Positions 1 to 64,000 of a stretch of 64,000 nt of DNA are shown one piece after another; the first letter of the stretch is position 1, and each line of letters starts with the position of its first letter. The position numbers and the translations under genes were made by a program. The notes under the pieces were generated by a model. The model saw nothing but the letters and a program-made list of their open reading frames with translations. It did no database searches and was not told the DNA's origin. The stretch lies in the IMG/VR virus record IMGVR_UViG_3300023184_000027, positions 62,001 through 126,000 of that record. One strand, written 5' to 3'.

Positions 1-3000
1 GAACCACTAGTCCCTGATGAACCATTCTCACCTGATGAACCACTTGTCCCACTAGACCCCGATGCTCCCGCAACCCCTGAAGTCCCTGAAGTCCCTGATG
101 AACCACTAGTTCCATTAGAACCTGAAGTCCCTGATGAACCACTAGTTCCACTAGAACCTGAAGTCCCTGATGTTCCACTAGAACCTGAAGTTCCCGATGT
201 TCCTGAAGAACCACTTGTTCCACTAGAACCTGATGTTCCTGAAGAACCGCTAGTACCTGACGTACCACTAGAGCCGCTAGTACCTGACGTACCACTAGAG
301 CCGCTAGTACCTGACGTACCACTAGAACCGCTAGCACCTGATGTTCCCGATGAACCACTTGTACCTGACGTTCCCGATGAACCGCTAGTTCCTGATGTTC
401 CTTTAGTTCCTGAAGACCCTGACGTACCACTTGAACCTGATGTACCGCTTGAACCCGATGTACCACTAGTCCCTGAAGAACCACTTGTCCCTGATGTTCC
501 TTTAGTTCCTGAAGAACCTGAAGTTCCTGAAGAACCTGAAGACCCAGCAGCACCTGAAGCACCATTAATATTTGTTGTCCAAGAGTTAAAATTTCCCGTT
601 CCCGTTACACTAGTCACTAAAACAGTTAAAGTACCATCACCAATATTGTAAGCTTGAACTGTCCCGATAAATGAACCAGAAGGATTTGCAATAATTAAAC
701 TCTGACCTACAGTATAAGACAATCCCGAATATGTTGTTAATAATTGAGGATTTCCAACCATTGAGGGTGATAAAGTTATAGGTGTTATTGATTGACCTAT
801 AATAGCTAAACTTGTTCCCGATGAACCGTCCCTACCTGAAGACCCCGATGTCCCACTAGAACCTGTTGCCCCTGACGAACCACTTGTTCCACTAGAACCT
901 GAAGTACCCGATGAACCACTCGCCCCACTAGAACCTGAAGACCCCGATGTCCCACTAGAACCTGTTGCCCCTGACGAACCACTTGTTCCACTAGAACCTG
1001 AAGTACCCGATGAACCACTCGCCCCACTAGAACCTGAAGTACCACTAGAACCACTAGTCCCTGATGTACCTGATGAACCACTAGTCCCTGATGTTCCACT
1101 TGACCCTGATGTTCCGCTTGACCCTGATGTTCCGCTTGACCCTGATGTTCCACTTGACCCTGATGTTCCACTTGACCCTGACGTTCCACTTGACCCTGAC
1201 GTTCCACTTGACCCTGACGTTCCACTTGACCCTGACGTTCCACTTGACCCTGACGTTCCACTAGTACCACTATTACCTGAAGAACCACTTGTTCCCGAAG
1301 AACCACTTGTTCCCGATGTTCCATTTGCTCCTGATGTCCCACTAGAACCGCTAGTTCCTGAAGAACCGCTAGTTCCTGAAGACCCTGACGTACCACTAGA
1401 ACCACTATTTCCTGAAGAACCACTTGTTCCTGAAGAACCACTTGTTCCTGATGTTCCACTTACCCCAGATGTTCCTGATGACCCTGAAGTTCCTGATGAA
1501 CCACTTGTTCCACTAGTTCCTGATGAACCACTTGTCCCACTAGTTCCTGATGAACCACTTGTCCCACTAGTCCCTGATGAACCACTAGTTCCTGACGTTC
1601 CTTTAGTTCCCGATGAACCACTTGTTCCACTAGAACCACTATTTCCACTTGTTCCTGATGAACCACTAGTCCCCGAAGAACCCGATGTTCCGCTAGACCC
1701 TGATATTCCTGATGTACCACTAGAACCTGATGTACCACTAGAACCTGACACCCCACTAGAACCTGATGTTCCTGAAGAACCTGATGTTCCACTAGAACCT
1801 TTATCACCAGCTCTAGCAAAACTCACTATTACCGTACCACCGGTTAAGTTTGAAGCACTACCATTAGATGAAACAGAAGTAACACCAATTTGTCCATAAC
1901 CATTTACTGTACTAGCACTAGTGATTTGATAATCACCATATATATTTGTTCCACCATAAGTTCGACTAATTCTTAAACCACCTTTTATTGTATTTGTACT
2001 AGCACTTAACGCATTTAACCAAGCGGTTGCATCAGCATTTTGACCATCAATTAAACTAACAGATAATATTGTTGTATTACCAAACCCCGAACCATTAAAG
2101 TACGTACCACCCGATGGTGGTAAACTTGGTCCAGTACTTAATGCTGTTAAAGTCCATTGTAAACTATCACCACCATAATTACCATCTCTACCTGATGTTC
2201 CCGGTAAACCACTTGAACCTGACGTTCCTGAAGAACCCGCCTCACCAGACGTTCCTGATGAACCTGTTGTTCCTGATGAACCTGTTGCTCCCGATGTTCC
2301 TGATGAACCCGAAGCCCCTGAACTACCACTTGTTCCTGATGTTCCATTTGCACCTGATGTTCCATTTGCACCTGATGTTCCATTTGCACCTGAAGCTCCC
2401 GAAGAACCACTTGTTCCCGACGCACCTGATGTACCTGAAGAACCACTAGTTCCACTATTTCCTGAAGAGCCTGATGTCCCTGATGTTCCTGAAGAACCTG
2501 ATGTTCCTGACGTACCACTAATCCCACTAGTTCCATTAGTTCCATTAATACCCGACGAACCACTAGTACCATTAATACCTGATGAACCACTAGTACCACT
2601 AGTTCCTGACGAACCACTAGTACCACTAATTCCCGATGAACCACTAGTTCCCGATGAACCACTAGTTCCCGATGAACCACTAGTTCCACTATTACCTGAC
2701 GAACCATTTGTTCCCGAAGAACCCGACGCGCCCGAAGAACCAGTCTCACCTGATGTACCTGACGCACCTGATGAACCTGAAGAACCCGACGCACCTGATG
2801 AACCAGCCCCACCTGATGAACCTGATGAACCCGACACACCTGACGTACCATTAACACCCGACGTACCATTAACACCAGCTGTTCCCGATGTACCGTTAAT
2901 AAATCCAGTAATTGAAACCGTACCTCCCGTTGAGTCGTATAGTTCTAATGTTGTTGCTGCAGAGAAATAAGTCCCTCCTGTAATATATGGAAATATTGCT

Positions 3001-3128
3001 AATACTTGACTTATTTCCGCCTTATACGATGAACCTTGGGGACTTTGTGTCGTATCATAAGGTTTAACAATATGTATTAAGTCATTAACAGTTACGCCAG
3101 TCGCTAAAAGTCTATCGGTTAATCTCAT
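1..3128 (-). CDS. Giant collagen-like (Gly-Thr/Ser-Ser) fibre protein, 3' end beyond the left window edge (>1040 aa)
   Basis: ATG at 3128 (MRLTDRLLATGVTVNDLIHIVKPYDTTQSPQGSSYKAE...). The same frame still reads G-E-N-G-S-S-G-T-S-G at positions 3-32. Three long GTSGSS tracts are separated by globular inserts at ~1800-2170 and ~560-810. Not in the ORF track because it has no stop in the window. Confidence 0.9.
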   Translation of the reverse strand, partial: MRLTDRLLATGVTVNDLIHIVKPYDTTQSPQGSSYKAEISQVLAIFPYITGGTYFSAATTLELYDSTGGTVSITGFINGTSGTAGVNGTSGVNGTSGVSGSSGSSGGAGSSGASGSSGSSGASGTSGETGSSGASGSSGTNGSSGNSGTSGSSGTSGSSGTSGSSGISGTSGSSGTSGTSGSSGINGTSGSSGINGTNGTSGISGTSGTSGSSGTSGTSGSSGNSGTSGSSGTSGASGTSGSSGASGANGTSGANGTSGANGTSGTSGSSGASGSSGTSGATGSSGTTGSSGTSGEAGSSGTSGSSGLPGTSGRDGNYGGDSLQWTLTALSTGPSLPPSGGTYFNGSGFGNTTILSVSLIDGQNADATAWLNALSASTNTIKGGLRISRTYGGTNIYGDYQITSASTVNGYGQIGVTSVSSNGSASNLTGGTVIVSFARAGDKGSSGTSGSSGTSGSSGVSGSSGTSGSSGTSGISGSSGTSGSSGTSGSSGTSGNSGSSGTSGSSGTKGTSGTSGSSGTSGTSGSSGTSGTSGSSGTSGTSGSSGTSGSSGTSGVSGTSGTSGSSGTSGSSGNSGSSGTSGSSGTSGSSGTSGSSGTSGANGTSGTSGSSGTSGSSGNSGTSGTSGSSGTSGSSGTSGSSGTSGSSGTSGSSGTSGSSGTSGSSGTSGSSGTSGSSGTSGTSGSSGTSGTSGSSGTSGSSGASGSSGTSGSSGTSGSSGATGSSGTSGSSGSSGASGSSGTSGSSGTSGSSGATGSSGTSGSSGRDGSSGTSLAIIGQSITPITLSPSMVGNPQLLTTYSGLSYTVGQSLIIANPSGSFIGTVQAYNIGDGTLTVLVTSVTGTGNFNSWTTNINGASGAAGSSGSSGTSGSSGTKGTSGTSGSSGTSGTSGSSGTSGSSGTSGSSGTKGTSGTSGSSGTSGTSGSSGTSGASGSSGTSGTSGSSGTSGTSGSSGTSGTSGSSGTSGSSGTSGSSGTSGTSGSSGTSGTSGSSGTSGSSGTSGSNGTSGSSGTSGTSGVAGASGSSGTSGSSGENGSSGTSG
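838..1035. repeat. 99-nt tandem duplication inside the collagen-like gene
   Basis: Unit starting gaagaccccgatgtcccactagaacctgttgcc occurs at 838 and 937; the copies look identical by eye. Confidence 0.85.
1087..1260. repeat. 18-nt tandem repeat cctga(t/c)gttcc(a/g)cttgac, 9 full copies plus a partial (encodes SGSSGT)
   Basis: Read directly from the sequence. Confidence 0.9.
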
Positions 3129-3160
3129 TTTTTAAATAATATTTATATGTGATAAATAGT

Positions 3161-3466
3161 TTAATTTTGGAAATCGTACAAGATATTATCCATAAATTCA
3201 AAATCTATCAAATCTTGAAATTGTTTAGTAGCAACTGTAACAACACAAGAATAGATTTTAAACACCGTACAACCATCCGAAGTAATTAATTTGATTCCTA
3301 CCGATGGCGCATTATCAAATTGTGGAGGTAAAAATATATTTACATACGGAGAGGGTAGTGAATTAATAACCGACACCAAAACACATTGATTTCCGTAGAT
3401 ATCACACGCGTAAACTGTGTATGGTGGATTTAACCCTGATATTGAATATATTGCAAGTGCTTTCAT
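3161..3466 (-). CDS. Small Cys-containing virion-associated protein, paralogue of 31799..32014
   Basis: Beta-rich ORF directly downstream of a fibre gene. It aligns by eye with 31799..32014 (three Cys conserved). Confidence 0.75.
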   Translation of the reverse strand: MKALAIYSISGLNPPYTVYACDIYGNQCVLVSVINSLPSPYVNIFLPPQFDNAPSVGIKLITSDGCTVFKIYSCVVTVATKQFQDLIDFEFMDNILYDFQN

Positions 3467-3469
3467 TTA

Positions 3470-5272
3470 TTAATCTTGTATTAATCTAACAGATAAACCA
3501 ACAGCTTTGGTACTATTATTAGTAGAGCTTCCATTATTGATAGAACCACTATTATAACTTATACCTTTACTATAAGCCTTTAAAGTATTGTATTCTGTTG
3601 ATGTCCACCATGAACCATTATTTTTAATGGAATAAAATATACCGTCATTATTTATGTAATTACGAACACCTCCAGGTAAAGCAGTAAAACCATAAAAATC
3701 GGTTGCACTGGTATTGGGTGTTGTCCAATGAGTTATACCCATTTCTTTTAATTTACCACCAGATAAAGAATATCCTCCAGAAGTGGTTATTAAAGTCTCC
3801 CATTCTGCTTTACTTGGAACATGATATCCTGATGGTGCCAACTGTTTTCTTTGACCCGCATCGGTTTTTGATGCTTCGTCCCAAATTCCCATCACAGCGT
3901 ACCAATTATATAACTTACCATATGTTGTACCAGTTGTTGGACTATTATTATAATAACACCAAGCACCTGTCGTTAATGTTGTCCACTCACTTGTTCCGGT
4001 TATTTGTGGAATTGGCGTTCCATCTGAGTAAGAGTCAACATTTAAATTACAAGCCACCCACCACTGAGCACCAATTTGAACATCTGATAATGTACAAAGA
4101 CCCGGACAAGATGATAAACTATTAAAATTAGTTATAGAGTCAACAACACCCAAAGTAACATGTACAACATATCTACCAAAAGTCCCATATCCTGGTGTTG
4201 GTGATAATCCAGTATCTAAAATAAAATTAGTTGTTCCAAGATATATCGCATTAGTAATACCATATAATTGAACCCCAATACCAATATTTACAAATGTTTT
4301 AAAAATATATCCATTTGGTTGCCCCCCTAAATTCACATAATACGTTTCCCAAATACATTTAGCCTCTTGATTTGTTAATGAATTAGTGAAATTATAAATT
4401 ATTGTTTGGTAAATAACTAATGTTGATAAATAAGTGGATATAGATGGTATTGCCGGTTTTGTAGATGAAGGCGTAGGTGTCATCGTCATTGTTGGAGTAA
4501 TTGTTGGAGTTATCGTATTTGTTGGTGTAGGTGTATTTGTTTGAGTTGGTGTTGGCGTTGGCGATGAAGGTATAGTACCTTCTGTTGGTGTCACCGTTGG
4601 CGTTATTGTAGGTGTCTGAGTATTAGTTGGTGTTATTGTAGGAGTTTGAGTCATTGTCGGAGTTTGAGTTGGTGTAGGAGTTCTCGTTACCTCAGCAGGG
4701 TCAATCAAAGTACATACCGTTATTGCCGTATAATCAAGCCAAAAATCCGTTGTTGTTGCCGTATATGACCCGGCAGGTAAATTCTCAATTGCCGGTGATA
4801 TACTACCTTTATTATTTACACCCCCATTCAACCACACAGTTTTATAAGGAGGTGTACCACCAGTTATTGTTAAAGACGCTTTACCATCAATAGCCCCATG
4901 ATATGATGGGTTTTTTGTATCATTTGGATTACAAGCAACACCCATTGGAAAAATGGTTATTACATTACATTCATTTGATAGGGTATAAGCTGTTATTGAT
5001 GGTGGTGGTGGAGGAAAACAACTAACGGAATCATCACTACCAATACAAGTAGTACAGTCCTCATAGTTTGTTAATGTCGCATTACTCCCAACATATATGT
5101 TTGAATTACTTGGGATAGGTCCAACAATCACATAACCACAAGCTCTAAACTCAGGCGTTATAACAGAATAAATCTCATTAAGATTAAGTGTATCACCAAC
5201 ATAATTACTTAACCCAAAATAATTATCTGAATTAGTCGTTTTGGTACAACAAGTTTGAAAATAATAAGTCAT
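3470..5272 (-). CDS. Fibre/adhesin-like protein: SprB-like repeat, Pro/Thr linker, C-terminal Fib_succ_major (FISUMP) domain
   Basis: GKASLTITGGTPPYKTVW is SprB-like; PTxT tract; IGAQWW-ACNLNV, YGKLYNWYAV, WHVPSKAEW-like segment, GFTALPGG, WWTST and GLSVRLIQD are typical of Fib_succ_major. Confidence 0.8.
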   Translation of the reverse strand: MTYYFQTCCTKTTNSDNYFGLSNYVGDTLNLNEIYSVITPEFRACGYVIVGPIPSNSNIYVGSNATLTNYEDCTTCIGSDDSVSCFPPPPPSITAYTLSNECNVITIFPMGVACNPNDTKNPSYHGAIDGKASLTITGGTPPYKTVWLNGGVNNKGSISPAIENLPAGSYTATTTDFWLDYTAITVCTLIDPAEVTRTPTPTQTPTMTQTPTITPTNTQTPTITPTVTPTEGTIPSSPTPTPTQTNTPTPTNTITPTITPTMTMTPTPSSTKPAIPSISTYLSTLVIYQTIIYNFTNSLTNQEAKCIWETYYVNLGGQPNGYIFKTFVNIGIGVQLYGITNAIYLGTTNFILDTGLSPTPGYGTFGRYVVHVTLGVVDSITNFNSLSSCPGLCTLSDVQIGAQWWVACNLNVDSYSDGTPIPQITGTSEWTTLTTGAWCYYNNSPTTGTTYGKLYNWYAVMGIWDEASKTDAGQRKQLAPSGYHVPSKAEWETLITTSGGYSLSGGKLKEMGITHWTTPNTSATDFYGFTALPGGVRNYINNDGIFYSIKNNGSWWTSTEYNTLKAYSKGISYNSGSINNGSSTNNSTKAVGLSVRLIQD

Positions 5273-5351
5273 TGTCTCTTTATATATAAATAATCGTTTA
5301 TTTGATTTTTAAATAAAAAGATACAAACAATTTTATTTTTATAAATGGAAC

Positions 5352-5378
5352 AAAAAACCCCTCTTTATAGGAGGGGTT
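5352..5378 (-). terminator. Intrinsic terminator
   Basis: Stem AACCCCTC/GAGGGGTT followed by a T-run on the minus strand, downstream of 5405..5830. Confidence 0.75.
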
Positions 5379-5404
5379 ATATTTTAATAAAAAATAATTA
5401 GACA

Positions 5405-5830
5405 CTATCTATTATGTTCTCTTTTTATTCTTCTCGCATTTTCAGCTTCTGAACCTGAACAACCCGTAGTTTCTTTTCCAAACCCCTTTGATTGACCATC
5501 GTAAATATCCGCATCAGGACCTGAACATCGTTTTTCCTCCATTTTCCAATAATCTTCTTTGGTTTTACCTGGATTAGCAGCAATCCAATTATCTATTCTT
5601 GCTTTTTGTTTTGCACGAATTGGAGCCAATCTAATCTCATTCTCTTGTTTTTGTTTTTCTCGAGCTTCTTGATATTTTCTAATACGTTCCGCATTTTTTT
5701 GTTGAGGTGTTAAAACTGTAGTGGTTGTCGGTGTAGACCCACTTGTTACGGGTGTAGCACCACTCGTCACAGGTGGTGTGGTTTGTTCAACCAAAAAATT
5801 ATACTGGGATTCATTAATTATTATTTTCAT
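5405..5830 (-). CDS. Hypothetical protein with MKIIINESQ...LVEQ N-terminus
   Basis: Clean ORF with an upstream TATTTAT motif and flanking terminators. Confidence 0.75.
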   Translation of the reverse strand: MKIIINESQYNFLVEQTTPPVTSGATPVTSGSTPTTTTVLTPQQKNAERIRKYQEAREKQKQENEIRLAPIRAKQKARIDNWIAANPGKTKEDYWKMEEKRCSGPDADIYDGQSKGFGKETTGCSGSEAENARRIKREHNR

Positions 5831-5851
5831 ATTAATAAATATCCCATAAAT

Positions 5852-5875
5852 AAAAAATCCCCAATCATGGGGATT
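5852..5875 (-). terminator. Intrinsic terminator
   Basis: Stem AATCCCCA/TGGGGATT plus a T-run on the minus strand after the glutaredoxin gene. Confidence 0.75.
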
Positions 5876-5879
5876 ATAT

Positions 5880-6164
5880 TTATTTTTTAAAATGTTCTTT
5901 GATTATCGCAATTCCTTCATCAATTTCATTGTAATCTCTTTCCGGTGCAAACAATAAAGTATTTGGTTTAACATCCGGAGATTCAACAATCATAAATGCC
6001 GGAACAAAATCGTTTTCTGTTATCTCCACAAACATATCATATTCGTCTTTGTGCTCATCAATATCTCTCTCAACAAAGAATATGTCGGACTCCACTAGTT
6101 TGTCCTTCATTTGGACGCAATAAGGGCATCCGTTCATTGTGAAAAGAATTAATAACTTATCCAT
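5880..6164 (-). CDS. Glutaredoxin-like thiol-disulfide oxidoreductase
   Basis: FTMNGCPYC active site and a cis-Pro motif (FVPAF). Confidence 0.8.
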   Translation of the reverse strand: MDKLLILFTMNGCPYCVQMKDKLVESDIFFVERDIDEHKDEYDMFVEITENDFVPAFMIVESPDVKPNTLLFAPERDYNEIDEGIAIIKEHFKK

Positions 6165-6480
6165 TTAGTAAATTATCAACTAACTCTTTTATTTGGGATT
6201 CCATTTGCATTCCCGGTTGAGAATAAACTTCTTTACCCTCTGAAAATGATTTTACAGTCGGTATAGCTCTAATACCCAATGACGCCGCAAATTCTTTATT
6301 CTCTTCAACATTCAATGTGAATAACTGAACATTTGAGTTTTCATTTCTAAATTCTTCCGACACTCGTTCAAAAGCAGGTTTCATTATTTTACAAGGACCA
6401 CACCACGGAGCCCAAAAGTCCACGATTAGTTTATCCCCATTGTTAATTTTTTCCTGTAATAATTCTTGTGTAATTTCCAT
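6157..6480 (-). CDS. trxA: Thioredoxin
   Basis: VDFWAPWCGPCK and GIRAIPT motifs. Confidence 0.95.
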   Translation of the reverse strand: MEITQELLQEKINNGDKLIVDFWAPWCGPCKIMKPAFERVSEEFRNENSNVQLFTLNVEENKEFAASLGIRAIPTVKSFSEGKEVYSQPGMQMESQIKELVDNLLNG

Positions 6481-6484
6481 AATT

Positions 6485-6808
6485 TTAATCTTTTTTTGTT
6501 AATCTTTTTAATTGTGATATCATATAATCCACCACATTTTTTTTATCCACCGTTGTTAAAATAAATATATCAGTTTCCATTCTTCTATAAATTAAAATTC
6601 CGGTTGAGTCATATTCATATAATCTACCTTGATGCAATGTCATATATTCATCATTCATCCAATCTTCATACCATAATAGATGGGATTTACTTAAAAATGT
6701 GTCCATATCTTTTGGTGATATTGGTGTAACTCGTAAGTCAATAATGCTCGGGTATAAACCAAACCTTTCCTTGAAGGTGTCTATACAATTTTGTGGTATT
6801 TCTTCCAT
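6485..6808 (-). CDS. Hypothetical protein
   Basis: ORF in an operon. The ATG at 6808 (MEEIPQ) is preferred because it avoids overlap with the upstream gene. Confidence 0.7.
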   Translation of the reverse strand: MEEIPQNCIDTFKERFGLYPSIIDLRVTPISPKDMDTFLSKSHLLWYEDWMNDEYMTLHQGRLYEYDSTGILIYRRMETDIFILTTVDKKNVVDYMISQLKRLTKKD

Positions 6809-6809
6809 A

Positions 6810-8531
6810 TTAAAAATCAAATAAGTTATCGTTGTTTTCTATCTCTACAGCCCAATTAGAATTATAAGAATTCATTTTATAAATTAAATCGTTCTCCCAC
6901 CCTAAATTATAAACTATTGGTGGTGTAGTACCGGAAATATGTAATCCTGTTCCCTCCGTTCTTTTATAATCTGAATGTATTTCTTTTCCCTTAACTTTAG
7001 CAATAATGCTCAAAGTATCAAATAATTTATCATCCACCAAATTTGAAATTCTATCGTCCAACACATTCAAAACTTTATCCCAACTAGCGTCCAACCATTT
7101 ATTATATCTACCTAAAGTTTGAACTCTATGTAAATTAAATTTTTTACCATTATGAGATATACGATACTCTATTGACGCTCTATCGCTAGAATCAATATTA
7201 TTTCTTCGTAATGAGATTAACAAAGAATGTGTTGTTTTTATATATGTCTTAACACAATTAGACTGAGATATTGATTCCGTATTATAATCTTTGGTGGTTT
7301 GTAATACAAGAGGTATATAACAATCATCCGGTTGAAGAATAACATTATTAACTCCTTCCACAAACTTATCATTATATATTCTTTTAAAATCCCCCGAATG
7401 ATAGTGAGAATGTTTTTCTGACCAATCAAAATGTTCCTCAATAAATTCAGTATGTGTGTTTGATTTCCATTTAACTGGTTCTTCAAATCTTTTTAACGAA
7501 TCATAAAATCTAAAATGGTCTCTATAAGTCGCACTACTAATTTCCCCATCAATAACTAACTTAAAAATTTCAAAAGAATTACTTTTTTCTTTATTATTTA
7601 AAAACTCACTATCAACACCAAGATAAAACCCCATTATGGGATTCTCCAACATTTTTTTAATTATATCGTCATTTTGAGAGGTTATATAATTTTTCCCAAA
7701 TAATTTACAAGCAAAATCATAAGTCTCAAAATTACAAGATTTAACGGTATGTAATATTCGTTTTAATTTATCACCACTAACATTATGGACATCCATAAAG
7801 GCGTCAATATATTTAAAATCTCTTTTCACCAAATCTTTTTTCTTTGGTTGAGGAAATACCATCATCAACTCAAACCAATTGTTTGGGAATTTAATACCCG
7901 AATTATCCAAATATCTTTTGTATATTCTCATATCGGGAGACATATCTAAATATTTTTCAGTACCGGGAATGGCATTTACAAATGAGTTAATAATTTCATT
8001 TATTTTTTCCGGAACATCCTCAATAATACCTTTAGCTAAATAACCATTTAGAATCTCTCTTAAACAAACTCTTATTTTATTTATTGGGTCAACATTAAAC
8101 ATACACCTTCTAACATTTTTTCTACATTTTGTTTTAAGATGATAATTAGTTAAGGAACCAGTGTATAATGAATTACTTTTAGAATTAAATGTTACGAATT
8201 GACATTTAGTAGCCACCCTGAACCACTTACCAGCAAGTCGTCGTCTTTTAGCATATTGGAAAATTTTAAATGATATTTTATCCTCATCGGTGGTAACACA
8301 GATTATTACTCTTTCAAATGATAAGGAACACAATGGGTTTGAGTAATTGTTTTTAAACTCATCTTCGGTGTTATGGGTGTCTTTATAGGTAAAACTACCC
8401 CAAGGAGTCATATTAGCATCATAATCATCAGAAAAAGGACACTCGGTCAACACCTGTTTTATAGGGTTAGAACTATGATATTCAATTGTTTGATGTTGTC
8501 TGATTGTGTAATTATATATCTCTTGACGCAT
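6810..8531 (-). CDS. Large hypothetical protein with a C-terminal PcfJ-like domain
   Basis: 573 aa. The C-terminal LQTTKDYNTESISQSNCVKTY...RASIEY...VQTLGRYN resembles the PcfJ-type E-G-x-x-M-x-H/N-C-V motif. Confidence 0.6.
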   Translation of the reverse strand: MRQEIYNYTIRQHQTIEYHSSNPIKQVLTECPFSDDYDANMTPWGSFTYKDTHNTEDEFKNNYSNPLCSLSFERVIICVTTDEDKISFKIFQYAKRRRLAGKWFRVATKCQFVTFNSKSNSLYTGSLTNYHLKTKCRKNVRRCMFNVDPINKIRVCLREILNGYLAKGIIEDVPEKINEIINSFVNAIPGTEKYLDMSPDMRIYKRYLDNSGIKFPNNWFELMMVFPQPKKKDLVKRDFKYIDAFMDVHNVSGDKLKRILHTVKSCNFETYDFACKLFGKNYITSQNDDIIKKMLENPIMGFYLGVDSEFLNNKEKSNSFEIFKLVIDGEISSATYRDHFRFYDSLKRFEEPVKWKSNTHTEFIEEHFDWSEKHSHYHSGDFKRIYNDKFVEGVNNVILQPDDCYIPLVLQTTKDYNTESISQSNCVKTYIKTTHSLLISLRRNNIDSSDRASIEYRISHNGKKFNLHRVQTLGRYNKWLDASWDKVLNVLDDRISNLVDDKLFDTLSIIAKVKGKEIHSDYKRTEGTGLHISGTTPPIVYNLGWENDLIYKMNSYNSNWAVEIENNDNLFDF

Positions 8532-8547
8532 AGGTGTCTATTTTTGT

Positions 8548-8579
8548 CAAAGATACAATAAATTTTGGGATAAAACAAA
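8548..8579 (-). promoter_or_regulatory. Bacteroidetes-type promoter TTTG-N20-TATCTTTG
   Basis: Minus strand TTTG (8579-8576), 20-nt spacer, TATCTTTG (8555-8548), 16 nt before the ATG at 8531. Confidence 0.8.
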
Positions 8580-8870
8580 TTAATTTAAAGAAAAAGATGC
8601 GAATTGAGTATGGTAAATTAATGATTTAATTTTATCCATATCAACTTCCTCATTTTTAGATTCTTTAAGTTTAACAACAATAGAGATGAGTTGTTTTTGT
8701 GTTAAGGAAACATCTTCACCATTTTCAAGATTATCCAATGATTGTTGTTTCACTCTGTCGTAGAAGTCATCTTTCAATAAGTCCCCAATTAACTCTATTA
8801 AGTCATTGGGGTTCTTATCGAAGAAAGTTGTAAATTGATTAATGTAGATTTCAACATCAACATTTTTCAT
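8580..8870 (-). CDS. Hypothetical protein
   Basis: Clean 96-aa ORF in gene order. Confidence 0.7.
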   Translation of the reverse strand: MKNVDVEIYINQFTTFFDKNPNDLIELIGDLLKDDFYDRVKQQSLDNLENGEDVSLTQKQLISIVVKLKESKNEEVDMDKIKSLIYHTQFASFSLN

Positions 8871-8893
8871 ATCATTATTTTTTAAAATGGGGG

Positions 8894-10273
8894 TTAGGAA
8901 ACAGTATAAAATCCTGGTTCTTGTTCGCTAAGGTTCTCTAAAACTTTTTCAGGTATTTTAACATTTGGATTACTACCTCTTAAGTTAATGAACGCCAAGT
9001 CAGGAAGTTCAGAAACACTCTCAGGAATATTCTCTATTTGAGAATTACTTGGTAATGATAAAAATTGTAAATTCTTTAAATTTCCAATTGATTCCGGCAA
9101 ACTTTTACAAATGTTTTGTAATAATAACGCTTCAAGATTTACAAATCTACCAATAGAATCCGGAACATCTAATGCAATATCCTCATTAGATTTATTGTTA
9201 ATTAATAAACGTAATATAGTATCCGGTAAACTTTCAAATAATTCGTCAAACCCATAAAGAGCCACAAACTTACCTGATGAACTATCCGGATAATTTACCT
9301 CAACAACATCACCACCAGTTTTAACTAAACCTTCAGCAAATTCTTTTTTGAAGTATTCTTTAAGTTCTTTTCCTTCACCATTTAAGAATTCAACAAGATT
9401 TATTTGTCTATCTCTTCTATTCATAAATTGACTAGATGGGAAATGGAATTGGTATCTGTTTTTCGGTAATCCGGTTTTATCACTAAATTCTGTATCGTTA
9501 TTTGGTAATACAACATAATATTGTCCACCTTGTTTTAAGTAATAATCAAAATAAGTTCCGTCAATTTTTGAAGTACACCAACTTGTTTCACCAAATTGGT
9601 CAGATGTATCGTAATACCCACCAAAATAAGCCCCCGCCTCTTTAGCCGGTTGACTCATATCACTAATTGTTACAACAGTCCAACTTGGACTAACAAAATC
9701 AATTTTAGACCCAGGGTAAACAAAAGGATTTTCTTTAGTCAATCTTTCGGCCTTATTTGATTTAGAATCTTTTGTTAATTTAAAATCTTCTACAGCGGTA
9801 TATAATTGTTCAGGAGTTATTTTATTAATATCTCTTAATTCCTCCGGGATTCTTGATTTAAAACGCTCATGTTTTAATAAATCAACACCAAGTTTATCAA
9901 TGTCTTCTAAAAACATTCTTCTATATTCTTGAGCAGCTCTTTTATATTCCGGAGTACCAACTTCAATATCAGCTCTCTCATCAGTAAAAGTTGGTCTTAT
10001 AAAATGTTTTAACATCCATTGAGTATACTTACCAACCTTAACATTATCCATATCTTCTAAAGTAGCACCTTCTTTGTCAAAACCTTGAGGAACTCTAGTT
10101 GTTGGGTCAGCAAATATTATTGTTTTTAATGTTTCCAAATCCATTGCACCTTTAGGTTTTTGTCCCGGAGCTGTTGGTTTTGCCGCTGCAGTTGGTTTAA
10201 CTAATTTGTCGTATAATACTTGGAAACGAGATTGTTCTGTTATCAAATTCGAAAGTAATGAGGTTATTTTCAT
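8894..10273 (-). CDS. Protein with a conserved phage WCTS domain and C-terminal leucine-rich repeats
   Basis: LRR units SLPDTI.., VPDSIGRFVNLEALLL, SLPESIGNLKNLQFLSL, IPESVSELPDLAFINL. Central SWCTS...FDYY...RYQFHF...QFM motif. Confidence 0.8.
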   Translation of the reverse strand: MKITSLLSNLITEQSRFQVLYDKLVKPTAAAKPTAPGQKPKGAMDLETLKTIIFADPTTRVPQGFDKEGATLEDMDNVKVGKYTQWMLKHFIRPTFTDERADIEVGTPEYKRAAQEYRRMFLEDIDKLGVDLLKHERFKSRIPEELRDINKITPEQLYTAVEDFKLTKDSKSNKAERLTKENPFVYPGSKIDFVSPSWTVVTISDMSQPAKEAGAYFGGYYDTSDQFGETSWCTSKIDGTYFDYYLKQGGQYYVVLPNNDTEFSDKTGLPKNRYQFHFPSSQFMNRRDRQINLVEFLNGEGKELKEYFKKEFAEGLVKTGGDVVEVNYPDSSSGKFVALYGFDELFESLPDTILRLLINNKSNEDIALDVPDSIGRFVNLEALLLQNICKSLPESIGNLKNLQFLSLPSNSQIENIPESVSELPDLAFINLRGSNPNVKIPEKVLENLSEQEPGFYTVS

Positions 10274-10348
10274 TTTAATAGTTTTTTATTATAAATATTC
10301 GTTTTTTGTAAATAATTCGCCAAACACCATTACTTTTGTTTGACGGGA

Positions 10349-10379
10349 CAAAGATAATGATAATTTTTAATAATCCAAA
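10349..10379 (-). promoter_or_regulatory. Bacteroidetes-type promoter TTTG-N19-TATCTTTG
   Basis: TTTG at 10379-10376 and TATCTTTG at 10356-10349, upstream of the LRR gene. Confidence 0.7.
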
Positions 10380-11234
10380 TTAAATTTTATAATTCATAAT
10401 TAAAATTTCTTCACCCATTGTTTGTGTCTTACCCTTCTTAGCCGCAGCCGCTTTTGCAAATAATTTTCTCTCCCACTGATATTGATTCTCCGGAAACCAC
10501 ACCTGTAATTGTGGAAAATCATAGTAAGACAACGAGAACTTCCCTTGAATACCTTTTAAAGTATCCGCCAATCTTTCGTGGTCTTCTCTTCCAAAATCAT
10601 GGTTAGAATAATAACTACCTTCACCCACAATGTAATAGGGTGGGTCAACATAAAAATAACTTGTAGGACCATCATACTTCTCTATAACCGTTTGGAAATC
10701 CATATTTTCAATATGTGTTATACTTTCAAATAATTTTTGCCAGTTTGGTTTCTTTAATTTGTTTTTGAATGATGTAAATTTTGAATGGTAATTACCTTTT
10801 AAATCTATAAATTTTGATTTAGATGGATTGGCACCTGAAAAAACCTGAGTTAACACATAGACATACTTCGCAGCTATCTCATAATTTGGGTCTTCACCAA
10901 TAACTAAATCATCTGAATAAATTTCTTTTTGAAACTTATCGAAATTTTCTTTACAAATAGGATTAGTTGGGACGACATTTTTCTCCTGAACCACCAATTT
11001 CTCACATTCTTCTAACAATCGTCTATGATTAACCACACAACGATACAGATTGTGATTGAGGGAATTAAAGTCGTTATAAACCACTTTTTTTAGATTAGAG
11101 TATTCCTCTAACTTCATTCCAAAGAATATCCAAAATTGACCTGAAAATGGTTCACAATATGTCTCAATGTCTTTTGGGATGAATGGAACTATGAATGTTT
11201 GCATTTTACTCTTACCACCTATATAACTTATCAT
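10380..11234 (-). CDS. Dam-family (D12 class) N6-adenine DNA methyltransferase
   Basis: YIGGKSK, YCEPFSG, YNDFN, ENMDF and FYVDPPY motifs in alpha-class order. Confidence 0.9.
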   Translation of the reverse strand: MISYIGGKSKMQTFIVPFIPKDIETYCEPFSGQFWIFFGMKLEEYSNLKKVVYNDFNSLNHNLYRCVVNHRRLLEECEKLVVQEKNVVPTNPICKENFDKFQKEIYSDDLVIGEDPNYEIAAKYVYVLTQVFSGANPSKSKFIDLKGNYHSKFTSFKNKLKKPNWQKLFESITHIENMDFQTVIEKYDGPTSYFYVDPPYYIVGEGSYYSNHDFGREDHERLADTLKGIQGKFSLSYYDFPQLQVWFPENQYQWERKLFAKAAAAKKGKTQTMGEEILIMNYKI

Positions 11235-11333
11235 AATTTTTGTTTTTTATAAATATAAGAAATAAAAAGTGTAAAAGCAAGTTTTTCTTTTAAAATTTTT
11301 TCACTATATTTGATATAAATTAATATTATTTAT

Positions 11334-11552
11334 ATGGAAACAATAGAAGCACAAATTATCGAAGAAAAAGACATTAAAACAACAGAAAAAATTAATCAAA
11401 ATACAAAGGACGAAAAATCAGGTTGTAAATCTTGCAAAAAGAAAGGAATATCAAACACCGATTGGCTTATGATAATCCTTTCATCTTATATTTTATTCTC
11501 ATCAGTTTATGGTACAATAAAATTGATTAAAGAACTTATGTTATTATTCTAA
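11334..11552 (+). CDS. Small membrane protein with a GCKSCK motif
   Basis: CxxC followed by a C-terminal hydrophobic helix; TATTTAT immediately before the ATG. Confidence 0.7.
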   Translation: METIEAQIIEEKDIKTTEKINQNTKDEKSGCKSCKKKGISNTDWLMIILSSYILFSSVYGTIKLIKELMLLF

Positions 11553-11554
11553 AA

Positions 11555-12478
11555 TTACTTACGAGAGAATTTAACATTTAATTTTATAAACAAATCCCCA
11601 ACATTATTAAACCCTTTGGATTTAACTCTAAGGGGTTTTGTTGTGTCAAAGTCAATCGGCAATTTAACCGATATATTACCTTTTGGATGACTAACATCTA
11701 AAGTATCTTTCTTTATTGACTCTAAATCAAAAAAGGCATTAAACACTAAATCATTACCAAGTTTTTCAAAATTGTTTTCAGGTGAAACTTTAATCCTTAA
11801 AACTAAATTTCCGTAAATTCCATTATGGAAATCACCTTTTCCTTGCAATCTTAAAAATTGACCATCATCCACAGCATGAGGTAATTTAATTGATAAATTT
11901 TCAATAGAACTTTTGGTTGTTTCTCCATTACAAGACCCACAAGTTCTTGAATATGTAAACCCATTTCCATTACAAGAATTACAAACTTGTCTCACCATCT
12001 GAATAAACATACCAGTACCAATTCTTTGAATAGTAAATCCTTCTCCTCGGCAAGTACCACAATTTACCCTATCACCACCACTACCATTACAACCACCACA
12101 TTTATGTTTTCTACTATATGTTATTGTTTTATCAGAACCATTATAACTTTCTAAAGCCCCAACCACAACTTCAATTACTTTATCCGGAACTGATGGTCTT
12201 CTTTGAGAGTTCATATTATTAAACATATCTTCAAATGGGTTTCCACCACCACCAAAAGGATTAAAACCACCACCAAAAGGATTTGACCTTTGATTATCGT
12301 ATTGTTGGCGTTTATCGTTGTCCCCTATCGTATCAAACGCTTCAGAAATTTCTTTAAACTTATTCTCATCACCACCTTTATCCGGATGATGCTCCACCGC
12401 CAATTTTCTATAGGATTTTTTAATCTCTTCTTGGGTAGCCGTTTCATTAACCCCTAATGTCTCATAAAAATTTTTCAT
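11555..12478 (-). CDS. dnaJ: DnaJ (class A) co-chaperone
   Basis: J-domain with HPD, G/F-rich region, four CxxCxGxG-type repeats and a C-terminal substrate-binding domain. Confidence 0.95.
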   Translation of the reverse strand: MKNFYETLGVNETATQEEIKKSYRKLAVEHHPDKGGDENKFKEISEAFDTIGDNDKRQQYDNQRSNPFGGGFNPFGGGGNPFEDMFNNMNSQRRPSVPDKVIEVVVGALESYNGSDKTITYSRKHKCGGCNGSGGDRVNCGTCRGEGFTIQRIGTGMFIQMVRQVCNSCNGNGFTYSRTCGSCNGETTKSSIENLSIKLPHAVDDGQFLRLQGKGDFHNGIYGNLVLRIKVSPENNFEKLGNDLVFNAFFDLESIKKDTLDVSHPKGNISVKLPIDFDTTKPLRVKSKGFNNVGDLFIKLNVKFSRK

Positions 12479-12532
12479 ACTTATTTACTTATATTTAATT
12501 TAAAACTAATCTATTTAATAACAACTATCAAC

Positions 12533-13174
12533 ATGAATTACTTAATTGTTCTATTCAAAAATAAAATAAAAAAGAAAATAATCAATAAATTTAAGACACA
12601 TAAAAAGTCTGATGATTTATTTATTACCTTATCTAATCAAAGTAATGATGTTATTTTTGAAAAAAAGTATACGAATGGGGATGAATGTAGTTATGAATTA
12701 GCAATGTTGGAGAGGTCATCCGGAACTTTTATCCCTGTGTACTTAAAAGATGAGTTAGGTCGACAAATTAAAGTTAATTTAGACGATGGTGATTATACAA
12801 TAACAAAAATAATAACCTATAAAATTGAGGAGACTTTATTAGACACCACCTTAAATAAAAAAATAAACTCTCATGAGTTTATTAAATTGTATTTAGACCC
12901 AGTGGGGTTTAAATTAATGTCAAAATTAAATAATAAAATTATTGTTCAGAATGACGATAAAGTTAATTTATTCATTTTAAAAAATGAGTATGATTCCTCT
13001 CGTTTTATAGAATCTATTTCAAATAAATTTATATCAGAAAAAAGAATGGATTGTATGTTCATTAAAGATTGTTCTACACCCCAAAAAAAATCCCTGTATA
13101 ATTTGTTAATTAATCAGGGGTTTTCAAAAGACTACCTTCTTCGGTATTCAACAACTCATCCAGTAAAAAAATAA
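12533..13174 (+). CDS. Hypothetical protein
   Basis: 213-aa ORF divergent from dnaJ. Confidence 0.7.
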   Translation: MNYLIVLFKNKIKKKIINKFKTHKKSDDLFITLSNQSNDVIFEKKYTNGDECSYELAMLERSSGTFIPVYLKDELGRQIKVNLDDGDYTITKIITYKIEETLLDTTLNKKINSHEFIKLYLDPVGFKLMSKLNNKIIVQNDDKVNLFILKNEYDSSRFIESISNKFISEKRMDCMFIKDCSTPQKKSLYNLLINQGFSKDYLLRYSTTHPVKK

Positions 13175-13376
13175 ATTCAGTGTTTGAAATATCAATTTTA
13201 AATTGTTTATAATTTCTGTCAACATCTCTAAAATTTTTTTGAACTGTTTTATAATCTTTTTCTTTAAGTTCAAAAGCTATCATACATTTCCCATCAGGAA
13301 ATAAATTTTCAATAGCATCAGATATCATCGCTAACTTTTGAATTACTCCATCAACACTTTTTTTATTCTCATCCAT
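13110..13376 (-). CDS. Hypothetical protein
   Basis: ORF in a tightly packed minus-strand run. Confidence 0.65.
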   Translation of the reverse strand: MDENKKSVDGVIQKLAMISDAIENLFPDGKCMIAFELKEKDYKTVQKNFRDVDRNYKQFKIDISNTEFIFLLDELLNTEEGSLLKTPD

Positions 13377-13534
13377 AAGGTTAGTTTTTCCGGTATTATT
13401 TGTTTTGGAAGAATATCTTCCTTTTTAATTTTAGCAATGTCATTAATTAATCTTGATTTTTCATTATCTAAATTAATTTCATCTTTTTTAAGTTCATTCT
13501 GATACCACTCTAGGTGTTTCAAGCTCTTCTTCAT
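13343..13534 (-). CDS. Hypothetical protein
   Basis: 63-aa ORF overlapping both neighbours. Confidence 0.55.
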   Translation of the reverse strand: MKKSLKHLEWYQNELKKDEINLDNEKSRLINDIAKIKKEDILPKQIIPEKLTLWMRIKKVLME

Positions 13535-13922
13535 TGTCTTCTAGTTCAATTTTATCAGTTTTTATATTAAATTTTAATTTTTTTAAATTATTCAAATTTT
13601 GTTTTTCAAAAATAGTTTTTAATTCATCAACTTTATATTGGAAGAGTTTATCTTTTTCTTCTCTGTCCAAATTATACTTAATAATGTTTCGTAAATTCTC
13701 TGAAGTCTTTTCAATATTATCTTCATTTATTTCACTAACAAACGAAAAAAATCTATGGTCCGGTACTTTACTCTCTTGTTCCATTAATTTATCTTCCTCA
13801 ACATATTTTTTAGGTAATTTCCAATCCATAGGAAACGCAACATCAAAACTTAAATATTTTTCAATTTTTCTAACTGATTGTAGATAAGGGAATAATGTTG
13901 AAAATTCTTTATATAAACTCAT
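13494..13922 (-). CDS. Hypothetical protein
   Basis: Likely start MSLYKEF at 13922, directly after the stop of the upstream gene. Confidence 0.7.
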   Translation of the reverse strand: MSLYKEFSTLFPYLQSVRKIEKYLSFDVAFPMDWKLPKKYVEEDKLMEQESKVPDHRFFSFVSEINEDNIEKTSENLRNIIKYNLDREEKDKLFQYKVDELKTIFEKQNLNNLKKLKFNIKTDKIELEDNEEELETPRVVSE

Positions 13923-13924
13923 AA

Positions 13925-14110
13925 TTAATATTTTATAATATAGGTTAAACAATAGGATATTGCTAATCCCAAATAGATAAGTTCCCCATTATACAATAAA
14001 AACCTTTTTGGTGGGTTTGATATTAGGGAACCTATTAATCTAGTTACCGTCCGTAAAACGGTTAAGACTGAAAAGATAAATATAAACAATAAAATTGTTT
14101 TAATATCCAT
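13925..14110 (-). CDS. Small two-helix membrane protein
   Basis: Two hydrophobic stretches in 61 aa. Confidence 0.65.
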   Translation of the reverse strand: MDIKTILLFIFIFSVLTVLRTVTRLIGSLISNPPKRFLLYNGELIYLGLAISYCLTYIIKY

Positions 14111-14112
14111 AA

Positions 14113-14289
14113 CTATTCGTCTTTTTTTCTTTCAGATAAAATTTCTTTTCGTAAAGTGTCTAAAGATTTTTTTAAATCTTGAGATAATTTTCTAGCTCTA
14201 GTACCAGCACTTTTATTACCTGCGAAGAATTTTGTAGCATCCACTGATAATTCTTCAGTTAAAGCTTTAATTTGTTCTAATGTTTCCAT
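14113..14289 (-). CDS. Histone H1-like Hc1-family nucleoid protein (58 aa, not in the ORF track)
   Basis: METLEQIKALTEELSVDATKFFAGNKSAGTRARKLSQDLKNLLDTLRKEILSERKKDE. GNKSAGTRARK is the signature of the Hc1-like family seen in Bacteroidetes and Chlamydia. Confidence 0.8.
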   Translation of the reverse strand: METLEQIKALTEELSVDATKFFAGNKSAGTRARKLSQDLKKSLDTLRKEILSERKKDE

Positions 14290-14370
14290 GTCAAAGTTTG
14301 TTAATAATTTATTTTTATTTCTTTAAAAGTAAATTTATTTATACCATTGTAAACACTATATAGACTTTTT

Positions 14371-14838
14371 TTATGTTTTGAGACTATTATTCAACACTTT
14401 GTATATCATTAAAATCATCTCTAAATCAGATTTTGTAAATGTTTTTTCTAAATTAAATAAATCTGTGAAAAATTCACCGACTGAAAGTCTAACTTTTTCC
14501 TCCTTTTGATGATAAAAAATTTCATCAAAAAAAGATTCAAAATAATCATAATGACCACCTTTAAGATGGAAATTAATATTTTCTTTTTTAAAATTTTCAA
14601 TTGTTTTCTTCCAACACCAATCAAAATGATTTAAATTATCTTTATCAGACAAAATTATTTTTGTTTCGTTAGAAATAGTGTTTTGACCTAAATAGGTCTG
14701 TAAAATTAAAGAGTTAAGTGAGTGGGAAAAGTCTGAATATAGTTCTAATTTTTCGGGAATAACATTGTTAACCCTAAACCAGACTTCTACATCTTCGGGG
14801 GACATTGGCTTTGTTATATAATTAAAAAAATTCTCCAT
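14371..14838 (-). CDS. Hypothetical protein
   Basis: 155-aa ORF. Confidence 0.75.
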   Translation of the reverse strand: MENFFNYITKPMSPEDVEVWFRVNNVIPEKLELYSDFSHSLNSLILQTYLGQNTISNETKIILSDKDNLNHFDWCWKKTIENFKKENINFHLKGGHYDYFESFFDEIFYHQKEEKVRLSVGEFFTDLFNLEKTFTKSDLEMILMIYKVLNNSLKT

Positions 14839-14857
14839 AGAGTTTGTCTATGGAGAA
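14824..14857 (-). terminator. Terminator-like hairpin overlapping the start codon of 14371..14838
   Basis: 11-bp stem TTCTCCATAGA/TCTATGGAGAA, 5-nt loop, followed by TTTTTTT on the minus strand. Confidence 0.65.
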
Positions 14858-14885
14858 ATTATAATTCATTTTATTTTTTTGTAAA

Positions 14886-16154
14886 TTATTGAGTCTTACC
14901 TTTGTAAGTAATTAGTGATTTCATTCTATCAAACTCTTCTGATATTTGTTTTGATTGTTTAGGCTCTAACGACTCTAATTTAGCCATTAATTTAGACCCT
15001 TCATCTTCACCAGAATTGTCAGTAACAATAGGTTGCGGCGCTTTATTATAAGCCTTCTTTTTAATTTGACCCAATATATTCTTTTTCCTAATTGTATTTC
15101 GTTTTTTGTTAACATCCGATTCACCAGTGTTAGCCCATTCCGGATTATTACCCGTTCTTGAAGACCCTTCAATGTTATCAGTTATCCACTCTTCATTTGG
15201 ATGTATTTCATCATATACTAAATTTTCTTGACCCGCAGCCGTTAAATTATCTGTATACTCTTCAACAGCCCCTGACGGGATATAAGCCTTTTTACTCATT
15301 TTAGATAACTCACCATTTCCTTTTGGAAATATTTTAGGTTCTGTTGAGTACTCACCTTTAGAACCGTCTTTTAAATATTCTTTCATTTTTTTAGTAACAG
15401 ATTTAAGATAATCATCATTTTCTTTACCAGATTTTTTATGAACTTGAATTTGTTTATCTAAACCTTTAGGTGTTCCCATTGATTTAATGTTTTTTTCTTT
15501 ACTCTGTTCCATAATAACACTTTCAATTAATTCAATCATTTGACTTTCAGTTAATTTAACAGACTCTTTACGTTTACCCTCTTCACCCATCTCTAATTTT
15601 TTGTTTTTTCTTAACATTTTAAAATCTTCAGTGTCTAATCGGTTATTTTTATTTTTATCTAAAACTTTTTGATTTCCTTTTAAAGATTCTTCCATCTCCG
15701 ATTTTTTACTTTTTCTCAACATTTTAAAATCTTCAGTGTCTAACCTATTGTTTTTATTTTTATCCAAAACTTTTTGATTTCCTTTTAAAGATTCATTAAC
15801 GTCTGTTCCACAAAATTTCTCAATTCTATCTTTAGGAGCGTTGTTTTCTTTATGCCATTTACAAGCCTCTTCATCATAATCATAATTACCATCGGAATCA
15901 CTATCACCTTCTTCTTCTTCAATATAGTCAAACGATTGACTTTTTGGGAATTTTTTTGAGACATCGTAAATTCCTTCACCACACTCCGAACATTCTCCTT
16001 CATACATCATTCCACCACACTCACAAATATTAGACTCATTCTCATCAACACTGCTTTTTATTTTAGAGACTAAATCATCAGCTCTATTTTCTAAAGTTTC
16101 ACTTAAAATTTTAGATACTAAATTTTCTAAATAAGTTGTATTTAATTTTTTCAT
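14886..16154 (-). CDS. Charged, probably head-associated protein with two EF-hand-like repeats
   Basis: ESLKGNQKVLDKNKNNRLDTEDFKMLR occurs twice; CECGG...CSECG Cys cluster. Confidence 0.7.
   Translation of the reverse strand: MKKLNTTYLENLVSKILSETLENRADDLVSKIKSSVDENESNICECGGMMYEGECSECGEGIYDVSKKFPKSQSFDYIEEEEGDSDSDGNYDYDEEACKWHKENNAPKDRIEKFCGTDVNESLKGNQKVLDKNKNNRLDTEDFKMLRKSKKSEMEESLKGNQKVLDKNKNNRLDTEDFKMLRKNKKLEMGEEGKRKESVKLTESQMIELIESVIMEQSKEKNIKSMGTPKGLDKQIQVHKKSGKENDDYLKSVTKKMKEYLKDGSKGEYSTEPKIFPKGNGELSKMSKKAYIPSGAVEEYTDNLTAAGQENLVYDEIHPNEEWITDNIEGSSRTGNNPEWANTGESDVNKKRNTIRKKNILGQIKKKAYNKAPQPIVTDNSGEDEGSKLMAKLESLEPKQSKQISEEFDRMKSLITYKGKTQ
15615..15794. repeat. Direct repeat, 75-nt unit with 105-nt period (EF-hand-like peptide)
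   Basis: Copies at 15615-15689 and 15720-15794. Confidence 0.85.
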
Positions 16155-16177
16155 TTTTTGTTTTTATTATAAATATA

Positions 16178-16954
16178 TTATTTTTTATTTAAAAGCATTT
16201 TTTCATACTCATAAGAGATAATTGTTTTAATAACATTTTCACTTATATTATGTTTTTCACTAATATTTTGAATAGCTTGTTTAACCATATCATTCTCATA
16301 TAGTTTTAAAGACTTAATATCACCTTGATTACAATATGGAAATTTTTTACATTTTTTCTTAACTTGGACAAATTTTCCTCCCGGGATTTGAGTTTTAGAA
16401 GCACCTCTCCAATCTTTTTTACTTGGTGATTTAGCCCAAGCAGCAGGAGTTTCATATGAACCTGAAGAACCTGAACCAGTTGATTCAGTAGCTTCAACTT
16501 TTTTTACGTCATCTTCTTTAACACAATTCGGAACTTTCTTTTTACCTTTATCTTTTGTACCAATTTGTTTATAACCTTTCCAACATTCTTCTTCCATTTC
16601 TTTTTTTGTTGTTGAAAATAGTGGAGTTTCAAATCCTCCTGCAGAAGACGCACCCATAGATTCAACAGCTTCTTCCTTTTCACCCATAATAGGTAAGGAT
16701 GATGATAATTTACCAACAGGTTTTTTTAATTTAGTATCCCCAACTAATTTAGTGGCAATTCCTTTATTAATAGGTCTCTTAATCATGTCTAATTTTTTAT
16801 TTTTTTTATTTGACTCCCCTAAATCTTTTGTAATGTCTTGAGCCGCTATTATTGTATCAACAACATAACCATCTCTATAAGGAGCTGTTTGGGTCACCTC
16901 ACCATTAATCTTCTTTTTTAAATCATCAGACATTTCGTCTTCTTCTATTTTCAT
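16178..16954 (-). CDS. Hypothetical protein with CWKGY...VPNCV motif and a duplicated E-S-x-G-x-x-S-x-G-x-(F/Y)ETP motif
   Basis: Motifs read from the translation; the CWKGY..VPNCV motif recurs in large-phage proteins. Confidence 0.7.
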   Translation of the reverse strand: MKIEEDEMSDDLKKKINGEVTQTAPYRDGYVVDTIIAAQDITKDLGESNKKNKKLDMIKRPINKGIATKLVGDTKLKKPVGKLSSSLPIMGEKEEAVESMGASSAGGFETPLFSTTKKEMEEECWKGYKQIGTKDKGKKKVPNCVKEDDVKKVEATESTGSGSSGSYETPAAWAKSPSKKDWRGASKTQIPGGKFVQVKKKCKKFPYCNQGDIKSLKLYENDMVKQAIQNISEKHNISENVIKTIISYEYEKMLLNKK

Positions 16955-16957
16955 TTT

Positions 16958-17203
16958 TTAAGCGTTTTTAAGTCTTGATTCCCAAAAACTTCGTTGATTC
17001 CACATTACACTATATAATTCTCTAAATGACCTAATAACAATATCCTTAACCTCACCCTCAAGTTTACCTCGTTTTATTTCACGACCGAGTATTTCAATAA
17101 GTTTTTGTTCGTATTGTTTAATTGTTGTAGTACCAAAGAAATCTTTAATTTCTTTTCGCATCATAACCTCAATTTCTTTTTTCTCCGCTGCAGTAAACGC
17201 CAT
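16958..17203 (-). CDS. Hypothetical protein
   Basis: 81-aa ORF in an operon. Confidence 0.7.
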   Translation of the reverse strand: MAFTAAEKKEIEVMMRKEIKDFFGTTTIKQYEQKLIEILGREIKRGKLEGEVKDIVIRSFRELYSVMWNQRSFWESRLKNA

Positions 17204-17204
17204 T

Positions 17205-17609
17205 TTATTTAAGTATTAATAAGTATGTCGAAGTTATTATCCCAGCAAATGTTCCAGCTTTCCATAAAAAAGATTTAAATCTTTGACCGGTAAGTTCTTT
17301 ATGTAATTTATCTGATAATTCTTCAGATATTTTCAATTGCTCATCTTTTTTACCCAACATAAAATTATTATTAGAATCTTTCTCTTCTAATAATGAAATT
17401 TGGGTATCTTTTTGTTTTTCCCTTTCTTCGGTTTTAACTAATTTTTCTTGAGTTAATTTTAACTCAATGTCGCACCCATCACCCTTAATAATATCTTTAA
17501 TTACTAATTTAGCGATTGGTGTTTTAATTCTTACTTTCGTTGTATCTGTTTGTGAAAAACTGCTCAAGCTCGTTAGCAGTAAGAGTATCAACACTATTAA
17601 CTTTTTCAT
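17205..17609 (-). CDS. Signal-peptide, coiled-coil, C-terminally anchored protein (spanin-like candidate)
   Basis: MKKLIVLILLLLTSLSSFS-Q signal peptide, heptad-rich middle, C-terminal hydrophobic helix. Confidence 0.6.
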   Translation of the reverse strand: MKKLIVLILLLLTSLSSFSQTDTTKVRIKTPIAKLVIKDIIKGDGCDIELKLTQEKLVKTEEREKQKDTQISLLEEKDSNNNFMLGKKDEQLKISEELSDKLHKELTGQRFKSFLWKAGTFAGIITSTYLLILK

Positions 17610-17883
17610 TGGTTTGTTTTTTAATTATTGTTATATTATTATCTATGTGGTTAATATCTTTTGTTAAATTAACAACATTACCTTTAACAGAATCAATTTT
17701 AATATCAATACCTTCGTTAACTGATTTAGTTGAGTCAATTACCGTTTGTAAAGATTCTATTTTATCTTTATACAAGTTAACATCAGTTTTAATCCCGTTT
17801 GTTGTGAATATATTATACCCACACAAAACAACGACAATCACTAATAAAATATTCTGCTTATTATTACCAACAATATCTCCCAT
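17524..17883 (-). CDS. N-terminal TM plus coiled-coil protein (spanin-like candidate)
   Basis: ILLVIVVVLCGYNIF followed by coiled coil; overlaps the next gene by 86 nt. Confidence 0.6.
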   Translation of the reverse strand: MGDIVGNNKQNILLVIVVVLCGYNIFTTNGIKTDVNLYKDKIESLQTVIDSTKSVNEGIDIKIDSVKGNVVNLTKDINHIDNNITIIKKQTNEKVNSVDTLTANELEQFFTNRYNESKN

Positions 17884-17888
17884 TATTA

Positions 17889-18488
17889 TTATGTTTTAAT
17901 TGTTTTTTTTCTTGATGCTAAAATTTTAGCCCACTTTGATTTAAATTTTTCATAAAAAGTTTTTAACTTATTAATCATTTCTAAAAATTCGTCATCAGCC
18001 TTTATCATTTCACCATTAATATAAATACCACTTTCTTCACCAATTGATAAGAAAAAATCAACATCATAGTCAATTAATTTTCCCGACCACTCAACATTGT
18101 TTGGATAAATATTTAATTTGTTAAAATCTACTAAATCAGACACTTCAGCTATAAATTCATCCATTGTTTCTTGGAAAGCAATTTTTTCATCTGTAGTTAA
18201 TTCTAAATCTGTTTGTTCTTTACCGTGTAAAACTAAAATTCCACCTGAAATTCTATATCCTTGTGTTTTATCGTCTTTACTTTCATTATCATCTTCAATT
18301 GTATCTTCAACAGATTTAGTTACATCATATTTTTTAGTGATATCACCTGAAGACACTTCGGTTTCTTGTTCAGTAATTACACCATATTTTTGTCTAATAT
18401 TATTAATATCTTCATTAATGGTATCATTGGATAACATTTTTCTAGAAGCGTTAAGTAAATTTCTTATTTCATCATGTGAATTGTTCAT
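17889..18488 (-). CDS. Hypothetical protein
   Basis: 199-aa acidic ORF. Confidence 0.75.
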   Translation of the reverse strand: MNNSHDEIRNLLNASRKMLSNDTINEDINNIRQKYGVITEQETEVSSGDITKKYDVTKSVEDTIEDDNESKDDKTQGYRISGGILVLHGKEQTDLELTTDEKIAFQETMDEFIAEVSDLVDFNKLNIYPNNVEWSGKLIDYDVDFFLSIGEESGIYINGEMIKADDEFLEMINKLKTFYEKFKSKWAKILASRKKTIKT

Positions 18489-19077
18489 ATTCTATTTTTT
18501 TTAAAAATTCTTCAAAATTAAATGCGGGACTAACATCGGTAAAATTAGTATTAAAATTACTTTTAGTTACGATTCCACAATATTTTTCAATACCGGTTAT
18601 TTTTGTATTATGTTCGACTATTTGACGTTTAATTGACATATCTTTAAATAATTCATTACATAGTTTTGATGTACTATCAATCTGTACTGAAGTATAAGGT
18701 TGCCAAAAATAATAGTCTCTCCATTTTTTTTCAAACACATTACCCTTATAAATATCACCAATCCAGTTAACGTAATGATTAGTTAAAGGTTCTTTGTGTA
18801 ACCACCCTAAATTTTCTAAAGAAACAATTATAGAATTTCTATTTATATTGGGATTTGAGAAATAGTCGGAGTGCCCTTCATTCCCTAATAACTGTAGTAT
18901 TTTACCCTCTCTGGTTATAATATAATTGGGTATTCTGTTATATTTACCGTTATTTCTATATTTTAATAATTGTAAATAATCGTTAATATTTCTTGAAGTG
19001 TGAGTTAGAATTATTTGATATTTCTTTTTTTGTTTTCCTTTAGGTTTAAAATCACCATAATTAATAATGTCCACCAT
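18472..19077 (-). CDS. Amidase_2 (AmpD/PGRP)-fold protein, Zn ligands apparently degenerate
   Basis: IILTHTS...PNYIITREGKILQLL...NINRNSIIVSLENLG...YTSVQIDSTSKLC...GIVTKSN..TDVSPAF follows the N-acetylmuramoyl-L-alanine amidase pattern. Confidence 0.75.
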   Translation of the reverse strand: MVDIINYGDFKPKGKQKKKYQIILTHTSRNINDYLQLLKYRNNGKYNRIPNYIITREGKILQLLGNEGHSDYFSNPNINRNSIIVSLENLGWLHKEPLTNHYVNWIGDIYKGNVFEKKWRDYYFWQPYTSVQIDSTSKLCNELFKDMSIKRQIVEHNTKITGIEKYCGIVTKSNFNTNFTDVSPAFNFEEFLKKIEYEQFT

Positions 19078-19104
19078 ATAATATAATGTAAAAAATTTAT
19101 TTGG

Positions 19105-20094
19105 TTATGATGTTTTTACATAACTTAATCTAACAATATCGTCAACAACTTCCTCGATTGGTTCTTCAACGACATCTTCTATTGGTTCTTCAACGACATC
19201 TTCTATTGGTTCCTCTACGACATCTTCTATTGGTTCTTCAACGACATCTTCTATTGGTTCCTCTACGACATCTTCTATTGGTTCCTCTACGACATCTTCT
19301 ATTGGTTCCTCTACGACATCTTCTATTGGTTCCTCTACGACATCTTCTATTGGTTCTTCAACAACTTCATCTATTGGTTCCTCTACAACATCTTCTATTA
19401 GTTCCTCTACGACATCTTCTATTGGTTCCTCTACGACATCTTCTATTGGTTCTTCAACAACTTCTTCTATTAATTCCTCAATTGGTTCATCTATTGGTTC
19501 TTCAATAACATCTGATTGTACAACATTACTCATATAATCCAATTCAGTTATAGTAAATTCATCAATTATAATATCTGAAGATTCTTCAATAACATTAACA
19601 GGCATCACATCTTTATTATTTTCATCAATTAATTCATCATATTTTACAAAAAAATGTAAAGATGTTAATGATATAATTGGTAATAAACCACCACTTAAAA
19701 AGGCTAACCATCTTTTTAATGATACTATATCAGTAAGGTCTGAACCAAACATTTCCCATATAGGCCCTGTCAACTCTACCCACGACTTAAATAACACACT
19801 ATTAGCATCAATCTCTTTATAGGAGAAGAATATATTACCAATCATTTGTATGAAAGTCACCATTCCAAACATAAACCAAACACCACCTTTAATTTTATTT
19901 GTGGCTGCCAACAAAGCTGTCATAGCACCTATTTCAATAGCGATTGATAAATATATTGCCCAACTAATTGGATTTGTTAAATTATACCACGAAACAACGT
20001 GTGATATTGATATTCCAGCAACCAAAAAAATTGGTACTAAAAACATAGCTCTGATTGGATGAGCCTTAACCCATTCTAAAATTATTTTATTCAT
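19105..20094 (-). CDS. Multi-pass membrane protein with a long acidic EEPIEDVV repeat tail
   Basis: About four hydrophobic helices in the first 150 aa, then about 14 octapeptide repeats. Confidence 0.8.
   Translation of the reverse strand: MNKIILEWVKAHPIRAMFLVPIFLVAGISISHVVSWYNLTNPISWAIYLSIAIEIGAMTALLAATNKIKGGVWFMFGMVTFIQMIGNIFFSYKEIDANSVLFKSWVELTGPIWEMFGSDLTDIVSLKRWLAFLSGGLLPIISLTSLHFFVKYDELIDENNKDVMPVNVIEESSDIIIDEFTITELDYMSNVVQSDVIEEPIDEPIEELIEEVVEEPIEDVVEEPIEDVVEELIEDVVEEPIDEVVEEPIEDVVEEPIEDVVEEPIEDVVEEPIEDVVEEPIEDVVEEPIEDVVEEPIEDVVEEPIEDVVEEPIEEVVDDIVRLSYVKTS
19150..19500. repeat. 24-nt tandem repeat (tcttctattggttc(c/t)tc(t/a)acgaca), about 14 copies
   Basis: Read directly from the sequence. 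Confidence 0.9.
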
Positions 20095-20360
20095 TTCTCT
20101 ATTTTAGAAATTTCTTTATCAATCTCCGATTGTCTATTAACATCCATAATTTTTCTATCAGTAGATTGAATCATTCTTTTTTCAGTTTTTAAACCTTCAA
20201 TTTTAATTTCTCTTTTTAAATTAACATCTAACAATTCAACGTTTTTAGTTAATTTTTCAATTTTAGTGTTAGTACCACAAGTTTTAAAAAAAACAATTAC
20301 CACCAGTAATGTCATTATTCTAATACCCCAAGCGTCGATAAAATTTAATATTGTTTTCAT
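20091..20360 (-). CDS. Small TM/coiled-coil protein, possible lipoprotein (FFKTC)
   Basis: Hydrophobic helix ending in Cys, then coiled coil; ATGA overlap with the next gene. Confidence 0.65.
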   Translation of the reverse strand: MKTILNFIDAWGIRIMTLLVVIVFFKTCGTNTKIEKLTKNVELLDVNLKREIKIEGLKTEKRMIQSTDRKIMDVNRQSEIDKEISKIEK

Positions 20361-20389
20361 AATTTTTAAATAAGTTTTACTATAAATGT

Positions 20390-20421
20390 AAAAAACCTTC
20401 TATCATAATAAATAGAAGGTT
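20390..20421 (-). terminator. Intrinsic terminator after the sigma gene
   Basis: 10-bp stem AACCTTCTAT/ATAGAAGGTT plus a T-run. Confidence 0.75.
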
Positions 20422-20430
20422 TCTTTTTTT

Positions 20431-21231
20431 TTACATATAATCGAAAAGTATCGAGCTTTCATTCCTTAATTTTCTTAAGGCTTTCTCCTTAATCTGCCTC
20501 ACTCTTTCTTTAGTGAGATTAAAATCCCCACCAATGTCTTCTAAAGTCCTTGGAGTACCTGTCAGTCCAAAATAATCACCAACAATAGTTTTTTCTCGAT
20601 TATCTAAAACATCTAATAAAGAAATTAATTGTTTTTTTAATTCATCTTTAGTGTTAAAGATTGCGTCCGGCATATCCGCCTGTTCATTCTTTATAATATC
20701 AACCAAAGTATCACCATCCTCATTAATACTCATATCTAAATCAACAATAGATGGTAAATTTTGAAACTTATCCGAAAGTTTACCCCCATTAGACTCTATT
20801 TCTTTTTTAGCTCTCTGTAAATCCTGAACAACATTAACCGGAAGTCTAATAGTTCTAGCATTATCATTTAATGATTGGAGGATGGATTGTTTAACCCACC
20901 ACACAGCGTATGATATAAATCTTAAATCTCTAGACCAATCAAAATGATTAATGGCTTTCATAAGACCTAAATTACCCTCAGCAATTAAATCGGGAAAGTC
21001 TAACCCTTGGTTTTGATATTGTTTTGCCACGGTAATAACAAAACGCAAATTTCCCTCAAGTAATTCTTTATTAATTGATTTCAATTCTTTTTCCGTTAGA
21101 TTACCCGAACTAATCATTTTTGATAACTCCCTTTCCCTGTCTGGAGTCATCACTTTAATTTTACGAATGTCCTTTAAATACAATTGTATTTCTTCTTGAT
21201 TAATAGGAATCCCCGAATTTTTTTCTTTCAT
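20431..21231 (-). CDS. Sigma-70 family factor resembling the Bacteroidetes primary sigma (no region 1.1)
   Basis: NLRFVITVAKQYQNQG, DLIAEGNLGLMKA, FISYAVWWVKQSI, RTIRLPVN, and region 4 TLEDIGGDFNLTKERVRQIKEKALRKLR. Start MKEKNSG at 21231 preferred. Confidence 0.95.
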   Translation of the reverse strand: MKEKNSGIPINQEEIQLYLKDIRKIKVMTPDRERELSKMISSGNLTEKELKSINKELLEGNLRFVITVAKQYQNQGLDFPDLIAEGNLGLMKAINHFDWSRDLRFISYAVWWVKQSILQSLNDNARTIRLPVNVVQDLQRAKKEIESNGGKLSDKFQNLPSIVDLDMSINEDGDTLVDIIKNEQADMPDAIFNTKDELKKQLISLLDVLDNREKTIVGDYFGLTGTPRTLEDIGGDFNLTKERVRQIKEKALRKLRNESSILFDYM

Positions 21232-21232
21232 A

Positions 21233-21799
21233 TTATTTTGAGTATTGATTAAGTAATTGTAATTCTTCTTTTGATAATGATTCAATTCCCGCGTCCGCTA
21301 ATTTATCAAATAATTCATCAAATGTTGGTTTTCTTTTTTTATTTTTAAGTTTACTAATATCGTCATCTTCATCTTCATCAACAAATTCAGAAAAATCTAA
21401 AAAGAAGTCAGTTCTAATGTTATTCATTAACATATTTCGTACCTCATAGTCATTTTCATCACATATTTTGTTTTTACCTGACATATAGTCATTAACACCA
21501 TCGTTAAATAGATGTTTAGCAACTTCATCTGGTAATCCGTATGACAAATTGTCATCTGTGTATGGTAATAAAATATAACTTATTGTGTCATAATCTAATA
21601 TCATATCAACATAGTCTTTAACATCCAAATAGGAATCTAAAGTTGAGATTGTGTACACTGTTGATTCCGGTCCAAAGTAAAAATTGACCTTTGGAACATC
21701 CGAAAGAACACTTAATTCTTCAGCAATTTGTTCTGCGAATTCTTGGGGGTTGTCGTTTTTTGTAAATACAAATAAAATGTATTTGGTTAAGTTCTCCAT
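21233..21799 (-). CDS. Hypothetical protein
   Basis: 188-aa ORF; TACATTTG (-7-like element) at 21838-21831. Confidence 0.75.
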   Translation of the reverse strand: MENLTKYILFVFTKNDNPQEFAEQIAEELSVLSDVPKVNFYFGPESTVYTISTLDSYLDVKDYVDMILDYDTISYILLPYTDDNLSYGLPDEVAKHLFNDGVNDYMSGKNKICDENDYEVRNMLMNNIRTDFFLDFSEFVDEDEDDDISKLKNKKRKPTFDELFDKLADAGIESLSKEELQLLNQYSK

Positions 21800-21917
21800 A
21801 TGTTATACGTTTAAGTTATAAATTATGTTACAAATGTAGTGAAATTATTTAGATATACTTAATAATTAGATAAAATTTTTTTCTTCCATAGGGTTATGAG
21901 TCATAACAAATAAATTA

Positions 21918-22607
21918 TTATAAATAAGTATCTGAATTAAACACTCTAACGTTTTCTGAGGTATGTTTTGAAAAGGATAATAAATCTTCTTTAGTATATG
22001 AATCGCCATCAATTAAAACAAAAAATGATATGTTTTCATTAGGGTTTGATTCACAAAATTTTAAAGATGACTTTAAAAATTGAACTATTTCGGATTTAGC
22101 ACTATTTTGTCCCCCACCTTGGTTAAAGGTTGTTTTTCCTAACCCATAATCAATATACCCATTTTCTTTTTCAACTTTATAATCAAAACTTCGAGAAGTT
22201 TCCCCTTCTATTTTTTTATACGTAAGTTTTGTCGAATTTTTACTGAATCTAGGTCCAATAGAATTACTCATTTTTTCAATTTTAACTCCCTTAGACTTTA
22301 AATGTTCTATTTGAACTTTTTCACTGATATTTTGTCGGGTTATTTCAATGGCAAATTGAACAATTGCATATGCATTTTTAACGGTTGTAATATCTATCAA
22401 AACATCGTTTACTACCTTATCAAGGTAGTTTTTTTTAATGTAGTTTTCAATTTTAACCAACAAGTTTTTTTGTGGTTTAGTTTTACCAATACCTCCGTTG
22501 TTCAATATTTGTTGAGACCACTTTACAACATTTTTTTGGTTTTCTTTAACTTTTAATTTGTGGGTATTCCAATATCTATCGGAATGTGTTAATATCTCTG
22601 TCTTCAT
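21918..22607 (-). CDS. Probable type II restriction endonuclease (PD-(D/E)xK-like)
   Basis: RQNISE...SFDY...GKTTFNQGGGQN...FVLIDGDSY resembles the K-x-T-x-x-x-GGAQDNQ family of MTase-linked endonucleases as I recall it; lies directly downstream of an MTase. Confidence 0.55.
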   Translation of the reverse strand: MKTEILTHSDRYWNTHKLKVKENQKNVVKWSQQILNNGGIGKTKPQKNLLVKIENYIKKNYLDKVVNDVLIDITTVKNAYAIVQFAIEITRQNISEKVQIEHLKSKGVKIEKMSNSIGPRFSKNSTKLTYKKIEGETSRSFDYKVEKENGYIDYGLGKTTFNQGGGQNSAKSEIVQFLKSSLKFCESNPNENISFFVLIDGDSYTKEDLLSFSKHTSENVRVFNSDTYL

Positions 22608-22620
22608 CTCATTTTTTTTA

Positions 22621-22652
22621 CAAAACTACAAAAATAAATTTAAAGAATCAAA
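22621..22652 (-). promoter_or_regulatory. Bacteroidetes-type promoter TTTG-N20-TAGTTTTG
   Basis: TTTG at 22652-22649 and TAGTTTTG at 22628-22621, just upstream of the endonuclease ATG. Confidence 0.7.
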
Positions 22653-23517
22653 TTTTTTTATTTAAACTTTCTTTGGTTATGTAATTATTTAATATGGTTT
22701 CATCTTTTACAACCTCTATTAATCTTCTATCACAAATACTACAATAAGTAAAATCTAGTTCAGAACCAATCCAATTTCTCCCCAATTGTATTGATAACTT
22801 AGCGGTAGTTCCTGAACCCATAAAAGGGTCATATACTAAATCATCTTCTTTAGTCCACGTAATAATATGTTTTGCCGCCAATTCTTCCGGAAAAATTGCG
22901 GGATGTTCAAACGCCACAATATCTTTAGTAGACTTATTCATCCCATTTTTAATTAACCATATATTATTCTCAATACCATATTCATTAACCGGTTTACCAT
23001 TAAACCCTGGAATCATTTCACCATCCGCGTTTCTAAATTTCCTTGAATTCCTTACCGCTCCTGCTGTAATATTTTTCTTCATAATTGGGTTAAAAGTGTT
23101 TGGTTTACCTTTTGAGAAAACAAACATATATTCAAAAGTCTGATTATATCTAGTCTTTTGTGGAAAAGGTGTTCCAGTTTTTTGATATATCATTGTATCA
23201 TACAAATCAAACCCACATTTTTTAAAAAAAAGTGCTTGTCTAAAAGAAGTTCCGGTTTCACTACCTTTATTTGTCGCATCACCCACAACCCAAACAACTA
23301 CACCGCCATTTTTAGTTATTCTAAATAATTCTTTTGCAATATCTTCAAACGGAAATGAATACCCATTAAATTCTGTTTTATTTCCACTTAAATGGGTATT
23401 GTAAGTCCTTAAATCGTCATAAGGTGGAGATGTTAAAGTTAAATCTATTAACCCATCATTTATTTTAGACATAGTTATTAAACAGTCTTCATTATATATT
23501 TTGTTATATTCTATCAT
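22648..23517 (-). CDS. Beta-class N4-cytosine/N6-adenine DNA methyltransferase
   Basis: TSPPY (motif IV, SPPY suggests m4C) precedes HPAIFP and YDPFMGSGTT (motif I). Confidence 0.92.
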   Translation of the reverse strand: MIEYNKIYNEDCLITMSKINDGLIDLTLTSPPYDDLRTYNTHLSGNKTEFNGYSFPFEDIAKELFRITKNGGVVVWVVGDATNKGSETGTSFRQALFFKKCGFDLYDTMIYQKTGTPFPQKTRYNQTFEYMFVFSKGKPNTFNPIMKKNITAGAVRNSRKFRNADGEMIPGFNGKPVNEYGIENNIWLIKNGMNKSTKDIVAFEHPAIFPEELAAKHIITWTKEDDLVYDPFMGSGTTAKLSIQLGRNWIGSELDFTYCSICDRRLIEVVKDETILNNYITKESLNKKI

Positions 23518-23554
23518 ATATCAATTATAGGTATTTTGATTTATTTATTCAACC

Positions 23555-25924
23555 TTATTGAGAAACATAACTAATATTTTCCTCTTTTTTAATCCTGACC
23601 ACATTGTCCGCCCAATTAGTAACTAATGGGTTATGTGTGATAACAAATATCTTATCAAAATACTCTTTAATCTTAGTAAAGAACTCTGATATCATATCTA
23701 AATTGTCGTTGGATACTTTCCCAAACACCTCATCAAACACCACAACATTCGCTCTTGGTAATGAACAGATTTTACTCAACACCGCTCTCAACGCTAGTGA
23801 AGCGATTGACCTTTCATATCCGGACCCGGATGCCATTGGTTTTTCAATTTGAGTGTTGTTATCAATCATAAGGAAATCCACCTCATTCTTGTCGTTAATC
23901 TTAACCTCTAACCTAAAGTGACAACTATCCTCCAATAACCTTTGAAGTTCACTATTAATAAGTGGCATCATTGTTTTCATTATAAGTTTTGTCACCCCAT
24001 TCTTACCGAAGATTTCCAAATATATTTTATAGATTCGTTCTCTCTCGGCTTCTTCCCCAATTTTTCTAATTGTCTCCAAGTTAGATGTTATATTGGTTGT
24101 AAGATTGGTTATTGTAAATTTATTGTTAGAGATACTGGTTTCTATAGTTTTTTTCTCACCTTCAAGTTCATCTATTCTAATTCCGGCTTTGATTAACAAT
24201 CCATCGGTTTTATTATTTTCAATAACCTTATCCTGAACTTCGGTATATCTTTCCAATTTGGTTTTCAACGCCTCAATCATCAGCTGGAATCTCTCAACAC
24301 TTAATTCGTATTTTTCTTTGATAAGTTTGTTTTTTTCATACTCATCAAATTCTTTTTTAAGATTAACAAATCCGAGTTCTTTGCTGGTTAAATCACGCAT
24401 TAACCCCTCTAATTCCCCTTTGTGCGTGATAAACCCCGCAAGCTCCCCAATTTTTGCATTGGTAATTGCGGCGTTCATAAGTTCAATACCGCAATGCTCA
24501 CATTTGATTCCACCATCAACGGAACTCTTAAGTTCCTCAATGTTTTTAATCTTTGCGTTGTTATCGGCTTGTTTGGTAATTAAATCTTTAATTTCTTGTT
24601 TTACCTCATCGTGTTTATCCTCGTGGTAAAATTCGGATGGTTCAACAACTTTAACCCCATCTCTATCAGAAACTGATTTAGATTTTTGTGTCTCCAACCC
24701 ATTAATCTCTTCTTGAACTTTATCCGGAGATACCATTGTTAATTCCTTATCAATATTGTGTTTGGAATTTAATAACCCATCACGATACTGTTGACCTTTA
24801 AGAATCCTTTCTTTAGTATCAGCCAATTGACCATCCAATGTAAGATTAGTTTCCGTTAGATTATCAATTGTGTCTTGACTGGTTTGGTTATCCGTTTTAA
24901 GTTGTTCCGAGTTATAAATGTTTGATAACATTCCTTTGGAAAATTCACTATAAATTTCTTTGGCGGCTTCTTCCTTACGCTTAAGAAAATCTAACCCCAT
25001 AAATCTTGAGAGAACCTGACCCCTCGCTGTGGGTTTGGCATCAATTAGTTCTTCCAAGTTAGTGGCAGTGGTTAGGATGGTCATTAAGAAGTCCTCTTTA
25101 GTCCCGATAGATGTTTTGATAAACGCCTCGGTTTCTCTTCGTTGTTCCCCGGTGAAGTTCTGCAAACTACCATCAGACAATCTTTTATAAAAGTCCAACT
25201 CGGTCTTAACCGTCCATTCATTCTTCTTTGATAACTTTCTCTCAATATTTCTCAATATGATATACTCATCACCATCAATTGTAATTTCACCCTTTACAGC
25301 AACTTTATTTCTTTCGGTGAATCTATTAAATATCTCCTCAGCTTTTGATGTCTTAGTTGTCTCATTAAAGAATAAGAACATAAGTAAATCCACGGTAAGA
25401 ACTGTCTTACCTCCAAAATTAGGTGGGTTTGATTCCACAACCGTAATACCATCACACTTCTCAAAATCTATCTTCTGATTCTCACCATAAGATAGGAAGT
25501 TTGAGAACTCAATGTTTTTAATATACCATCGTTTAAATGGTGCCGCATCGGTTTGGGTCATTGATAATCTATTATCCACCGCACTATTAAGTTGGTAGAT
25601 ATCGTCATAATGTCCAATATTCCCTTTTGACTCCAAGAATGAACGAACTAACTCTAATTGATAGTTCTCATCTAAAATGTTAAAGGAGATGTCTACGGTA
25701 TGTGTGGTGTCGTCAGCAACCTTTGTTTTTGTAATAACATTAACATTGGTTGTTTCATACTTCTTTTGGAAGTAATGACGAACACTCTTTATCTTTTCTT
25801 GTGTAAAATTCTCGGCATAATCCTCCCACACAATCTGTAGGTAAGGATTATCCAAGTTTGTGATATCTAAATCTTTTATCATTATTGTATAATTAAATTC
25901 TATTGCGGGATTAAATAAATCCAT
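23555..25924 (-). CDS. sbcC: SbcC/Rad50 (gp46-like) ATPase with a ~120-aa N-terminal extension
   Basis: NFLSYG, NFGGKT Walker A, CEHCG zinc hook, SGYE signature, VVFDEVFG Walker B, VITHN. Confidence 0.92.
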   Translation of the reverse strand: MDLFNPAIEFNYTIMIKDLDITNLDNPYLQIVWEDYAENFTQEKIKSVRHYFQKKYETTNVNVITKTKVADDTTHTVDISFNILDENYQLELVRSFLESKGNIGHYDDIYQLNSAVDNRLSMTQTDAAPFKRWYIKNIEFSNFLSYGENQKIDFEKCDGITVVESNPPNFGGKTVLTVDLLMFLFFNETTKTSKAEEIFNRFTERNKVAVKGEITIDGDEYIILRNIERKLSKKNEWTVKTELDFYKRLSDGSLQNFTGEQRRETEAFIKTSIGTKEDFLMTILTTATNLEELIDAKPTARGQVLSRFMGLDFLKRKEEAAKEIYSEFSKGMLSNIYNSEQLKTDNQTSQDTIDNLTETNLTLDGQLADTKERILKGQQYRDGLLNSKHNIDKELTMVSPDKVQEEINGLETQKSKSVSDRDGVKVVEPSEFYHEDKHDEVKQEIKDLITKQADNNAKIKNIEELKSSVDGGIKCEHCGIELMNAAITNAKIGELAGFITHKGELEGLMRDLTSKELGFVNLKKEFDEYEKNKLIKEKYELSVERFQLMIEALKTKLERYTEVQDKVIENNKTDGLLIKAGIRIDELEGEKKTIETSISNNKFTITNLTTNITSNLETIRKIGEEAERERIYKIYLEIFGKNGVTKLIMKTMMPLINSELQRLLEDSCHFRLEVKINDKNEVDFLMIDNNTQIEKPMASGSGYERSIASLALRAVLSKICSLPRANVVVFDEVFGKVSNDNLDMISEFFTKIKEYFDKIFVITHNPLVTNWADNVVRIKKEENISYVSQ

Positions 25925-25929
25925 ATTTT

Positions 25930-26445
25930 TTAATTCACTTCTTCAACCTCTTCTTGAATGGCGTCTCCTCCGTCTCTCCTATCTTGAGCTTCCAACACAT
26001 TGTCTAAATTCCAACCATCATAAGCGGTTAATTTTACACAACCACCTTCCATCCAATAGTATTCCGACATCCATTCATCCCATTTGGAATCAACCAACTT
26101 AATGAAGTTTTCGTCATTACCTCTATCTCGGTATCGTTTGATGAACTCCTCTTTTCTATCACTATCCGGATAAACCAAATAGAAGAAAATACAATTATCC
26201 AATAAAGCATCCCTAACTTCTTTATGTGAAGACACAAAGATGTATTTGTATTTACCAATATTATCTTTGATATGGGTAATGTAGTTCTGTGGAAACTCTG
26301 GATTTCTAACCTTTTCACCACCCTCATTTACAATCCAGCTAAAACCACTTGAATCGGAATCCAAAGTGATGTTAGGGTTGTTTATATGATAAGTTGTTTT
26401 TCCCACTCCGGGAAATGCGGATACTATTTTAGTTCTCAACTTCAA
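25930..26445 (-). CDS. P-loop NTPase/kinase-like protein
   Basis: IVSAFPGVGKTT Walker A. Confidence 0.7.
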   Translation of the reverse strand: MKLRTKIVSAFPGVGKTTYHINNPNITLDSDSSGFSWIVNEGGEKVRNPEFPQNYITHIKDNIGKYKYIFVSSHKEVRDALLDNCIFFYLVYPDSDRKEEFIKRYRDRGNDENFIKLVDSKWDEWMSEYYWMEGGCVKLTAYDGWNLDNVLEAQDRRDGGDAIQEEVEEVN

Positions 26446-26692
26446 CTTCAGGTGTTACTACTTCAGCATCAACGATGTTAATATCATTCACATCACTTAC
26501 AACCTCGGCGTTTATATCCATTGTTTCACCATTCTCATTTTGGTATTGAGCTTTCATTGTTTCCATTTGTTTCTCAAACATTTCGGTATATTCCGATTGA
26601 GCTTTCTTTCTTAATCCTCTAAGAGAGTTATTTCTTGTTGTAACTCTTGTTTTGTGAGCTTTTGCTCCACCTCGTAATTTTGACTTTGGCAT
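26429..26692 (-). CDS. Hypothetical protein (basic N-terminus, acidic C-terminus)
   Basis: 87-aa ORF. Confidence 0.7.
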   Translation of the reverse strand: MPKSKLRGGAKAHKTRVTTRNNSLRGLRKKAQSEYTEMFEKQMETMKAQYQNENGETMDINAEVVSDVNDINIVDAEVVTPEVEVEN

Positions 26693-26704
26693 GATTGTTT
26701 TTAT

Positions 26705-27211
26705 TTAATTGTTATTTATTTCTTTTTCTATTTCTTCTAAAGTTATTTCCGGTTCATTCTCAACTTGTTCTCTAATTTTGTTAGTTAATCTATCAATAAT
26801 ATCTTGACCTAAATTTCTATCTCTATCTGAGGTTGCGATAGGTGTTGCATCTTCATCATCCTCCTCATCTCTATAATAATCCAACCAATCCGGTCTCTCT
26901 TGAATTTTAATACTATCTACTTTCTCAATCATTTTTTGAACTTCTGTTTTACTACCTTGTAACATTTTAGATAATTTAACCTTTCTCTCAATTGATTTGA
27001 ATCGTGAGTAATAGTCCCCACTGATGTCATCAAAATTTATATCAATCTCATTTTGGTCTAAATATTCAACAATACTCATAACCTCAACACATTCATCACT
27101 GAGACCCATATCAATTATTAATTGAAAAAAATCCACACATTTGATTACTTTTCTAGTTTGAGTTTTTTCTTTCAAATACTTAATTACAAAATCACCTAAT
27201 TTACTTTCCAT
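26705..27211 (-). CDS. Hypothetical protein
   Basis: 168-aa ORF. Confidence 0.7.
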   Translation of the reverse strand: MESKLGDFVIKYLKEKTQTRKVIKCVDFFQLIIDMGLSDECVEVMSIVEYLDQNEIDINFDDISGDYYSRFKSIERKVKLSKMLQGSKTEVQKMIEKVDSIKIQERPDWLDYYRDEEDDEDATPIATSDRDRNLGQDIIDRLTNKIREQVENEPEITLEEIEKEINNN

Positions 27212-27214
27212 ATT

Positions 27215-27397
27215 TTATTTTTTAAATTCTCGTTTAAGGGGTTCTTTTTTAAATGTATAACCAACAACGTCTAAATATTTTATTAGTTCAATATTACCCT
27301 GTATAGAATTTTCTATTCCGGTAATTCTAACCATTGCAATTTTAAACCCCAATTTATTTGCCGCCCAAATTATTAATTTAATTTTTAATTTTTCCAT
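27215..27397 (-). CDS. Hypothetical protein
   Basis: 60-aa ORF packed between neighbours. Confidence 0.6.
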   Translation of the reverse strand: MEKLKIKLIIWAANKLGFKIAMVRITGIENSIQGNIELIKYLDVVGYTFKKEPLKREFKK

Positions 27398-27400
27398 ATT

Positions 27401-27748
27401 TTAATTTTTTACCGGTCTGTTCTCCTCAAACCATTCCACAATAGAGTTTATTATCCACACAGCACCTGATGATAATATTCCATCAAAGAACCAAGATATA
27501 TTTTCGGAAATACCGAATAACTGGTGTATTGGAGAATATAATAAAAAACTCAATAGGAATCCACCCCAAGTACTAAAACACATTGGACAGGTTAATATAC
27601 CCGATATAAAATGAGCAATCCCGTTAAGAGGTGCGTATTGGTTATTTCCCCATTTTTTAAAGAAATCTCTCAATCCCTGAAAGATTGACCCGTATACCAT
27701 AATGTTCATAAGCCCGTAGCTTAAAATGAACCAAACTAATATTTCCAT
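27401..27748 (-). CDS. Membrane protein with CPMCFSTW motif (DUF1360-like)
   Basis: Hydrophobic helices and an L-x-CPxC-x-x-x-W motif. Confidence 0.65.
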   Translation of the reverse strand: MEILVWFILSYGLMNIMVYGSIFQGLRDFFKKWGNNQYAPLNGIAHFISGILTCPMCFSTWGGFLLSFLLYSPIHQLFGISENISWFFDGILSSGAVWIINSIVEWFEENRPVKN

Positions 27749-27749
27749 A

Positions 27750-28430
27750 TTATAAATTTTCTGTTAAGTTAGAACCTTTCATATAAACCGCTCCACGCTC
27801 CATATTACTTGATTCCAATTGTTTATTTATTTTTTCAAGCTCTTCTATTCTTGTGTTCTTTAAAGATAGTTCTTTTCTTAATTTCTGTAAAGTTTCTTGG
27901 ATAAGTTTTAATTTATCATTTCCGGAATCAACCTCAACTATAACTTCTTTAATAACCTCTACCACCTTCTCCACCTCAACTACTCTATCCACCGGAACTT
28001 CCTTAATCACCTCTACTATCTTCTCAATAATAATTGGTTCAGGTTCGTCCCTTTTTTCCTCTATAATTGGGACGGGAACTTCTACTTTTACCTCCCTAAT
28101 GACTTCTCTGTCAACATATTTGATAACTTCTATTTCCGTGGGTGGGCTCGGAACTTCTTTAATGATTTCTACTTCCTTAATGACCTCAACCTCTTTGATA
28201 ACTTCAACAGGAACTTCTACCCGTATTTCACGGATTACCTCAATTTCTACCTGTTTTTCCTCAACAATACTCGTTTTTCCCAAATCATCACCTAACAACC
28301 CATATTTAGTCGTGTTAAATCCGCCAGTAAAACATTTTACAATGAATTTATCAATGTCCTCAATATCGTTTAATTTACAATACTCATTAACACTATTTAA
28401 TTGACTATTCGTTAACTCTATTCGATTCAC
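27750..28430 (-). CDS. Protein with EVIKEV-type low-complexity repeats and a C-terminal coiled coil
   Basis: Translation; GTG start. Confidence 0.7.
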   Translation of the reverse strand: MNRIELTNSQLNSVNEYCKLNDIEDIDKFIVKCFTGGFNTTKYGLLGDDLGKTSIVEEKQVEIEVIREIRVEVPVEVIKEVEVIKEVEIIKEVPSPPTEIEVIKYVDREVIREVKVEVPVPIIEEKRDEPEPIIIEKIVEVIKEVPVDRVVEVEKVVEVIKEVIVEVDSGNDKLKLIQETLQKLRKELSLKNTRIEELEKINKQLESSNMERGAVYMKGSNLTENL

Positions 28431-28495
28431 GCTCTTTGTCTTCTTGTTCTATTTTTTTAAGTAATTCTTCCCACTCCTCATCGGAGTATTTATGT

Positions 28496-29284
28496 CTAAG
28501 ATTTTCCACCGTTAACTAATTTTTCTGTTCCGTTTATTATATCGTCAAATGATTTCATCTTAAATGATAAGAAAGGTTTTGGATTATCCAAATCAATAAA
28601 TGAGTAATCATCTGTCTCAACATTGTATATACCAAATCCGTGTTTGGTTATTGTCTCCCCATAGTTCTGTTGGATTGTGGAACCCACCATATACGCCTTC
28701 TTACCACCAGGTATATTAAAGATTTGTCTTTTGTGAATATCCCCACATAATACCAAATCGCATCCGTTAAACTTATCTGTTTCAAATCCGGTTTCAAACT
28801 TATACCCTATGTCGGTTGTTAATCCCTGAACTGGTCCGTGAAACAACCCAATCTTTAATCTACCCGTTTTTTCAATCTCAGGAGGAATGTTGTGGTCAAG
28901 TAATGAATACACCACCCAATCAATATTATCGTCCTCGTATTCCCCCCTATTCTTCAAATAAACGATGTTGTCGTTCTTTAATGAATCAATCACCGGTGTA
29001 AGAGCATCCAACCTTGAGGAATTACTCTCCAAGAAGTCGTGATTTCCAATTATAACTACGGTTTTAGCAATCTTGGAACACTCTGTAAGAATCCAAGCAA
29101 CAAACTCAATAAGTTCAGGTGTCATTTGGTTTTTAGAATGAACTAAATCTCCGGTGAAGACAATTCTATCCGGAGTAATTTCTTTAAATTGTTCCAACAT
29201 ATTATTCAAGATTCCACGATATAAGTCGTGGTCTTTAAATAATCGTATGTGTAAGTCACTAAAGTGAACTAATTTTTTTATCAT
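28496..29284 (-). CDS. sbcD: SbcD/Mre11 (gp47-like) metallophosphoesterase, C-terminally short
   Basis: HFSDLHI, VFTGDLVH, IGNHD, FHGPV and LCGDIHK motifs. Confidence 0.9.
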   Translation of the reverse strand: MIKKLVHFSDLHIRLFKDHDLYRGILNNMLEQFKEITPDRIVFTGDLVHSKNQMTPELIEFVAWILTECSKIAKTVVIIGNHDFLESNSSRLDALTPVIDSLKNDNIVYLKNRGEYEDDNIDWVVYSLLDHNIPPEIEKTGRLKIGLFHGPVQGLTTDIGYKFETGFETDKFNGCDLVLCGDIHKRQIFNIPGGKKAYMVGSTIQQNYGETITKHGFGIYNVETDDYSFIDLDNPKPFLSFKMKSFDDIINGTEKLVNGGKS

Positions 29285-29285
29285 A

Positions 29286-29471
29286 TTATTTATCAATTTT
29301 CCAATTTAATAATACCCACACTAAAATTAAAGTAGATATTCCTACCCACCATACCCATTCATTATGGAATTTAACCCCATTAATTAACATAATAGAGTAC
29401 GATATTGTTGGTATCCACCACAATGATGCGGTACAAGGGGTACAAACACCTTCTTTTTTAATTAATTTCAT
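29286..29471 (-). CDS. Small membrane protein
   Basis: Two Trp-rich hydrophobic helices. Confidence 0.6.
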   Translation of the reverse strand: MKLIKKEGVCTPCTASLWWIPTISYSIMLINGVKFHNEWVWWVGISTLILVWVLLNWKIDK

Positions 29472-29686
29472 TATTTATCAAACAATTTGAAATCCTCGTT
29501 TACGTGACCACAGTCATCACAACGATAGGTGGGGAATGGAACAATCGTATCTTCCTGACTTCCTGTTAATAATTTGTTTACTTTTTTTATCATAACAACT
29601 TCTTTGAAGTAGATGCTCCCACATTCTTCACACTCAAGTGTTGGTTGTTTTTTTAAATCAATTTTTGGTTGCAATAAATCGTCCAT
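29471..29686 (-). CDS. Small zinc-ribbon protein
   Basis: CEECG...CDDCGH. Confidence 0.75.
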   Translation of the reverse strand: MDDLLQPKIDLKKQPTLECEECGSIYFKEVVMIKKVNKLLTGSQEDTIVPFPTYRCDDCGHVNEDFKLFDK

Positions 29687-29714
29687 ATACTTTTTTTATA
29701 AATTTAGTTGTTAA

Positions 29715-30581
29715 TTACTTACTAGTCAAATATTTTTTCATATCCATATCCAAGATAGTTTCCTGAACACCTTTTGGGACACGAAATTCTTCATACCCAC
29801 CATTTTCTTTAACAAGAACAATCACACACCCATACAATTTGATATTTTCGTATTTTGTCCCCTTTAACATTTTGATAAGAAGTTTCCCGTAAAAAGGTAA
29901 TTGTGTAAAGTAATGTCCCAACGCGTTGTTTGGCAATTTATCAAATGGTTCATACATTCTTTTAGTGAAAAATGACTCCTCAAAATTCTTTGGTTTATTA
30001 CTTTTCCAATCTGTTATCACCAAACCAAACTCAGTTTGTTCTTTATTCATTATCAACCACACTTTATCCGGTTGACCAGTATATTTTAATTCAGGGTCAC
30101 CCAATACAATCTCCGTATCCAATAACACAGCACCTCTCTCAACCATAAGGTCTAAATAAGCGGTTCCCGCAGATATCATACTGTCACCCTTTAATACTTG
30201 GGTAAAATCACATTCAAAGATTGGTTGTCTCACCTCTTTGTAATCACCAAACATCTCTATGGTTTTTTTCTCCAACATATAATGGACTCTACTACCCATA
30301 TTGGTTGAGTAATCACCTGCCGCTTTCCATTCATCTAATAATTGTTGTTGAACTTCAGGGTCTCCCTTGGCTTTCTTTAATGAGATACCTTCAGTATCAA
30401 ACTCTTCGTAAAAGTATTTCATTACCTTACTAACGGAGGGATAATCATTTCTAACAACACCCGTCTCATCTTTCATATAATAAGTGTGGGTGTCTTCAAC
30501 AAAGGTTAAATCAAGTTCCTCTCTTCGTTTATCCAATAATCCTCTAATCTCTTTAGCAACCTCGTTTAAATCTATTTTCAT
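29715..30581 (-). CDS. PD-(D/E)XK superfamily exonuclease
   Basis: YPSVS, GSRVHYMLE, TEIVL, GQPD, ITDWKSNK, HYFTQLPFY. Start MKIDLNE at 30581 preferred. Confidence 0.85.
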   Translation of the reverse strand: MKIDLNEVAKEIRGLLDKRREELDLTFVEDTHTYYMKDETGVVRNDYPSVSKVMKYFYEEFDTEGISLKKAKGDPEVQQQLLDEWKAAGDYSTNMGSRVHYMLEKKTIEMFGDYKEVRQPIFECDFTQVLKGDSMISAGTAYLDLMVERGAVLLDTEIVLGDPELKYTGQPDKVWLIMNKEQTEFGLVITDWKSNKPKNFEESFFTKRMYEPFDKLPNNALGHYFTQLPFYGKLLIKMLKGTKYENIKLYGCVIVLVKENGGYEEFRVPKGVQETILDMDMKKYLTSK

Positions 30582-30582
30582 A

Positions 30583-30750
30583 TTATTTTTCAAATTTTGT
30601 TTTAAGATATTCAATTAGATATTTCGCATAACTAGTTAAATATTCATTACCCTCAAAGGTGAATACTGTAATGTTGTTTTGAATGGCGTTTTGGTACTCG
30701 TTTTTTAAATTTCTGAAGGTTGTCAAATCAAATGAAACTGTGTTGGACAT
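30583..30750 (-). CDS. Small phage protein (55 aa, not in the ORF track)
   Basis: MSNTVSFDLTTFRNLKNEYQNAIQNNITVFTFEGNEYLTSYAKYLIEYLKTKFEK fills the gap exactly; the FxFxGxExLxxYAKYLIEYL motif recurs in large phages. Confidence 0.7.
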   Translation of the reverse strand: MSNTVSFDLTTFRNLKNEYQNAIQNNITVFTFEGNEYLTSYAKYLIEYLKTKFEK

Positions 30751-30811
30751 AACTTATTGTTTTAATGTTGGGACAAAGTAATAACATTTATTTCATATAA
30801 CCAAATAAAAT

Positions 30812-31711
30812 CTACTTTATTTCGTAATAATATTCATCAATATTACCTCTTAAATCCGCAACATCCTTATCATCAGTTAGTTTAATGATTTTTATTTTAC
30901 CATATAATCTACCCCCATTTAACTGGTGGTATAATTTAACCGCATCTTTCCAAGCATCCGCATCAAGACAAATGGTTATATCATTAATCGCTTTCTCATA
31001 TAATGTTTCAAACAATAATTCGGACATATGTTTTCCTAACATAGGAATACTATTGGGTAAGAATAACCCATCAAACACTCCCTCAACAATAAAAATGGGT
31101 CTAAACCAATCAATTAAATTTTCATTAAATATGATTTCATCTTTTGGTGTTTCAGGGTTTTTATATTTGGCTCGACTATTTGGGTCCCAACTTCTGGCAA
31201 TAAAATAATTTAAATAACCTTTTTCATTATATGAAGGTACGATAACTCTACCACCGAAACTACCCTTATCACAAAAACCAATACCATACTTTTCAATAAT
31301 ATCGTCACCAATACCACGAATTTTAAGATAATTGTACGCCTGATTCCTAATTGGATATCTTGGACTACTATCTTTGAATAAAGTAAATCCTTCGGGTAAG
31401 GTTAATCTTTTCTTTTTTTCTTCTCTTGGTTTGTACTCTTCGGGTTGGAGAACATTATAAATTTTCTTTTGTTTTTTATTACCGTATAAGTCAATTAATT
31501 TACCTAAAGGACCTTTGGTATTATCCACATCTCCGCAAGACCAGCACTTATAAACATGCTGAAAATAATTCACCTCCAAATTACCTTTATGTTGTCCTTC
31601 ATCACAATTAACACAATCAAACGATATTTGACCTTTATGTCCATAGTGTTGTTTCTCGTCCCCAAGTATTTCTCGTAATAATTCTATTAATATTTCCGCA
31701 TCGTCTGACAT
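30812..31711 (-). CDS. DNA primase (Zn finger plus TOPRIM)
   Basis: CVNC...CWSC, IFIVEGVFD, ICLDADA, DVAD. Start MSDDAE at 31711 preferred. Confidence 0.9.
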   Translation of the reverse strand: MSDDAEILIELLREILGDEKQHYGHKGQISFDCVNCDEGQHKGNLEVNYFQHVYKCWSCGDVDNTKGPLGKLIDLYGNKKQKKIYNVLQPEEYKPREEKKKRLTLPEGFTLFKDSSPRYPIRNQAYNYLKIRGIGDDIIEKYGIGFCDKGSFGGRVIVPSYNEKGYLNYFIARSWDPNSRAKYKNPETPKDEIIFNENLIDWFRPIFIVEGVFDGLFLPNSIPMLGKHMSELLFETLYEKAINDITICLDADAWKDAVKLYHQLNGGRLYGKIKIIKLTDDKDVADLRGNIDEYYYEIK

Positions 31712-31716
31712 AAAGA

Positions 31717-31748
31717 CAAAGATAATAATAAATTTTATAATATCCAAA
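31717..31748 (-). promoter_or_regulatory. Bacteroidetes-type promoter TTTG-N20-TATCTTTG
   Basis: TTTG at 31748-31745 and TATCTTTG at 31724-31717; primase ATG 5 nt downstream. Confidence 0.8.
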
Positions 31749-31798
31749 CTACAAAAGTTTTATAAACCCTTTATATTTATAAAATATATTATAAAAAG

Positions 31799-32014
31799 AT
31801 GCCAACACAAATAACGATTAACAATATCACCGGTGCTTCACCATTTAATATCTATATATGTGATAATCCAATCACGATATGCGTATATGAAGAAACCATA
31901 ACGTCATTCCCATATTTGTTTAATGTTCCATCTATAATATCAGAACAATCATCTGTCAATTTAAAAGTTATTGATAATAATGGTTGTGAATCAATTTTAA
32001 ATTTAAATCTATAA
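31799..32014 (+). CDS. Small Cys-containing virion-associated protein, paralogue of 3161..3466
   Basis: Aligns by eye with 3161..3466; TATTTAT upstream. Confidence 0.75.
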   Translation: MPTQITINNITGASPFNIYICDNPITICVYEETITSFPYLFNVPSIISEQSSVNLKVIDNNGCESILNLNL

Positions 32015-33562
32015 ATGGCGTGTTTAGAATCATATTGTTTAAGTAATACTGGTAACATCACATATGATGATAACTATACCAGTGGTGGAACACATAACTC
32101 AAATCTTTATTGGACAGGTCAATCAAATGGGTTATTTATTTATTATTCAACAGGAGATACTCAATGGTGTTTATCTCTAACATTAGATGGTACTTGTCTA
32201 TTATCCGGAAAATCACCTTGTGTTAGCGAATGTCCTGACTTATGCAACACATATTTCTCATCAGGAATGTGTTTAACACCAACTCCAACGCCAACAATTA
32301 ATTGTGATGTGTTAGATTTTATAGCCGTATTAGAATGTGATGCAATCCCATCACCGTCACCAACTTCAACCGTCACACCAACCGTCACACCAACCGTCAC
32401 ACCATCTTTAAACTTATGTTTAACAAATAATATTGATGCGACAATTGAGGGTATATCCCCAACACCAACACCAACACAAACCTCCACACCAACATCCTCA
32501 TCTATAATTGAGAGGAATTGTAGTTTTGCTGCTCCAATAACTTATAACATCATTGATGATAATATCATATGTCCTCAAAGTTATCAATTTCAAGATTGTT
32601 ACAATGGTCAGATGTATTCAACATCAAACCTTACAAACTCAATTGGTGATATATCTTTAGAAAAATTCCAGGTTTATTTATCCATGATAGATGGTTTAAG
32701 TAAATGCGTTTCATATTACGATAAGAGCGAAACAACTTTAGGTGGTTATAACATTGATTTAATTGATGGTCCTTTTGGGTTTAGTAATCAGGGTGATTGT
32801 GTTCATTGTGAACAGGTTGCAACACCTACTCCAACACCAACTAAAACTCAAACCCCAACACCTACAATAACCCCTACAATGACTCGTACACCAACTCAAA
32901 CACCAACAATAACCCCAACGACGACGACTACTCAAACTCCAACAAACACACCAACAAATACTCAAACTCCAACACCAACACCGACACCAACACTAACACT
33001 AACACCAACAATTACTCAAACACCAAATGCGTCCCCATCACCCACACCAACTCAAACTTCCACATTAACACCAACACCAACAAAATTACCGATTACTGGA
33101 TTGTCATGGATAACAACAAAAAACACTACAGGAATCTCAGGTTGTGAAAGTGCAGGATGGGTAATTAGTAACCTAAATCAAAGTATAAGATTTAATGTTG
33201 CACCATCAGCCAATTGTTCAGGCGGAACTTGCGGTATTCAACAAGACGCCACAGCAACAGCAACAATAACTGTGGGGGCAACTAACACAAATTTAAATCT
33301 CAGTTTTATTGGAATAGGTGAAAAACAAGATGCCAATTACGACAGAATCACATTCTATCTTGATGGTGTTGAGTTGGCGAATGGTCACGCCCCTGGAGGT
33401 GGTTTACAATGTAATGACGGTCCAATTATATCAACAGTACTTGTACCTAACCCACATTTATTACTTGCAAATACAACACATACATTGTTAATTGATTTTA
33501 CAACTGTAGATGCATACTACCATGTCAACTCATATTATCAGGCAGATTTAAGTTTCACATAA
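32015..33562 (+). CDS. Cys-rich fibre/adhesin-like protein with Pro/Thr linkers and a C-terminal beta-sandwich
   Basis: Multiple PTxT tracts separating Cys-rich modules. Confidence 0.75.
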   Translation: MACLESYCLSNTGNITYDDNYTSGGTHNSNLYWTGQSNGLFIYYSTGDTQWCLSLTLDGTCLLSGKSPCVSECPDLCNTYFSSGMCLTPTPTPTINCDVLDFIAVLECDAIPSPSPTSTVTPTVTPTVTPSLNLCLTNNIDATIEGISPTPTPTQTSTPTSSSIIERNCSFAAPITYNIIDDNIICPQSYQFQDCYNGQMYSTSNLTNSIGDISLEKFQVYLSMIDGLSKCVSYYDKSETTLGGYNIDLIDGPFGFSNQGDCVHCEQVATPTPTPTKTQTPTPTITPTMTRTPTQTPTITPTTTTTQTPTNTPTNTQTPTPTPTPTLTLTPTITQTPNASPSPTPTQTSTLTPTPTKLPITGLSWITTKNTTGISGCESAGWVISNLNQSIRFNVAPSANCSGGTCGIQQDATATATITVGATNTNLNLSFIGIGEKQDANYDRITFYLDGVELANGHAPGGGLQCNDGPIISTVLVPNPHLLLANTTHTLLIDFTTVDAYYHVNSYYQADLSFT

Positions 33563-33629
33563 TAACAAATTTAAGTCGTCAATTTTAGATTAAAATTAAA
33601 TAAATTAAGAATTACAATATTTATAATAC

Positions 33630-36047
33630 ATGGGGTTCATATTAAAAAACACATCAGGGTTAATTAGCACTAGATTAACAGACAAAGCAAGACAAAACCT
33701 ATCTCAAGGTAGTTTTAACATATCTTATTTTCAAATAGGAGATAGTGAAGTAACCTACAACGCAATTGATTCATTAAATTTATCTAATCTTAATATATTA
33801 GAGCCAAATTTTAATTCTCAAAATTCAAGCGGTTCTGCTCAAGAAAATAAACAAAACATTAAATATCCGTACTATGTAGACGGAACTGAAGGTAATACAT
33901 ACGGAATTCCTTATATGGCATCCGACGTTAGCCCTATCTACAATAAAGCCGCAATGAGAGGTTTTTTTACTGGTGAAACTACAAATGAAACCATAAGTAA
34001 TTGGAGTGCATTGACCGATAATCAACATGTTATTAACTCAAATTATGTTATTGACATGTTTTTATTAAAAGGTACTACCAGAACAACCATAAAATATTCC
34101 GGTTGTAACTCAAATATAATTAGACTACCTTCTATTGGGGATTTTATTACAATTTATTACGATGGAAATGGATATAATAATTGTTCTTGCGATTTAGGAA
34201 CCCCTACCACACCTACACCTACACCAACACCAACTGTAACACCAACTTATGACGAATGTGTAGTATATCCAACACCAACCCCATCATCTACCTGTTGTTT
34301 AACACCCACACCAAGTTGTGGGCCAGAACCAATAACGGAATGTGTTATGTCAATTTCTAGCGGATACACAATATTAACATATAAAATTATAGACATTTGT
34401 AATCTTGTATTAACCGTTGATAGACCTTTACCTAATTTCACTAACTTAACTGAAAGTTGTTATTACGCCAGAACATTAATATACCCACCAAATATAACAT
34501 CATTATACGATAGTGTAACACCTTCACAACATTGGAGTGAGGATATTATCAATTTTGAATCTATTTGTACCACAGATGAATTTGATGTTAAAATTTGGAA
34601 CATGAATATTCCTTGGTCTGAAAATCCTGCTGGGTTAGACTCTGCATTATACAAAGATTATACTCAATTTGGGTCAACATCTTATTTAGGAACAAAAGAA
34701 TATTTAGGTTATATGTCTAATAGTGGGCAAACCAGTAACAACACGGTTAATTATGTAAATTCCCTTGGAGATATTATCACTGTACCCCCTAAAGACCAAA
34801 AAGCTATTTCAATTATTCATTATACTAATCAAAGTATAGATTTGTTTTATGGTGAAAAATTTGCATTAGAACCATACGACAACACAACACCTGAAGACAC
34901 AACAGGTGAAGCTAGAAACTTTAAATTACATATACCAACATTAATGTGGCATAAATCACCAACTTGTGGTAATGGACAAACTTTTTGGGTTGACCCACCT
35001 GGTTTTGATAATTTAACAATATCGGGAAGCCCATTATTTAAAGTTCAATATATTAAATCAACTAAAAATCCTGATATGAATCAGCCAGGTATTAGATATT
35101 ATAATTTATGGGACTCAAACGCCAATGAATATAATAGTGGATACCCTAATAGAGTTGGTAAAGTATTTCCTGACCAAAAAATTATTATTATTGATGATGA
35201 GGAAATTATTGCTGCACTATCATATAAATCAAATAGAAACTGGACATTGCCGTCACCAAGAATATCATTAATCACACCTAACAGTTGTGAAATAAATAAT
35301 GGTTCAATATCTGTAGATGGTGTTCTATCTGGTTCATCCGAATATATGTATGTCACATATCGATTAAGTAATAGCGAATTATTTACAAATTCATTACATT
35401 GTAATTACTATTCAAAAATACAAGGAGCTAATATTACAACAACCAATCTTGGTACTAATAATGTTGGTGTTAGATTTGGTAATGAATTTCCATGTTTAAA
35501 TCAAATATCTGAATCACCAATCCTTAACACTGGATTTGTTGCCGACACATTTGAAATAATATGTCAGAAAGTAACAGGAGATGTTAGACCTGAACCTTTA
35601 GAATGGAGAGTGATTGATTTCACATCAATGGTTAGCGCAACAACAATTAATGGATATATAACCGTAGAAGGTTTAACAGGTACAACATTTGTTATCACAT
35701 CAGATGACTACGATAACGCGGAGTTTGACATATACAATTTAGATTATCTTTCATTACCACCGACAGAATATACCGGAACTTCATTAAATTTTGGTGACGA
35801 ATATTATTTTTACGGAGCATTAGAAACCGATATTGAGGCAACAATTTATGAAATGAAATATAAGATAAATTTAGGTCAAGCCGAGTTCCAAGCAAGTTCT
35901 AACCCTACATGGTCAAGCACCGTAAAACCATATATTTCAGAAATAGGTCTTTACGATACTGAAGATAACCTTATGATTATATCAAAGCTACAATCACCTG
36001 TTTTAAGACAAGGATTACAACAGTTTTTAATTAAATTTGATTTTTAA
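33630..36047 (+). CDS. Tail/baseplate-associated structural protein (tail-collar-fibre-like ends, large internal insertions)
   Basis: N-terminal RLTDKARQNLSQGSFNISYFQIGDSE and C-terminal ISEIGLYDTEDNLMIISKL match the terminal motifs of tail-collar-fibre-type proteins; internal Cys/PT module. Confidence 0.6.
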   Translation: MGFILKNTSGLISTRLTDKARQNLSQGSFNISYFQIGDSEVTYNAIDSLNLSNLNILEPNFNSQNSSGSAQENKQNIKYPYYVDGTEGNTYGIPYMASDVSPIYNKAAMRGFFTGETTNETISNWSALTDNQHVINSNYVIDMFLLKGTTRTTIKYSGCNSNIIRLPSIGDFITIYYDGNGYNNCSCDLGTPTTPTPTPTPTVTPTYDECVVYPTPTPSSTCCLTPTPSCGPEPITECVMSISSGYTILTYKIIDICNLVLTVDRPLPNFTNLTESCYYARTLIYPPNITSLYDSVTPSQHWSEDIINFESICTTDEFDVKIWNMNIPWSENPAGLDSALYKDYTQFGSTSYLGTKEYLGYMSNSGQTSNNTVNYVNSLGDIITVPPKDQKAISIIHYTNQSIDLFYGEKFALEPYDNTTPEDTTGEARNFKLHIPTLMWHKSPTCGNGQTFWVDPPGFDNLTISGSPLFKVQYIKSTKNPDMNQPGIRYYNLWDSNANEYNSGYPNRVGKVFPDQKIIIIDDEEIIAALSYKSNRNWTLPSPRISLITPNSCEINNGSISVDGVLSGSSEYMYVTYRLSNSELFTNSLHCNYYSKIQGANITTTNLGTNNVGVRFGNEFPCLNQISESPILNTGFVADTFEIICQKVTGDVRPEPLEWRVIDFTSMVSATTINGYITVEGLTGTTFVITSDDYDNAEFDIYNLDYLSLPPTEYTGTSLNFGDEYYFYGALETDIEATIYEMKYKINLGQAEFQASSNPTWSSTVKPYISEIGLYDTEDNLMIISKLQSPVLRQGLQQFLIKFDF

Positions 36048-36053
36048 TTAAAT

Positions 36054-36653
36054 ATGAAAAAAACACTTAAAGAAAGTCCTAAAGTTTTAGGTCTTGATGT
36101 ATCGACTCGGACAATTGGATGGGCATTATTTGATATACAAAGTAGAGAACTATTAGAACTAACACATATATCTCCAGTTCCTAAACCAAAAGAAGAAAAT
36201 AAAATTAAAGAATTATTACTTAAAAGTGAAATTTTTAAATCAAAACTTATTCAATATAAAGATTTAGGTATAACTAAAGTTATTATTGAGGAACCATTAT
36301 TAAATTCTAATAATGTGTACACAATTCAAACTCTATTAAGATTTAACACTTTAATCACTAAAGAAATTTATGATGTATTAGGAATTGTTCCCGAATACAT
36401 TTCAACTTACAACTCTCGTAAATTCGCATTTCCCGAACTTGTCAAACAAAACGATAAAAATAAATTTGTTTTATTTGGTGGTCTACCTAAAGATTGTGAC
36501 AAAAAACAAATTATTTGGGATTTGGTCGCAAAAAGAGAGCCTCAAATACAATGGTTATACACCAGAAACAACACACTTAAAAAAGAGAATTTTGACCAAA
36601 CCGACGCTTACGCTTGTGTTTTAGGTCATATGAATCAAGAAAATATTTGGTAA
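36054..36653 (+). CDS. RuvC-like Holliday junction resolvase
   Basis: VLGLDVSTRTIGWA, IIEEP, DQTDA acidic triad. Confidence 0.85.
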   Translation: MKKTLKESPKVLGLDVSTRTIGWALFDIQSRELLELTHISPVPKPKEENKIKELLLKSEIFKSKLIQYKDLGITKVIIEEPLLNSNNVYTIQTLLRFNTLITKEIYDVLGIVPEYISTYNSRKFAFPELVKQNDKNKFVLFGGLPKDCDKKQIIWDLVAKREPQIQWLYTRNNTLKKENFDQTDAYACVLGHMNQENIW

Positions 36654-36658
36654 AAATT

Positions 36659-36684
36659 AACCCACCTTTATGGTGGGTTTTTTA
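36659..36684 (+). terminator. Intrinsic terminator between convergent genes
   Basis: AACCCACC-TTTAT-GGTGGGTT followed by a T-run. Confidence 0.75.
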
Positions 36685-36691
36685 TTCATTG

Positions 36692-39600
36692 TTAATTATA
36701 ACATTCGACGTAAGTATCGGAACTTACATTTACCTCAAAATATAAATCAATGTCAGTATTAGGTACTAAACCATAATAAAAAGAAGCATCTGGTAAAGTA
36801 CCACAATAACTGTATCCAACAACTGTTGGTTCAGTATATGGGTATCCAGTTAAAGCCTCACCAAAAGACGTATTAACATAACTATTAGGTGGGAATGATA
36901 CTCGATGTTTTATACCTATGTAAAGTGGGGTACCAGGTTCTATTGTGAGCAGAACCGATTCAAAACTAATGCTAAGTGCACTACTCAACCATTCCACCCA
37001 ATTTATATTATCATTACTAACATAAAGTTTAATGCTATTATTTGACGGATAATTATATCCAGTTGGGCTAGGAGGATAAGAAGGATTACGTCTTCTAACA
37101 TTTATCATAACATTCTCGAATACTGCAACATAATTATTACAGTCGTCACATGTTTCAAATGTCTGATTTAATACTGGTGTAAAATAATTTCCGGAATTAT
37201 TTATCACATCAAATAATGGATTTAATACTGGATAACCATTAGATATGTACATAAATTCCCAACAAGTGTCATCATCTGTTTTTCTTAAAATCTCACCAAC
37301 AACAGTTGTAAATCCTGGCAATACTTGAACCACATATTGATTATTATTAGAACAATTTCTATAAACATAATATTTTTGTGGTGGTGACGGAGTAACCGTT
37401 GGCGTTTGAGTCATTGTAGGAGTTTGAGTCATTGTTGGTGTTTGAGTCATTGTCGGAGTTTGAGTCATTGTAGATGTTTGAGTCGGTGTTTGAGTGTTTG
37501 TTGGTGTTGGCGTTGGTGATGAAGGTATGGTACCTTCTGTTGGAGTTACCGTTGGCGTTTGAGTCATTGTTGGAGTTACCGTTGGCGTTTGTGTCATTGT
37601 TGGCGTTATTGTAGATGTTGGCGTTATTGTTGGTGTTGGTGTAGGTGTTTGAGATGGAACAGGACCGCAATATTGACACGAAATACCATAATTAATAAGT
37701 AAACTAACAACAACATGATTTGGAACTAAAGATTCCTCGTCACATTTAGTAATTATTTGAATTTGATTATTTATTGGGTCAATAAGAGTTTGACCAACTT
37801 GGTCAAAACTATCTACTAACGTCTTTAACTCATCATAAAATTGATTATCATATGGATAATCATTTAATGAATAACTAATATAAAAATCGTTAAATTTTTC
37901 CTCATCACCAATTTTAACAATTAACCTAAAATAACCCGCTTCTAAAATACAATTAGTAAATCCAGACACTTGAGTATAATACCCATCATAATACATTTCA
38001 TATATTCCGTTTTTACCTAATTCACCGATATCTTCAAAATTACTATCACAAATAGTATAAGACTCGTAAGATGATAATTTATCATACCCATAAATTCTTA
38101 TTGAGTTTTGTTTAACACAATTATCTGAATCAGTCACAGTTAAAGTATATGTGCCCGCACTTAAATTAGTTATGGTATAACCGGTTTGTCCATTAACATT
38201 AGAACTCCATTGTAAATCAAATGTAGGTGTACCACCAGTTATTACCACATTAATTGTCCCATCAGAACCATTTGTCGCATCAGTACCAACTAATAAAAAC
38301 CCAACATTCTCGGATGAGTCAATTATAAAAGGTTGGATTTGTTGACACGGAGTTGAACTATAATCTGTTATTTGAGCAACATATACATTTGAAACTAAAT
38401 CAGTAAAGGTTACGGAACTTAACGATGTTCCTATTATTGATTGAGACCCTATGTCAATTGTGTATGGCGGTATTCCCCCCACTATTTCCACATTAACAAT
38501 ACCATTAGGTGTATTACAAGTAGTTCCTGTGGTTAAAATATTTATAGTATATAACGATTCATTAATAACCTCATATGTGTTGGTATAAACACACACACCA
38601 TTTGAAATGGTTAAAGTATATACACCAGAATGTAACCCGTTAAACGACCAACTTAAACTTGAGGTAACATTTGTTGTTGAATTATTATTTGAATCCGTCA
38701 ATGTATAGGTAATGTTACCATTAGTACCATTAAGGATTATAGATATAACCCCATCTGAATGGCCACACTTTGAATTGGCAATATTCACTGACACCACATT
38801 AAACCCTGTGGGTGTTTGTAATGTTGTTGAACTGACAAAACTACATAAAGCGGCGTCTTGGACGTAAACTGAAACAACACCACCCGGGATATTAATAAAT
38901 GTGTATTGGGAATCAAACGAAACTGTTGATTCTCCGGTTGAGGCTGAATAATAATATGGTGATGTACCCCCCGTTATAAAAACCGTTAATTCACCATCGT
39001 TCGCAAAACAACCAGGACTAATGGATGTAAAACCCCCTAACCCTATTTGAGGTACTCGAATAACCTCAACACTTTTAGGTATTACACACCCTGTATTATC
39101 TGTTACGGTAACGCTGTAAGACCCATTAGTTAACCCTGTAATCGACGATAATGTACCACCATTAGACCATAGATAAGTATATGGGGGATTCCCTGTTAAT
39201 CCTGTTACAAATATCTTACCTGAATTAACATTACAACCAGCATCATTAACAACATAAAACCCATAATCTAAAGTAGTTGATGATTTAATTATACAAGTTT
39301 CTGATTTACCCGTACACCCACCACCATCGTCAGCAACAACATAATAAGTTCCGGCAGATAGAGAATTAAAAGAAAAATTAGAATTTAATGTAGACCCTGA
39401 TGATAAATATCCACTAGTATTTTCATATAAATAGTAATTTGCAACACCATATTGATTCTGTGTTTGAGCGGTTATCGCACCATTATTAAAGTCACAAGTA
39501 GTGTTTCGTTGGTTTATTATACTAACACAAGTACCACTTGATATGTAAATATTTACCGGAACTGTTGTAATTCCGGGACTATTACACGAATCAAGAAGAT

Positions 39601-39802
39601 TAAATGAATATGTACCCGCCGATAAACTATCAATGGTATACCCTGTTATACCCGCGCCTAATGGAATTGTTCCGTAAGCGGGTGATAACCATTCTATTGT
39701 ATAATCAGGGGCACTCCCCTGAATATCAATTGAGAAAGACCCTAATGAGAGATTAGAACAATCTCCTGTTATACTCGATATATATGATAAACTACAAGCC
39801 AT
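36692..39802 (-). CDS. Large Cys-rich adhesin/fibre with SprB-like repeats and a Pro/Thr linker
   Basis: Repeated G-x-I-x-V-x-I-T-GG-T-x-PY-x-Y-x-W...L-x-x-G-x-Y-x-V-x-V-T-D-x-x-G-C units, then a (TMTQTP)n tract. Confidence 0.8.
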
Positions 39803-42800
39803 TAATTACATAAAATTTCAAAATTTATTCCAACATTTAATTCAAAATTAATGCCGGTTGAGTTCTCGGAACATATTGAATGGTAAACCACCACATTCTC
39901 ATTACCTGATAAATAATAGTCATAACCATAATTTATTAAACTATCTAAACTAATTTGTAAAGCAACATCCCATTGTGATTGACTAGGAGCACTTAAACTT
40001 GTGGTATACCCTGACCCCTCAAAAAATGAATTTTTTATAATATCTTCACCATTAAGTTTCATTTCAACATACCAAACACTTTTTAAATTATTATACAAAC
40101 AATTATTTAATGTATAACCCATTTCAGTTAGATATGTATTTAACACACTACCCAAAACATCATTAAATGAAGATACAATAGGATTCTCAACCCACGGATA
40201 TCTACCACAAGACACCGATTGAATCGGACAATCATATGTAAAAATATTTGATGTTAGAGAACAAGGTCTACAAAGAACAGGAACAAATTTACACCCTTCT
40301 TGTCTTCTCCACACAAACTTTTGTCTATGGAAAATTGAATTCTCATATCTAACACCCGTATTCCATATTGTGGTTGCTGGTATCATCTGTTCAATTAATC
40401 TAACCCAATAATCACCAAGACCATTAACATATTGAATCATTGTCTGATAATTAAAATTATCGTTCTCTAATCCGGCAAGTTTTTCAGATTCTAAATATTT
40501 CCAATAAATGGATTCTAATGTTGGGTAACCCATTGTTTTACCATCACTAATATATTGTCTGTTTCTAACATTAATTGTATTTAACCAAAAAGTTTGAGCA
40601 AACTCAAAAAATGTTTTATTCTTTGGTTGTGGATTAATAACCGTATTATCAACCCCACCCCTATCAGGATAATTTGATACAGGATTTGGATTACAATAAG
40701 TTGGTGCAACATAATTTAAACCCTCATTTGGTATAGGGAAATTATAATGTCTTGACATAGTCCAAACATCATACGATAATCCTTGACCGGGATTTAAGAA
40801 TAAATCAGTATTTTTAGCATTTAAAACTAATTTATCATTTTCAGTATAATACCTTGCGTTGTAATTACCATCTAAATTTTCTCGTAACCCAATTTCATTA
40901 TCAACCCAACTTTTATTATTATCAATTGTTTGTCTAATGTTAAACCCTAACGGCATAAACGGAAATTTAACATATCTATCCAAATATTCACCACCATAGG
41001 TATATGGACTTAATGTTGTTTGATAATCAGGATTTGAACCAGTGAAAACGCTATTTGTAAGATTAACTTGTTCCGGAGCTCTATGTTGAGGTGTTGATTC
41101 AAACCAACCACTACCTTTTTCATAATAATAATCTTCAGTATTTGGAGGTGTTGATGGGTAACCTTCATTATCCACAGGATATTCACTCAACGAAATATTA
41201 ACATCTTTTAATATTGCGGTAGAAGTAAACCCGGTATATTCCACATTTTGGAATCTATATGTGTTACCAGCTTCTATTGTTGGGACATTTTTAACATATG
41301 TTCCTCCCGATATCGCAGCATAATTAGAATTAAAATCAGACATATTAATTCTTTGGTCAGCCAAATACACATACTCATTAAAATCTACTAATGCATCCGG
41401 AGCCCCAATTAATCTTAATAATATCTCAACAGATTTTCTAGTTCCTTTAGACTTAAACAAATAAGCGGAATTAAGAATTAAATTCCTATAATATTGGTAA
41501 TTTAATTCATCCGGCGTTTGTTGGTCACTAGTTCCAGCAAATTGAGACACATTTTTGTTTTTTTCACCAAAAACGGATGTTAAAAATTCATCATTCGTTA
41601 TTGGAGAGATATTAGTATTCCACCCCAAAGTTTGTGCTAAATTTTTTAATAATTGAGATGGGATATCATTACCTACATTATAATTAACCGAATTCATATA
41701 AGCCAAAGCATCTATGAATTTTTTTGTTTCATCAAAACTTCTACCATATATTTGTAAAACGGATTCCATCTTTTGACCTACAGTATCAAAGTCTTTAAAC
41801 GCACCTGTCGTTAAAAATCTTGATATTAAATTTGTTTTATATAAATCAAATGATTCACTCAAACCATTTAACGTTGTTAAATAGTTGGTGAAGGCTGGAG
41901 TTATAATATCAAGATTCCAACTACCATATAAAGGCCAAGTAACATTTTGATTTAAAACATAATAAGTTCCATCATCAGCATCTGCCGGTACCTGAAATGT
42001 TGCTGTATATTTTGGTACCACATCCCTATTTAATAAAAATCTTTGAACCTCATCTAAATTTTCATTAAATACCTTATTAACCTCTAAATCATTAGGTCTA
42101 ATTACCAAATCATCATAGGTATTAGATTGCCCCGAAAATGGATTTCCTTTAACATATATTTTCAATGTTCCCGAAGATAATGATGTTGTTGGAATTATTG
42201 CCGTCACATCAAACCCATTATTCTTATAATATAACGAATACTTCGCATACTGCATTGTCATATCTCTCAACACAGACACCTGAACTTCTCTTAATTGTAA
42301 ATTTCTTGTGGAATTAACCGTAAAATCAACATCAAAAGGATTTCTAATTCTAGAAACATTTAGTTCAAAACTAGTTTCATCATCAGAACCAAGATAAACA
42401 ATATTTGATGCCGTCTCACCAGTCACATAATTCTCATCCATTAAAGTTACCTCTAACGCCGCAGGAAATTTACTAATAATTGTCTCAACAGAAGTAGATA
42501 TTCTCTTAACCATTGACCCATATTGAGTAAAATTAGTAACTTGGGTAAGGTCAAAATTCGGATATACCTTAAAATTATTCTCAAATATAATTTTAGATTG
42601 AGCAACACTACTAACCCCCAAACCATCCAAATTAATTGGTTCTGAAAAATTACCAGTGTTAAAAGTCCTGTTATTTTTTTCAGTAATTGATGTTGTAAAT
42701 TCAAAATTCCCCTGCGTTAAACCTCCTCCTTGGACTAATTGGAAACCAACTAAATCATCGGAAAATGTACCAGCACCTGTTGCCGATTGCGGGGGACAAG

Positions 42801-42819
42801 TATATTTTATTAACGCCAT
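39802..42819 (-). CDS. Baseplate/tail protein with a Tail_P2_I-like central domain
   Basis: [10 protein letters not shown]...[29 protein letters not shown] is characteristic of P2 gpI/gp7-type wedge proteins. Confidence 0.7.
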
Positions 42820-43727
42820 TATTCAGTTATATTTGTAAAGTTTTTACTATAATCAATATTGCTACCTCTATCTTGTCTAACTTCATATAACAAGTTATTA
42901 AATTGGTCTCTAATTTCGTATAAGTTATATTGTTTGTATATGTTATTAGCTGTATCATATAGAGTATAAATTCCATCATCCATTGATTTAGTTTGATTGC
43001 CAAACAACGCAATTGCAAGAGTTGAGAAATCATGTTCAGCTATTTCAACATCTAATGTTATTGGATTAAAGAAAGTATTACTAATAATAATATTTTGATT
43101 TGGCTGACCAATATATGGGGTAGCATTTGGTTTATTAGTAGGTGCTGATGATGGGGACATAGTACAAAATATTAAATTAGTACTATTATCCGTATATCTA
43201 TATCTTATTGCTTTTTGAGATGTATTAACCAAATTTTGAACAACCGGTTCACAAAAGAAAGAAGATGTGATTAATCTGAAAAAATTAGGTATTTTTGTGT
43301 TATCAGAATTTAAATACTCAACCCTAAAACCAACTAATCCTTGATTAACAAATTTGTTTTTAAATTGTGCTGGAACACTATTCAAATCAATTATAATACC
43401 TTTAACATTAGGTAATGCCGACAACACCCCACAATCCAATATAGTGGTTCTAATTTGAGCCGGTCTAATAAATAAGGTATAGATACCTATTTTGTTAAAT
43501 TGGTCAGCAGGGAGTCTTAAATTGTATAATCCACCCAATATTTCAACATCCGCAACACCACCAGTGGTTTGAGAATTAAAATAGGGTCTTAAAATTGATG
43601 TCGCATCTAATGTTGTTAAAACAAAATTATCTGTTTCATCCCTTGATGGGGTAAAATTTAATATTATCTCAACATCCGCTGGAGATACATCTGCGGGTCT
43701 TATTGTTCCGTAAGTAGAAGTTGCCAA
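42819..43727 (-). CDS. Putative structural protein (TTG start)
   Basis: 302-aa ORF in the structural operon, coupled to the next gene via TAATG. Confidence 0.7.
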   Translation of the reverse strand: MATSTYGTIRPADVSPADVEIILNFTPSRDETDNFVLTTLDATSILRPYFNSQTTGGVADVEILGGLYNLRLPADQFNKIGIYTLFIRPAQIRTTILDCGVLSALPNVKGIIIDLNSVPAQFKNKFVNQGLVGFRVEYLNSDNTKIPNFFRLITSSFFCEPVVQNLVNTSQKAIRYRYTDNSTNLIFCTMSPSSAPTNKPNATPYIGQPNQNIIISNTFFNPITLDVEIAEHDFSTLAIALFGNQTKSMDDGIYTLYDTANNIYKQYNLYEIRDQFNNLLYEVRQDRGSNIDYSKNFTNITE

Positions 43728-43731
43728 ATTT

Positions 43732-44667
43732 TTAAGTTATTAATTCATTTATTGTTATAGAACATTTAGTTCTTTTTTTTATATTTTCTTCCCAAGTAAT
43801 AAATTCAAGATTTTTTATATTACCAATGATTTCCGATGGTAAATTATTATTAAAACCTTCCAAAATTGAGTATTTATGGTCTAAATGATACGCTCCGTCA
43901 ATACCTGAATTACCTCGTTTGTTATAATTAATCAAATCACTTATTGGTTGTTGTCTAGTTATTTTCATAACATCATTTTTATATTTCGTAAAATCGTCAA
44001 CAATTTTCAAATACTCACTATAATTAATATCTCGATATCTTTTAATCAAACCGACAGAAACCCCCTCACTAACATTTCTACGATACATTGTTAATCCCAA
44101 ATATTTATCTATAAAAGATTTTGTTAACCCTAATTGATTTGCAATATCTTCACTATTTTTATATTCATTTAAATATAAATTCTTAATTATTTCTTTTTGT
44201 TCTTCAGATAAATTAATTTTAACTCCATTACTACGACCTTCCTTTAATATCCCTTTATCTTTCAACATTTTTTTAATAGGCGTTTTACTCACATTATATA
44301 TTTCACAGATTTTTTGTAATGACACCCCTTCTTTATATTTTTCAATAACATTATCAACATCACTATTATTAAAATGTTTTTTAATATCACCACGGTTTTC
44401 AACCCAAACATTTTTTTCTTTTAAAATATTTTTTACATTATCTCGGTTTATTTTAACTAACATAGCTATTTTACTAAAACTAACACCTTTAACATACAAT
44501 TCAACTACATTATTAACAATCTCTTCACCATATTTTTTTTTCTGATGTGTTAATGAACATTTATTACACACCCATTTTTCACGGATAGAACACTCTAATC
44601 TACTTTTAGTTGTGTAAGATTGAATACCTCCGCAATTAGGACAATTTTTATTATAATTTCTAGCCAT
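43732..44667 (-). CDS. Free-standing HNH homing-endonuclease-like protein with Zn finger and HTH repeats
   Basis: CPNC...CNKC, three HTH-like repeats, C-terminal YHLDHKYS...GNIKNLEFITWEENIKK. Confidence 0.7.
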   Translation of the reverse strand: MARNYNKNCPNCGGIQSYTTKSRLECSIREKWVCNKCSLTHQKKKYGEEIVNNVVELYVKGVSFSKIAMLVKINRDNVKNILKEKNVWVENRGDIKKHFNNSDVDNVIEKYKEGVSLQKICEIYNVSKTPIKKMLKDKGILKEGRSNGVKINLSEEQKEIIKNLYLNEYKNSEDIANQLGLTKSFIDKYLGLTMYRRNVSEGVSVGLIKRYRDINYSEYLKIVDDFTKYKNDVMKITRQQPISDLINYNKRGNSGIDGAYHLDHKYSILEGFNNNLPSEIIGNIKNLEFITWEENIKKRTKCSITINELIT

Positions 44668-44684
44668 ATTAATAAATATCGTTT

Positions 44685-45803
44685 TTATATTTTTATTATA
44701 TCAAAAAAACCATATCCGTATTTTTCAAGGTCACCTATATTATCAATTTCACCCATTCTTTCAAGTCTTTCCAAACCTGACTGCTTACCCCTATCAATGA
44801 AGACGTTAGATTGCACTTCTGCTTCATCAATCACATTTAATAATACTTCATTTTTTGTAATTATCGAGCAATCCGTCTCAATTGGTGCAACATTACTAAC
44901 CACAAATATTGTTGTACCATCTTCATAGTCATAATAATCAATATTATTAATACTATATCCAATGTTTAAACCATCTCTTGATATTCCTGAATATATTCCA
45001 ACAACACCCGATGTACCAGTGACTTGAAGTCCTATTATATAACCCCCATCAACTAAATCTGATTTTTTACCATAAAGTTGTAAATCTTTAACAGATGATT
45101 TTGTATATCCACTAATGATTAGAGGAGACGATGAAAACGGGTCTGTTTCACCCGGATAAACATCACAAGTTTCATCCCCATTAAAAATATAATCATACAT
45201 TAAAGGAGTTCCTGACCAATCACCCCCTGCGGGAATAAAATGTGCTGTCCCTTTTGGGTTTGTGATTACACTATTAGTAAAGGGTACTGTCACGGTTTTA
45301 ACCACCACATTAGAACCCCAAGGACTCATCCCTGACATAGTTATTGTATATTCACCACTACCCGCATAAGGATGGGAATAAAAATTGGGAGAATTTTGTG
45401 TAATAGTTTGTGGTGGTGTATTATCCCCCCAATCTATCTTATAACTAGAAAACTCCAAATATTTTTTAAATTCAGTGTCTGATGTATTATAAAAATTGTA
45501 AATATTTGGTGATGATGTGTTTGCCGAAAATAAAAAATTGGTCATAGTTTCTTTTTGTAAAACCATACCATCAAATACTGAATAATACCCTATATCTACA
45601 GTATTTTCTGTAAATAAAATGGGGATTGTTAAACCTGTTAATAAGGAATCATATTGAGTTGTCCCTGAATTATATGTACCACCAGATAAAATCTGCGTCA
45701 TAGACGAATACACATAAACATCGGTGTTTTGATACTTAACCTTAAAAATATCACCCTTAATAACTTCCGGAGAAATTTTAATATAACGATTTGTTTCTTC
45801 CAT
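44685..45803 (-). CDS. Structural protein with a PKD-like domain
   Basis: IDWGDNT...HPYAGSGEYTITMSG. Confidence 0.65.
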   Translation of the reverse strand: MEETNRYIKISPEVIKGDIFKVKYQNTDVYVYSSMTQILSGGTYNSGTTQYDSLLTGLTIPILFTENTVDIGYYSVFDGMVLQKETMTNFLFSANTSSPNIYNFYNTSDTEFKKYLEFSSYKIDWGDNTPPQTITQNSPNFYSHPYAGSGEYTITMSGMSPWGSNVVVKTVTVPFTNSVITNPKGTAHFIPAGGDWSGTPLMYDYIFNGDETCDVYPGETDPFSSSPLIISGYTKSSVKDLQLYGKKSDLVDGGYIIGLQVTGTSGVVGIYSGISRDGLNIGYSINNIDYYDYEDGTTIFVVSNVAPIETDCSIITKNEVLLNVIDEAEVQSNVFIDRGKQSGLERLERMGEIDNIGDLEKYGYGFFDIIKI

Positions 45804-45805
45804 AA

Positions 45806-46636
45806 TTAAGGATTAACATATTCATACCATTTTATGGAACTAGTCGTTCCCACTCTAACATCATTATCATTAATGTCTTTATCAAAAACTTGATATGTTT
45901 TTTTATCTAAATTTAATTTTACTTTATAATAAAAATTTGAATCACTAAATTGAAATAGGGTTGGCGTCAACAATATTTGGGGAGTTTTACTCATTTTAAC
46001 ATAAACACCCAATCTAGCATCAAAGAATTTTGCACTCATATAAAAAGTGTCTATATCTATAAAATCTTTTTTTCTTAACCAATATATAAAAAACCCTTCT
46101 TTATCACCCACAAAATCTAATGTGTATGACGGTATTTTTATATTAACATTTGGAATGTATTGTGAAATACTAACTGATTCAGTCGCTCCCTGTTGGACAG
46201 GGATAATTATTGTAAAATAATTTGTTTGAGATTTTCCTTCGGTTGTATCGTAAAAATCCAATTTAAAAAATGATTTGGTAAATGGTTTTTCATAATAGTA
46301 TACTTCCGATTTTGTGAATCCTTCGGGTATATAACTAGTTACCCAATCATTAGTTGTTGAGGCCGTTACTTGTGTTGAAGGATTAGTTGGAACACCCCCA
46401 TCAACACTAAAAAAATGAAAATCATATTTAATATCTGTCTTTGTATTTTCAAGATATGGCTCATGACTAAACCTAAACACCTCAAAATCGTAAGCGGTTC
46501 CAATAATTTCCTCAATAACCTCATGCTCATATATCTCAATACTATCGTCTCTACCATAAAAGTCCCATTTTAACTCTATTGGTAAATCAATATACTTGTC
46601 GGTTGCCGGTAAAACAAATTTAAATTTATTACTCAC
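45806..46636 (-). CDS. Putative structural protein
   Basis: 276-aa aromatic, beta-rich ORF in the tail region. Confidence 0.65.
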   Translation of the reverse strand: MSNKFKFVLPATDKYIDLPIELKWDFYGRDDSIEIYEHEVIEEIIGTAYDFEVFRFSHEPYLENTKTDIKYDFHFFSVDGGVPTNPSTQVTASTTNDWVTSYIPEGFTKSEVYYYEKPFTKSFFKLDFYDTTEGKSQTNYFTIIIPVQQGATESVSISQYIPNVNIKIPSYTLDFVGDKEGFFIYWLRKKDFIDIDTFYMSAKFFDARLGVYVKMSKTPQILLTPTLFQFSDSNFYYKVKLNLDKKTYQVFDKDINDNDVRVGTTSSIKWYEYVNP

Positions 46637-48431
46637 AATTATCTATTATTGGTTCAGCTACTATTGTCTGTTCATTATAATTAGTACCCTCCGGTATTAT
46701 TCTAAAAATTATATTCTTATATGGGTAATGAACACCATTTAAGAAAGGATAATCAACACCATTTCCTTTAGGGTCAATATAACCATAAGTGTATTTATCT
46801 CTCCATATAAATCTACCCTTACTTTCCGAGTAATAAGAATAGTATGGAATATCAGCAACATTTATTTTATCACCCTCCTCAATGTAATCAGAATATTCAC
46901 TTATCGTAATACTATTGTGGGCTTGGTAATAATAACCATAAGGGTTATTTTTACTCATCATTACACCATTTGGTGATGGTGTTCCAACACTAAAAACCTC
47001 CGAATTATAGGTAATCTTATGATATAGATTAGATATGATTCTTTCTTTTTGTTCATAGTCATTCCATTCACAATAATCACCATCTAATGTATCTCCTAAT
47101 TTTAATGTTTCAACATATGTAAAATCTATTGGATTACCGTTTAATTTTAAACCTAAAGGCGTGTTATAAGTATTTAAAGGAAAATTAGTGTTAGAATCAA
47201 GATTACCATCTCTCCACCAAAAAGTAGGTAATTTATCCGTTGGGTCTAATGGTAAGTTAAATCCATACCCTTGTTTCATACCATACATCCCTAATGAACC
47301 TCTTCTACCAAACATTAAACCAAAATACCCTTTCCAAATTGTTGTAAAAAATAATTCACTTATTGGTCTTTTTTGATTATCTCTGAGAGGATTAATATCA
47401 ATATCTGTATTAAAAGATAATGTATATGATTGTGAACCTTCTTTTATCGAAACTCTAGCCGTGTGATTTGGCGTACTCCCACTACTTTCAAACTTTTTAT
47501 TAACACCAAATATGTTTTGGTCAAACCCCGCATTAGCCAATACCGCATCATTAGCATTTGTTAATATCTTATGTCTTCTAACATAATATTTTGAAATCGT
47601 TTCATTTGGTATTAAATTATTAACAATTCGTTTAAATGTTCCCTCAACATTATCATCAAAAGTTGTCCCCGTAAACCCAACATTAAAAATATTAAAAATA
47701 AACAAATCACTATTTGATTTACCATCACCTAATGTATAGACCTCAAAAGTATCTATAGTATTATAAGAAAAATTTAATTTAACAAATTCACCAACATTTA
47801 GTCCGTGTTTTACCGGACATCTAAATGATATTATGTTTAAACCATTTATTGTTGAGTTTTCAATAATAAATGGTATCCCATCGGATGCTGTCCAATCTAA
47901 AGTTTCCGTCGTTTTACTTTCTATAGCCTGAAGTTTTTTATTATAAACATTTTCAAATGGATAACTAACAAAAAAATTCCAATTATAGGTTGACGCACTT
48001 TTATTAACAAAAGTTAAATGATTATTAGGTGGTTGAGTATAACCACTAACATTATAATCACTTCTAATAAAATCAAACTCGTGATATTGGGGAAATCCTG
48101 ACCATGGAATATTTGGGTTAACTGGACAATTATTTAGAGCGGCCTGTTTTTCATTCACATAAACTAAATTATTCTCTAATGGTGTGTAATTTGTTAAACC
48201 AGTGTATGAATTTTCAAATAAAACTGAAAATTTACAAGACGGTCTAAATATGTTAGATTTTTGTCTTTCATCATCAAAAACTTGTTCTAAAGAAATATCA
48301 ATATTTCTATCAAATTCAATATTTTCTTTACTTGTTTGAATTAAAGGGACATTAAACATCAAATTAGTATTTGACGCTGTTTTATATCTTAACGACCCTA
48401 AAACTACTCTTGTATCAATTCTATTACCCAT
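46629..48431 (-). CDS. Putative structural protein
   Basis: 600-aa ORF in the tail region. Confidence 0.65.
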   Translation of the reverse strand: MGNRIDTRVVLGSLRYKTASNTNLMFNVPLIQTSKENIEFDRNIDISLEQVFDDERQKSNIFRPSCKFSVLFENSYTGLTNYTPLENNLVYVNEKQAALNNCPVNPNIPWSGFPQYHEFDFIRSDYNVSGYTQPPNNHLTFVNKSASTYNWNFFVSYPFENVYNKKLQAIESKTTETLDWTASDGIPFIIENSTINGLNIISFRCPVKHGLNVGEFVKLNFSYNTIDTFEVYTLGDGKSNSDLFIFNIFNVGFTGTTFDDNVEGTFKRIVNNLIPNETISKYYVRRHKILTNANDAVLANAGFDQNIFGVNKKFESSGSTPNHTARVSIKEGSQSYTLSFNTDIDINPLRDNQKRPISELFFTTIWKGYFGLMFGRRGSLGMYGMKQGYGFNLPLDPTDKLPTFWWRDGNLDSNTNFPLNTYNTPLGLKLNGNPIDFTYVETLKLGDTLDGDYCEWNDYEQKERIISNLYHKITYNSEVFSVGTPSPNGVMMSKNNPYGYYYQAHNSITISEYSDYIEEGDKINVADIPYYSYYSESKGRFIWRDKYTYGYIDPKGNGVDYPFLNGVHYPYKNIIFRIIPEGTNYNEQTIVAEPIIDNCE

Positions 48432-48433
48432 AA

Positions 48434-51400
48434 TTAATCAATAAATGTTGTGGTATCAATCCATTTAGTGGTAAACCTATCAAAAGCCGATTTACCTTTC
48501 TTTAAACCAAAATAAAAATGAAAAGGTGAACCCACAGTTACTGATTCAGACACAGGGTTATTTTGTTCCCAATTACCAAACGATTCGTCTATTTGACCTG
48601 AACCATTAACCGCATAAATATGACCTTTATAATAATTAGTTTGTGATTGATTATTTTGAGTACCTCTAAAATATCTAGAGGACTTCTCTAACCTATCTAA
48701 TGATTGATACTTTAACGATAAAAACCCACCATTAATAATCGGGTTGGTATTCCAATTATTATCTTGACCACCAAATATACTATCTTGTCCATTTATATCC
48801 CATTGGTAAAATGGTACTGATTGACTAAAAACATCAAAATAACTAAGACCACAAGGCGATAAATTAGGTTGTGTAGAATCTATTATAGTTCTTTTTGGTG
48901 TTATAAAATCTCTCACTTGGGTATTTGAAGAAAAGAAAATACCAATAACCGCATTACTCGCTGAAAATCCATTCCAATAAACAGGGTTTTGTTGTCCTGG
49001 TGGTGAATCGGGATAATCCATTGATTCAAAAGCGTTAACACCTAATTCTGAATTTATAGAAATTAACTGAGAATAATCACCATCTACTTTATATTTTGAC
49101 CTACTAAAATATTTGAGTATATTTGCACCTACTAACGCTTGTAACATTTGAGTAATAAAACTTTGATTAATTAATCGACTAATAATTAAAAGATTTAAAA
49201 TTTCAATAACATCACCATACGTTGTTGAATTTAAATTTTTCATAACATACCCGTCATAGTTATCTGACATATTAATTTCTTGTAAAAAAACACTTCTAGG
49301 CCCTAAATCTATAATTGTGGTTGGGTTTAATAAATAATTATTATTATCCCCACTTGTTGATGAACCTCTACCTTTACCGATAAAATATCCAGAATTAATT
49401 AATGAACTATTATCCTTATATGGGCTACATCTATAGTAAAAATTATTTGTTGGGTGTAATACTAATGTATTTGTACAATACTCCGAATTAGCAGTGTTTG
49501 GTTGATTACCAGTCGGACTATTAAATGTAACATTGTTTGTGAACGAATAAGCATATAAACTACCGTTTATCCAATTATTAGCAAATGTATGAGACCAAAC
49601 ATTTCTACAAGCACCTAAATTTATACTACTTCTAGATATCCACTCCGTTAATAACCCAATATCTCTACCTAAAGAAATGAATATTGTTGTTACCACAATA
49701 TAACAACCACCTTTAAAAATTCTTTTCCCATTAAATTCCTCACACCCACCATGATTTATTTGAATATTCCCATTACCGTCATCCCCATAACAATCCAAAG
49801 GTACTGAATCAACACAACTGAATGAATCAATAACTGCACTAGTAAAATTTGTTGTTCCTTGGGCAATATCCTGTCCGTTCCCACTTGCGCCTGATGACGC
49901 AGAGGCCGTTTCACTAATAACACCCACAAGACCATCATCAGGTATATCATATATTGCAAAAGTTTCATTATGTTGTAAAACAAATCCATTACAACAACTT
50001 GATTGAACATAAGTTGATGTTGGTAATCTGTCAGACCTCATAACCATTTTTCTAGGGTTAGTCGGTGTTAATTTATATGTTAATGTATTACCAGTCATAT
50101 TATACACCGGAGAAAAATAATTACCCTTCCAATTATAATTTGTGGCATCAGTACCAGAAGATGTTGATGGATTATAAATCGTTAATCCCATATAAAATAA
50201 TGAACCTCCCTCAACAATTTCATTAACATAATAACCTCTATTAGTATTAGATGTTTGAGTATTTCCAAAAATGTTGGTGGTCCAAGAAGAAAATGTTCCA
50301 GAACCTAATTTAGCGGTTACATTAACCACTAAAACACCTGTTAAAGGTAAATAAGATACAACATCACCACTGAATTTGACCGAATTAGAATTTGTTATCA
50401 CTAAATTTTGACCTATCGTATAAGATAATCCTAAATAGGTGGTTAAAGATTGGTTCGTTCCCACCGTTAAAGTTGATACATTTATACTAGTCGTTGATTG
50501 ACCTATTTTTGGTAATGAATTCTGTGAAGAGTCATATACGTAACACCAATCCATACACGTTGATAACACGTTACGAGTACAAGCTGTTGTCTTAACATTC
50601 CATTCGTTGGTAAAATCATTACTTGATTTCACATTTAACCCATATGTTGGGTTCGTTTGAGCCCCTTTATTTATCTGAAGAGGGTCAGTTAACCCATTTG
50701 GTGGCGCATCACAAGTAGGTTGGAAATTAATTTGTCTATTATCTAATGATGAATAAAAACTCACCAAATTAGAATTAAAACTGGTAAAACCGGAAGACCC
50801 TAAATTAGGTGTAAATGTAAATGTATCATAATATAATTTATTTCCTGAATAACTATCTGTAGTTAGATTGTCAGGTATATCAGTTTTATTATGACTCACA
50901 TTTAAAAATTTTCCTTGTATTGGATAATTAATTTTATAATTACCATTAACTATTAATTTTGAGTCTTGACCCATAGGTTTCCCAAATAAAAGATTTAAAT
51001 CATATTGGATTGGAACTCTAGGTGAGTTAGGGTCTACACCTCTATTTAGTATTAAAATACATGATTTATCGTAATCTTTAATAAATTCAATTGGTTTTTT
51101 ATTTATTGGGAATTTTTCAGTCCCGTCTGTTTTAAAATCACCCTCAAAACAGTTTTCATCTAATGTTGGGCCACCATTAAATCTTTGAATATACATATCA
51201 TTACTTAAAAAACGACTAATAAATGAATTAGGCATTGTCGAACCACTATTGGATGTAAAATCCGAATACGTCATCCCCGTTATAATTTGGAAATATTCTA
51301 AATCTATTGGATAATTATAATAATCAGTTTGACCTGATTGAGTGAAAAATACATCATATTGTATTGGGATATTACCAGAACCGTTTGGGTTAGCGTATTC

Positions 51401-53971
51401 AAAATTAATTGTAGTGTTACCACTAATAGTTGTTCCTGTTATAGCATGATTACCAAACTGATTCCCATCAACATTAGTATACCCACTAAATAAATTAATA
51501 TCTTTAGTTAAATAAGGGTTTTGAAATGTCACTATTTGTCCCGGAGTTAAATTATTGAATGTAGATTTATCACATATAATAACTACTGCATTATCAAAAT
51601 GTGATTTTGGGTTGTTACCCCCATTTTTACTAGGTTCAATACTTACTTTAATTCTATTAACACCCCCACCAGGATTATTAGGTGATTTATCAAAATATTT
51701 CGCCTTAGTATTAAATAAATTAATTCTTTCCGCCAAAGTTAAACTAGACGTAAACACATAATCAGTTTCTTGACCACCACCACCAGCATCATAAGAAATT
51801 GCATTTACAACAGGAAGTCCGGCACTATTGTCATTTTGACCTGATGGAACATTCCCCGTAAATATTGACACAACAGCATTTTTTGTACTTGCGCTAACAT
51901 TATTACCCGGGATTTTATATATCATACTACTCACCTTTAAAGGTAATGAAGATGAACTCAACAAATTTGATGGTGTATCATCTAAGTATATATAAGGACA
52001 AGGGATTTCATCCGAATTACTATTAACATCTTTAGCAGCCTCTTTAATTTCATCAGACGCTGTTCCATCTGAACCAGGGTCGTTACCAACGGAACAATCA
52101 CATAAATCACAATCAGGGTAAGTTAATAATGGTAATGAAATCCCTTTTAAATTCATTTTCCATAACTCCCTTAAAAACACAACTAAAAGAGTTATGATTA
52201 TTATATATTGAGCAATTTCCAATAAAAACCCAACAATTAATCCTAAAGCGTATGGAACAGTACCCGCAATTTCAATACCAAGTATAACAATCATTACCGT
52301 AAAATAAGTGATTGCTGCCGGCACAATAATAACTCTTAATAAATAAACTAAAAAATATAAAATATGTGTAACAATTAATAAAACATATAAGATAGGTCTA
52401 AAAACCATCATTAAAAATGAATACAAAATATAGATAATGTCAAATCTCATATTAGAATCGTTTGTTGGGAATTTATTATTCTCACTCTCACAACTTTCAT
52501 CAAGAATATTCTTTATACCTATAAATCTATCAGGCGATATTCCCTGTCTGTATTTATCCATTAATTGAGAAACCGTATAAACTTTATTATATCGCATAAT
52601 ATAAAATTTATCGTCACAGTTAATCGCTTCTTGTATCATATTACGACCAATATCCTCATTTGAACCCGTTGTTGACCCAGTATATCCGTAATCCGCCCAA
52701 TCTAAACTAAATGCGTATGATTTCATCGCCAAATCATAAGGGGTATTAACACTTCTATTACCACTAATTAAAGGGTCGCTTCCACTTGTTGACCAACCGT
52801 GTTCTTTAATATTTGGTAATAAAAAATAACCTCTTTTTACTCTTTCCGATAAGGATGGTGATTGAGACCATTTAACTTTAAAACGATATTTACCTTTGGT
52901 TGGTATACCTTTTTTAGGGTCGTTCGACAATACTTGTTCACCAAATTCATTAGTTACATAATAATCTAAATTCATCGGGACATCCAACAACCACGTCCCA
53001 TTTTCATCAATAACTTTACCCCCCGATTCTAAATCAACCGATTCTAACACCGGTCTTCCATCACTATCTTGGAAAATGGTTTGTCGTATCGCCAATATTT
53101 CACCAGGACCTGTTGTTAACCCACATAAATAACCACCTTTACCTCTTACTTTACAATTTCTTTTTATTGCCGCATCATCATTTGTTGATATAATAGAGCC
53201 CATAAAAATTGCTGTGGGAGTTATATCAATACCCGATTCTGAAGATAAATCAAAATCTGTTCTAGTTATACCCAAATTACATATTTCAGGTTGACCCCAC
53301 AATGGTTCAACTTGCACAACTCTATTTATTGTTATTAATTGAGGTAATTCCCTTAAATTACTTGAGGATTTAAATGATGTTCCAGCAACTTGGGAAGGCG
53401 TCGCTATTCCCATTCTAATTAAATCTTGAGGTGATAATGAAAATTCTCCAATATCCGATAAATCAATGTCTACCACAATTGTTTGACTCCCTATTGGAAG
53501 TCCGAATATCATATAATCACCGCTAGAATTTGTTACAGTAGAATATTTATAATATTTATCATAAACTTTAATTAGAGGGGGGTCAACTAAAACATCTTTT
53601 CTTGTAAAAAATGTTCCTGTTGGTATGTGAGCACTATAGGAAGGTTTATATGGTAATAAATTATATCTATAACCATCTTCATTTAAATCGGTTAATGTTT
53701 TATATGGATATATTTCAGAAATTTCTTGGTCCAATTCATCAACACTATCTAAAGGTATAAAAACAGATACTTTAGCATTTGGAATACCAAAACCATTATT
53801 AACACTTACTCTACCAACAAGCACACCATAATCCGAACATTGTCTTGTATAAATTTGACTTTGTAATATTTTTAGAGATAATATTTCTAAATACTCAAAT
53901 TCTTGGTCTATTAAAATTTTTACAGATTTATCAACTCCAGGTTCTGTTCTTATTCTATATGTGTTTGACAT
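48434..53971 (-). CDS. 1845-aa tail/baseplate-associated protein with an internal multi-TM segment
   Basis: N-terminal GVLVGRVSVNNGFGIPNAKVSVF resembles a carboxypeptidase-regulatory/transthyretin-like fold; ~95-aa hydrophobic block; fibre-type module at ~50262-50507. Confidence 0.75.
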   Translation of the reverse strand: MSNTYRIRTEPGVDKSVKILIDQEFEYLEILSLKILQSQIYTRQCSDYGVLVGRVSVNNGFGIPNAKVSVFIPLDSVDELDQEISEIYPYKTLTDLNEDGYRYNLLPYKPSYSAHIPTGTFFTRKDVLVDPPLIKVYDKYYKYSTVTNSSGDYMIFGLPIGSQTIVVDIDLSDIGEFSLSPQDLIRMGIATPSQVAGTSFKSSSNLRELPQLITINRVVQVEPLWGQPEICNLGITRTDFDLSSESGIDITPTAIFMGSIISTNDDAAIKRNCKVRGKGGYLCGLTTGPGEILAIRQTIFQDSDGRPVLESVDLESGGKVIDENGTWLLDVPMNLDYYVTNEFGEQVLSNDPKKGIPTKGKYRFKVKWSQSPSLSERVKRGYFLLPNIKEHGWSTSGSDPLISGNRSVNTPYDLAMKSYAFSLDWADYGYTGSTTGSNEDIGRNMIQEAINCDDKFYIMRYNKVYTVSQLMDKYRQGISPDRFIGIKNILDESCESENNKFPTNDSNMRFDIIYILYSFLMMVFRPILYVLLIVTHILYFLVYLLRVIIVPAAITYFTVMIVILGIEIAGTVPYALGLIVGFLLEIAQYIIIITLLVVFLRELWKMNLKGISLPLLTYPDCDLCDCSVGNDPGSDGTASDEIKEAAKDVNSNSDEIPCPYIYLDDTPSNLLSSSSLPLKVSSMIYKIPGNNVSASTKNAVVSIFTGNVPSGQNDNSAGLPVVNAISYDAGGGGQETDYVFTSSLTLAERINLFNTKAKYFDKSPNNPGGGVNRIKVSIEPSKNGGNNPKSHFDNAVVIICDKSTFNNLTPGQIVTFQNPYLTKDINLFSGYTNVDGNQFGNHAITGTTISGNTTINFEYANPNGSGNIPIQYDVFFTQSGQTDYYNYPIDLEYFQIITGMTYSDFTSNSGSTMPNSFISRFLSNDMYIQRFNGGPTLDENCFEGDFKTDGTEKFPINKKPIEFIKDYDKSCILILNRGVDPNSPRVPIQYDLNLLFGKPMGQDSKLIVNGNYKINYPIQGKFLNVSHNKTDIPDNLTTDSYSGNKLYYDTFTFTPNLGSSGFTSFNSNLVSFYSSLDNRQINFQPTCDAPPNGLTDPLQINKGAQTNPTYGLNVKSSNDFTNEWNVKTTACTRNVLSTCMDWCYVYDSSQNSLPKIGQSTTSINVSTLTVGTNQSLTTYLGLSYTIGQNLVITNSNSVKFSGDVVSYLPLTGVLVVNVTAKLGSGTFSSWTTNIFGNTQTSNTNRGYYVNEIVEGGSLFYMGLTIYNPSTSSGTDATNYNWKGNYFSPVYNMTGNTLTYKLTPTNPRKMVMRSDRLPTSTYVQSSCCNGFVLQHNETFAIYDIPDDGLVGVISETASASSGASGNGQDIAQGTTNFTSAVIDSFSCVDSVPLDCYGDDGNGNIQINHGGCEEFNGKRIFKGGCYIVVTTIFISLGRDIGLLTEWISRSSINLGACRNVWSHTFANNWINGSLYAYSFTNNVTFNSPTGNQPNTANSEYCTNTLVLHPTNNFYYRCSPYKDNSSLINSGYFIGKGRGSSTSGDNNNYLLNPTTIIDLGPRSVFLQEINMSDNYDGYVMKNLNSTTYGDVIEILNLLIISRLINQSFITQMLQALVGANILKYFSRSKYKVDGDYSQLISINSELGVNAFESMDYPDSPPGQQNPVYWNGFSASNAVIGIFFSSNTQVRDFITPKRTIIDSTQPNLSPCGLSYFDVFSQSVPFYQWDINGQDSIFGGQDNNWNTNPIINGGFLSLKYQSLDRLEKSSRYFRGTQNNQSQTNYYKGHIYAVNGSGQIDESFGNWEQNNPVSESVTVGSPFHFYFGLKKGKSAFDRFTTKWIDTTTFID

Positions 53972-54045
53972 ATTAATCTTTTTAAATAAATAGTTTATTT
54001 ACTATTTTAAAAAGATAATCCATTTTTTTTCAAAATAAATTGTGA

Positions 54046-54957
54046 TTAAAACTTATATTTTCTAACCAAATTAATCGGATTTTGATTATTTTCAACATAG
54101 TTTTTAATCAATTTATATAAAATAGGATATATTTCATTATCAATACTTGTATGTATTGTATTAGGGATTTCGATTGTTATATGGTTTTTATCAACTCTTA
54201 ATGGTTTTCCACCTGAATTAGTAAAAAATTTAAAATTATCCGTCCATTTTGGTGATGTAAAATTAATTAAATATTGGACGTTTTTTGGGAGTATATAATC
54301 AATATTATTATTTTTTTTATTTGCTGGGTCAAGTAGTATTACCATTTCAACAAAAATATTTTGTTTACTTAATCTATCAACCACTTGTAAAACATTATCC
54401 CCACCAATACTATGACCAACTAATATTATCTTACCATCAGGGTTTAATAACTTATAATAATAAATGTTTGTAAACACATCTTCAGTTGTTAGGTTCTCAC
54501 TATGAGAACCTACATATGTTAAAACTTGTGTGTTGTTTTTAAATTTATTTGATTTAATAAATCCTAACCCATTTTCATCTCTAGATTTTATAATATCAAC
54601 TTGAGTTTTGTTTTTTTCAATAAAATCTTTAAACGGACTATTAGCTCCTTGTACGACAATCACTAAATTGTCTGTAGTTTTTTTTACGTATTCTATCTTA
54701 TATTTTTTGGTTTCAAATTTTCTATCAACAATTTCCACACCAATTTCGTGACCAATAAGTTGGATTAATAGAAACACCATTATTGATGTCCTTAATCCAC
54801 TGTTTTTACCCTCTTTTATTATTTTTTTTAAATAATAAATTAATACCGGGACACCAACCCATATCCTAATATTTAAGATTATATTAATAACAATCCATTG
54901 AACCCAAGTTCCATTATTTCCTTTTATTGCGTCAAATAGTTCTATTAAATAATTCAT
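54046..54957 (-). CDS. Membrane-anchored alpha/beta hydrolase (lipase/esterase-like)
   Basis: IILVGHSIGG nucleophile elbow, ILLDP, C-terminal IHTSID His; N-terminal hydrophobic helices. Confidence 0.75.
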   Translation of the reverse strand: MNYLIELFDAIKGNNGTWVQWIVINIILNIRIWVGVPVLIYYLKKIIKEGKNSGLRTSIMVFLLIQLIGHEIGVEIVDRKFETKKYKIEYVKKTTDNLVIVVQGANSPFKDFIEKNKTQVDIIKSRDENGLGFIKSNKFKNNTQVLTYVGSHSENLTTEDVFTNIYYYKLLNPDGKIILVGHSIGGDNVLQVVDRLSKQNIFVEMVILLDPANKKNNNIDYILPKNVQYLINFTSPKWTDNFKFFTNSGGKPLRVDKNHITIEIPNTIHTSIDNEIYPILYKLIKNYVENNQNPINLVRKYKF

Positions 54958-54994
54958 TTAATAAAAATAATTGATTTTTTTTTAAAATAAATCT

Positions 54995-56833
54995 TTACGA
55001 AAAATTAACGGTTTTAAGATTTTTAACTCTAATGTTAATATCTTTACTAGGATATCTAACCTGATAAGTCTGTTTTGGTTCCGCAAAAATGGTGTCATCA
55101 ACCAATTCAATTTGTTTTGTTTCAGAATCAGAATATCTTTGAGATGTTTGAGATGAAGAATATTGACCTCCCATTTTATTAAAGAAAATTATGTCAGACA
55201 ATGATATTACACCATTCTCACTTTGAATTAATCGTCTTAATTCAGAAACATTAACATTTTCACCCATTTGTCTGTTAGTCGGTGCGAAGTAATCCGACAC
55301 AATATTTATCACTTTAGAAATTATAGCTCCTTGATTTTGTGTATTATCTAATACAATGTCAACATTAACCCCTAAATCAATAACATTAGCAACTTCAATA
55401 GAAATATAATCATTAATCATTCTATAGTTTGACAAATAGTTTGCCACATTATTTTTTAAAGTATTTGAGACAATTTCGGTAAGACTACCATTTTCGTCAT
55501 AAGATAACATTTGGATTTTTATCTTATTATTTTCTTCAGTTATAGAAACTTTTGCCGGAGCCCCAAATTGAGATGGCATCAATCTAATTAACGATTCATA
55601 ATCATTTATGGTTACCGCTCTATTTTGAGCAGCAAAATTATAAGTAACTAAATTTCTAACTTCTTCTGTTGTTGGGTAATTACCTCCTCCGATTGCCGCA
55701 GTAACATTCGTACATCTTAATGAATTAACAACACTAGTATTAACAGAATCTGAAGGTCCATTAACACTAAATGAAACATTACCAATTTGAGTAATAACAT
55801 TAACACCTAAATTAGAACCTGTTCCCCCACCAATTCTATATTGGATAAAGATTGTACTATTAGATTTAAGAGTACTACCTAACCCTAAATTGTTGGAGTA
55901 TTTGTTTAAGTTCATTTCGTACCCATTTCTCGCAAACTCCCTTAATTGTTCGTCAGCAGATTGACTACCTCCACCAAATGTGATTTTAAAAAAACCTTCT
56001 GGTGTATATTCTGATATAAACTTATCATTAGTTGACATATATTTACCAACTTTTATTCCCGGTTGGTCTGATACTTTAGTTGGGTCTTCAATAAAAACTC
56101 TATCCTGAGCCAACGCTTGTACTTCATACCATCTATCATCTAACCCTAAAAATTCTTGTGAGGATGGAATATTTGCGTATTGAGTACCATCTTTTAATAA
56201 AACACTCGTTACCCCCAAAACATTTTTTTCAGGTAAAAACATCTCAAAAAATGGTTTAACATCGTTTGAGGTTACAACTCTTTTGAACACTTTTGTAATA
56301 CCATTAACTATTGTTTCTCTTTTAGTTATTGTATAGTTCAATAATTTATTGTTTGAATCAAAATTTGGTATTTTTAATCTATTTGGATATCCATCAGCAT
56401 TTAATGGTGATGAAAAATCAATATCGTACACAGTTTCAAAAACTTGTCCAGCTCCAATCACTTGTGAACCTCTTCTTAATATACCACAATATCTTAAATC
56501 TTCTTTATCCCCATAAGCGGGAACTGTAATTGAGAAATCAACTAAAGCAACCGATGGTCGTTGACCCGGGACTTTTAACCCATAAGTTCTTGCAATATTA
56601 TAAATTGATGACCTCTGTTGAGCATATTGTAATACAGTCTCTTGGATACTTCTATCAATATTAAATTGTAAGTTATCCGTTACCGCAGCATTTAAATCAA
56701 TTAATACTGAAAATACAGAAGCATCATTAAAGTTTTCAATAGTATCCGGATAATAAGTTTTTGTAAAATTTATTAATTCCGTTCTGATTGATTGGAAGTC
56801 TCTTGTTGTGTATGAAATTTTCTTATTTGCCAT
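54995..56833 (-). CDS. Baseplate wedge subunit (T4 gp6 / baseplate J-like)
   Basis: RDFQSIRTEL, YNIARTYG, YRIGGGTGSN, AQNRAVTINDYE. Confidence 0.9.
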   Translation of the reverse strand: MANKKISYTTRDFQSIRTELINFTKTYYPDTIENFNDASVFSVLIDLNAAVTDNLQFNIDRSIQETVLQYAQQRSSIYNIARTYGLKVPGQRPSVALVDFSITVPAYGDKEDLRYCGILRRGSQVIGAGQVFETVYDIDFSSPLNADGYPNRLKIPNFDSNNKLLNYTITKRETIVNGITKVFKRVVTSNDVKPFFEMFLPEKNVLGVTSVLLKDGTQYANIPSSQEFLGLDDRWYEVQALAQDRVFIEDPTKVSDQPGIKVGKYMSTNDKFISEYTPEGFFKITFGGGSQSADEQLREFARNGYEMNLNKYSNNLGLGSTLKSNSTIFIQYRIGGGTGSNLGVNVITQIGNVSFSVNGPSDSVNTSVVNSLRCTNVTAAIGGGNYPTTEEVRNLVTYNFAAQNRAVTINDYESLIRLMPSQFGAPAKVSITEENNKIKIQMLSYDENGSLTEIVSNTLKNNVANYLSNYRMINDYISIEVANVIDLGVNVDIVLDNTQNQGAIISKVINIVSDYFAPTNRQMGENVNVSELRRLIQSENGVISLSDIIFFNKMGGQYSSSQTSQRYSDSETKQIELVDDTIFAEPKQTYQVRYPSKDINIRVKNLKTVNFS

Positions 56834-56839
56834 ATAACA

Positions 56840-57298
56840 TTAAATATTAATAATTACAAAATCTTTTTGATTAAATACATCATTGTTAAGTCTATAATCA
56901 ATTCTAACTTTAGCGGTATGTTCTTTAGTTCCTATACCAGGAACCCTATATACTCTATCATCATTACTATCAATATAAGTACCTTTATCTTCCTCACCTT
57001 CCGATGCGGCTGTAATACTAATATTGGTTATAGTGATATTAGGTATGTAATCTTCAACTGAAGACCTTATTTCTGCATCTATATCTGAAAATGTTGGACC
57101 ATCTAAAGGTTCAAAAATAAACTCATATAATCTAGTTCCAAAATCAGGTAAATAATATCTAGTGCCTTTTCTTGTCAATAATAAATGAACCAAACTACTT
57201 CTAATCTCTTGGTCATTATAATCAGAAAGGTCTAAATACTTACCGTCATACGAATCTCTAAAAGGAAAATTAATTCCATATGTTTTACCATCTGCCAT
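56840..57298 (-). CDS. Baseplate wedge protein GPW/gp25
   Basis: LVHLLLTRKGTRYYLPDFGTRLYEFIFEP. Start MADGKT at 57298, preceded by TATTTATA. Confidence 0.92.
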   Translation of the reverse strand: MADGKTYGINFPFRDSYDGKYLDLSDYNDQEIRSSLVHLLLTRKGTRYYLPDFGTRLYEFIFEPLDGPTFSDIDAEIRSSVEDYIPNITITNISITAASEGEEDKGTYIDSNDDRVYRVPGIGTKEHTAKVRIDYRLNNDVFNQKDFVIINI

Positions 57299-57344
57299 AA
57301 CTATAAATATAGTGCCACAATTATTTCTAATAAATACCCCAAAA

Positions 57345-57372
57345 TAAAAAATCACGACATATGTCGTGATTT
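57345..57372 (-). terminator. Terminator built on a perfect 24-bp palindrome
   Basis: AAATCACGACATATGTCGTGATTT (57349-57372) followed by a T-run on the minus strand after nrdA. Confidence 0.75.
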
Positions 57373-57391
57373 ATATCATAATTTATTTTAA

Positions 57392-59809
57392 TTAAGAACC
57401 ACACCCAAAACATTCAAAGTCCGAATCCTCCGGTTTCTTAACTAATTCAACTGTTGGTTTTTCAACAGTTATTTTTGGTTGTTGTATTTTTGATATATCC
57501 ATAGCCAAATGTTTAGCTCCGGTTGATATTGCCTTTGTTCTAACATAATAACAAAGAGTCTTTAATCCTTTACCCCAAGAATGGAAGTGAGACGAAGAAA
57601 TCTTTGATAATGTTGGTTCAGACATATAGATATTCATTGATTGTGATTGGTCAATGAACGGTGCTCTATCAGCCGCCATATCAATTAATTCTCTTTGAGA
57701 TATCTCCCAAATTGTTTTATACTTTGGAATTAAATGTTCAACTCTCTTAACTTTCTTTTTGTAATTTTTATCTTCAGTGTCAAGGTAATTATTAAAATTA
57801 ATATTTTGAATTGAACCTTCGTTCATAATAATTTCATTCTTTAAGTCTTCCCCCCAAATACCTAATTTCTCAAAATCATTGATTAAATATTTGTTAACAA
57901 TTAAAATCTCACCACCAACAACTCTACGATTAAATAACGCTGAGTGTGCAGGTTCTGTCATTTCAAATGAACCGGTGATTTTAGCTGAAGATGCGACAGG
58001 CATCTGAGCGGTAAATAACGAATTACAAACACCATATTTGGACACTTCTAATTTAAGTGAATCCCAATCCCACATACTACTTAAACCTTCATAATCCAAC
58101 CCCCACATATCAAATTGGAACACTCCTTTTGACATCGGAGAACCTTCAAAAAATTGGTAAGGTTTATATTCACCTAATTTACATAATTCCATACTAGAAG
58201 TTATCGCAGCAAAATAGATTGTTTCAAAAATTTGTTTGTTTAACTTTTTTGACTCTTCAGATGTGAAAATATAATCCATTAAGAAGAATACATCAGCAAG
58301 TCCTTGAGTTCCAATGGCAATAGCCCTTTGTTCTAACCCACCTTTTCTACCTTGTTCAGTAGAATAACTATTAATATCAATAACCTTATTAAGGGCTCTC
58401 ACCACTTTTTTAACTTCACTATACAACCAATTAAAATCAAATTTACCATTAACAATAAAATTCTTTAACACCATTGATGATAAGGTACAAATTGCTGTCG
58501 TACTCTCATCCGTATATTGGTAAATTTCATTACATAGGTTAGATTGTTTAATCACCCCAATATTTTGATGGTTAGTTTTTCTATTAGCACTATCTTTAGA
58601 ACATAAATAAGGAACACCAGTCTCAACTTGAGATTCAATAATTTTATTCCAAATGTTTTGAGCTTTTACTTTTTTACCAAGACCTAACTCAACCGCTCTA
58701 CCATAGTTATCTTCATATTCATCACCATAACATTCTTGTAATGGTTTAATACCCGCTTTAACAATGTCATTAGGACAAAACAAATACCAATCAGAATTGT
58801 TTTTAACAGCATTCATAAAATTATCCGGTAACCATATTGATGTGAATAAATCTTTAGCTCTTAATTCTTCCGACCCAGTGTTTTTCTTAATTTCAAGTAA
58901 ATCAATAATATCTTTATGCCAAGGTTCTATGTATATCGCCGCACTTCCGGGTCTTCTACCTTGTTGGTTAAAGAAACGGAGAGATTCATTAACAATTTTA
59001 AGGTATTTTAACAATCCACCAGCAAATCCACCTGATGAATTAATACGACTCTCTTTACTACGAATATTAGACATACACAACCCAATTCCCGCAGCATCTG
59101 AAGAATATGTTGAGATGTCATTTAATGTCTCTAACAATCCCTGTCTTGAATCCCCATTGTTATAATGTAATACACAAGACGCCAATTGAGGTGTTTTTGT
59201 ACCCGCATTAATCATAATTGGTGTTGCCGGAGAGATAATTTGATTGGATAATGATTGGTAATACGATATAGCCTCTTCAAATGATTTTGTTACCCATAAA
59301 GCCACCCTCATATACATATGTTGTGGTCTTTCAATCACTTTACCTTGAGGGGTTTTTAACAAATACATTTCTTGTAATGACCTCCAAGCAAAATAGTCAA
59401 AATTGTAATCATTCTCGTGATTAATAACAGAATCAATATTTTCTGAACCATATTTTTCAATAGTTTCCATTAATTTATCATTTATCACATTATCCACATG
59501 TAATAAACCCATTGTAGTACAAAAACTTTCTTCAGTTTCTTTATGGTAAGAAGAAATAGCCACAGAAGATGCTAAACGAGAATAATCGTGATGACTACCG
59601 GTGTAAGCTGCGGCAATCTCATAAACTAGTTTATCAAGTTCTTTAGTTGTAATAAAACCCTCTGTTGGTACAGAGGTTATTACTTTAATGAATATCTCAT
59701 CAGAATTAACATTTAAACCTTTAGCCGCTCGTTTAACTCTATTGTATATTTTTTGGGGATTAAAGGAAACCTCTTCTCCCCCTCTTTTTTTAATTTTTAA
59801 TGACATCAT
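57392..59809 (-). CDS. nrdA: Ribonucleotide reductase class Ia alpha subunit with ATP cone
   Basis: ATP cone, SPATP, LASC, QSNLCNE, CTLSS, QMPVASS, C-terminal CFGC. Confidence 0.97.
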   Translation of the reverse strand: MMSLKIKKRGGEEVSFNPQKIYNRVKRAAKGLNVNSDEIFIKVITSVPTEGFITTKELDKLVYEIAAAYTGSHHDYSRLASSVAISSYHKETEESFCTTMGLLHVDNVINDKLMETIEKYGSENIDSVINHENDYNFDYFAWRSLQEMYLLKTPQGKVIERPQHMYMRVALWVTKSFEEAISYYQSLSNQIISPATPIMINAGTKTPQLASCVLHYNNGDSRQGLLETLNDISTYSSDAAGIGLCMSNIRSKESRINSSGGFAGGLLKYLKIVNESLRFFNQQGRRPGSAAIYIEPWHKDIIDLLEIKKNTGSEELRAKDLFTSIWLPDNFMNAVKNNSDWYLFCPNDIVKAGIKPLQECYGDEYEDNYGRAVELGLGKKVKAQNIWNKIIESQVETGVPYLCSKDSANRKTNHQNIGVIKQSNLCNEIYQYTDESTTAICTLSSMVLKNFIVNGKFDFNWLYSEVKKVVRALNKVIDINSYSTEQGRKGGLEQRAIAIGTQGLADVFFLMDYIFTSEESKKLNKQIFETIYFAAITSSMELCKLGEYKPYQFFEGSPMSKGVFQFDMWGLDYEGLSSMWDWDSLKLEVSKYGVCNSLFTAQMPVASSAKITGSFEMTEPAHSALFNRRVVGGEILIVNKYLINDFEKLGIWGEDLKNEIIMNEGSIQNINFNNYLDTEDKNYKKKVKRVEHLIPKYKTIWEISQRELIDMAADRAPFIDQSQSMNIYMSEPTLSKISSSHFHSWGKGLKTLCYYVRTKAISTGAKHLAMDISKIQQPKITVEKPTVELVKKPEDSDFECFGCGS

Positions 59810-59820
59810 ATTTTATTTAA

Positions 59821-60768
59821 TTAGAAATCTTCGGTAAATGTTAATGATTCACCTAACTTAGCCTTTTGATATTCCATTGTTCTACTCTCAAAAAAGTTTC
59901 CTTTAGTCTCAATAGCAATTTGTTCCATAAATTTAAATGGTTGCTCAACATTAAAATGTTTTTTACAACCAAATTTAACCAATAAACCATCGGTAACAAA
60001 TTCAAGGTATTGTTTCATTAGGTTTGAATTCATACCAATTAAAGATACAGGTAATGATTCAGTAATAAACTCTTTTTCAATCTCTAAAGCTGATAATAAT
60101 ATTTCTTTAATTCTTTTTTCACTTGGTTTACTCTCAATATGATTGTTAATCAAATGAATAGCAAAATCACAATGTAAATTTTCATCTTTAAAAATAAGAG
60201 TATTAGCATTACATAATCCTTGCATAATACCTCTCGATTTCAACCAAAATATTGAACAGAACGACCCTGAAAAGAATATCCCCTCAACCGCAGCAAACGC
60301 AATTAATCTTTCTTGGAACGAAGAACTTTCTATCCATTTTAATGCCCAATTAGCCTTTTTCTGAACTGCTGGTAATCTATCAATAGCGTGAAAACATTCA
60401 TCTTTTTCAGTCGGGTCAGACACATAGGTATCAATCAATAATGAATACATCAATGAATGAATATTCTCCATCATTATTTGGAATCCGTAGAAAAACTTTG
60501 CTTCAGCATACTGAACTTCTTTTAAAAAGTTTTCCGCTAAATTCTCATTAACAATCCCATCTGACGCTGCGAAAAACGCCAATACATTTTTAATGAAATA
60601 TCTTTCATTATCAGATAAATTTTCCCAATCTCTAATATCATTTGATAAATCTACTTCTTCCGCTGTCCAAAAAGCCGCTTGGTGTTGTTTATAGTACTCC
60701 CAAATATCATCATGCTCTATTGGGAAAATAACAAATTTATCGTTATTTGGTTCTAATATTTTTTCCAT
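59821..60768 (-). CDS. nrdB: Ribonucleotide reductase class Ia beta subunit
   Basis: [21 protein letters not shown] (radical Tyr), [15 protein letters not shown]. Confidence 0.97.
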
Positions 60769-60773
60769 TTTAT

Positions 60774-62156
60774 TTAATTTTTTTGTTGTTCTTTTTGTTT
60801 TCTCTTATCTAACAAATCTTTAATTCTTTGTCTGTTTCTTTCTTCTGTCTGTTCTTCCAACCCTAAAAAGGTTACCGAACTTTCTGTATCAATCTCTAAC
60901 ATACCATTATCAAACTTACAATTCTCAAATACAACACCATCATCACCAATACGTGATTTAGTAATCGCAATTGTTGCTAGTTTCATTTCTTTTTGTTGTA
61001 GTGATTTTGCCACCGAAATAATTACGTGTCCAACCTGAGCTTTCTTTATAGACCCCCCCATTTGGTCAGTAGTTACAACATCTGACGATATAGAACTTCT
61101 ATTCCCTTGAGTTGCTGTCCATCCAACCATATCCATCTCGTGACACATAGACTCAAACGCTCTCATTACAGAACCCTCAGATTTCCATTCATCACCTAAA
61201 TTTCTATCAGGGACAACACAATCAATATAATCTAATAAAACCATATCAATTTTAACCCCCTCGGAAACCATTTTTCTAATTTGGTTTTTAATTTGCATCA
61301 TTGTCATAGTGTCAGATGGAAGTTTTTTCAAGATGAGTTTATTAGTCATCGAATCTTTAACTTCATTCACTTTGATAATAACTTCATCTTTTCTAGCCGA
61401 TAATTCATCCGGGTGAATTTTTGTCCATAATGTGATGTGTTTTCTTTGAATAATTTTTGGATTATCCTCAAAAAATATTTGTAATACATTGTATCCCAAG
61501 TTAAACGCGTGATTAGCAACTTTGGTTAATAATGTAGATTTCCCAACACCCGTTGGTGCCAAAATAACCCCAATTTCTCCTTTAGCCAAACCCCCTTTTA
61601 AGAGTCTATCTATACCCGGAATACCCATTGGTATCGGATGACGATAATCTTCGTTTAAAACATCATCCAAGTTGTGAAAAACATCTTCAGTACCTTTGTC
61701 TAACTCACCCACTTGAAGGGCTTTGCTAACCAATTGTTCTAAAGTGTCGTAATTCTCAAATTCACCACCATCGATGATTTTTTGAGCCTTAACCATTACT
61801 TTTTGTAGTTCCTGTTGTTTACAGAATTTCATAGATTTTTCCTGTACAAACTCTTCCCCTTCAGTTGGGGCTTCTTTCACTTTATTAAGTGTGTCAATAA
61901 CTATTTTTGACGCTGTAGCCTGTTGTAGCTCGGATTTGGTAATTTGTTCCAACGTATCAAATGTTGGTGTATGTTCGTATTTTGAGTAATATTCCTTAAT
62001 CATCTGAATGATAATTTTGAAATATTTATTCTCAAAATAACTTGTTTCAATCACATCAATAATTGACCTAGAGAAGTCTTTATCGATGACGATTTGGTTT
62101 AATAATTGTAGCTGAAATGTGCTACCTAAGTAATCAAAATTTTTGTTTGAAGCCAT
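60774..62156 (-). CDS. DnaB/gp41-like replicative helicase
   Basis: [27 protein letters not shown]. Confidence 0.92.
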
Positions 62157-62185
62157 ATATTTTCTTTTAGTGTATTAGATAAATA

Positions 62186-62638
62186 CTATACACTTAGACT
62201 AACATCCAGATAGTCGTATGTTAAATTTTCGTCAGAAAAAATGTCAGTCAGGTTCATCAATAAGTTTTTTAGGTGTGGGCGTACATCCACAGTGTATCTT
62301 ACCTTCGGAGGGTAGATTTTAGCATCCACCTGTCTATGACAAATTGTCACATCATTTTGTTTAATAAAAATATTAAAGTACTCCGGACCATCAATATATG
62401 ATGTTTCTAAAATAGCCGGGTTGTTAATAATTTCGTACATATTGTCCGTCATATACGTCACCGTTTTCAATGATAATTGAGTTTGGATATCATCCTTAAA
62501 CTCACGAATTAATTCGTATAATTCTAACGAATGTTTTGCTTTTTCGTTAAATTCTCTAACGTTAAAAAATCTCTGTACTATGATGTTATCATTTACCATC
62601 ATTAAGAATTCTAATTTTACCGATTCTTGGTCTTTCAT
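62186..62638 (-). CDS. Hypothetical protein
   Basis: 150-aa ORF in the replication cluster. Confidence 0.75.
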   Translation of the reverse strand: MKDQESVKLEFLMMVNDNIIVQRFFNVREFNEKAKHSLELYELIREFKDDIQTQLSLKTVTYMTDNMYEIINNPAILETSYIDGPEYFNIFIKQNDVTICHRQVDAKIYPPKVRYTVDVRPHLKNLLMNLTDIFSDENLTYDYLDVSLSV

Positions 62639-62646
62639 AATTTTAA

Positions 62647-63648
62647 TTAATTGTTTTTATAATTTCGTTTTTCTTTTCTTGTTAATTTCATAAAGGGTCT
62701 AACAAAATTTACCCACGCATCATCACCTTTTGGTAGATACTTAAAAAACCCGTCTTCCATCATCATTTTAATTAATCCCTTATAACCCCTACCATCAGGG
62801 TCTAAAGTTTCCTTATAATATAACTCAACAAGCTCTTTAGCATCATCAGTTATTAATGGAGACGACAAATTTATGATTTTTTCGTTAATAATAAAAAATT
62901 CTTCACCATAAATTCCACTTTTTGTTTTACCGGACAAAAGATTTTGTAATGTCTTGTTACTTTTGTTCTCCTTTAATAGATTATCAGCCTTTTCTAAAAT
63001 ATCGGTAATTGAAACCGGTTTTTCAAGTAGCTCAGGGAAAAACTTTATAAGAGTTTTTTCTCCCAATCCTGAAATACCATCAATGTTGTCCGATTTATCC
63101 CCCGACAATATTTTATAAGTTTTAATGTTTTCGTGGGGAAATTCGTAAAAATCACATTTGATTTTACTTCCTAAATGATAAGTTTGTTTGGTTCTCGGAT
63201 AAAACACCGATACCTTGTCCGATATAAGTTGGGTAAGGTCTTTATCCCCCGAATAGATGGTCTTTTGTTCGTTTTCCGAGATTTGACAGTAGTACGCTAT
63301 TAAATCGTCGCCTTCGTTATTATCTATGTTGATTTGTCTTATATAACAGTCCTCCAAGTATTGTTTGATTCTTTCTTTCTGCTCTTCAAAAGATTCGTCT
63401 CTAAAGTCCTCAGTTAATCTTCTTTTTTCTTTATATTGGGGATAAATAAGTTTTCTGGCTGATGAATTATTATCACCATCCCACATAACAACAACCTTAT
63501 CAAAATTTTGTTCGTCTATAAAACGTCTGATTGTATTGATAAAATGCCACAATCCTCCTATGTGTTTTCCGTTGTGGTAAAAATCTTTAACCCCGCAAAA
63601 TCCAATCTTAAGTAGATTGTTTCCGTCTACCAAAAGTGTTTTAGTCAC
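62647..63648 (-). CDS. 5'-3' exonuclease / RNase H (FEN-like, PolI N-terminal type)
   Basis: LLVDGNN, WDG, EGDD, YSGDKDLTQL, GDKSDNIDGISGLGEKT. Confidence 0.92.
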   Translation of the reverse strand: MTKTLLVDGNNLLKIGFCGVKDFYHNGKHIGGLWHFINTIRRFIDEQNFDKVVVMWDGDNNSSARKLIYPQYKEKRRLTEDFRDESFEEQKERIKQYLEDCYIRQINIDNNEGDDLIAYYCQISENEQKTIYSGDKDLTQLISDKVSVFYPRTKQTYHLGSKIKCDFYEFPHENIKTYKILSGDKSDNIDGISGLGEKTLIKFFPELLEKPVSITDILEKADNLLKENKSNKTLQNLLSGKTKSGIYGEEFFIINEKIINLSSPLITDDAKELVELYYKETLDPDGRGYKGLIKMMMEDGFFKYLPKGDDAWVNFVRPFMKLTRKEKRNYKNN

Positions 63649-63669
63649 TTGTTTTGTTTGTATTCGTTA

Positions 63670-64000
63670 CTATAATATTTTGTTACTCTTTTTCAAATTA
63701 TCTTCAGCCCACAAGGGTTGGAGATTTTCATAATGACATAACTTATAAAGTTCGTCTTCTGTTTTTGCCGATGATAATGGAATGATGTGGTCAATGTGCC
63801 ACTCACTCCGGTTATCCCAACTCATACCATCAATAAATTGGATTTCTAAATGTTCTTTTAGAAATTGGGGTGAACACCCAACAATATCAAAGGTTTTGTT
63901 TCGTTTGGTTATATTAAGAATTTTCAAATACTTCCACAATCTACATCTTAATCTATTGGTTAAATTAAAAACAGGGTCACCATCTCTTCTCTCTTTTCTT
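63670..64000 (-). CDS. HNH-type endonuclease, 5' part beyond the right window edge
   Basis: The frame stays open to the edge (RKERRDGDPVFNLTNRLRCRLWKYL...); WHIDHIIPL...HYENLQPLWAEDNLKKS. Confidence 0.8.
   Translation of the reverse strand, partial: RKERRDGDPVFNLTNRLRCRLWKYLKILNITKRNKTFDIVGCSPQFLKEHLEIQFIDGMSWDNRSEWHIDHIIPLSSAKTEDELYKLCHYENLQPLWAEDNLKKSNKIL

What the first reader, a model, noticed from the sequence alone, without database searches (positions are those of the whole stretch)
4545..4604. Near-identical 60-nt Pro/Thr-linker DNA shared by two fibre genes 33 kb apart: a candidate module-shuffling hinge
Seen: 4545-4604 and 37500-37559 match at 56/60 nt, all four differences synonymous, encoding [20 protein letters not shown]; flanking TMTQTP units (gtaggagtttgagtcattg) are also shared. 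The genes are otherwise dissimilar, yet both read [SprB-like Cys-rich N-part]-[PT linker]-[different C-terminal domain], and both copies are in the same orientation. Two more PT-linker genes lie at 32015-36047. Inference: the linkers act as recombination or gene-conversion hinges that swap receptor-binding tips among a family of fibres, an RT-free, invertase-free diversification route; RuvC, SbcCD and an exonuclease are encoded nearby.
Basis: partly seen in the sequence, partly recalled or inferred. Interest (0 to 1): 0.62.

Follow-up and report, generated by a model that had tools for sequence, protein, structure and literature searches.

The report
Shared linker where phage tips swap
Two otherwise unrelated surface-protein genes of a freshwater jumbo phage share the DNA of a Pro/Thr-rich linker, and in related phages this linker is the main (not the only) seam at which different end domains are joined to conserved front parts; this is ordinary phage tip mosaicism with an unusual seam.

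Summary
Window 4545-4604 and 37500-37559 match at 56/60 nt, and every difference is synonymous. This is the best of 153 PT-tract pairs in the 208-kb phage record (next 52/60, median 41). It also contains a non-PT motif, EGTIPSS, found nowhere else in the genome. In relatives, both genes keep their N-terminal part while everything from the linker to the stop codon is lost or replaced. One natural chimera, assembled twice independently, joins gene A's N-part through this linker to the module that follows gene B's linker in the window. The same linker core joins three upstream and four downstream module sets. Linker type follows the genome, not the gene (11 informative sites against 1). A third genome has a 62/63-nt tract shared by two unrelated genes that starts inside the linker. 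So linker DNA moves between genes and is a preferred seam. A and B are direct repeats with no second homology, so a crossover would delete 33 kb rather than swap tips. The laid contigs from four runs show no A/B chimera. The core peptide is under purifying selection. This is evolutionary mosaicism, not a programmed diversifier.

The parts
3470..5272 (-). Gene A (P0001, 600 aa): N-part, PT linker, middle domain, Fib_succ_major domain
   Evidence: ORF list, translation, Pfam PF09603 at residues 398-598 with E 1.3e-34
4700..5272 (-). Gene A conserved N-part (residues 1-191, Cys-rich, one SprB-like repeat)
   Evidence: 70-86% identical in L037, L038, L039 and L040 and present in L140; it is kept while the rest of the gene changes
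4454..4699 (-). Gene A Pro/Thr linker (residues 192-273): coding minisatellite around a unique core
   Evidence: PT scan; 18-nt period arrays at 4491-4552 and 4632-4682; GC 0.44 against 0.316 for the window
4544..4603 (-).
3470..4453 (-). Gene A C-terminal cassette after the linker (middle domain 4085-4453, Fib_succ_major 3473-4084, stop 3470-3472)
   Evidence: Absent in G001/L040, replaced in L039/L141 and in L140. Left boundary at window 4473-4696, right boundary at 3477-3500
36692..39802 (-). Gene B (P0002, 1036 aa): SprB-repeat N-part, PT linker, QKYY module, tip W
   Evidence: Pfam SprB PF13573, 3 stretches, E 6.3e-10; last gene of a block that starts with a baseplate wedge gene at 54995-56833
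37667..39802 (-). Gene B conserved N-part (residues 1-712)
   Evidence: Matched over residues 1 to about 712 in 36 IMG/VR loci at 34-85% identity
37376..37666 (-). Gene B Pro/Thr linker (residues 713-809)
   Evidence: 18-nt TMTQTP arrays at 37398-37484 and 37538-37608; GC 0.45
37499..37558 (-). Linker core in gene B, same 20 codons as in gene A
37127..37375 (-). QKYY module (residues 810-892, small Cys-rich domain)
   Evidence: Also in L001, L002, L005, L041, in locus A of L039/L141, and in a 1164-aa protein of distant relatives
36692..37126 (-). Tip W (residues 893-1036) plus stop codon: an orphan end domain joined without a PT linker
   Evidence: Absent in L005 and replaced by Fib_succ_major in L001; boundaries at window 37128-37130 and 36686. 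No Pfam match and no IMG/VR relative. A contig of run X8 diverges at 36685
32015..36047 (+). Two further PT-linker genes (32015-33562 and 33630-36047), in the opposite orientation
   Evidence: linker length differs between orthologues (93, 56 and 58 aa)

Best explanation
The window is part of a freshwater jumbo phage (208-kb record, estimated 71% complete). Genes A and B belong to a family of at least nine modular PT-linker proteins, probably virion adhesins or fibres. Each has a conserved N-terminal part, a Pro/Thr linker and exchangeable C-terminal modules. The linker is a length-variable coding minisatellite of 18-nt period around a unique core.

Shown: the 60-nt match is true DNA homology of that core. 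The same core sits between different module pairs in related phages. The stretch from the linker to the stop codon is lost or replaced as a unit. Linker type follows the genome rather than the gene.

Inferred: linker DNA is copied between paralogous genes by non-reciprocal recombination (gene conversion or template switching during recombination-dependent replication or co-infection). The short homology of PT tracts (exact runs of 17-26 nt here, a 45-nt run within the 62/63-nt tract in G001) favours junctions there. An unstructured, periodic, length-tolerant linker lets almost any in-frame junction survive selection. The core peptide is then kept by purifying selection.

This is mosaicism on an evolutionary time scale, not a programmed switch.
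For: - Homology is not just composition: this is the best of 153 tract pairs, the EGTIPSS motif is unique, and third positions agree at 15/20.
- Locus A in four relatives keeps the N-part and flanks (84-95% nt) while everything from the linker to the stop codon is replaced or absent. L039 and the independently assembled L141 (98% identical) carry the QKYY module plus another domain. L140 carries a new tip. G001/L040 has nothing after the N-part.
- Of 31 B orthologues whose N-part end is seen, the downstream part falls into 9 unrelated families or is absent (7 loci). Six of the 9 families are joined through a PT linker.
- The core motif xGTIP[SP]S occurs behind three different upstream parts (A-N, B-N, LamG-like x2) and ahead of four downstream module sets.
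- On contig IMGVR_UViG_3300001282_000797 both A and B carry TPGASPSQ where the window carries TEGTIPSS. Quartet-informative sites number 11 by genome, 1 by gene and 0 other.
- In G001 two unrelated genes share 62/63 nt, starting inside the core and with no similarity to its left.
- The 20-aa core is identical in winA, winB and L140, and all 5-7 nt differences per pair are synonymous.
Against: - Seams also occur without PT linkers: window 37127/37128, and L013, L015, L016 and L018. Domain-boundary selection alone could therefore place breakpoints at linkers.
- A/B synonymous identity (0.75) is no higher than that of orthologous N-parts between sister genomes (0.66-0.82). The L037/L001 pair is near background (10/19). 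So there is no sign of recent or frequent conversion.
- Exact homology runs are short, 17-26 nt.
- Only two genomes carry both A and B.
- The contigs of the 4 runs laid (of 20 runs that hold the stretch) show no A/B chimera.
- The virion role of A and B is not demonstrated.
Confidence: 0.62

Rival explanations
1. The linker is a passenger. It was once copied along with a neighbouring module, and breakpoints map to linkers only because junctions inside folded domains are lethal. Linker DNA homology plays no causal part in recombination.
For: Seams without PT linkers exist. The synonymous divergence of the A/B core is as old as the split of sister phages. Exact runs are only 17-26 nt, and A and B share no second homology at their gene ends.
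Against: Linker type is independent of both the upstream and the downstream module and follows the genome instead (11:1:0 informative sites). The G001 tract of 62/63 nt begins and ends inside linkers, with unrelated sequence in the left part of the core.
Confidence: 0.25
2. The core is a functional peptide, for example a site of modification or cleavage, or a docking site for a genome-encoded partner. It is kept alike in both proteins by selection, and the genome-specific variants reflect co-evolution with that partner rather than DNA exchange.
For: All differences among winA, winB and L140 are synonymous, whereas the A N-part diverges by 14-30% in protein. G-containing centres (PGLSP, KGLNP, LGLSP) recur in many PT linkers of this phage group.
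Against: Third codon positions and a rare codon (GCG in the L037/L001 pair) are shared beyond background, and the G001 tract is 98% identical at the DNA level. These point to DNA descent, not convergence. No partner has been identified.
Confidence: 0.1
3. Chance or compositional resemblance between low-complexity PT tracts, or a metagenome misassembly across repeats.
For: Unrelated PT tracts in this genome reach 50-52/60 in-frame identity and exact runs of 20-26 nt.
Against: The unique EGTIPSS motif occurs only at these two sites. An independent contig spans the B linker. The L039 chimera returns to the locus A flank after the foreign tip and was assembled twice independently.
Confidence: 0.03

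Closest known systems
T-even phage long-tail-fibre locus: recombination between conserved motifs in gp37 and the glycine-rich motifs (GRMs) of the gp38 adhesin (Tetart et al. 1998 as cited in PMC3157838; Trojet et al. 2011, PMC3157838)
   Same: Short conserved stretches separate variable specificity segments and are the places where genetic exchange swaps adhesin specificity. The design is a conserved attachment part plus exchangeable specificity parts.
   Different: The GRMs form a structural core inside one folded domain and are essential. Here the seam is an unstructured, length-variable Pro/Thr minisatellite between whole domains. It is shared by non-orthologous genes of one genome, and the exchanged units are whole unrelated domains.
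Streptococcus thermophilus phage antireceptor: domains and the variable region VR2 separated by collagen-like repeats (Duplessis and Moineau 2001, as cited in PMC5601072)
   Same: Low-complexity repeat DNA borders the host-range-determining region of a phage receptor-binding protein. From my memory of the 2001 paper, the repeats were proposed as recombination hot spots.
   Different: Those are Gly-X-Y collagen repeats that form a triple helix, not PT linkers, and they concern allelic variation within one gene. The hot-spot proposal was not re-read here.
Pro-Thr box of Cellulomonas fimi CenA and Cex (Warren et al. 1986, Proteins 1:335; from memory, not retrieved here)
   Same: A roughly 20-residue Pro/Thr linker is conserved almost perfectly between two otherwise different genes of one genome. 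The flanking catalytic and binding domains are in shuffled arrangements, and region shuffling at the linker was inferred.
   Different: Those are bacterial secreted glycanases, not phage virion proteins. No population of relatives was available to show repeated cassette replacement or genome-wise co-variation of linkers.
General mosaicism of phage receptor-binding proteins: conserved N-terminal anchor with swapped C-terminal tips (for example PMC10579305, PMC13195805)
   Same: A conserved N-part with a variable C-part, and cassette replacement bounded by conserved flanks.
   Different: In those cases homologous recombination in conserved flanks of orthologous genes is enough. Here modules also move between non-orthologous genes through a shared linker.

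Membership tests
Phage RBP module exchange at conserved short motifs (T-even gp37/gp38 type) | A conserved short sequence borders variable segments, and natural variants have breakpoints there | tested here: met
   L039/L141, L140 and G001 have their left breakpoint at window 4473-4696, which is the linker. Six of 9 tip families of B orthologues are joined through PT.
Phage RBP module exchange at conserved short motifs (T-even gp37/gp38 type) | Exchange changes host range; the proteins are adhesins of the virion | not testable with these tools
   There is only context. B ends a block that starts with a baseplate wedge gene. A lies next to a collagen-like tail-fibre gene. A and B have no PHROG match.
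Phage RBP module exchange at conserved short motifs (T-even gp37/gp38 type) | Sequence homology to gp37 or gp38 | tested here: not met
   The Pfam and PHROG scans give only SprB and Fib_succ_major. This is an analogy of mechanism, not family membership.
Gene conversion / concerted evolution of paralogous segments | Paralogous segments inside a genome are more alike than orthologous segments between genomes | tested here: met
   20-codon core differences: winA-winB 5 and L037-L001 11, against winA-L037 27 and winB-L001 23. Informative sites 11:1:0. G001 pair 62/63 nt. Only three genomes were available.
Gene conversion / concerted evolution of paralogous segments | The events are recent or recurrent (synonymous divergence of paralogues well below that of orthologues) | tested here: inconclusive
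   Third-position identity is 15/20 in the window and 10/19 in L037/L001, against 0.66-0.82 for orthologous N-parts. Only the G001 tract looks recent.
Diversity-generating retroelement | A reverse transcriptase, and a template/variable repeat pair with adenine-specific differences | tested here: not met
   No PF00078 match in the own record, which is 71% complete. The five differences are G/A, A/T, T/C, G/A and T/A, all synonymous.
Invertase-driven tail-fibre switching (Gin/Cin/shufflon type) | A serine or tyrosine recombinase and inverted repeats flanking alternative 3' ends | tested here: not met
   No PF00239 match in the own record. The two copies are direct repeats 33 kb apart. Tyrosine recombinases were not searched.
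SprB repeat proteins (PF13573) | Repeats above Pfam's gathering score | tested here: met
   Gene B: 39 bits against a cut-off of 28, in 3 stretches. Gene A is below threshold and only resembles one B repeat (44% over 48 aa).
Fib_succ_major domain (PF09603) | A domain match above the gathering score | tested here: met
   Gene A residues 398-598: 120.6 bits against a cut-off of 33.9. Paralogues lie in two other PT-linker genes of the genome at different positions. The fold is not confirmed because the model failed.

The most novel reading that the evidence does not exclude
In this group of freshwater jumbo phages, Pro/Thr-linker minisatellites act as true recombination hot spots. They form a shared 'splice site' in DNA that lets any member of a family of about ten adhesin genes, within one genome or between co-infecting phages, acquire any other member's end domains in frame. 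The linker core is homogenised genome-wide by conversion and carries a selected function of its own.
Probability: 0.3. Interest if true: 0.7.

Novelty: new variant of a known kind. Interest (0 to 1): 0.5.

Why it matters
Tip swapping in phage receptor-binding proteins is well known, but what fixes the position of the seams is rarely clear. Here a single recognisable linker core can be followed through several genomes. It connects three different front parts to four different sets of end modules, and it changes type genome by genome rather than gene by gene. That makes one question testable: does low-complexity linker DNA itself guide recombination, or does it merely tolerate it? It also gives a practical rule for annotating and engineering such proteins in uncultured jumbo phages: cut at the PT linker, and treat everything from the linker to the stop codon as the cassette. 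Finally, it flags a strongly conserved peptide inside a supposed spacer.

Tried and rejected
- Megablast of window 36000-44000 against GenBank phages found no match. tblastn of gene B gave one weak hit (27.6% identity) in an uncultured 642-kb phage. There is no close cultured relative.
- PHROG scans of A, B and most neighbours gave nothing.
- AlphaFold2 on a 4-sequence alignment of the Fib_succ_major domain failed (mean pLDDT 35.7), so no fold search was run.
- phmmer of that domain against PDB sequences found nothing.
- Tip W has no relative in IMG/VR and no Pfam match.
- Reads test: only Logan contigs were available. The joints inside 37420-37650 are cross-mapping of other PT-linker genes; for example, the letters between 37559 and 37421 are gene A's own 4605-4624. 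No A/B chimera was seen, but contigs cannot show rare recombinants, so this says nothing either way.
- The 17-nt core pattern scan of IMG/VR gave 57 + 14 loci, of which only 7 lie in a PT context; the rest are chance matches.
- In distant relatives the A-N-like domain is followed by poly-Thr, not PT, so they did not add A/B pairs.
- A search for a second homology at the A and B gene ends found none.
- A DGR and an invertase mechanism were considered and rejected.
- One PHROG call failed because of a wrong frame reference and was repeated.

Full report
**What the window is.** The window is bases 62001-126000 of a single 207,952-bp viral contig. Its GC content is 31.6% and CheckV estimates it as 71% complete. 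It encodes a baseplate wedge protein, ribonucleotide reductase, a DnaB-like helicase, a primase, an SbcC-like protein and an exonuclease. It is therefore a jumbo tailed phage. The DNA is held by 20 public runs from 9 studies of lake and freshwater metagenomes. It has no close cultured relative.

**The observation.**
- Positions 4545-4604 and 37500-37559 match at 56/60 nt, both within genes on the - strand.
- In codon register the core is 4544-4603 against 37499-37558. It matches at 55/60 nt, all five differences are synonymous, and both copies encode [20 protein letters not shown].
- The record holds 18 PT tracts in nine ORFs. Among their 153 pairs, the best in-frame 60-nt matches are 56 (this pair), then 52, 50, 50 and 50, with a median of 41. 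Composition and codon bias therefore explain much of the identity.
- Three things composition does not explain. The non-PT motif EGTIPSS occurs only at these two places in the genome. Third codon positions agree at 15 of 20, against a background of 0.41-0.52. An independent study's contig spans the B linker without a difference.

**Anatomy.**
- Gene A (3470-5272, 600 aa) reads as N-part (residues 1-191), PT linker (192-273), a middle domain, and a Fib_succ_major domain (PF09603, E 1.3e-34).
- Gene B (36692-39802, 1036 aa) reads as an SprB-repeat N-part (1-712), PT linker (713-809), a small Cys-rich 'QKYY' module (810-892), and an orphan tip W (893-1036).
- Outside the linker, A and B share only one SprB-like repeat.
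- Both linkers are tandem arrays of 18-nt period around the unique core. Their GC content is 0.44-0.45, against 0.316 for the window.
- B is the last gene of a block that starts with the baseplate wedge gene. A lies beside a collagen-like tail-fibre gene.
- That A and B are virion adhesins is an inference from this context. Neither has a PHROG match.

**Relatives of gene B.** Thirty-six IMG/VR loci encode an orthologue of the B N-part (34-85% identity), and in almost all of them the match stops at residue 712, where the linker starts. Of the 31 loci where the end of the N-part is seen:
- seven have a stop codon there;
- the others continue into nine mutually unrelated C-terminal families;
- six of those nine families are joined through a PT linker and three are joined directly.

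The closest relatives differ from the window only at the far end. In L001 tip W is replaced by a Fib_succ_major domain, and in L005 it is absent. The boundaries are at window 37128-37130 and 36686. The first is a module junction with no PT linker; the second lies just past the stop codon. A contig of run X8 also diverges at 36685.

**Relatives of gene A.** Locus A behaves in the same way.
- L039 is syntenic with locus A on both sides. From inside the linker to the stop codon, however, it carries the QKYY module (76% nt identity to window 37645-37181) plus another domain.
- The same chimera was assembled independently in another metagenome (L141, 98% identical). Because it returns to the locus A flank after the foreign tip, it is not a misassembly.
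- L140 has 95%-identical flanks, the A N-part, a linker with the identical 20-residue core, and a different, new tip.
- In the complete 322-kb relative G001, the gene ends where the linker would begin.
- L037 and L038 have an extra domain inserted before the Fib_succ_major domain. That domain is 40% identical (E 2e-39) to the tip of the B orthologues L007-L012.
- The left boundaries fall at window 4473-4696, which is the linker. The right boundaries fall at 3477-3500, which is the stop codon and the start of the next gene.

**The linker moves on its own.**
- The core motif xGTIP[SP]S, in a PT context, occurs behind three different upstream parts: A-N, B-N, and a pair of LamG-like domains in a third gene of G001. 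It occurs ahead of four downstream module sets.
- On contig IMGVR_UViG_3300001282_000797, which carries both genes, A and B both have TPGASPSQ where the window has TEGTIPSS.
- Over 20 codons the within-genome pairs differ at 5 and 11 nt. The orthologous pairs differ at 27 and 23 nt.
- In the 45 nt that align without a register shift, 11 informative sites group the sequences by genome, 1 by gene and 0 the third way.
- In G001 the B linker and the third gene's linker share 62 of 63 nt. The tract starts inside the core motif, and the sequence to its left is unrelated.
- Linker type is thus independent of the modules on either side and tracks the genome. This is the signature of non-reciprocal DNA exchange between paralogous linkers.

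**Limits on the hinge idea.**
- Seams also exist without PT linkers. Selection for junctions at domain boundaries could therefore account for part of the pattern.
- The synonymous identity of the A/B core (0.75) is no higher than that of orthologous N-parts between sister genomes (0.66-0.82). The second genome's pair is near background. Only the G001 tract looks recent.
- A and B are direct repeats 33 kb apart. The longest exact run between them is 26 nt, and there is no second homology at the gene ends. A crossover would delete replication genes rather than swap tips.
- No reverse transcriptase or resolvase-type invertase is present. There is also no evidence of a programmed process; the contigs of the four runs laid show only cross-mapping of other linkers.
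- The 20-residue core is identical in winA, winB and L140, and every nucleotide difference is synonymous, although the A N-part diverges by 14-30% in protein. The core is therefore under purifying selection and is probably more than a spacer.

**Verdict.** The match is real and homologous. The PT linker is the preferred, but not exclusive, seam at which C-terminal cassettes are exchanged in a family of modular phage surface proteins, and linker DNA itself is exchanged between genes. Whether linker homology causes the junctions or only tolerates them remains open. I put about 0.6 on the combined explanation and 0.3 on linkers being true hot spots.

**Comparison with what is known.** The nearest known cases are:
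- exchange at conserved motifs in the T-even gp37 and gp38 tail-fibre proteins (PMC3157838);
- collagen-like repeats in the Streptococcus thermophilus phage antireceptor (PMC5601072);
- from memory, the Pro-Thr box shared by Cellulomonas fimi CenA and Cex.

Literature searches found no report of PT linkers as seams in phage fibre genes. I rate this a new variant of a known kind, of moderate interest.

Noticed in passing
window 43732-44667 (- strand): This 311-aa ORF has HNH-endonuclease and DNA-binding PHROG matches (phrog_5104, E 1.6e-23). It is missing from the otherwise collinear relatives L001 and L005, whose alignment jumps from window 44685 to 43742. It looks like a homing-endonuclease insertion inside the baseplate/fibre gene block.
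   Followed up: partly
window 4544-4603 and 37499-37558; L140: The 20-residue linker core is identical in three genes or genomes with only synonymous differences, and G-containing centres (PGLSP, KGLNP, LGLSP) recur in many PT linkers of this phage group. A conserved peptide inside a supposed spacer has no explanation yet.
   Followed up: partly
window 3-3128 (- strand), runs off the window's start: This very long collagen-like protein (more than 1042 aa, PF01391, E 2.7e-104, many overlapping 9-135-nt tandem arrays) matches tail-fibre PHROGs. In L039 about 10.5 kb here (window 3248 back to 7.3 kb before the window's start) is replaced by 2.4 kb holding another PT-linker gene.
   Followed up: partly
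window 19142-19513: A perfect-phase 24-nt tandem repeat, 15.5 copies at 87% match, lies inside ORF 19105-20094 (329 aa, no PHROG match).
   Followed up: no
whole record, outside the window at window coordinates 98452-104595: A 2047-aa ORF has seven PT tracts and two large internal duplications of about 400 aa (47% identical). It is related to the C-part of the 1007-aa PT protein just before the window's start.
   Followed up: no
window 36054-36653 (+ strand): A weak RuvC-like resolvase match (phrog_159, E 1.3e-5) lies convergent with gene B, 39 nt from its stop codon. The right boundary of the tip W cassette (36686) lies in this short spacer.
   Followed up: no
L120-L124, L129 (distant relatives): The SprB-like second half of the A N-part recurs in 464-763-aa proteins. 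There it is followed by a poly-Thr run (8-9 Thr) instead of a PT linker, so another low-complexity linker type sits at the same seam.
   Followed up: no
window 32813-33091 and the orthologues in L001 and L005: The main PT linker of gene 32015-33562 is 93 aa in the window, 38+18 aa in L001 and 58 aa in L005. Linker length changes quickly, as expected from slippage in a coding minisatellite.
   Followed up: partly

What the first reader, a model, noticed from the sequence alone, without database searches (positions are those of the whole stretch)
10380..23517. GATC appears absent from the window despite a Dam-family methylase
Seen by eye, not computed: I found no GATC in any stretch scanned across the 64 kb, while TCGA, GGCC, CCGG, AGCT, GTAC and CATG occur. 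At about 30% G+C, well over 100 sites would be expected (rough estimate). Known: avoidance of a palindrome reflects selection by a nuclease. Inference: the Dam-like enzyme targets a different site and the host restricts GATC regardless of methylation, or the phage endonuclease (21918..22607) cuts GATC to degrade host DNA while the phage genome is immune through avoidance.
Basis: partly seen in the sequence, partly recalled or inferred. Interest (0 to 1): 0.62.

Follow-up and report, generated by a model that had tools for sequence, protein, structure and literature searches.

The report
Jumbo phage purged of GATC sites
An uncultured ~300-kb bacteriophage has removed every GATC from its DNA, most likely to escape bacterial enzymes that cut that site; its 'Dam-like' methylase is not a true GATC methylase, so the case is a striking example of a known strategy rather than a paradox.

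Summary
GATC occurs 0 times in the 64-kb window (about 170 expected) and 0 times in the whole 207,952-bp viral contig (about 575-595 expected).

- **Mechanism of loss.** The purge uses synonymous codon choice: Asp before a C-starting codon is never GAT (0/217, against 84% elsewhere).
- **Relatives.** The phage belongs to a large clade of ~300-kb, ~30% G+C phages, probably infecting Bacteroidota. About 40% of members are GATC-free, and others have no CATG, CCGG or TCGA. The GATC-free state changed at least 8 times on the tree. This is classic restriction-site avoidance.
- **The D12 methylase (10380-11234).** It is a core gene, intact in GATC-free and GATC-rich relatives alike, with dN/dS about 0.09. 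It scores below NCBI's Dam cut-off and lacks the residues that read GATC. Its closest solved relative is the N4-cytosine methylase M.CbeI.
- **The ORF at 21918-22607.** It is a restriction-endonuclease-like protein of the Tsp45I/DpnII superfamily, paired with the methylase at 22648-23517. The pair is a recently swapped-in cassette, absent from four complete GATC-free relatives, so it did not cause the avoidance.
- **Open lead.** Nine of ten contigs carrying a homologue at 33% identity or more have no GATC (the tenth has 2 of 41 expected), so a GATC specificity is not excluded.

The parts
1..64000 (.). Whole window, and the whole 207,952-bp record, devoid of GATC
   Evidence: 0 observed against about 168-180 expected in the window; 0 against 574-594 in the record. 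Codon context shows synonymous avoidance.
10380..11234 (-). D12-class (alpha) DNA methyltransferase with a DPPY motif. It is a core gene of the phage clade and not a canonical GATC Dam.
   Evidence: Pfam PF02086 at 2e-22. NCBIfam dam gives 59.1 bits, below the 114.85 cut-off. The best solved relative is 7M6B, which is M.CbeI, an N4-cytosine MTase. It is intact in 79 of 80 related loci. dN/dS has a median of 0.09 among GATC-free phages.
21857..23546 (-). Variable island holding a two-gene R-M cassette, replaced by a different cassette in the 93%-identical relative G001
   Evidence: Synteny breaks exactly here between G000 and G001. G001 and G040 carry other methylase plus unique-ORF pairs at the same place, between the SbcC-like gene and the sigma-factor gene.
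21918..22607 (-). Putative type II restriction endonuclease (P0001, 229 aa) of the Tsp45I/DpnII-like PD-(D/E)xK superfamily; specificity unknown
   Evidence: No Pfam, PHROG or PDB sequence hit of its own. The AF2 model has pLDDT 87. Fold matches are to restriction enzymes: BstEII Z 7.8, PspGI 7.2, Cfr10I 6.3. ESM Atlas structure hits reach DpnII/BanI/Tsp45I clusters at TM 0.55-0.58. Of 118 profile-found homologues, 16 hit Pfam Tsp45I and 2 hit DpnII. In 10 of the 12 homologue contexts looked up, it lies next to an N6_N4 methylase (the exceptions are).
22648..23517 (-). Beta-class N6_N4 DNA methyltransferase with an SPPY motif (N4-cytosine-like), partner of the endonuclease
   Evidence: Pfam PF01555 at 1.6e-41. 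The best solved relative is M.MboIIA, followed by N4C methylases. The SPPY motif is at residue 30. dN/dS is 0.07 against the copy in L085.
23555..25924 (-). SbcC-like nuclease subunit, the conserved flank of the island
   Evidence: PHROG 77 at 7e-40. It is 61-97% identical in all six compared genomes.
20431..21285 (-). Phage sigma-70 family factor, on the conserved flank on the other side of the island
   Evidence: Pfam Sigma70 r1_2, r2 and r4; conserved in all compared genomes.

Best explanation
The window is part of an uncultured jumbo phage whose true genome is about 300 kb, probably infecting freshwater Bacteroidota. Its lineage has eliminated every GATC by point substitutions, mostly synonymous. 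GATC-directed nucleases met during infection made each remaining site costly. These would be host type II enzymes of the MboI/DpnII or Sau3AI kind, possibly together with methyl-dependent DpnI-like enzymes. Site loss is a passive anti-restriction strategy and needs no methylase. The D12-family methylase in the window is a conserved core gene of the clade. It acts on some other sequence, possibly as an N4-cytosine enzyme, and its presence is unrelated to the GATC purge. The endonuclease-like ORF and its neighbouring methylase form a mobile type II R-M cassette. The cassette landed recently in a hot spot between the sbcC-like gene and the sigma-factor gene of a genome that was already GATC-free. 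Shown: the absence, its synonymous character, its patchy distribution among relatives, the non-Dam character of the methylase, and the recent arrival of the cassette. Inferred: that the selecting nuclease is host-encoded, and the host phylum.
For: (1) GATC is 0 of about 575-595 expected in the record. It is 0/901, 0/856, 0/845 and 0/943 in four complete relatives, while two others keep 538 and 628 sites. (2) Codon context in the GATC-free genomes: Asp before a C-starting codon is never GAT (0/217, against 84% otherwise). Ile after a G-ending codon is never ATC (0/514). Ser after an NGA codon is never TCN (0/67). GATC-bearing relatives use these combinations freely. (3) Among 72 non-redundant loci and genomes of the clade, GATC is purged in 31, CATG in 7, TCGA in 5, ACGT in 3 and CCGG in 2. 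G013 lacks both GATC and CATG (0/766), and G021 lacks both GATC and CCGG (0/208). (4) The GATC-free state needs at least 8 changes on the methylase tree. Between relatives L049 and L050, 0 of 50 aligned GATC sites survive, against 15-40% for control 4-mers. (5) The D12 methylase is one copy per genome and intact in both classes. Its dN/dS is about 0.09 within GATC-free phages. It scores below the Dam cut-off, and its closest solved relative is M.CbeI, an N4C methylase. The Dam residues that read GATC are R124, L122, P134 and N120 in EcoDam. The positions aligned to the corresponding DpnM hairpin are not conserved. (6) The endonuclease ORF is absent from 49 of 50 related records, including complete GATC-free genomes. 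It sits in a swapped 1.7-kb island. (7) No DpnII, MutH/Sau3AI or DpnI family gene is found in the record. (8) GATC-directed nucleases of all three kinds occur in Bacteroidota: 3, 3 and 6 strong hits among 401 species representatives. The phage RNR is closest to Bacteroidota homologues. (9) Complete or near-complete elimination of type II sites is documented for about a tenth of prokaryotic virus genomes (PMC6286503).
Against: The host is not identified, so no cognate GATC nuclease can be named. Recognisable GATC nucleases were found in only about 3% of the sampled Bacteroidota species. The target of the D12 methylase is unknown, and an unusual enzyme that still methylates GATC on host DNA is not excluded by sequence alone. 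Nine of the ten contigs found that carry a homologue (33% identity or more) of the endonuclease ORF have no GATC, and the tenth has 2 of 41 expected. Shared hosts could explain this, but so could a GATC-directed phage nuclease.
Confidence: 0.75

Rival explanations
1. The cassette endonuclease (21918-22607) recognises GATC. A phage without GATC can carry it without harming itself and uses it against host or competing phage DNA, so carriage of the nuclease and absence of GATC are functionally linked. One variant is that the partner methylase marks GATC and the nuclease cuts the marked site.
For: The fold and transitive homology place it in the Tsp45I/DpnII restriction-enzyme superfamily, which includes the GATC cutters DpnII and MboI. 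Contigs carrying homologues at 33% identity or more are GATC-free or nearly so: 0/574, 2/41, 0/31, 0/6, 0/44, 0/26, 0/5, 0/64, 0/9 and 0/4. Several of these are different phages that share few genes with the clade. Homologues of the partner methylase that lack this nuclease sit almost only in GATC-bearing relatives: 10 of 24 against 1 of 25, Fisher p 0.002.
Against: The GATC-free state is much older and wider than the cassette, which is absent from G001 (93% nucleotide identity), G008, G013 and G021, all with 0 GATC. The family is nearer to Tsp45I (GTSAC) than to DpnII: 16 hits against 2. The hhalign match to DpnII has only 7% probability. The partner methylase has an N4-cytosine-type SPPY motif and is not DpnA-like. 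It is under strong purifying selection (omega 0.07) in a genome that offers it no GATC. More distant homologues sit in GATC-bearing contigs (3/9, 12/25). If the host's own GATC system drove the purge, host GATC would be methylated and resistant to a DpnII-type enzyme. Phages that share hosts also share genes, which alone could produce the association.
Confidence: 0.2
2. The purge is driven mainly by methylation-dependent nucleases (DpnI-like or type IV). Phage DNA grown in Dam-positive hosts would carry G(m6A)TC and be cut in the next host. Because both methylated-GATC and unmethylated-GATC cutters circulate, only site loss works against all of them, which is why the phage carries no GATC methylase.
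For: DpnI-family genes were the most frequent of the three GATC nuclease families in the Bacteroidota sample: 6 strong hits in 401, against 3 and 3. No clade member examined encodes a recognisable true Dam; there is only the one non-canonical D12 gene per genome. Avoidance of GATC in phages whose hosts carry type IIM enzymes is documented (PMC6286503).
Against: There is no information on host Dam status. The pattern of sister lineages purging CATG, CCGG or TCGA instead looks like ordinary type II restriction pressure. Sequence alone cannot distinguish this model from the best explanation, and the two may act together.
Confidence: 0.25
3. The D12 enzyme is after all a GATC adenine methylase. 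It is kept to methylate host DNA, for example for takeover or regulation, rather than the phage genome.
For: It belongs to Pfam D12 and has DPPY. It is a conserved core gene under purifying selection even where the phage has no GATC, so it has some substrate.
Against: It scores below the curated Dam threshold. E. coli and T4 Dam are not detected even with a family profile, and DpnM only at 1e-6. The hairpin residues that read GATC are not conserved. The nearest solved relative methylates cytosine. GATC-bearing relatives with the same enzyme still show GATC depletion (O/E 0.53-0.59), which is unexpected if their sites were protected.
Confidence: 0.07
4. The absence is not selective. It would instead reflect assembly or library artefact, mutational bias, or amino-acid and codon usage.
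For: None found, beyond the general low G+C content.
Against: Dinucleotide and Markov models expect about 170 sites in the window. Same-composition words are present, for example GTAC at 142 and CTAG at 113. Independent assemblies agree, while close relatives keep GATC. The avoidance is context-specific at the codon level.
Confidence: 0.02

Closest known systems
Restriction-site avoidance in lytic phages. The general survey is Rusinov et al. 2018 (PMC6286503). From my own knowledge, the textbook GATC case is staphylococcal phage K and other Twort-like phages, which lack GATC, the Sau3AI site.
   Same: Complete loss of a 4-bp palindrome that is a common type II target. The loss is achieved by synonymous changes, occurs in a lytic dsDNA phage, and needs no methylase.
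   Different: The genomes here are about 300 kb, with 0 of about 850-950 expected sites. The trait is patchy within one uncultured clade. Sister lineages have completely purged CATG, CCGG or TCGA instead or as well, and there were at least 8 state changes. The host is unknown and probably Bacteroidota rather than Firmicutes.
Dam-family GATC adenine methylases (E. coli Dam, T4 Dam, DpnM)
   Same: Pfam D12 fold, alpha-class motif order, and a DPPY catalytic motif.
   Different: The window's enzyme scores below the NCBIfam Dam cut-off and lacks the hairpin residues that read GATC. No GATC substrate exists in its own genome. It is closer to M.CbeI.
M.CbeI of Caldicellulosiruptor bescii (PDB 7M6B), an alpha-class N4-cytosine methylase. 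From my own knowledge, its site is GGCC.
   Same: It is the best solved sequence relative (E 4e-12 over the full length). It has the same D12 architecture and DPPY, and shares an FSG motif where Dam has the FNG/YNG hairpin start.
   Different: Identity is only about 25%, so the phage enzyme's base and site specificity cannot be transferred from it. GGCC is moderately under-represented in the phage (O/E 0.49), which is neither purged nor clearly protected.
Virus-encoded type II R-M systems. From my own knowledge, the examples are the chlorovirus systems such as R.CviAI/M.CviAI on GATC. The relevant enzyme families are Tsp45I and DpnII.
   Same: A small PD-(D/E)xK endonuclease gene lies beside a methylase gene inside a viral genome. 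There is remote homology to the Tsp45I/DpnII families.
   Different: The specificity is unknown. The partner is a beta-class SPPY methylase. The cassette occupies a hot spot where relatives carry unrelated cassettes. Chloroviruses protect themselves by methylation, not by site loss.

Membership tests
Dam family (GATC N6-adenine methyltransferase) | D12-class methyltransferase domain with a DPPY motif | tested here: met
   Pfam PF02086 at 2e-22, covering 1-241 of 253 positions. DPPY is at residue 197.
Dam family (GATC N6-adenine methyltransferase) | Score above the curated family threshold (NCBIfam TIGR00571) | tested here: not met
   59.1 bits against a cut-off of 114.85. E. coli and T4 Dam structures were not retrieved even at E up to 1 with a family profile.
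Dam family (GATC N6-adenine methyltransferase) | Beta-hairpin residues that read GATC (EcoDam N120, L122, R124, P134) | tested here: not met
   In the HMMER alignments to DpnM, the equivalent positions read S, A, a gap or P, and L. They are invariant in that form across GATC-free and GATC-bearing relatives. The DpnM-EcoDam equivalence is taken from my own knowledge.
Dam family (GATC N6-adenine methyltransferase) | GATC substrate present, or methylation of GATC demonstrated | not testable with these tools
   The genome has no GATC. Methylation activity needs a methylome or an enzyme assay.
Restriction-site avoidance (anti-restriction by site loss) | Site count far below a composition-corrected expectation | tested here: met
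   0 against 168 +/- 12 in the window; 0 against 574 in the record.
Restriction-site avoidance (anti-restriction by site loss) | Loss achieved at the DNA level (synonymous and context-specific), not through protein composition | tested here: met
   GAT|C 0/217, G|ATC 0/514 and NGA|TCN 0/67 in G000. The same holds in four other GATC-free genomes and not in GATC-bearing relatives.
Restriction-site avoidance (anti-restriction by site loss) | Variation among relatives consistent with different nuclease exposures | tested here: met
   There are at least 8 state changes for GATC. Other lineages have purged CATG, CCGG, TCGA or ACGT.
Restriction-site avoidance (anti-restriction by site loss) | Host encodes a nuclease for the avoided site | not testable with these tools
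   The host is unknown. The only indirect evidence is that DpnII-, Sau3AI- and DpnI-type genes exist in 3, 3 and 6 of 401 Bacteroidota species.
Type II restriction-modification cassette (21918-23517) | Endonuclease gene adjacent to a DNA methyltransferase gene, with the pairing conserved in homologues | tested here: met
   The methylase abuts the ORF in the window and in 10 of the 12 homologue contexts looked up. Two homologues had no adjacent methylase.
Type II restriction-modification cassette (21918-23517) | Endonuclease fold or family | tested here: inconclusive
   The model has pLDDT 87. Foldseek found no match at E 0.001 or better. VIA Z scores of 5-8 to many type II enzymes lie within the range the tool calls common. 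Atlas TM is 0.55-0.58 to DpnII/BanI/Tsp45I clusters. Of 118 homologues, 16 hit Pfam Tsp45I, but the ORF itself hits nothing.
Type II restriction-modification cassette (21918-23517) | Sequence-specific cleavage blocked by the partner's methylation | not testable with these tools
   This needs expression and digestion assays.

The most novel reading that the evidence does not exclude
The small endonuclease at 21918-22607 belongs to a phage-borne nuclease family that is directed at GATC. Only phages that have already lost every GATC can carry it. Site avoidance would then have been turned from a defence into a licence to deploy a GATC-cutting weapon against host or rival-phage DNA, possibly with the partner methylase marking rather than protecting the target.
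Probability: 0.2. Interest if true: 0.75.

Novelty: new member of a known kind. Interest (0 to 1): 0.42.

Why it matters
Restriction-site avoidance is well known, so the central finding is not a new principle. It is, however, an unusually clean and large example. Genomes of about 300 kb have zero copies of a 4-mer expected about 900 times. They sit in an abundant uncultured clade where relatives have independently erased GATC, CATG, CCGG or TCGA. That makes the clade a natural experiment for three questions: how fast and by which substitutions phages purge sites, how to infer the restriction repertoire of uncultured (probably Bacteroidota) hosts from phage sequence alone, and how to assign specificities to the clade's core and cassette methylases. 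It also shows that a 'Dam family' annotation should not be read as GATC specificity. The association between one phage-borne endonuclease family and GATC-free genomes is a testable lead.

Tried and rejected
- **Near-identity DNA search.** The search of the region against deposited phages found no match.
- **ORF 21918-22607 by sequence.** It has no hit in Pfam, PHROGs, NCBIfam or PDB sequences, and only a marginal ShosA hit in PADLOC, E 0.0098. Foldseek against PDB gave nothing at E 0.001 or better.
- **Profile comparison to DpnII.** hhalign of the ORF family against three Bacteroidota DpnII proteins aligned the core motifs, but with only 7% probability. This was treated as a lead, not as proof.
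- **Known GATC nucleases in the record.** DpnII, MutH/Sau3AI and DpnI families gave no hit in the held record.
- **Gene-content contrast.** The comparison of GATC-free against GATC-bearing complete genomes produced candidate lists on both sides. The two GATC-bearing genomes form their own clade, so the contrast is confounded by phylogeny. The GATC-free-only set contained ClpP, an RNA ligase, an HNH domain and unknowns, with nothing resembling a GATC nuclease.
- **A second, true Dam in GATC-bearing relatives.** Rejected, because each genome has exactly one D12 gene.
- **The cassette methylase as DpnA-like.** Rejected, because similarity is only local and the motif is SPPY rather than DPPY.
- **Partner ORFs at the same island in G001 and G040.** They are not detectably related to the window's endonuclease.
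- **More nuclease homologues in IMG/VR.** The broad alignment failed for lack of conserved blocks. A narrower alignment gave only two loci.
- **Named homologues.** The last word-index search returned no named homologue.
- **Reads.** No reads were laid, and expression or read-level variation was not examined.

Full report
**Observation.** GATC does not occur on either strand of the 64,000-base window. Dinucleotide-preserving shuffles give 168 +/- 12 sites, and none of 100 shuffles comes near zero. Mononucleotide and first- and second-order Markov expectations are 167-180. The window is bases 62001-126000 of a 207,952-bp IMG/VR virus contig that CheckV rates as 71% complete. The whole contig also has no GATC against 574-594 expected, the most extreme 4-mer deviation (z about -24). 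CATG follows at O/E 0.27, CTAAG/CTTAG at 0.25, CTCAG at 0.38, TCGA at 0.43 and ACGT at 0.48.

**What the sequence is.** The region 9-25 kb is densely coded on the minus strand.
- Pfam finds a D12-class methyltransferase (10380-11234), a DnaJ (11555-12478), a sigma-70 family factor (20431-21285) and a beta-class N6_N4 methyltransferase (22648-23517).
- PHROGs adds an SbcC-like protein (23555-25924), a baseplate wedge protein and a ribonucleotide reductase elsewhere in the window. An amidase lies at 18472-19077.
- No deposited phage is close at the DNA level. The D12 protein is 48-56% identical to genes of 635-735-kb 'huge phage' records. The baseplate protein is distantly (25%) like that of a Flavobacterium phage.
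- The RNR large subunit is closest (41-45%) to homologues in Bacteroidota genomes in nearly all of 80 returned loci.
- One homologue of the methylase was deposited inside a Bacteroidota MAG.

A Bacteroidota host is thus likely, but it is inferred.

**Relatives show what the absence means.** The D12 gene recovered 196 related viral contigs, and more than 5,600 metagenomic proteins match its profile at E 1e-10 or better. In the 80 fetched loci the gene is intact in 79, at 57-98% identity. GATC content, however, is bimodal. Many loci have 0 of about 50-70 expected sites, and many others are near expectation.

Whole-genome counts (observed/expected) confirm this:

| Genome | Size and status | GATC | Other purged site |
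|---|---|---|---|
| G001 | 322 kb, complete, 93% nt identity to the window's genome | 0/901 | - |
| G008 | complete | 0/856 | - |
| G013 | 308.6 kb, terminal repeats | 0/845 | CATG 0/766 |
| G021 | complete | 0/943 | CCGG 0/208 |
| G034 | 96% complete | 538/1007 | - |
| G040 | complete | 628/1060 | - |

Across 72 non-redundant loci and genomes, GATC is purged in 31, CATG in 7, TCGA in 5, ACGT in 3 and CCGG in 2. AT-only palindromes are never purged. On a maximum-likelihood tree of the methylase, the GATC-free label needs at least 8 changes. Between relatives L049 (60 sites) and L050 (none), which are 73% identical in DNA, none of 50 aligned GATC sites survives. Control 4-mers are conserved at 15-40%.

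**The purge is at the DNA level.** In each of five GATC-free genomes:
- Asp followed by a C-starting codon is never GAT (0/217 in the window's genome, against 84% GAT otherwise).
- Ile after a G-ending codon is never ATC (0/514).
- Ser after an NGA codon is never TCN (0/67).

GATC-bearing relatives use these combinations. This is the signature of selection against the tetranucleotide itself. It is the pattern described for restriction-site avoidance, which reaches complete or near-complete elimination in about a tenth of prokaryotic virus genomes (PMC6286503).

**The 'Dam-family' methylase.**
- It has the D12 domain and DPPY. However, its NCBIfam Dam score (59 bits) is half the curated cut-off.
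- Against solved structures, its best match is 7M6B (E 4e-12). DpnM appears only at 8e-6, and E. coli and T4 Dam do not appear at all, even with a family profile.
- 7M6B is M.CbeI, an alpha-class N4-cytosine methylase (PMC8616854).
- In EcoDam, GATC is read by R124, L122, P134, N120 and Y119 of a hairpin, plus K9 and Y138 (PMC4417163). In the alignments to DpnM, the corresponding hairpin positions of the phage enzyme are S, A, a gap or P, and L. This block is invariant across GATC-free and GATC-bearing relatives.
- Each complete genome has exactly one D12 gene.
- Within phages that have no GATC, its dN/dS is 0.04-0.17, with a median of 0.09. It therefore has a function that cannot be methylation of GATC in phage DNA.

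The apparent paradox in the title dissolves: the enzyme is a D12-family member of unknown specificity, possibly a cytosine-N4 enzyme, and not a Dam.

**The 'endonuclease' and its neighbour.**
- ORF 21918-22607 (P0001) has only about ten close homologues. In every context recovered for them, each lies directly beside an N6_N4 methylase.
- An AlphaFold model is confident (pLDDT 87). Foldseek gives no match at E 0.001 or better, but its best rows are PD-(D/E)xK nucleases.
- The wide structural search lists many type II enzymes: BstEII Z 7.8, PspGI 7.2 and Cfr10I 6.3, followed by BsoBI, PfoI and Bse634I. These values lie in a range the tool warns is common.
- The ESM Atlas structure search reaches clusters carrying DpnII, BanI_C and Tsp45I domains at TM 0.55-0.58.
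- A profile search of 1.8 billion representatives finds 191 relatives. Of 118 scanned, 16 hit Pfam Tsp45I and 2 hit DpnII.
- K158 is invariant. E96, D142, G164-G165, Q167 and D200-G201 are nearly invariant.
- A direct profile comparison with Bacteroidota DpnII proteins aligns the D..GGG..DG core, but with low probability.

I conclude that this is a restriction endonuclease of the Tsp45I/DpnII-like superfamily with unknown specificity.

**The cassette is recent and not the cause of the avoidance.**
- The genome is collinear with G001 at about 93% identity, except that window 21857-23546 is replaced there by a different 1.4-kb segment.
- At this island, between the SbcC-like and sigma-factor genes, three different pairs are found. 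G000 has methylase plus P0001. G001 has a 27%-identical methylase plus an unrelated 194-aa ORF. G040 has an unrelated 229-aa ORF plus a 46-48%-identical methylase.
- P0001 is found in only 1 of 50 related records. It is absent from the complete GATC-free genomes G001, G008, G013 and G021.
- No DpnII, MutH/Sau3AI or DpnI family gene is detectable in the record.

The phage nuclease therefore cannot explain a GATC-free state that is shared by lineages lacking it.

**A lead that remains.** The contigs I could fetch that carry a P0001 homologue of 33% identity or more have these GATC counts: 0/574, 2/41, 0/31, 0/6, 0/44, 0/26, 0/5, 0/64, 0/9 and 0/4. Some are phages with little else in common with this clade. 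Homologues at 30-32% identity sit in contigs with GATC (3/9, 1/7, 12/25). Conversely, homologues of the partner methylase without P0001 occur in 10 of 24 GATC-bearing records but only 1 of 25 GATC-free records.

Shared hosts and shared gene pools could generate both patterns. In addition, the methylase is under purifying selection (omega 0.07) in a genome with no GATC, which argues that its site is something else. A GATC-directed cassette that only GATC-free phages can carry is nevertheless not excluded, and I give it about 0.2.

**Plausibility of host pressure.** In 401 Bacteroidota species representatives, full-length DpnII/MboI-type genes occur in 3, Sau3AI-like genes in 3 and DpnI-like (methyl-dependent) genes in 6. 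GATC-directed nucleases of both polarities therefore exist in the candidate host phylum, although they are rare per species representative. R-M content is strain-variable, so this is weak support. The coexistence of cutters of methylated and of unmethylated GATC would make site loss, rather than a Dam, the only universally safe strategy. That is an inference.

**Verdict.** The best explanation is long-standing restriction-site avoidance in a clade of uncultured jumbo phages. The 'Dam' is a misleading family label. The endonuclease-like ORF is part of a recently acquired R-M cassette. The phenomenon is known, so this is a new and unusually extreme member of a known kind, with one open and testable lead.

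Noticed in passing
Outside the window: G000:C1:48368-50275 (-), which is locus L003:1432-3339 (-): The clade's second core methylase is a beta-class SPPY enzyme of about 285 aa in six relatives. In this genome it is a 635-aa ORF whose two domain halves are separated by about 350 aa, with weak Intein_splicing and LAGLIDADG hits. This is probably an intein with a homing endonuclease inside a phage DNA methylase.
   Followed up: partly
window 1-2900 (-), ORFs 806-1459 and 2147-2875, and further upstream in the genome: There are dense arrays of 9-bp-periodic repeats (units of 18, 27, 36 ... 135 bp) in coding sequence. On the coding strand they look like Gly-X-Y (collagen-like) repeats. Similar arrays recur at several places in G000 and G001, and they explain several over-represented words such as CTGAAG and GGAAC.
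   Followed up: partly
whole record G000; relatives G013, G021, L018, L021, L042, L076: Other sites are also avoided. In this genome CATG has O/E 0.27, CTNAG 0.32, TCGA 0.43 and ACGT 0.48. Relatives have completely purged CATG (G013, 0/766), CCGG (G021, 0/208) or TCGA (several loci). These counts could be used to infer host restriction repertoires.
   Followed up: partly
window 21857-23546, with the same island in G001 (97452-98874) and G040 (about 278381-279978): The interval between the SbcC-like gene and the sigma-factor gene is a hot spot. It holds a different methylase plus small-ORF pair in each lineage. G040's 229-aa partner has an SFD..EIK motif, and G001's partner is a unique 194-aa ORF.
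   Followed up: partly
window 21918-23517 compared with L085:9090-10690 and L086:5799-7395: The two cassette genes have discordant divergence. Against L085 the methylase has dS 0.47 while the nuclease has dS 0.11. Against L086 the methylase is 82% identical while the nuclease is 57% identical. This suggests recombination within the cassette.
   Followed up: no
G034 and G040 (GATC-bearing relatives): Even where GATC is kept (O/E 0.53-0.59), Ile ATC after a G-ending codon is strongly avoided (3-4% against 12-17%), while GAT|C and NGA|TCN are used freely. The depletion is frame-specific and unexplained.
   Followed up: no
window 11555-12478 (-), 20431-21285 (-), 57392-59809 (-); G021 143091-143771 and 153315-154397: The clade carries host-like functions. 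These include a full three-domain DnaJ, a sigma-70 factor and a class I RNR. Some members also have ClpP, a T4-type RNA ligase and a cREC_REC domain protein.
   Followed up: no
contig of P0009 (JGI 3300059473, no DNA available): One homologous methylase-nuclease pair is followed directly by a GmrSD_N + HNH protein, a type IV modification-dependent nuclease. This would form a small defence or anti-defence cluster.
   Followed up: no
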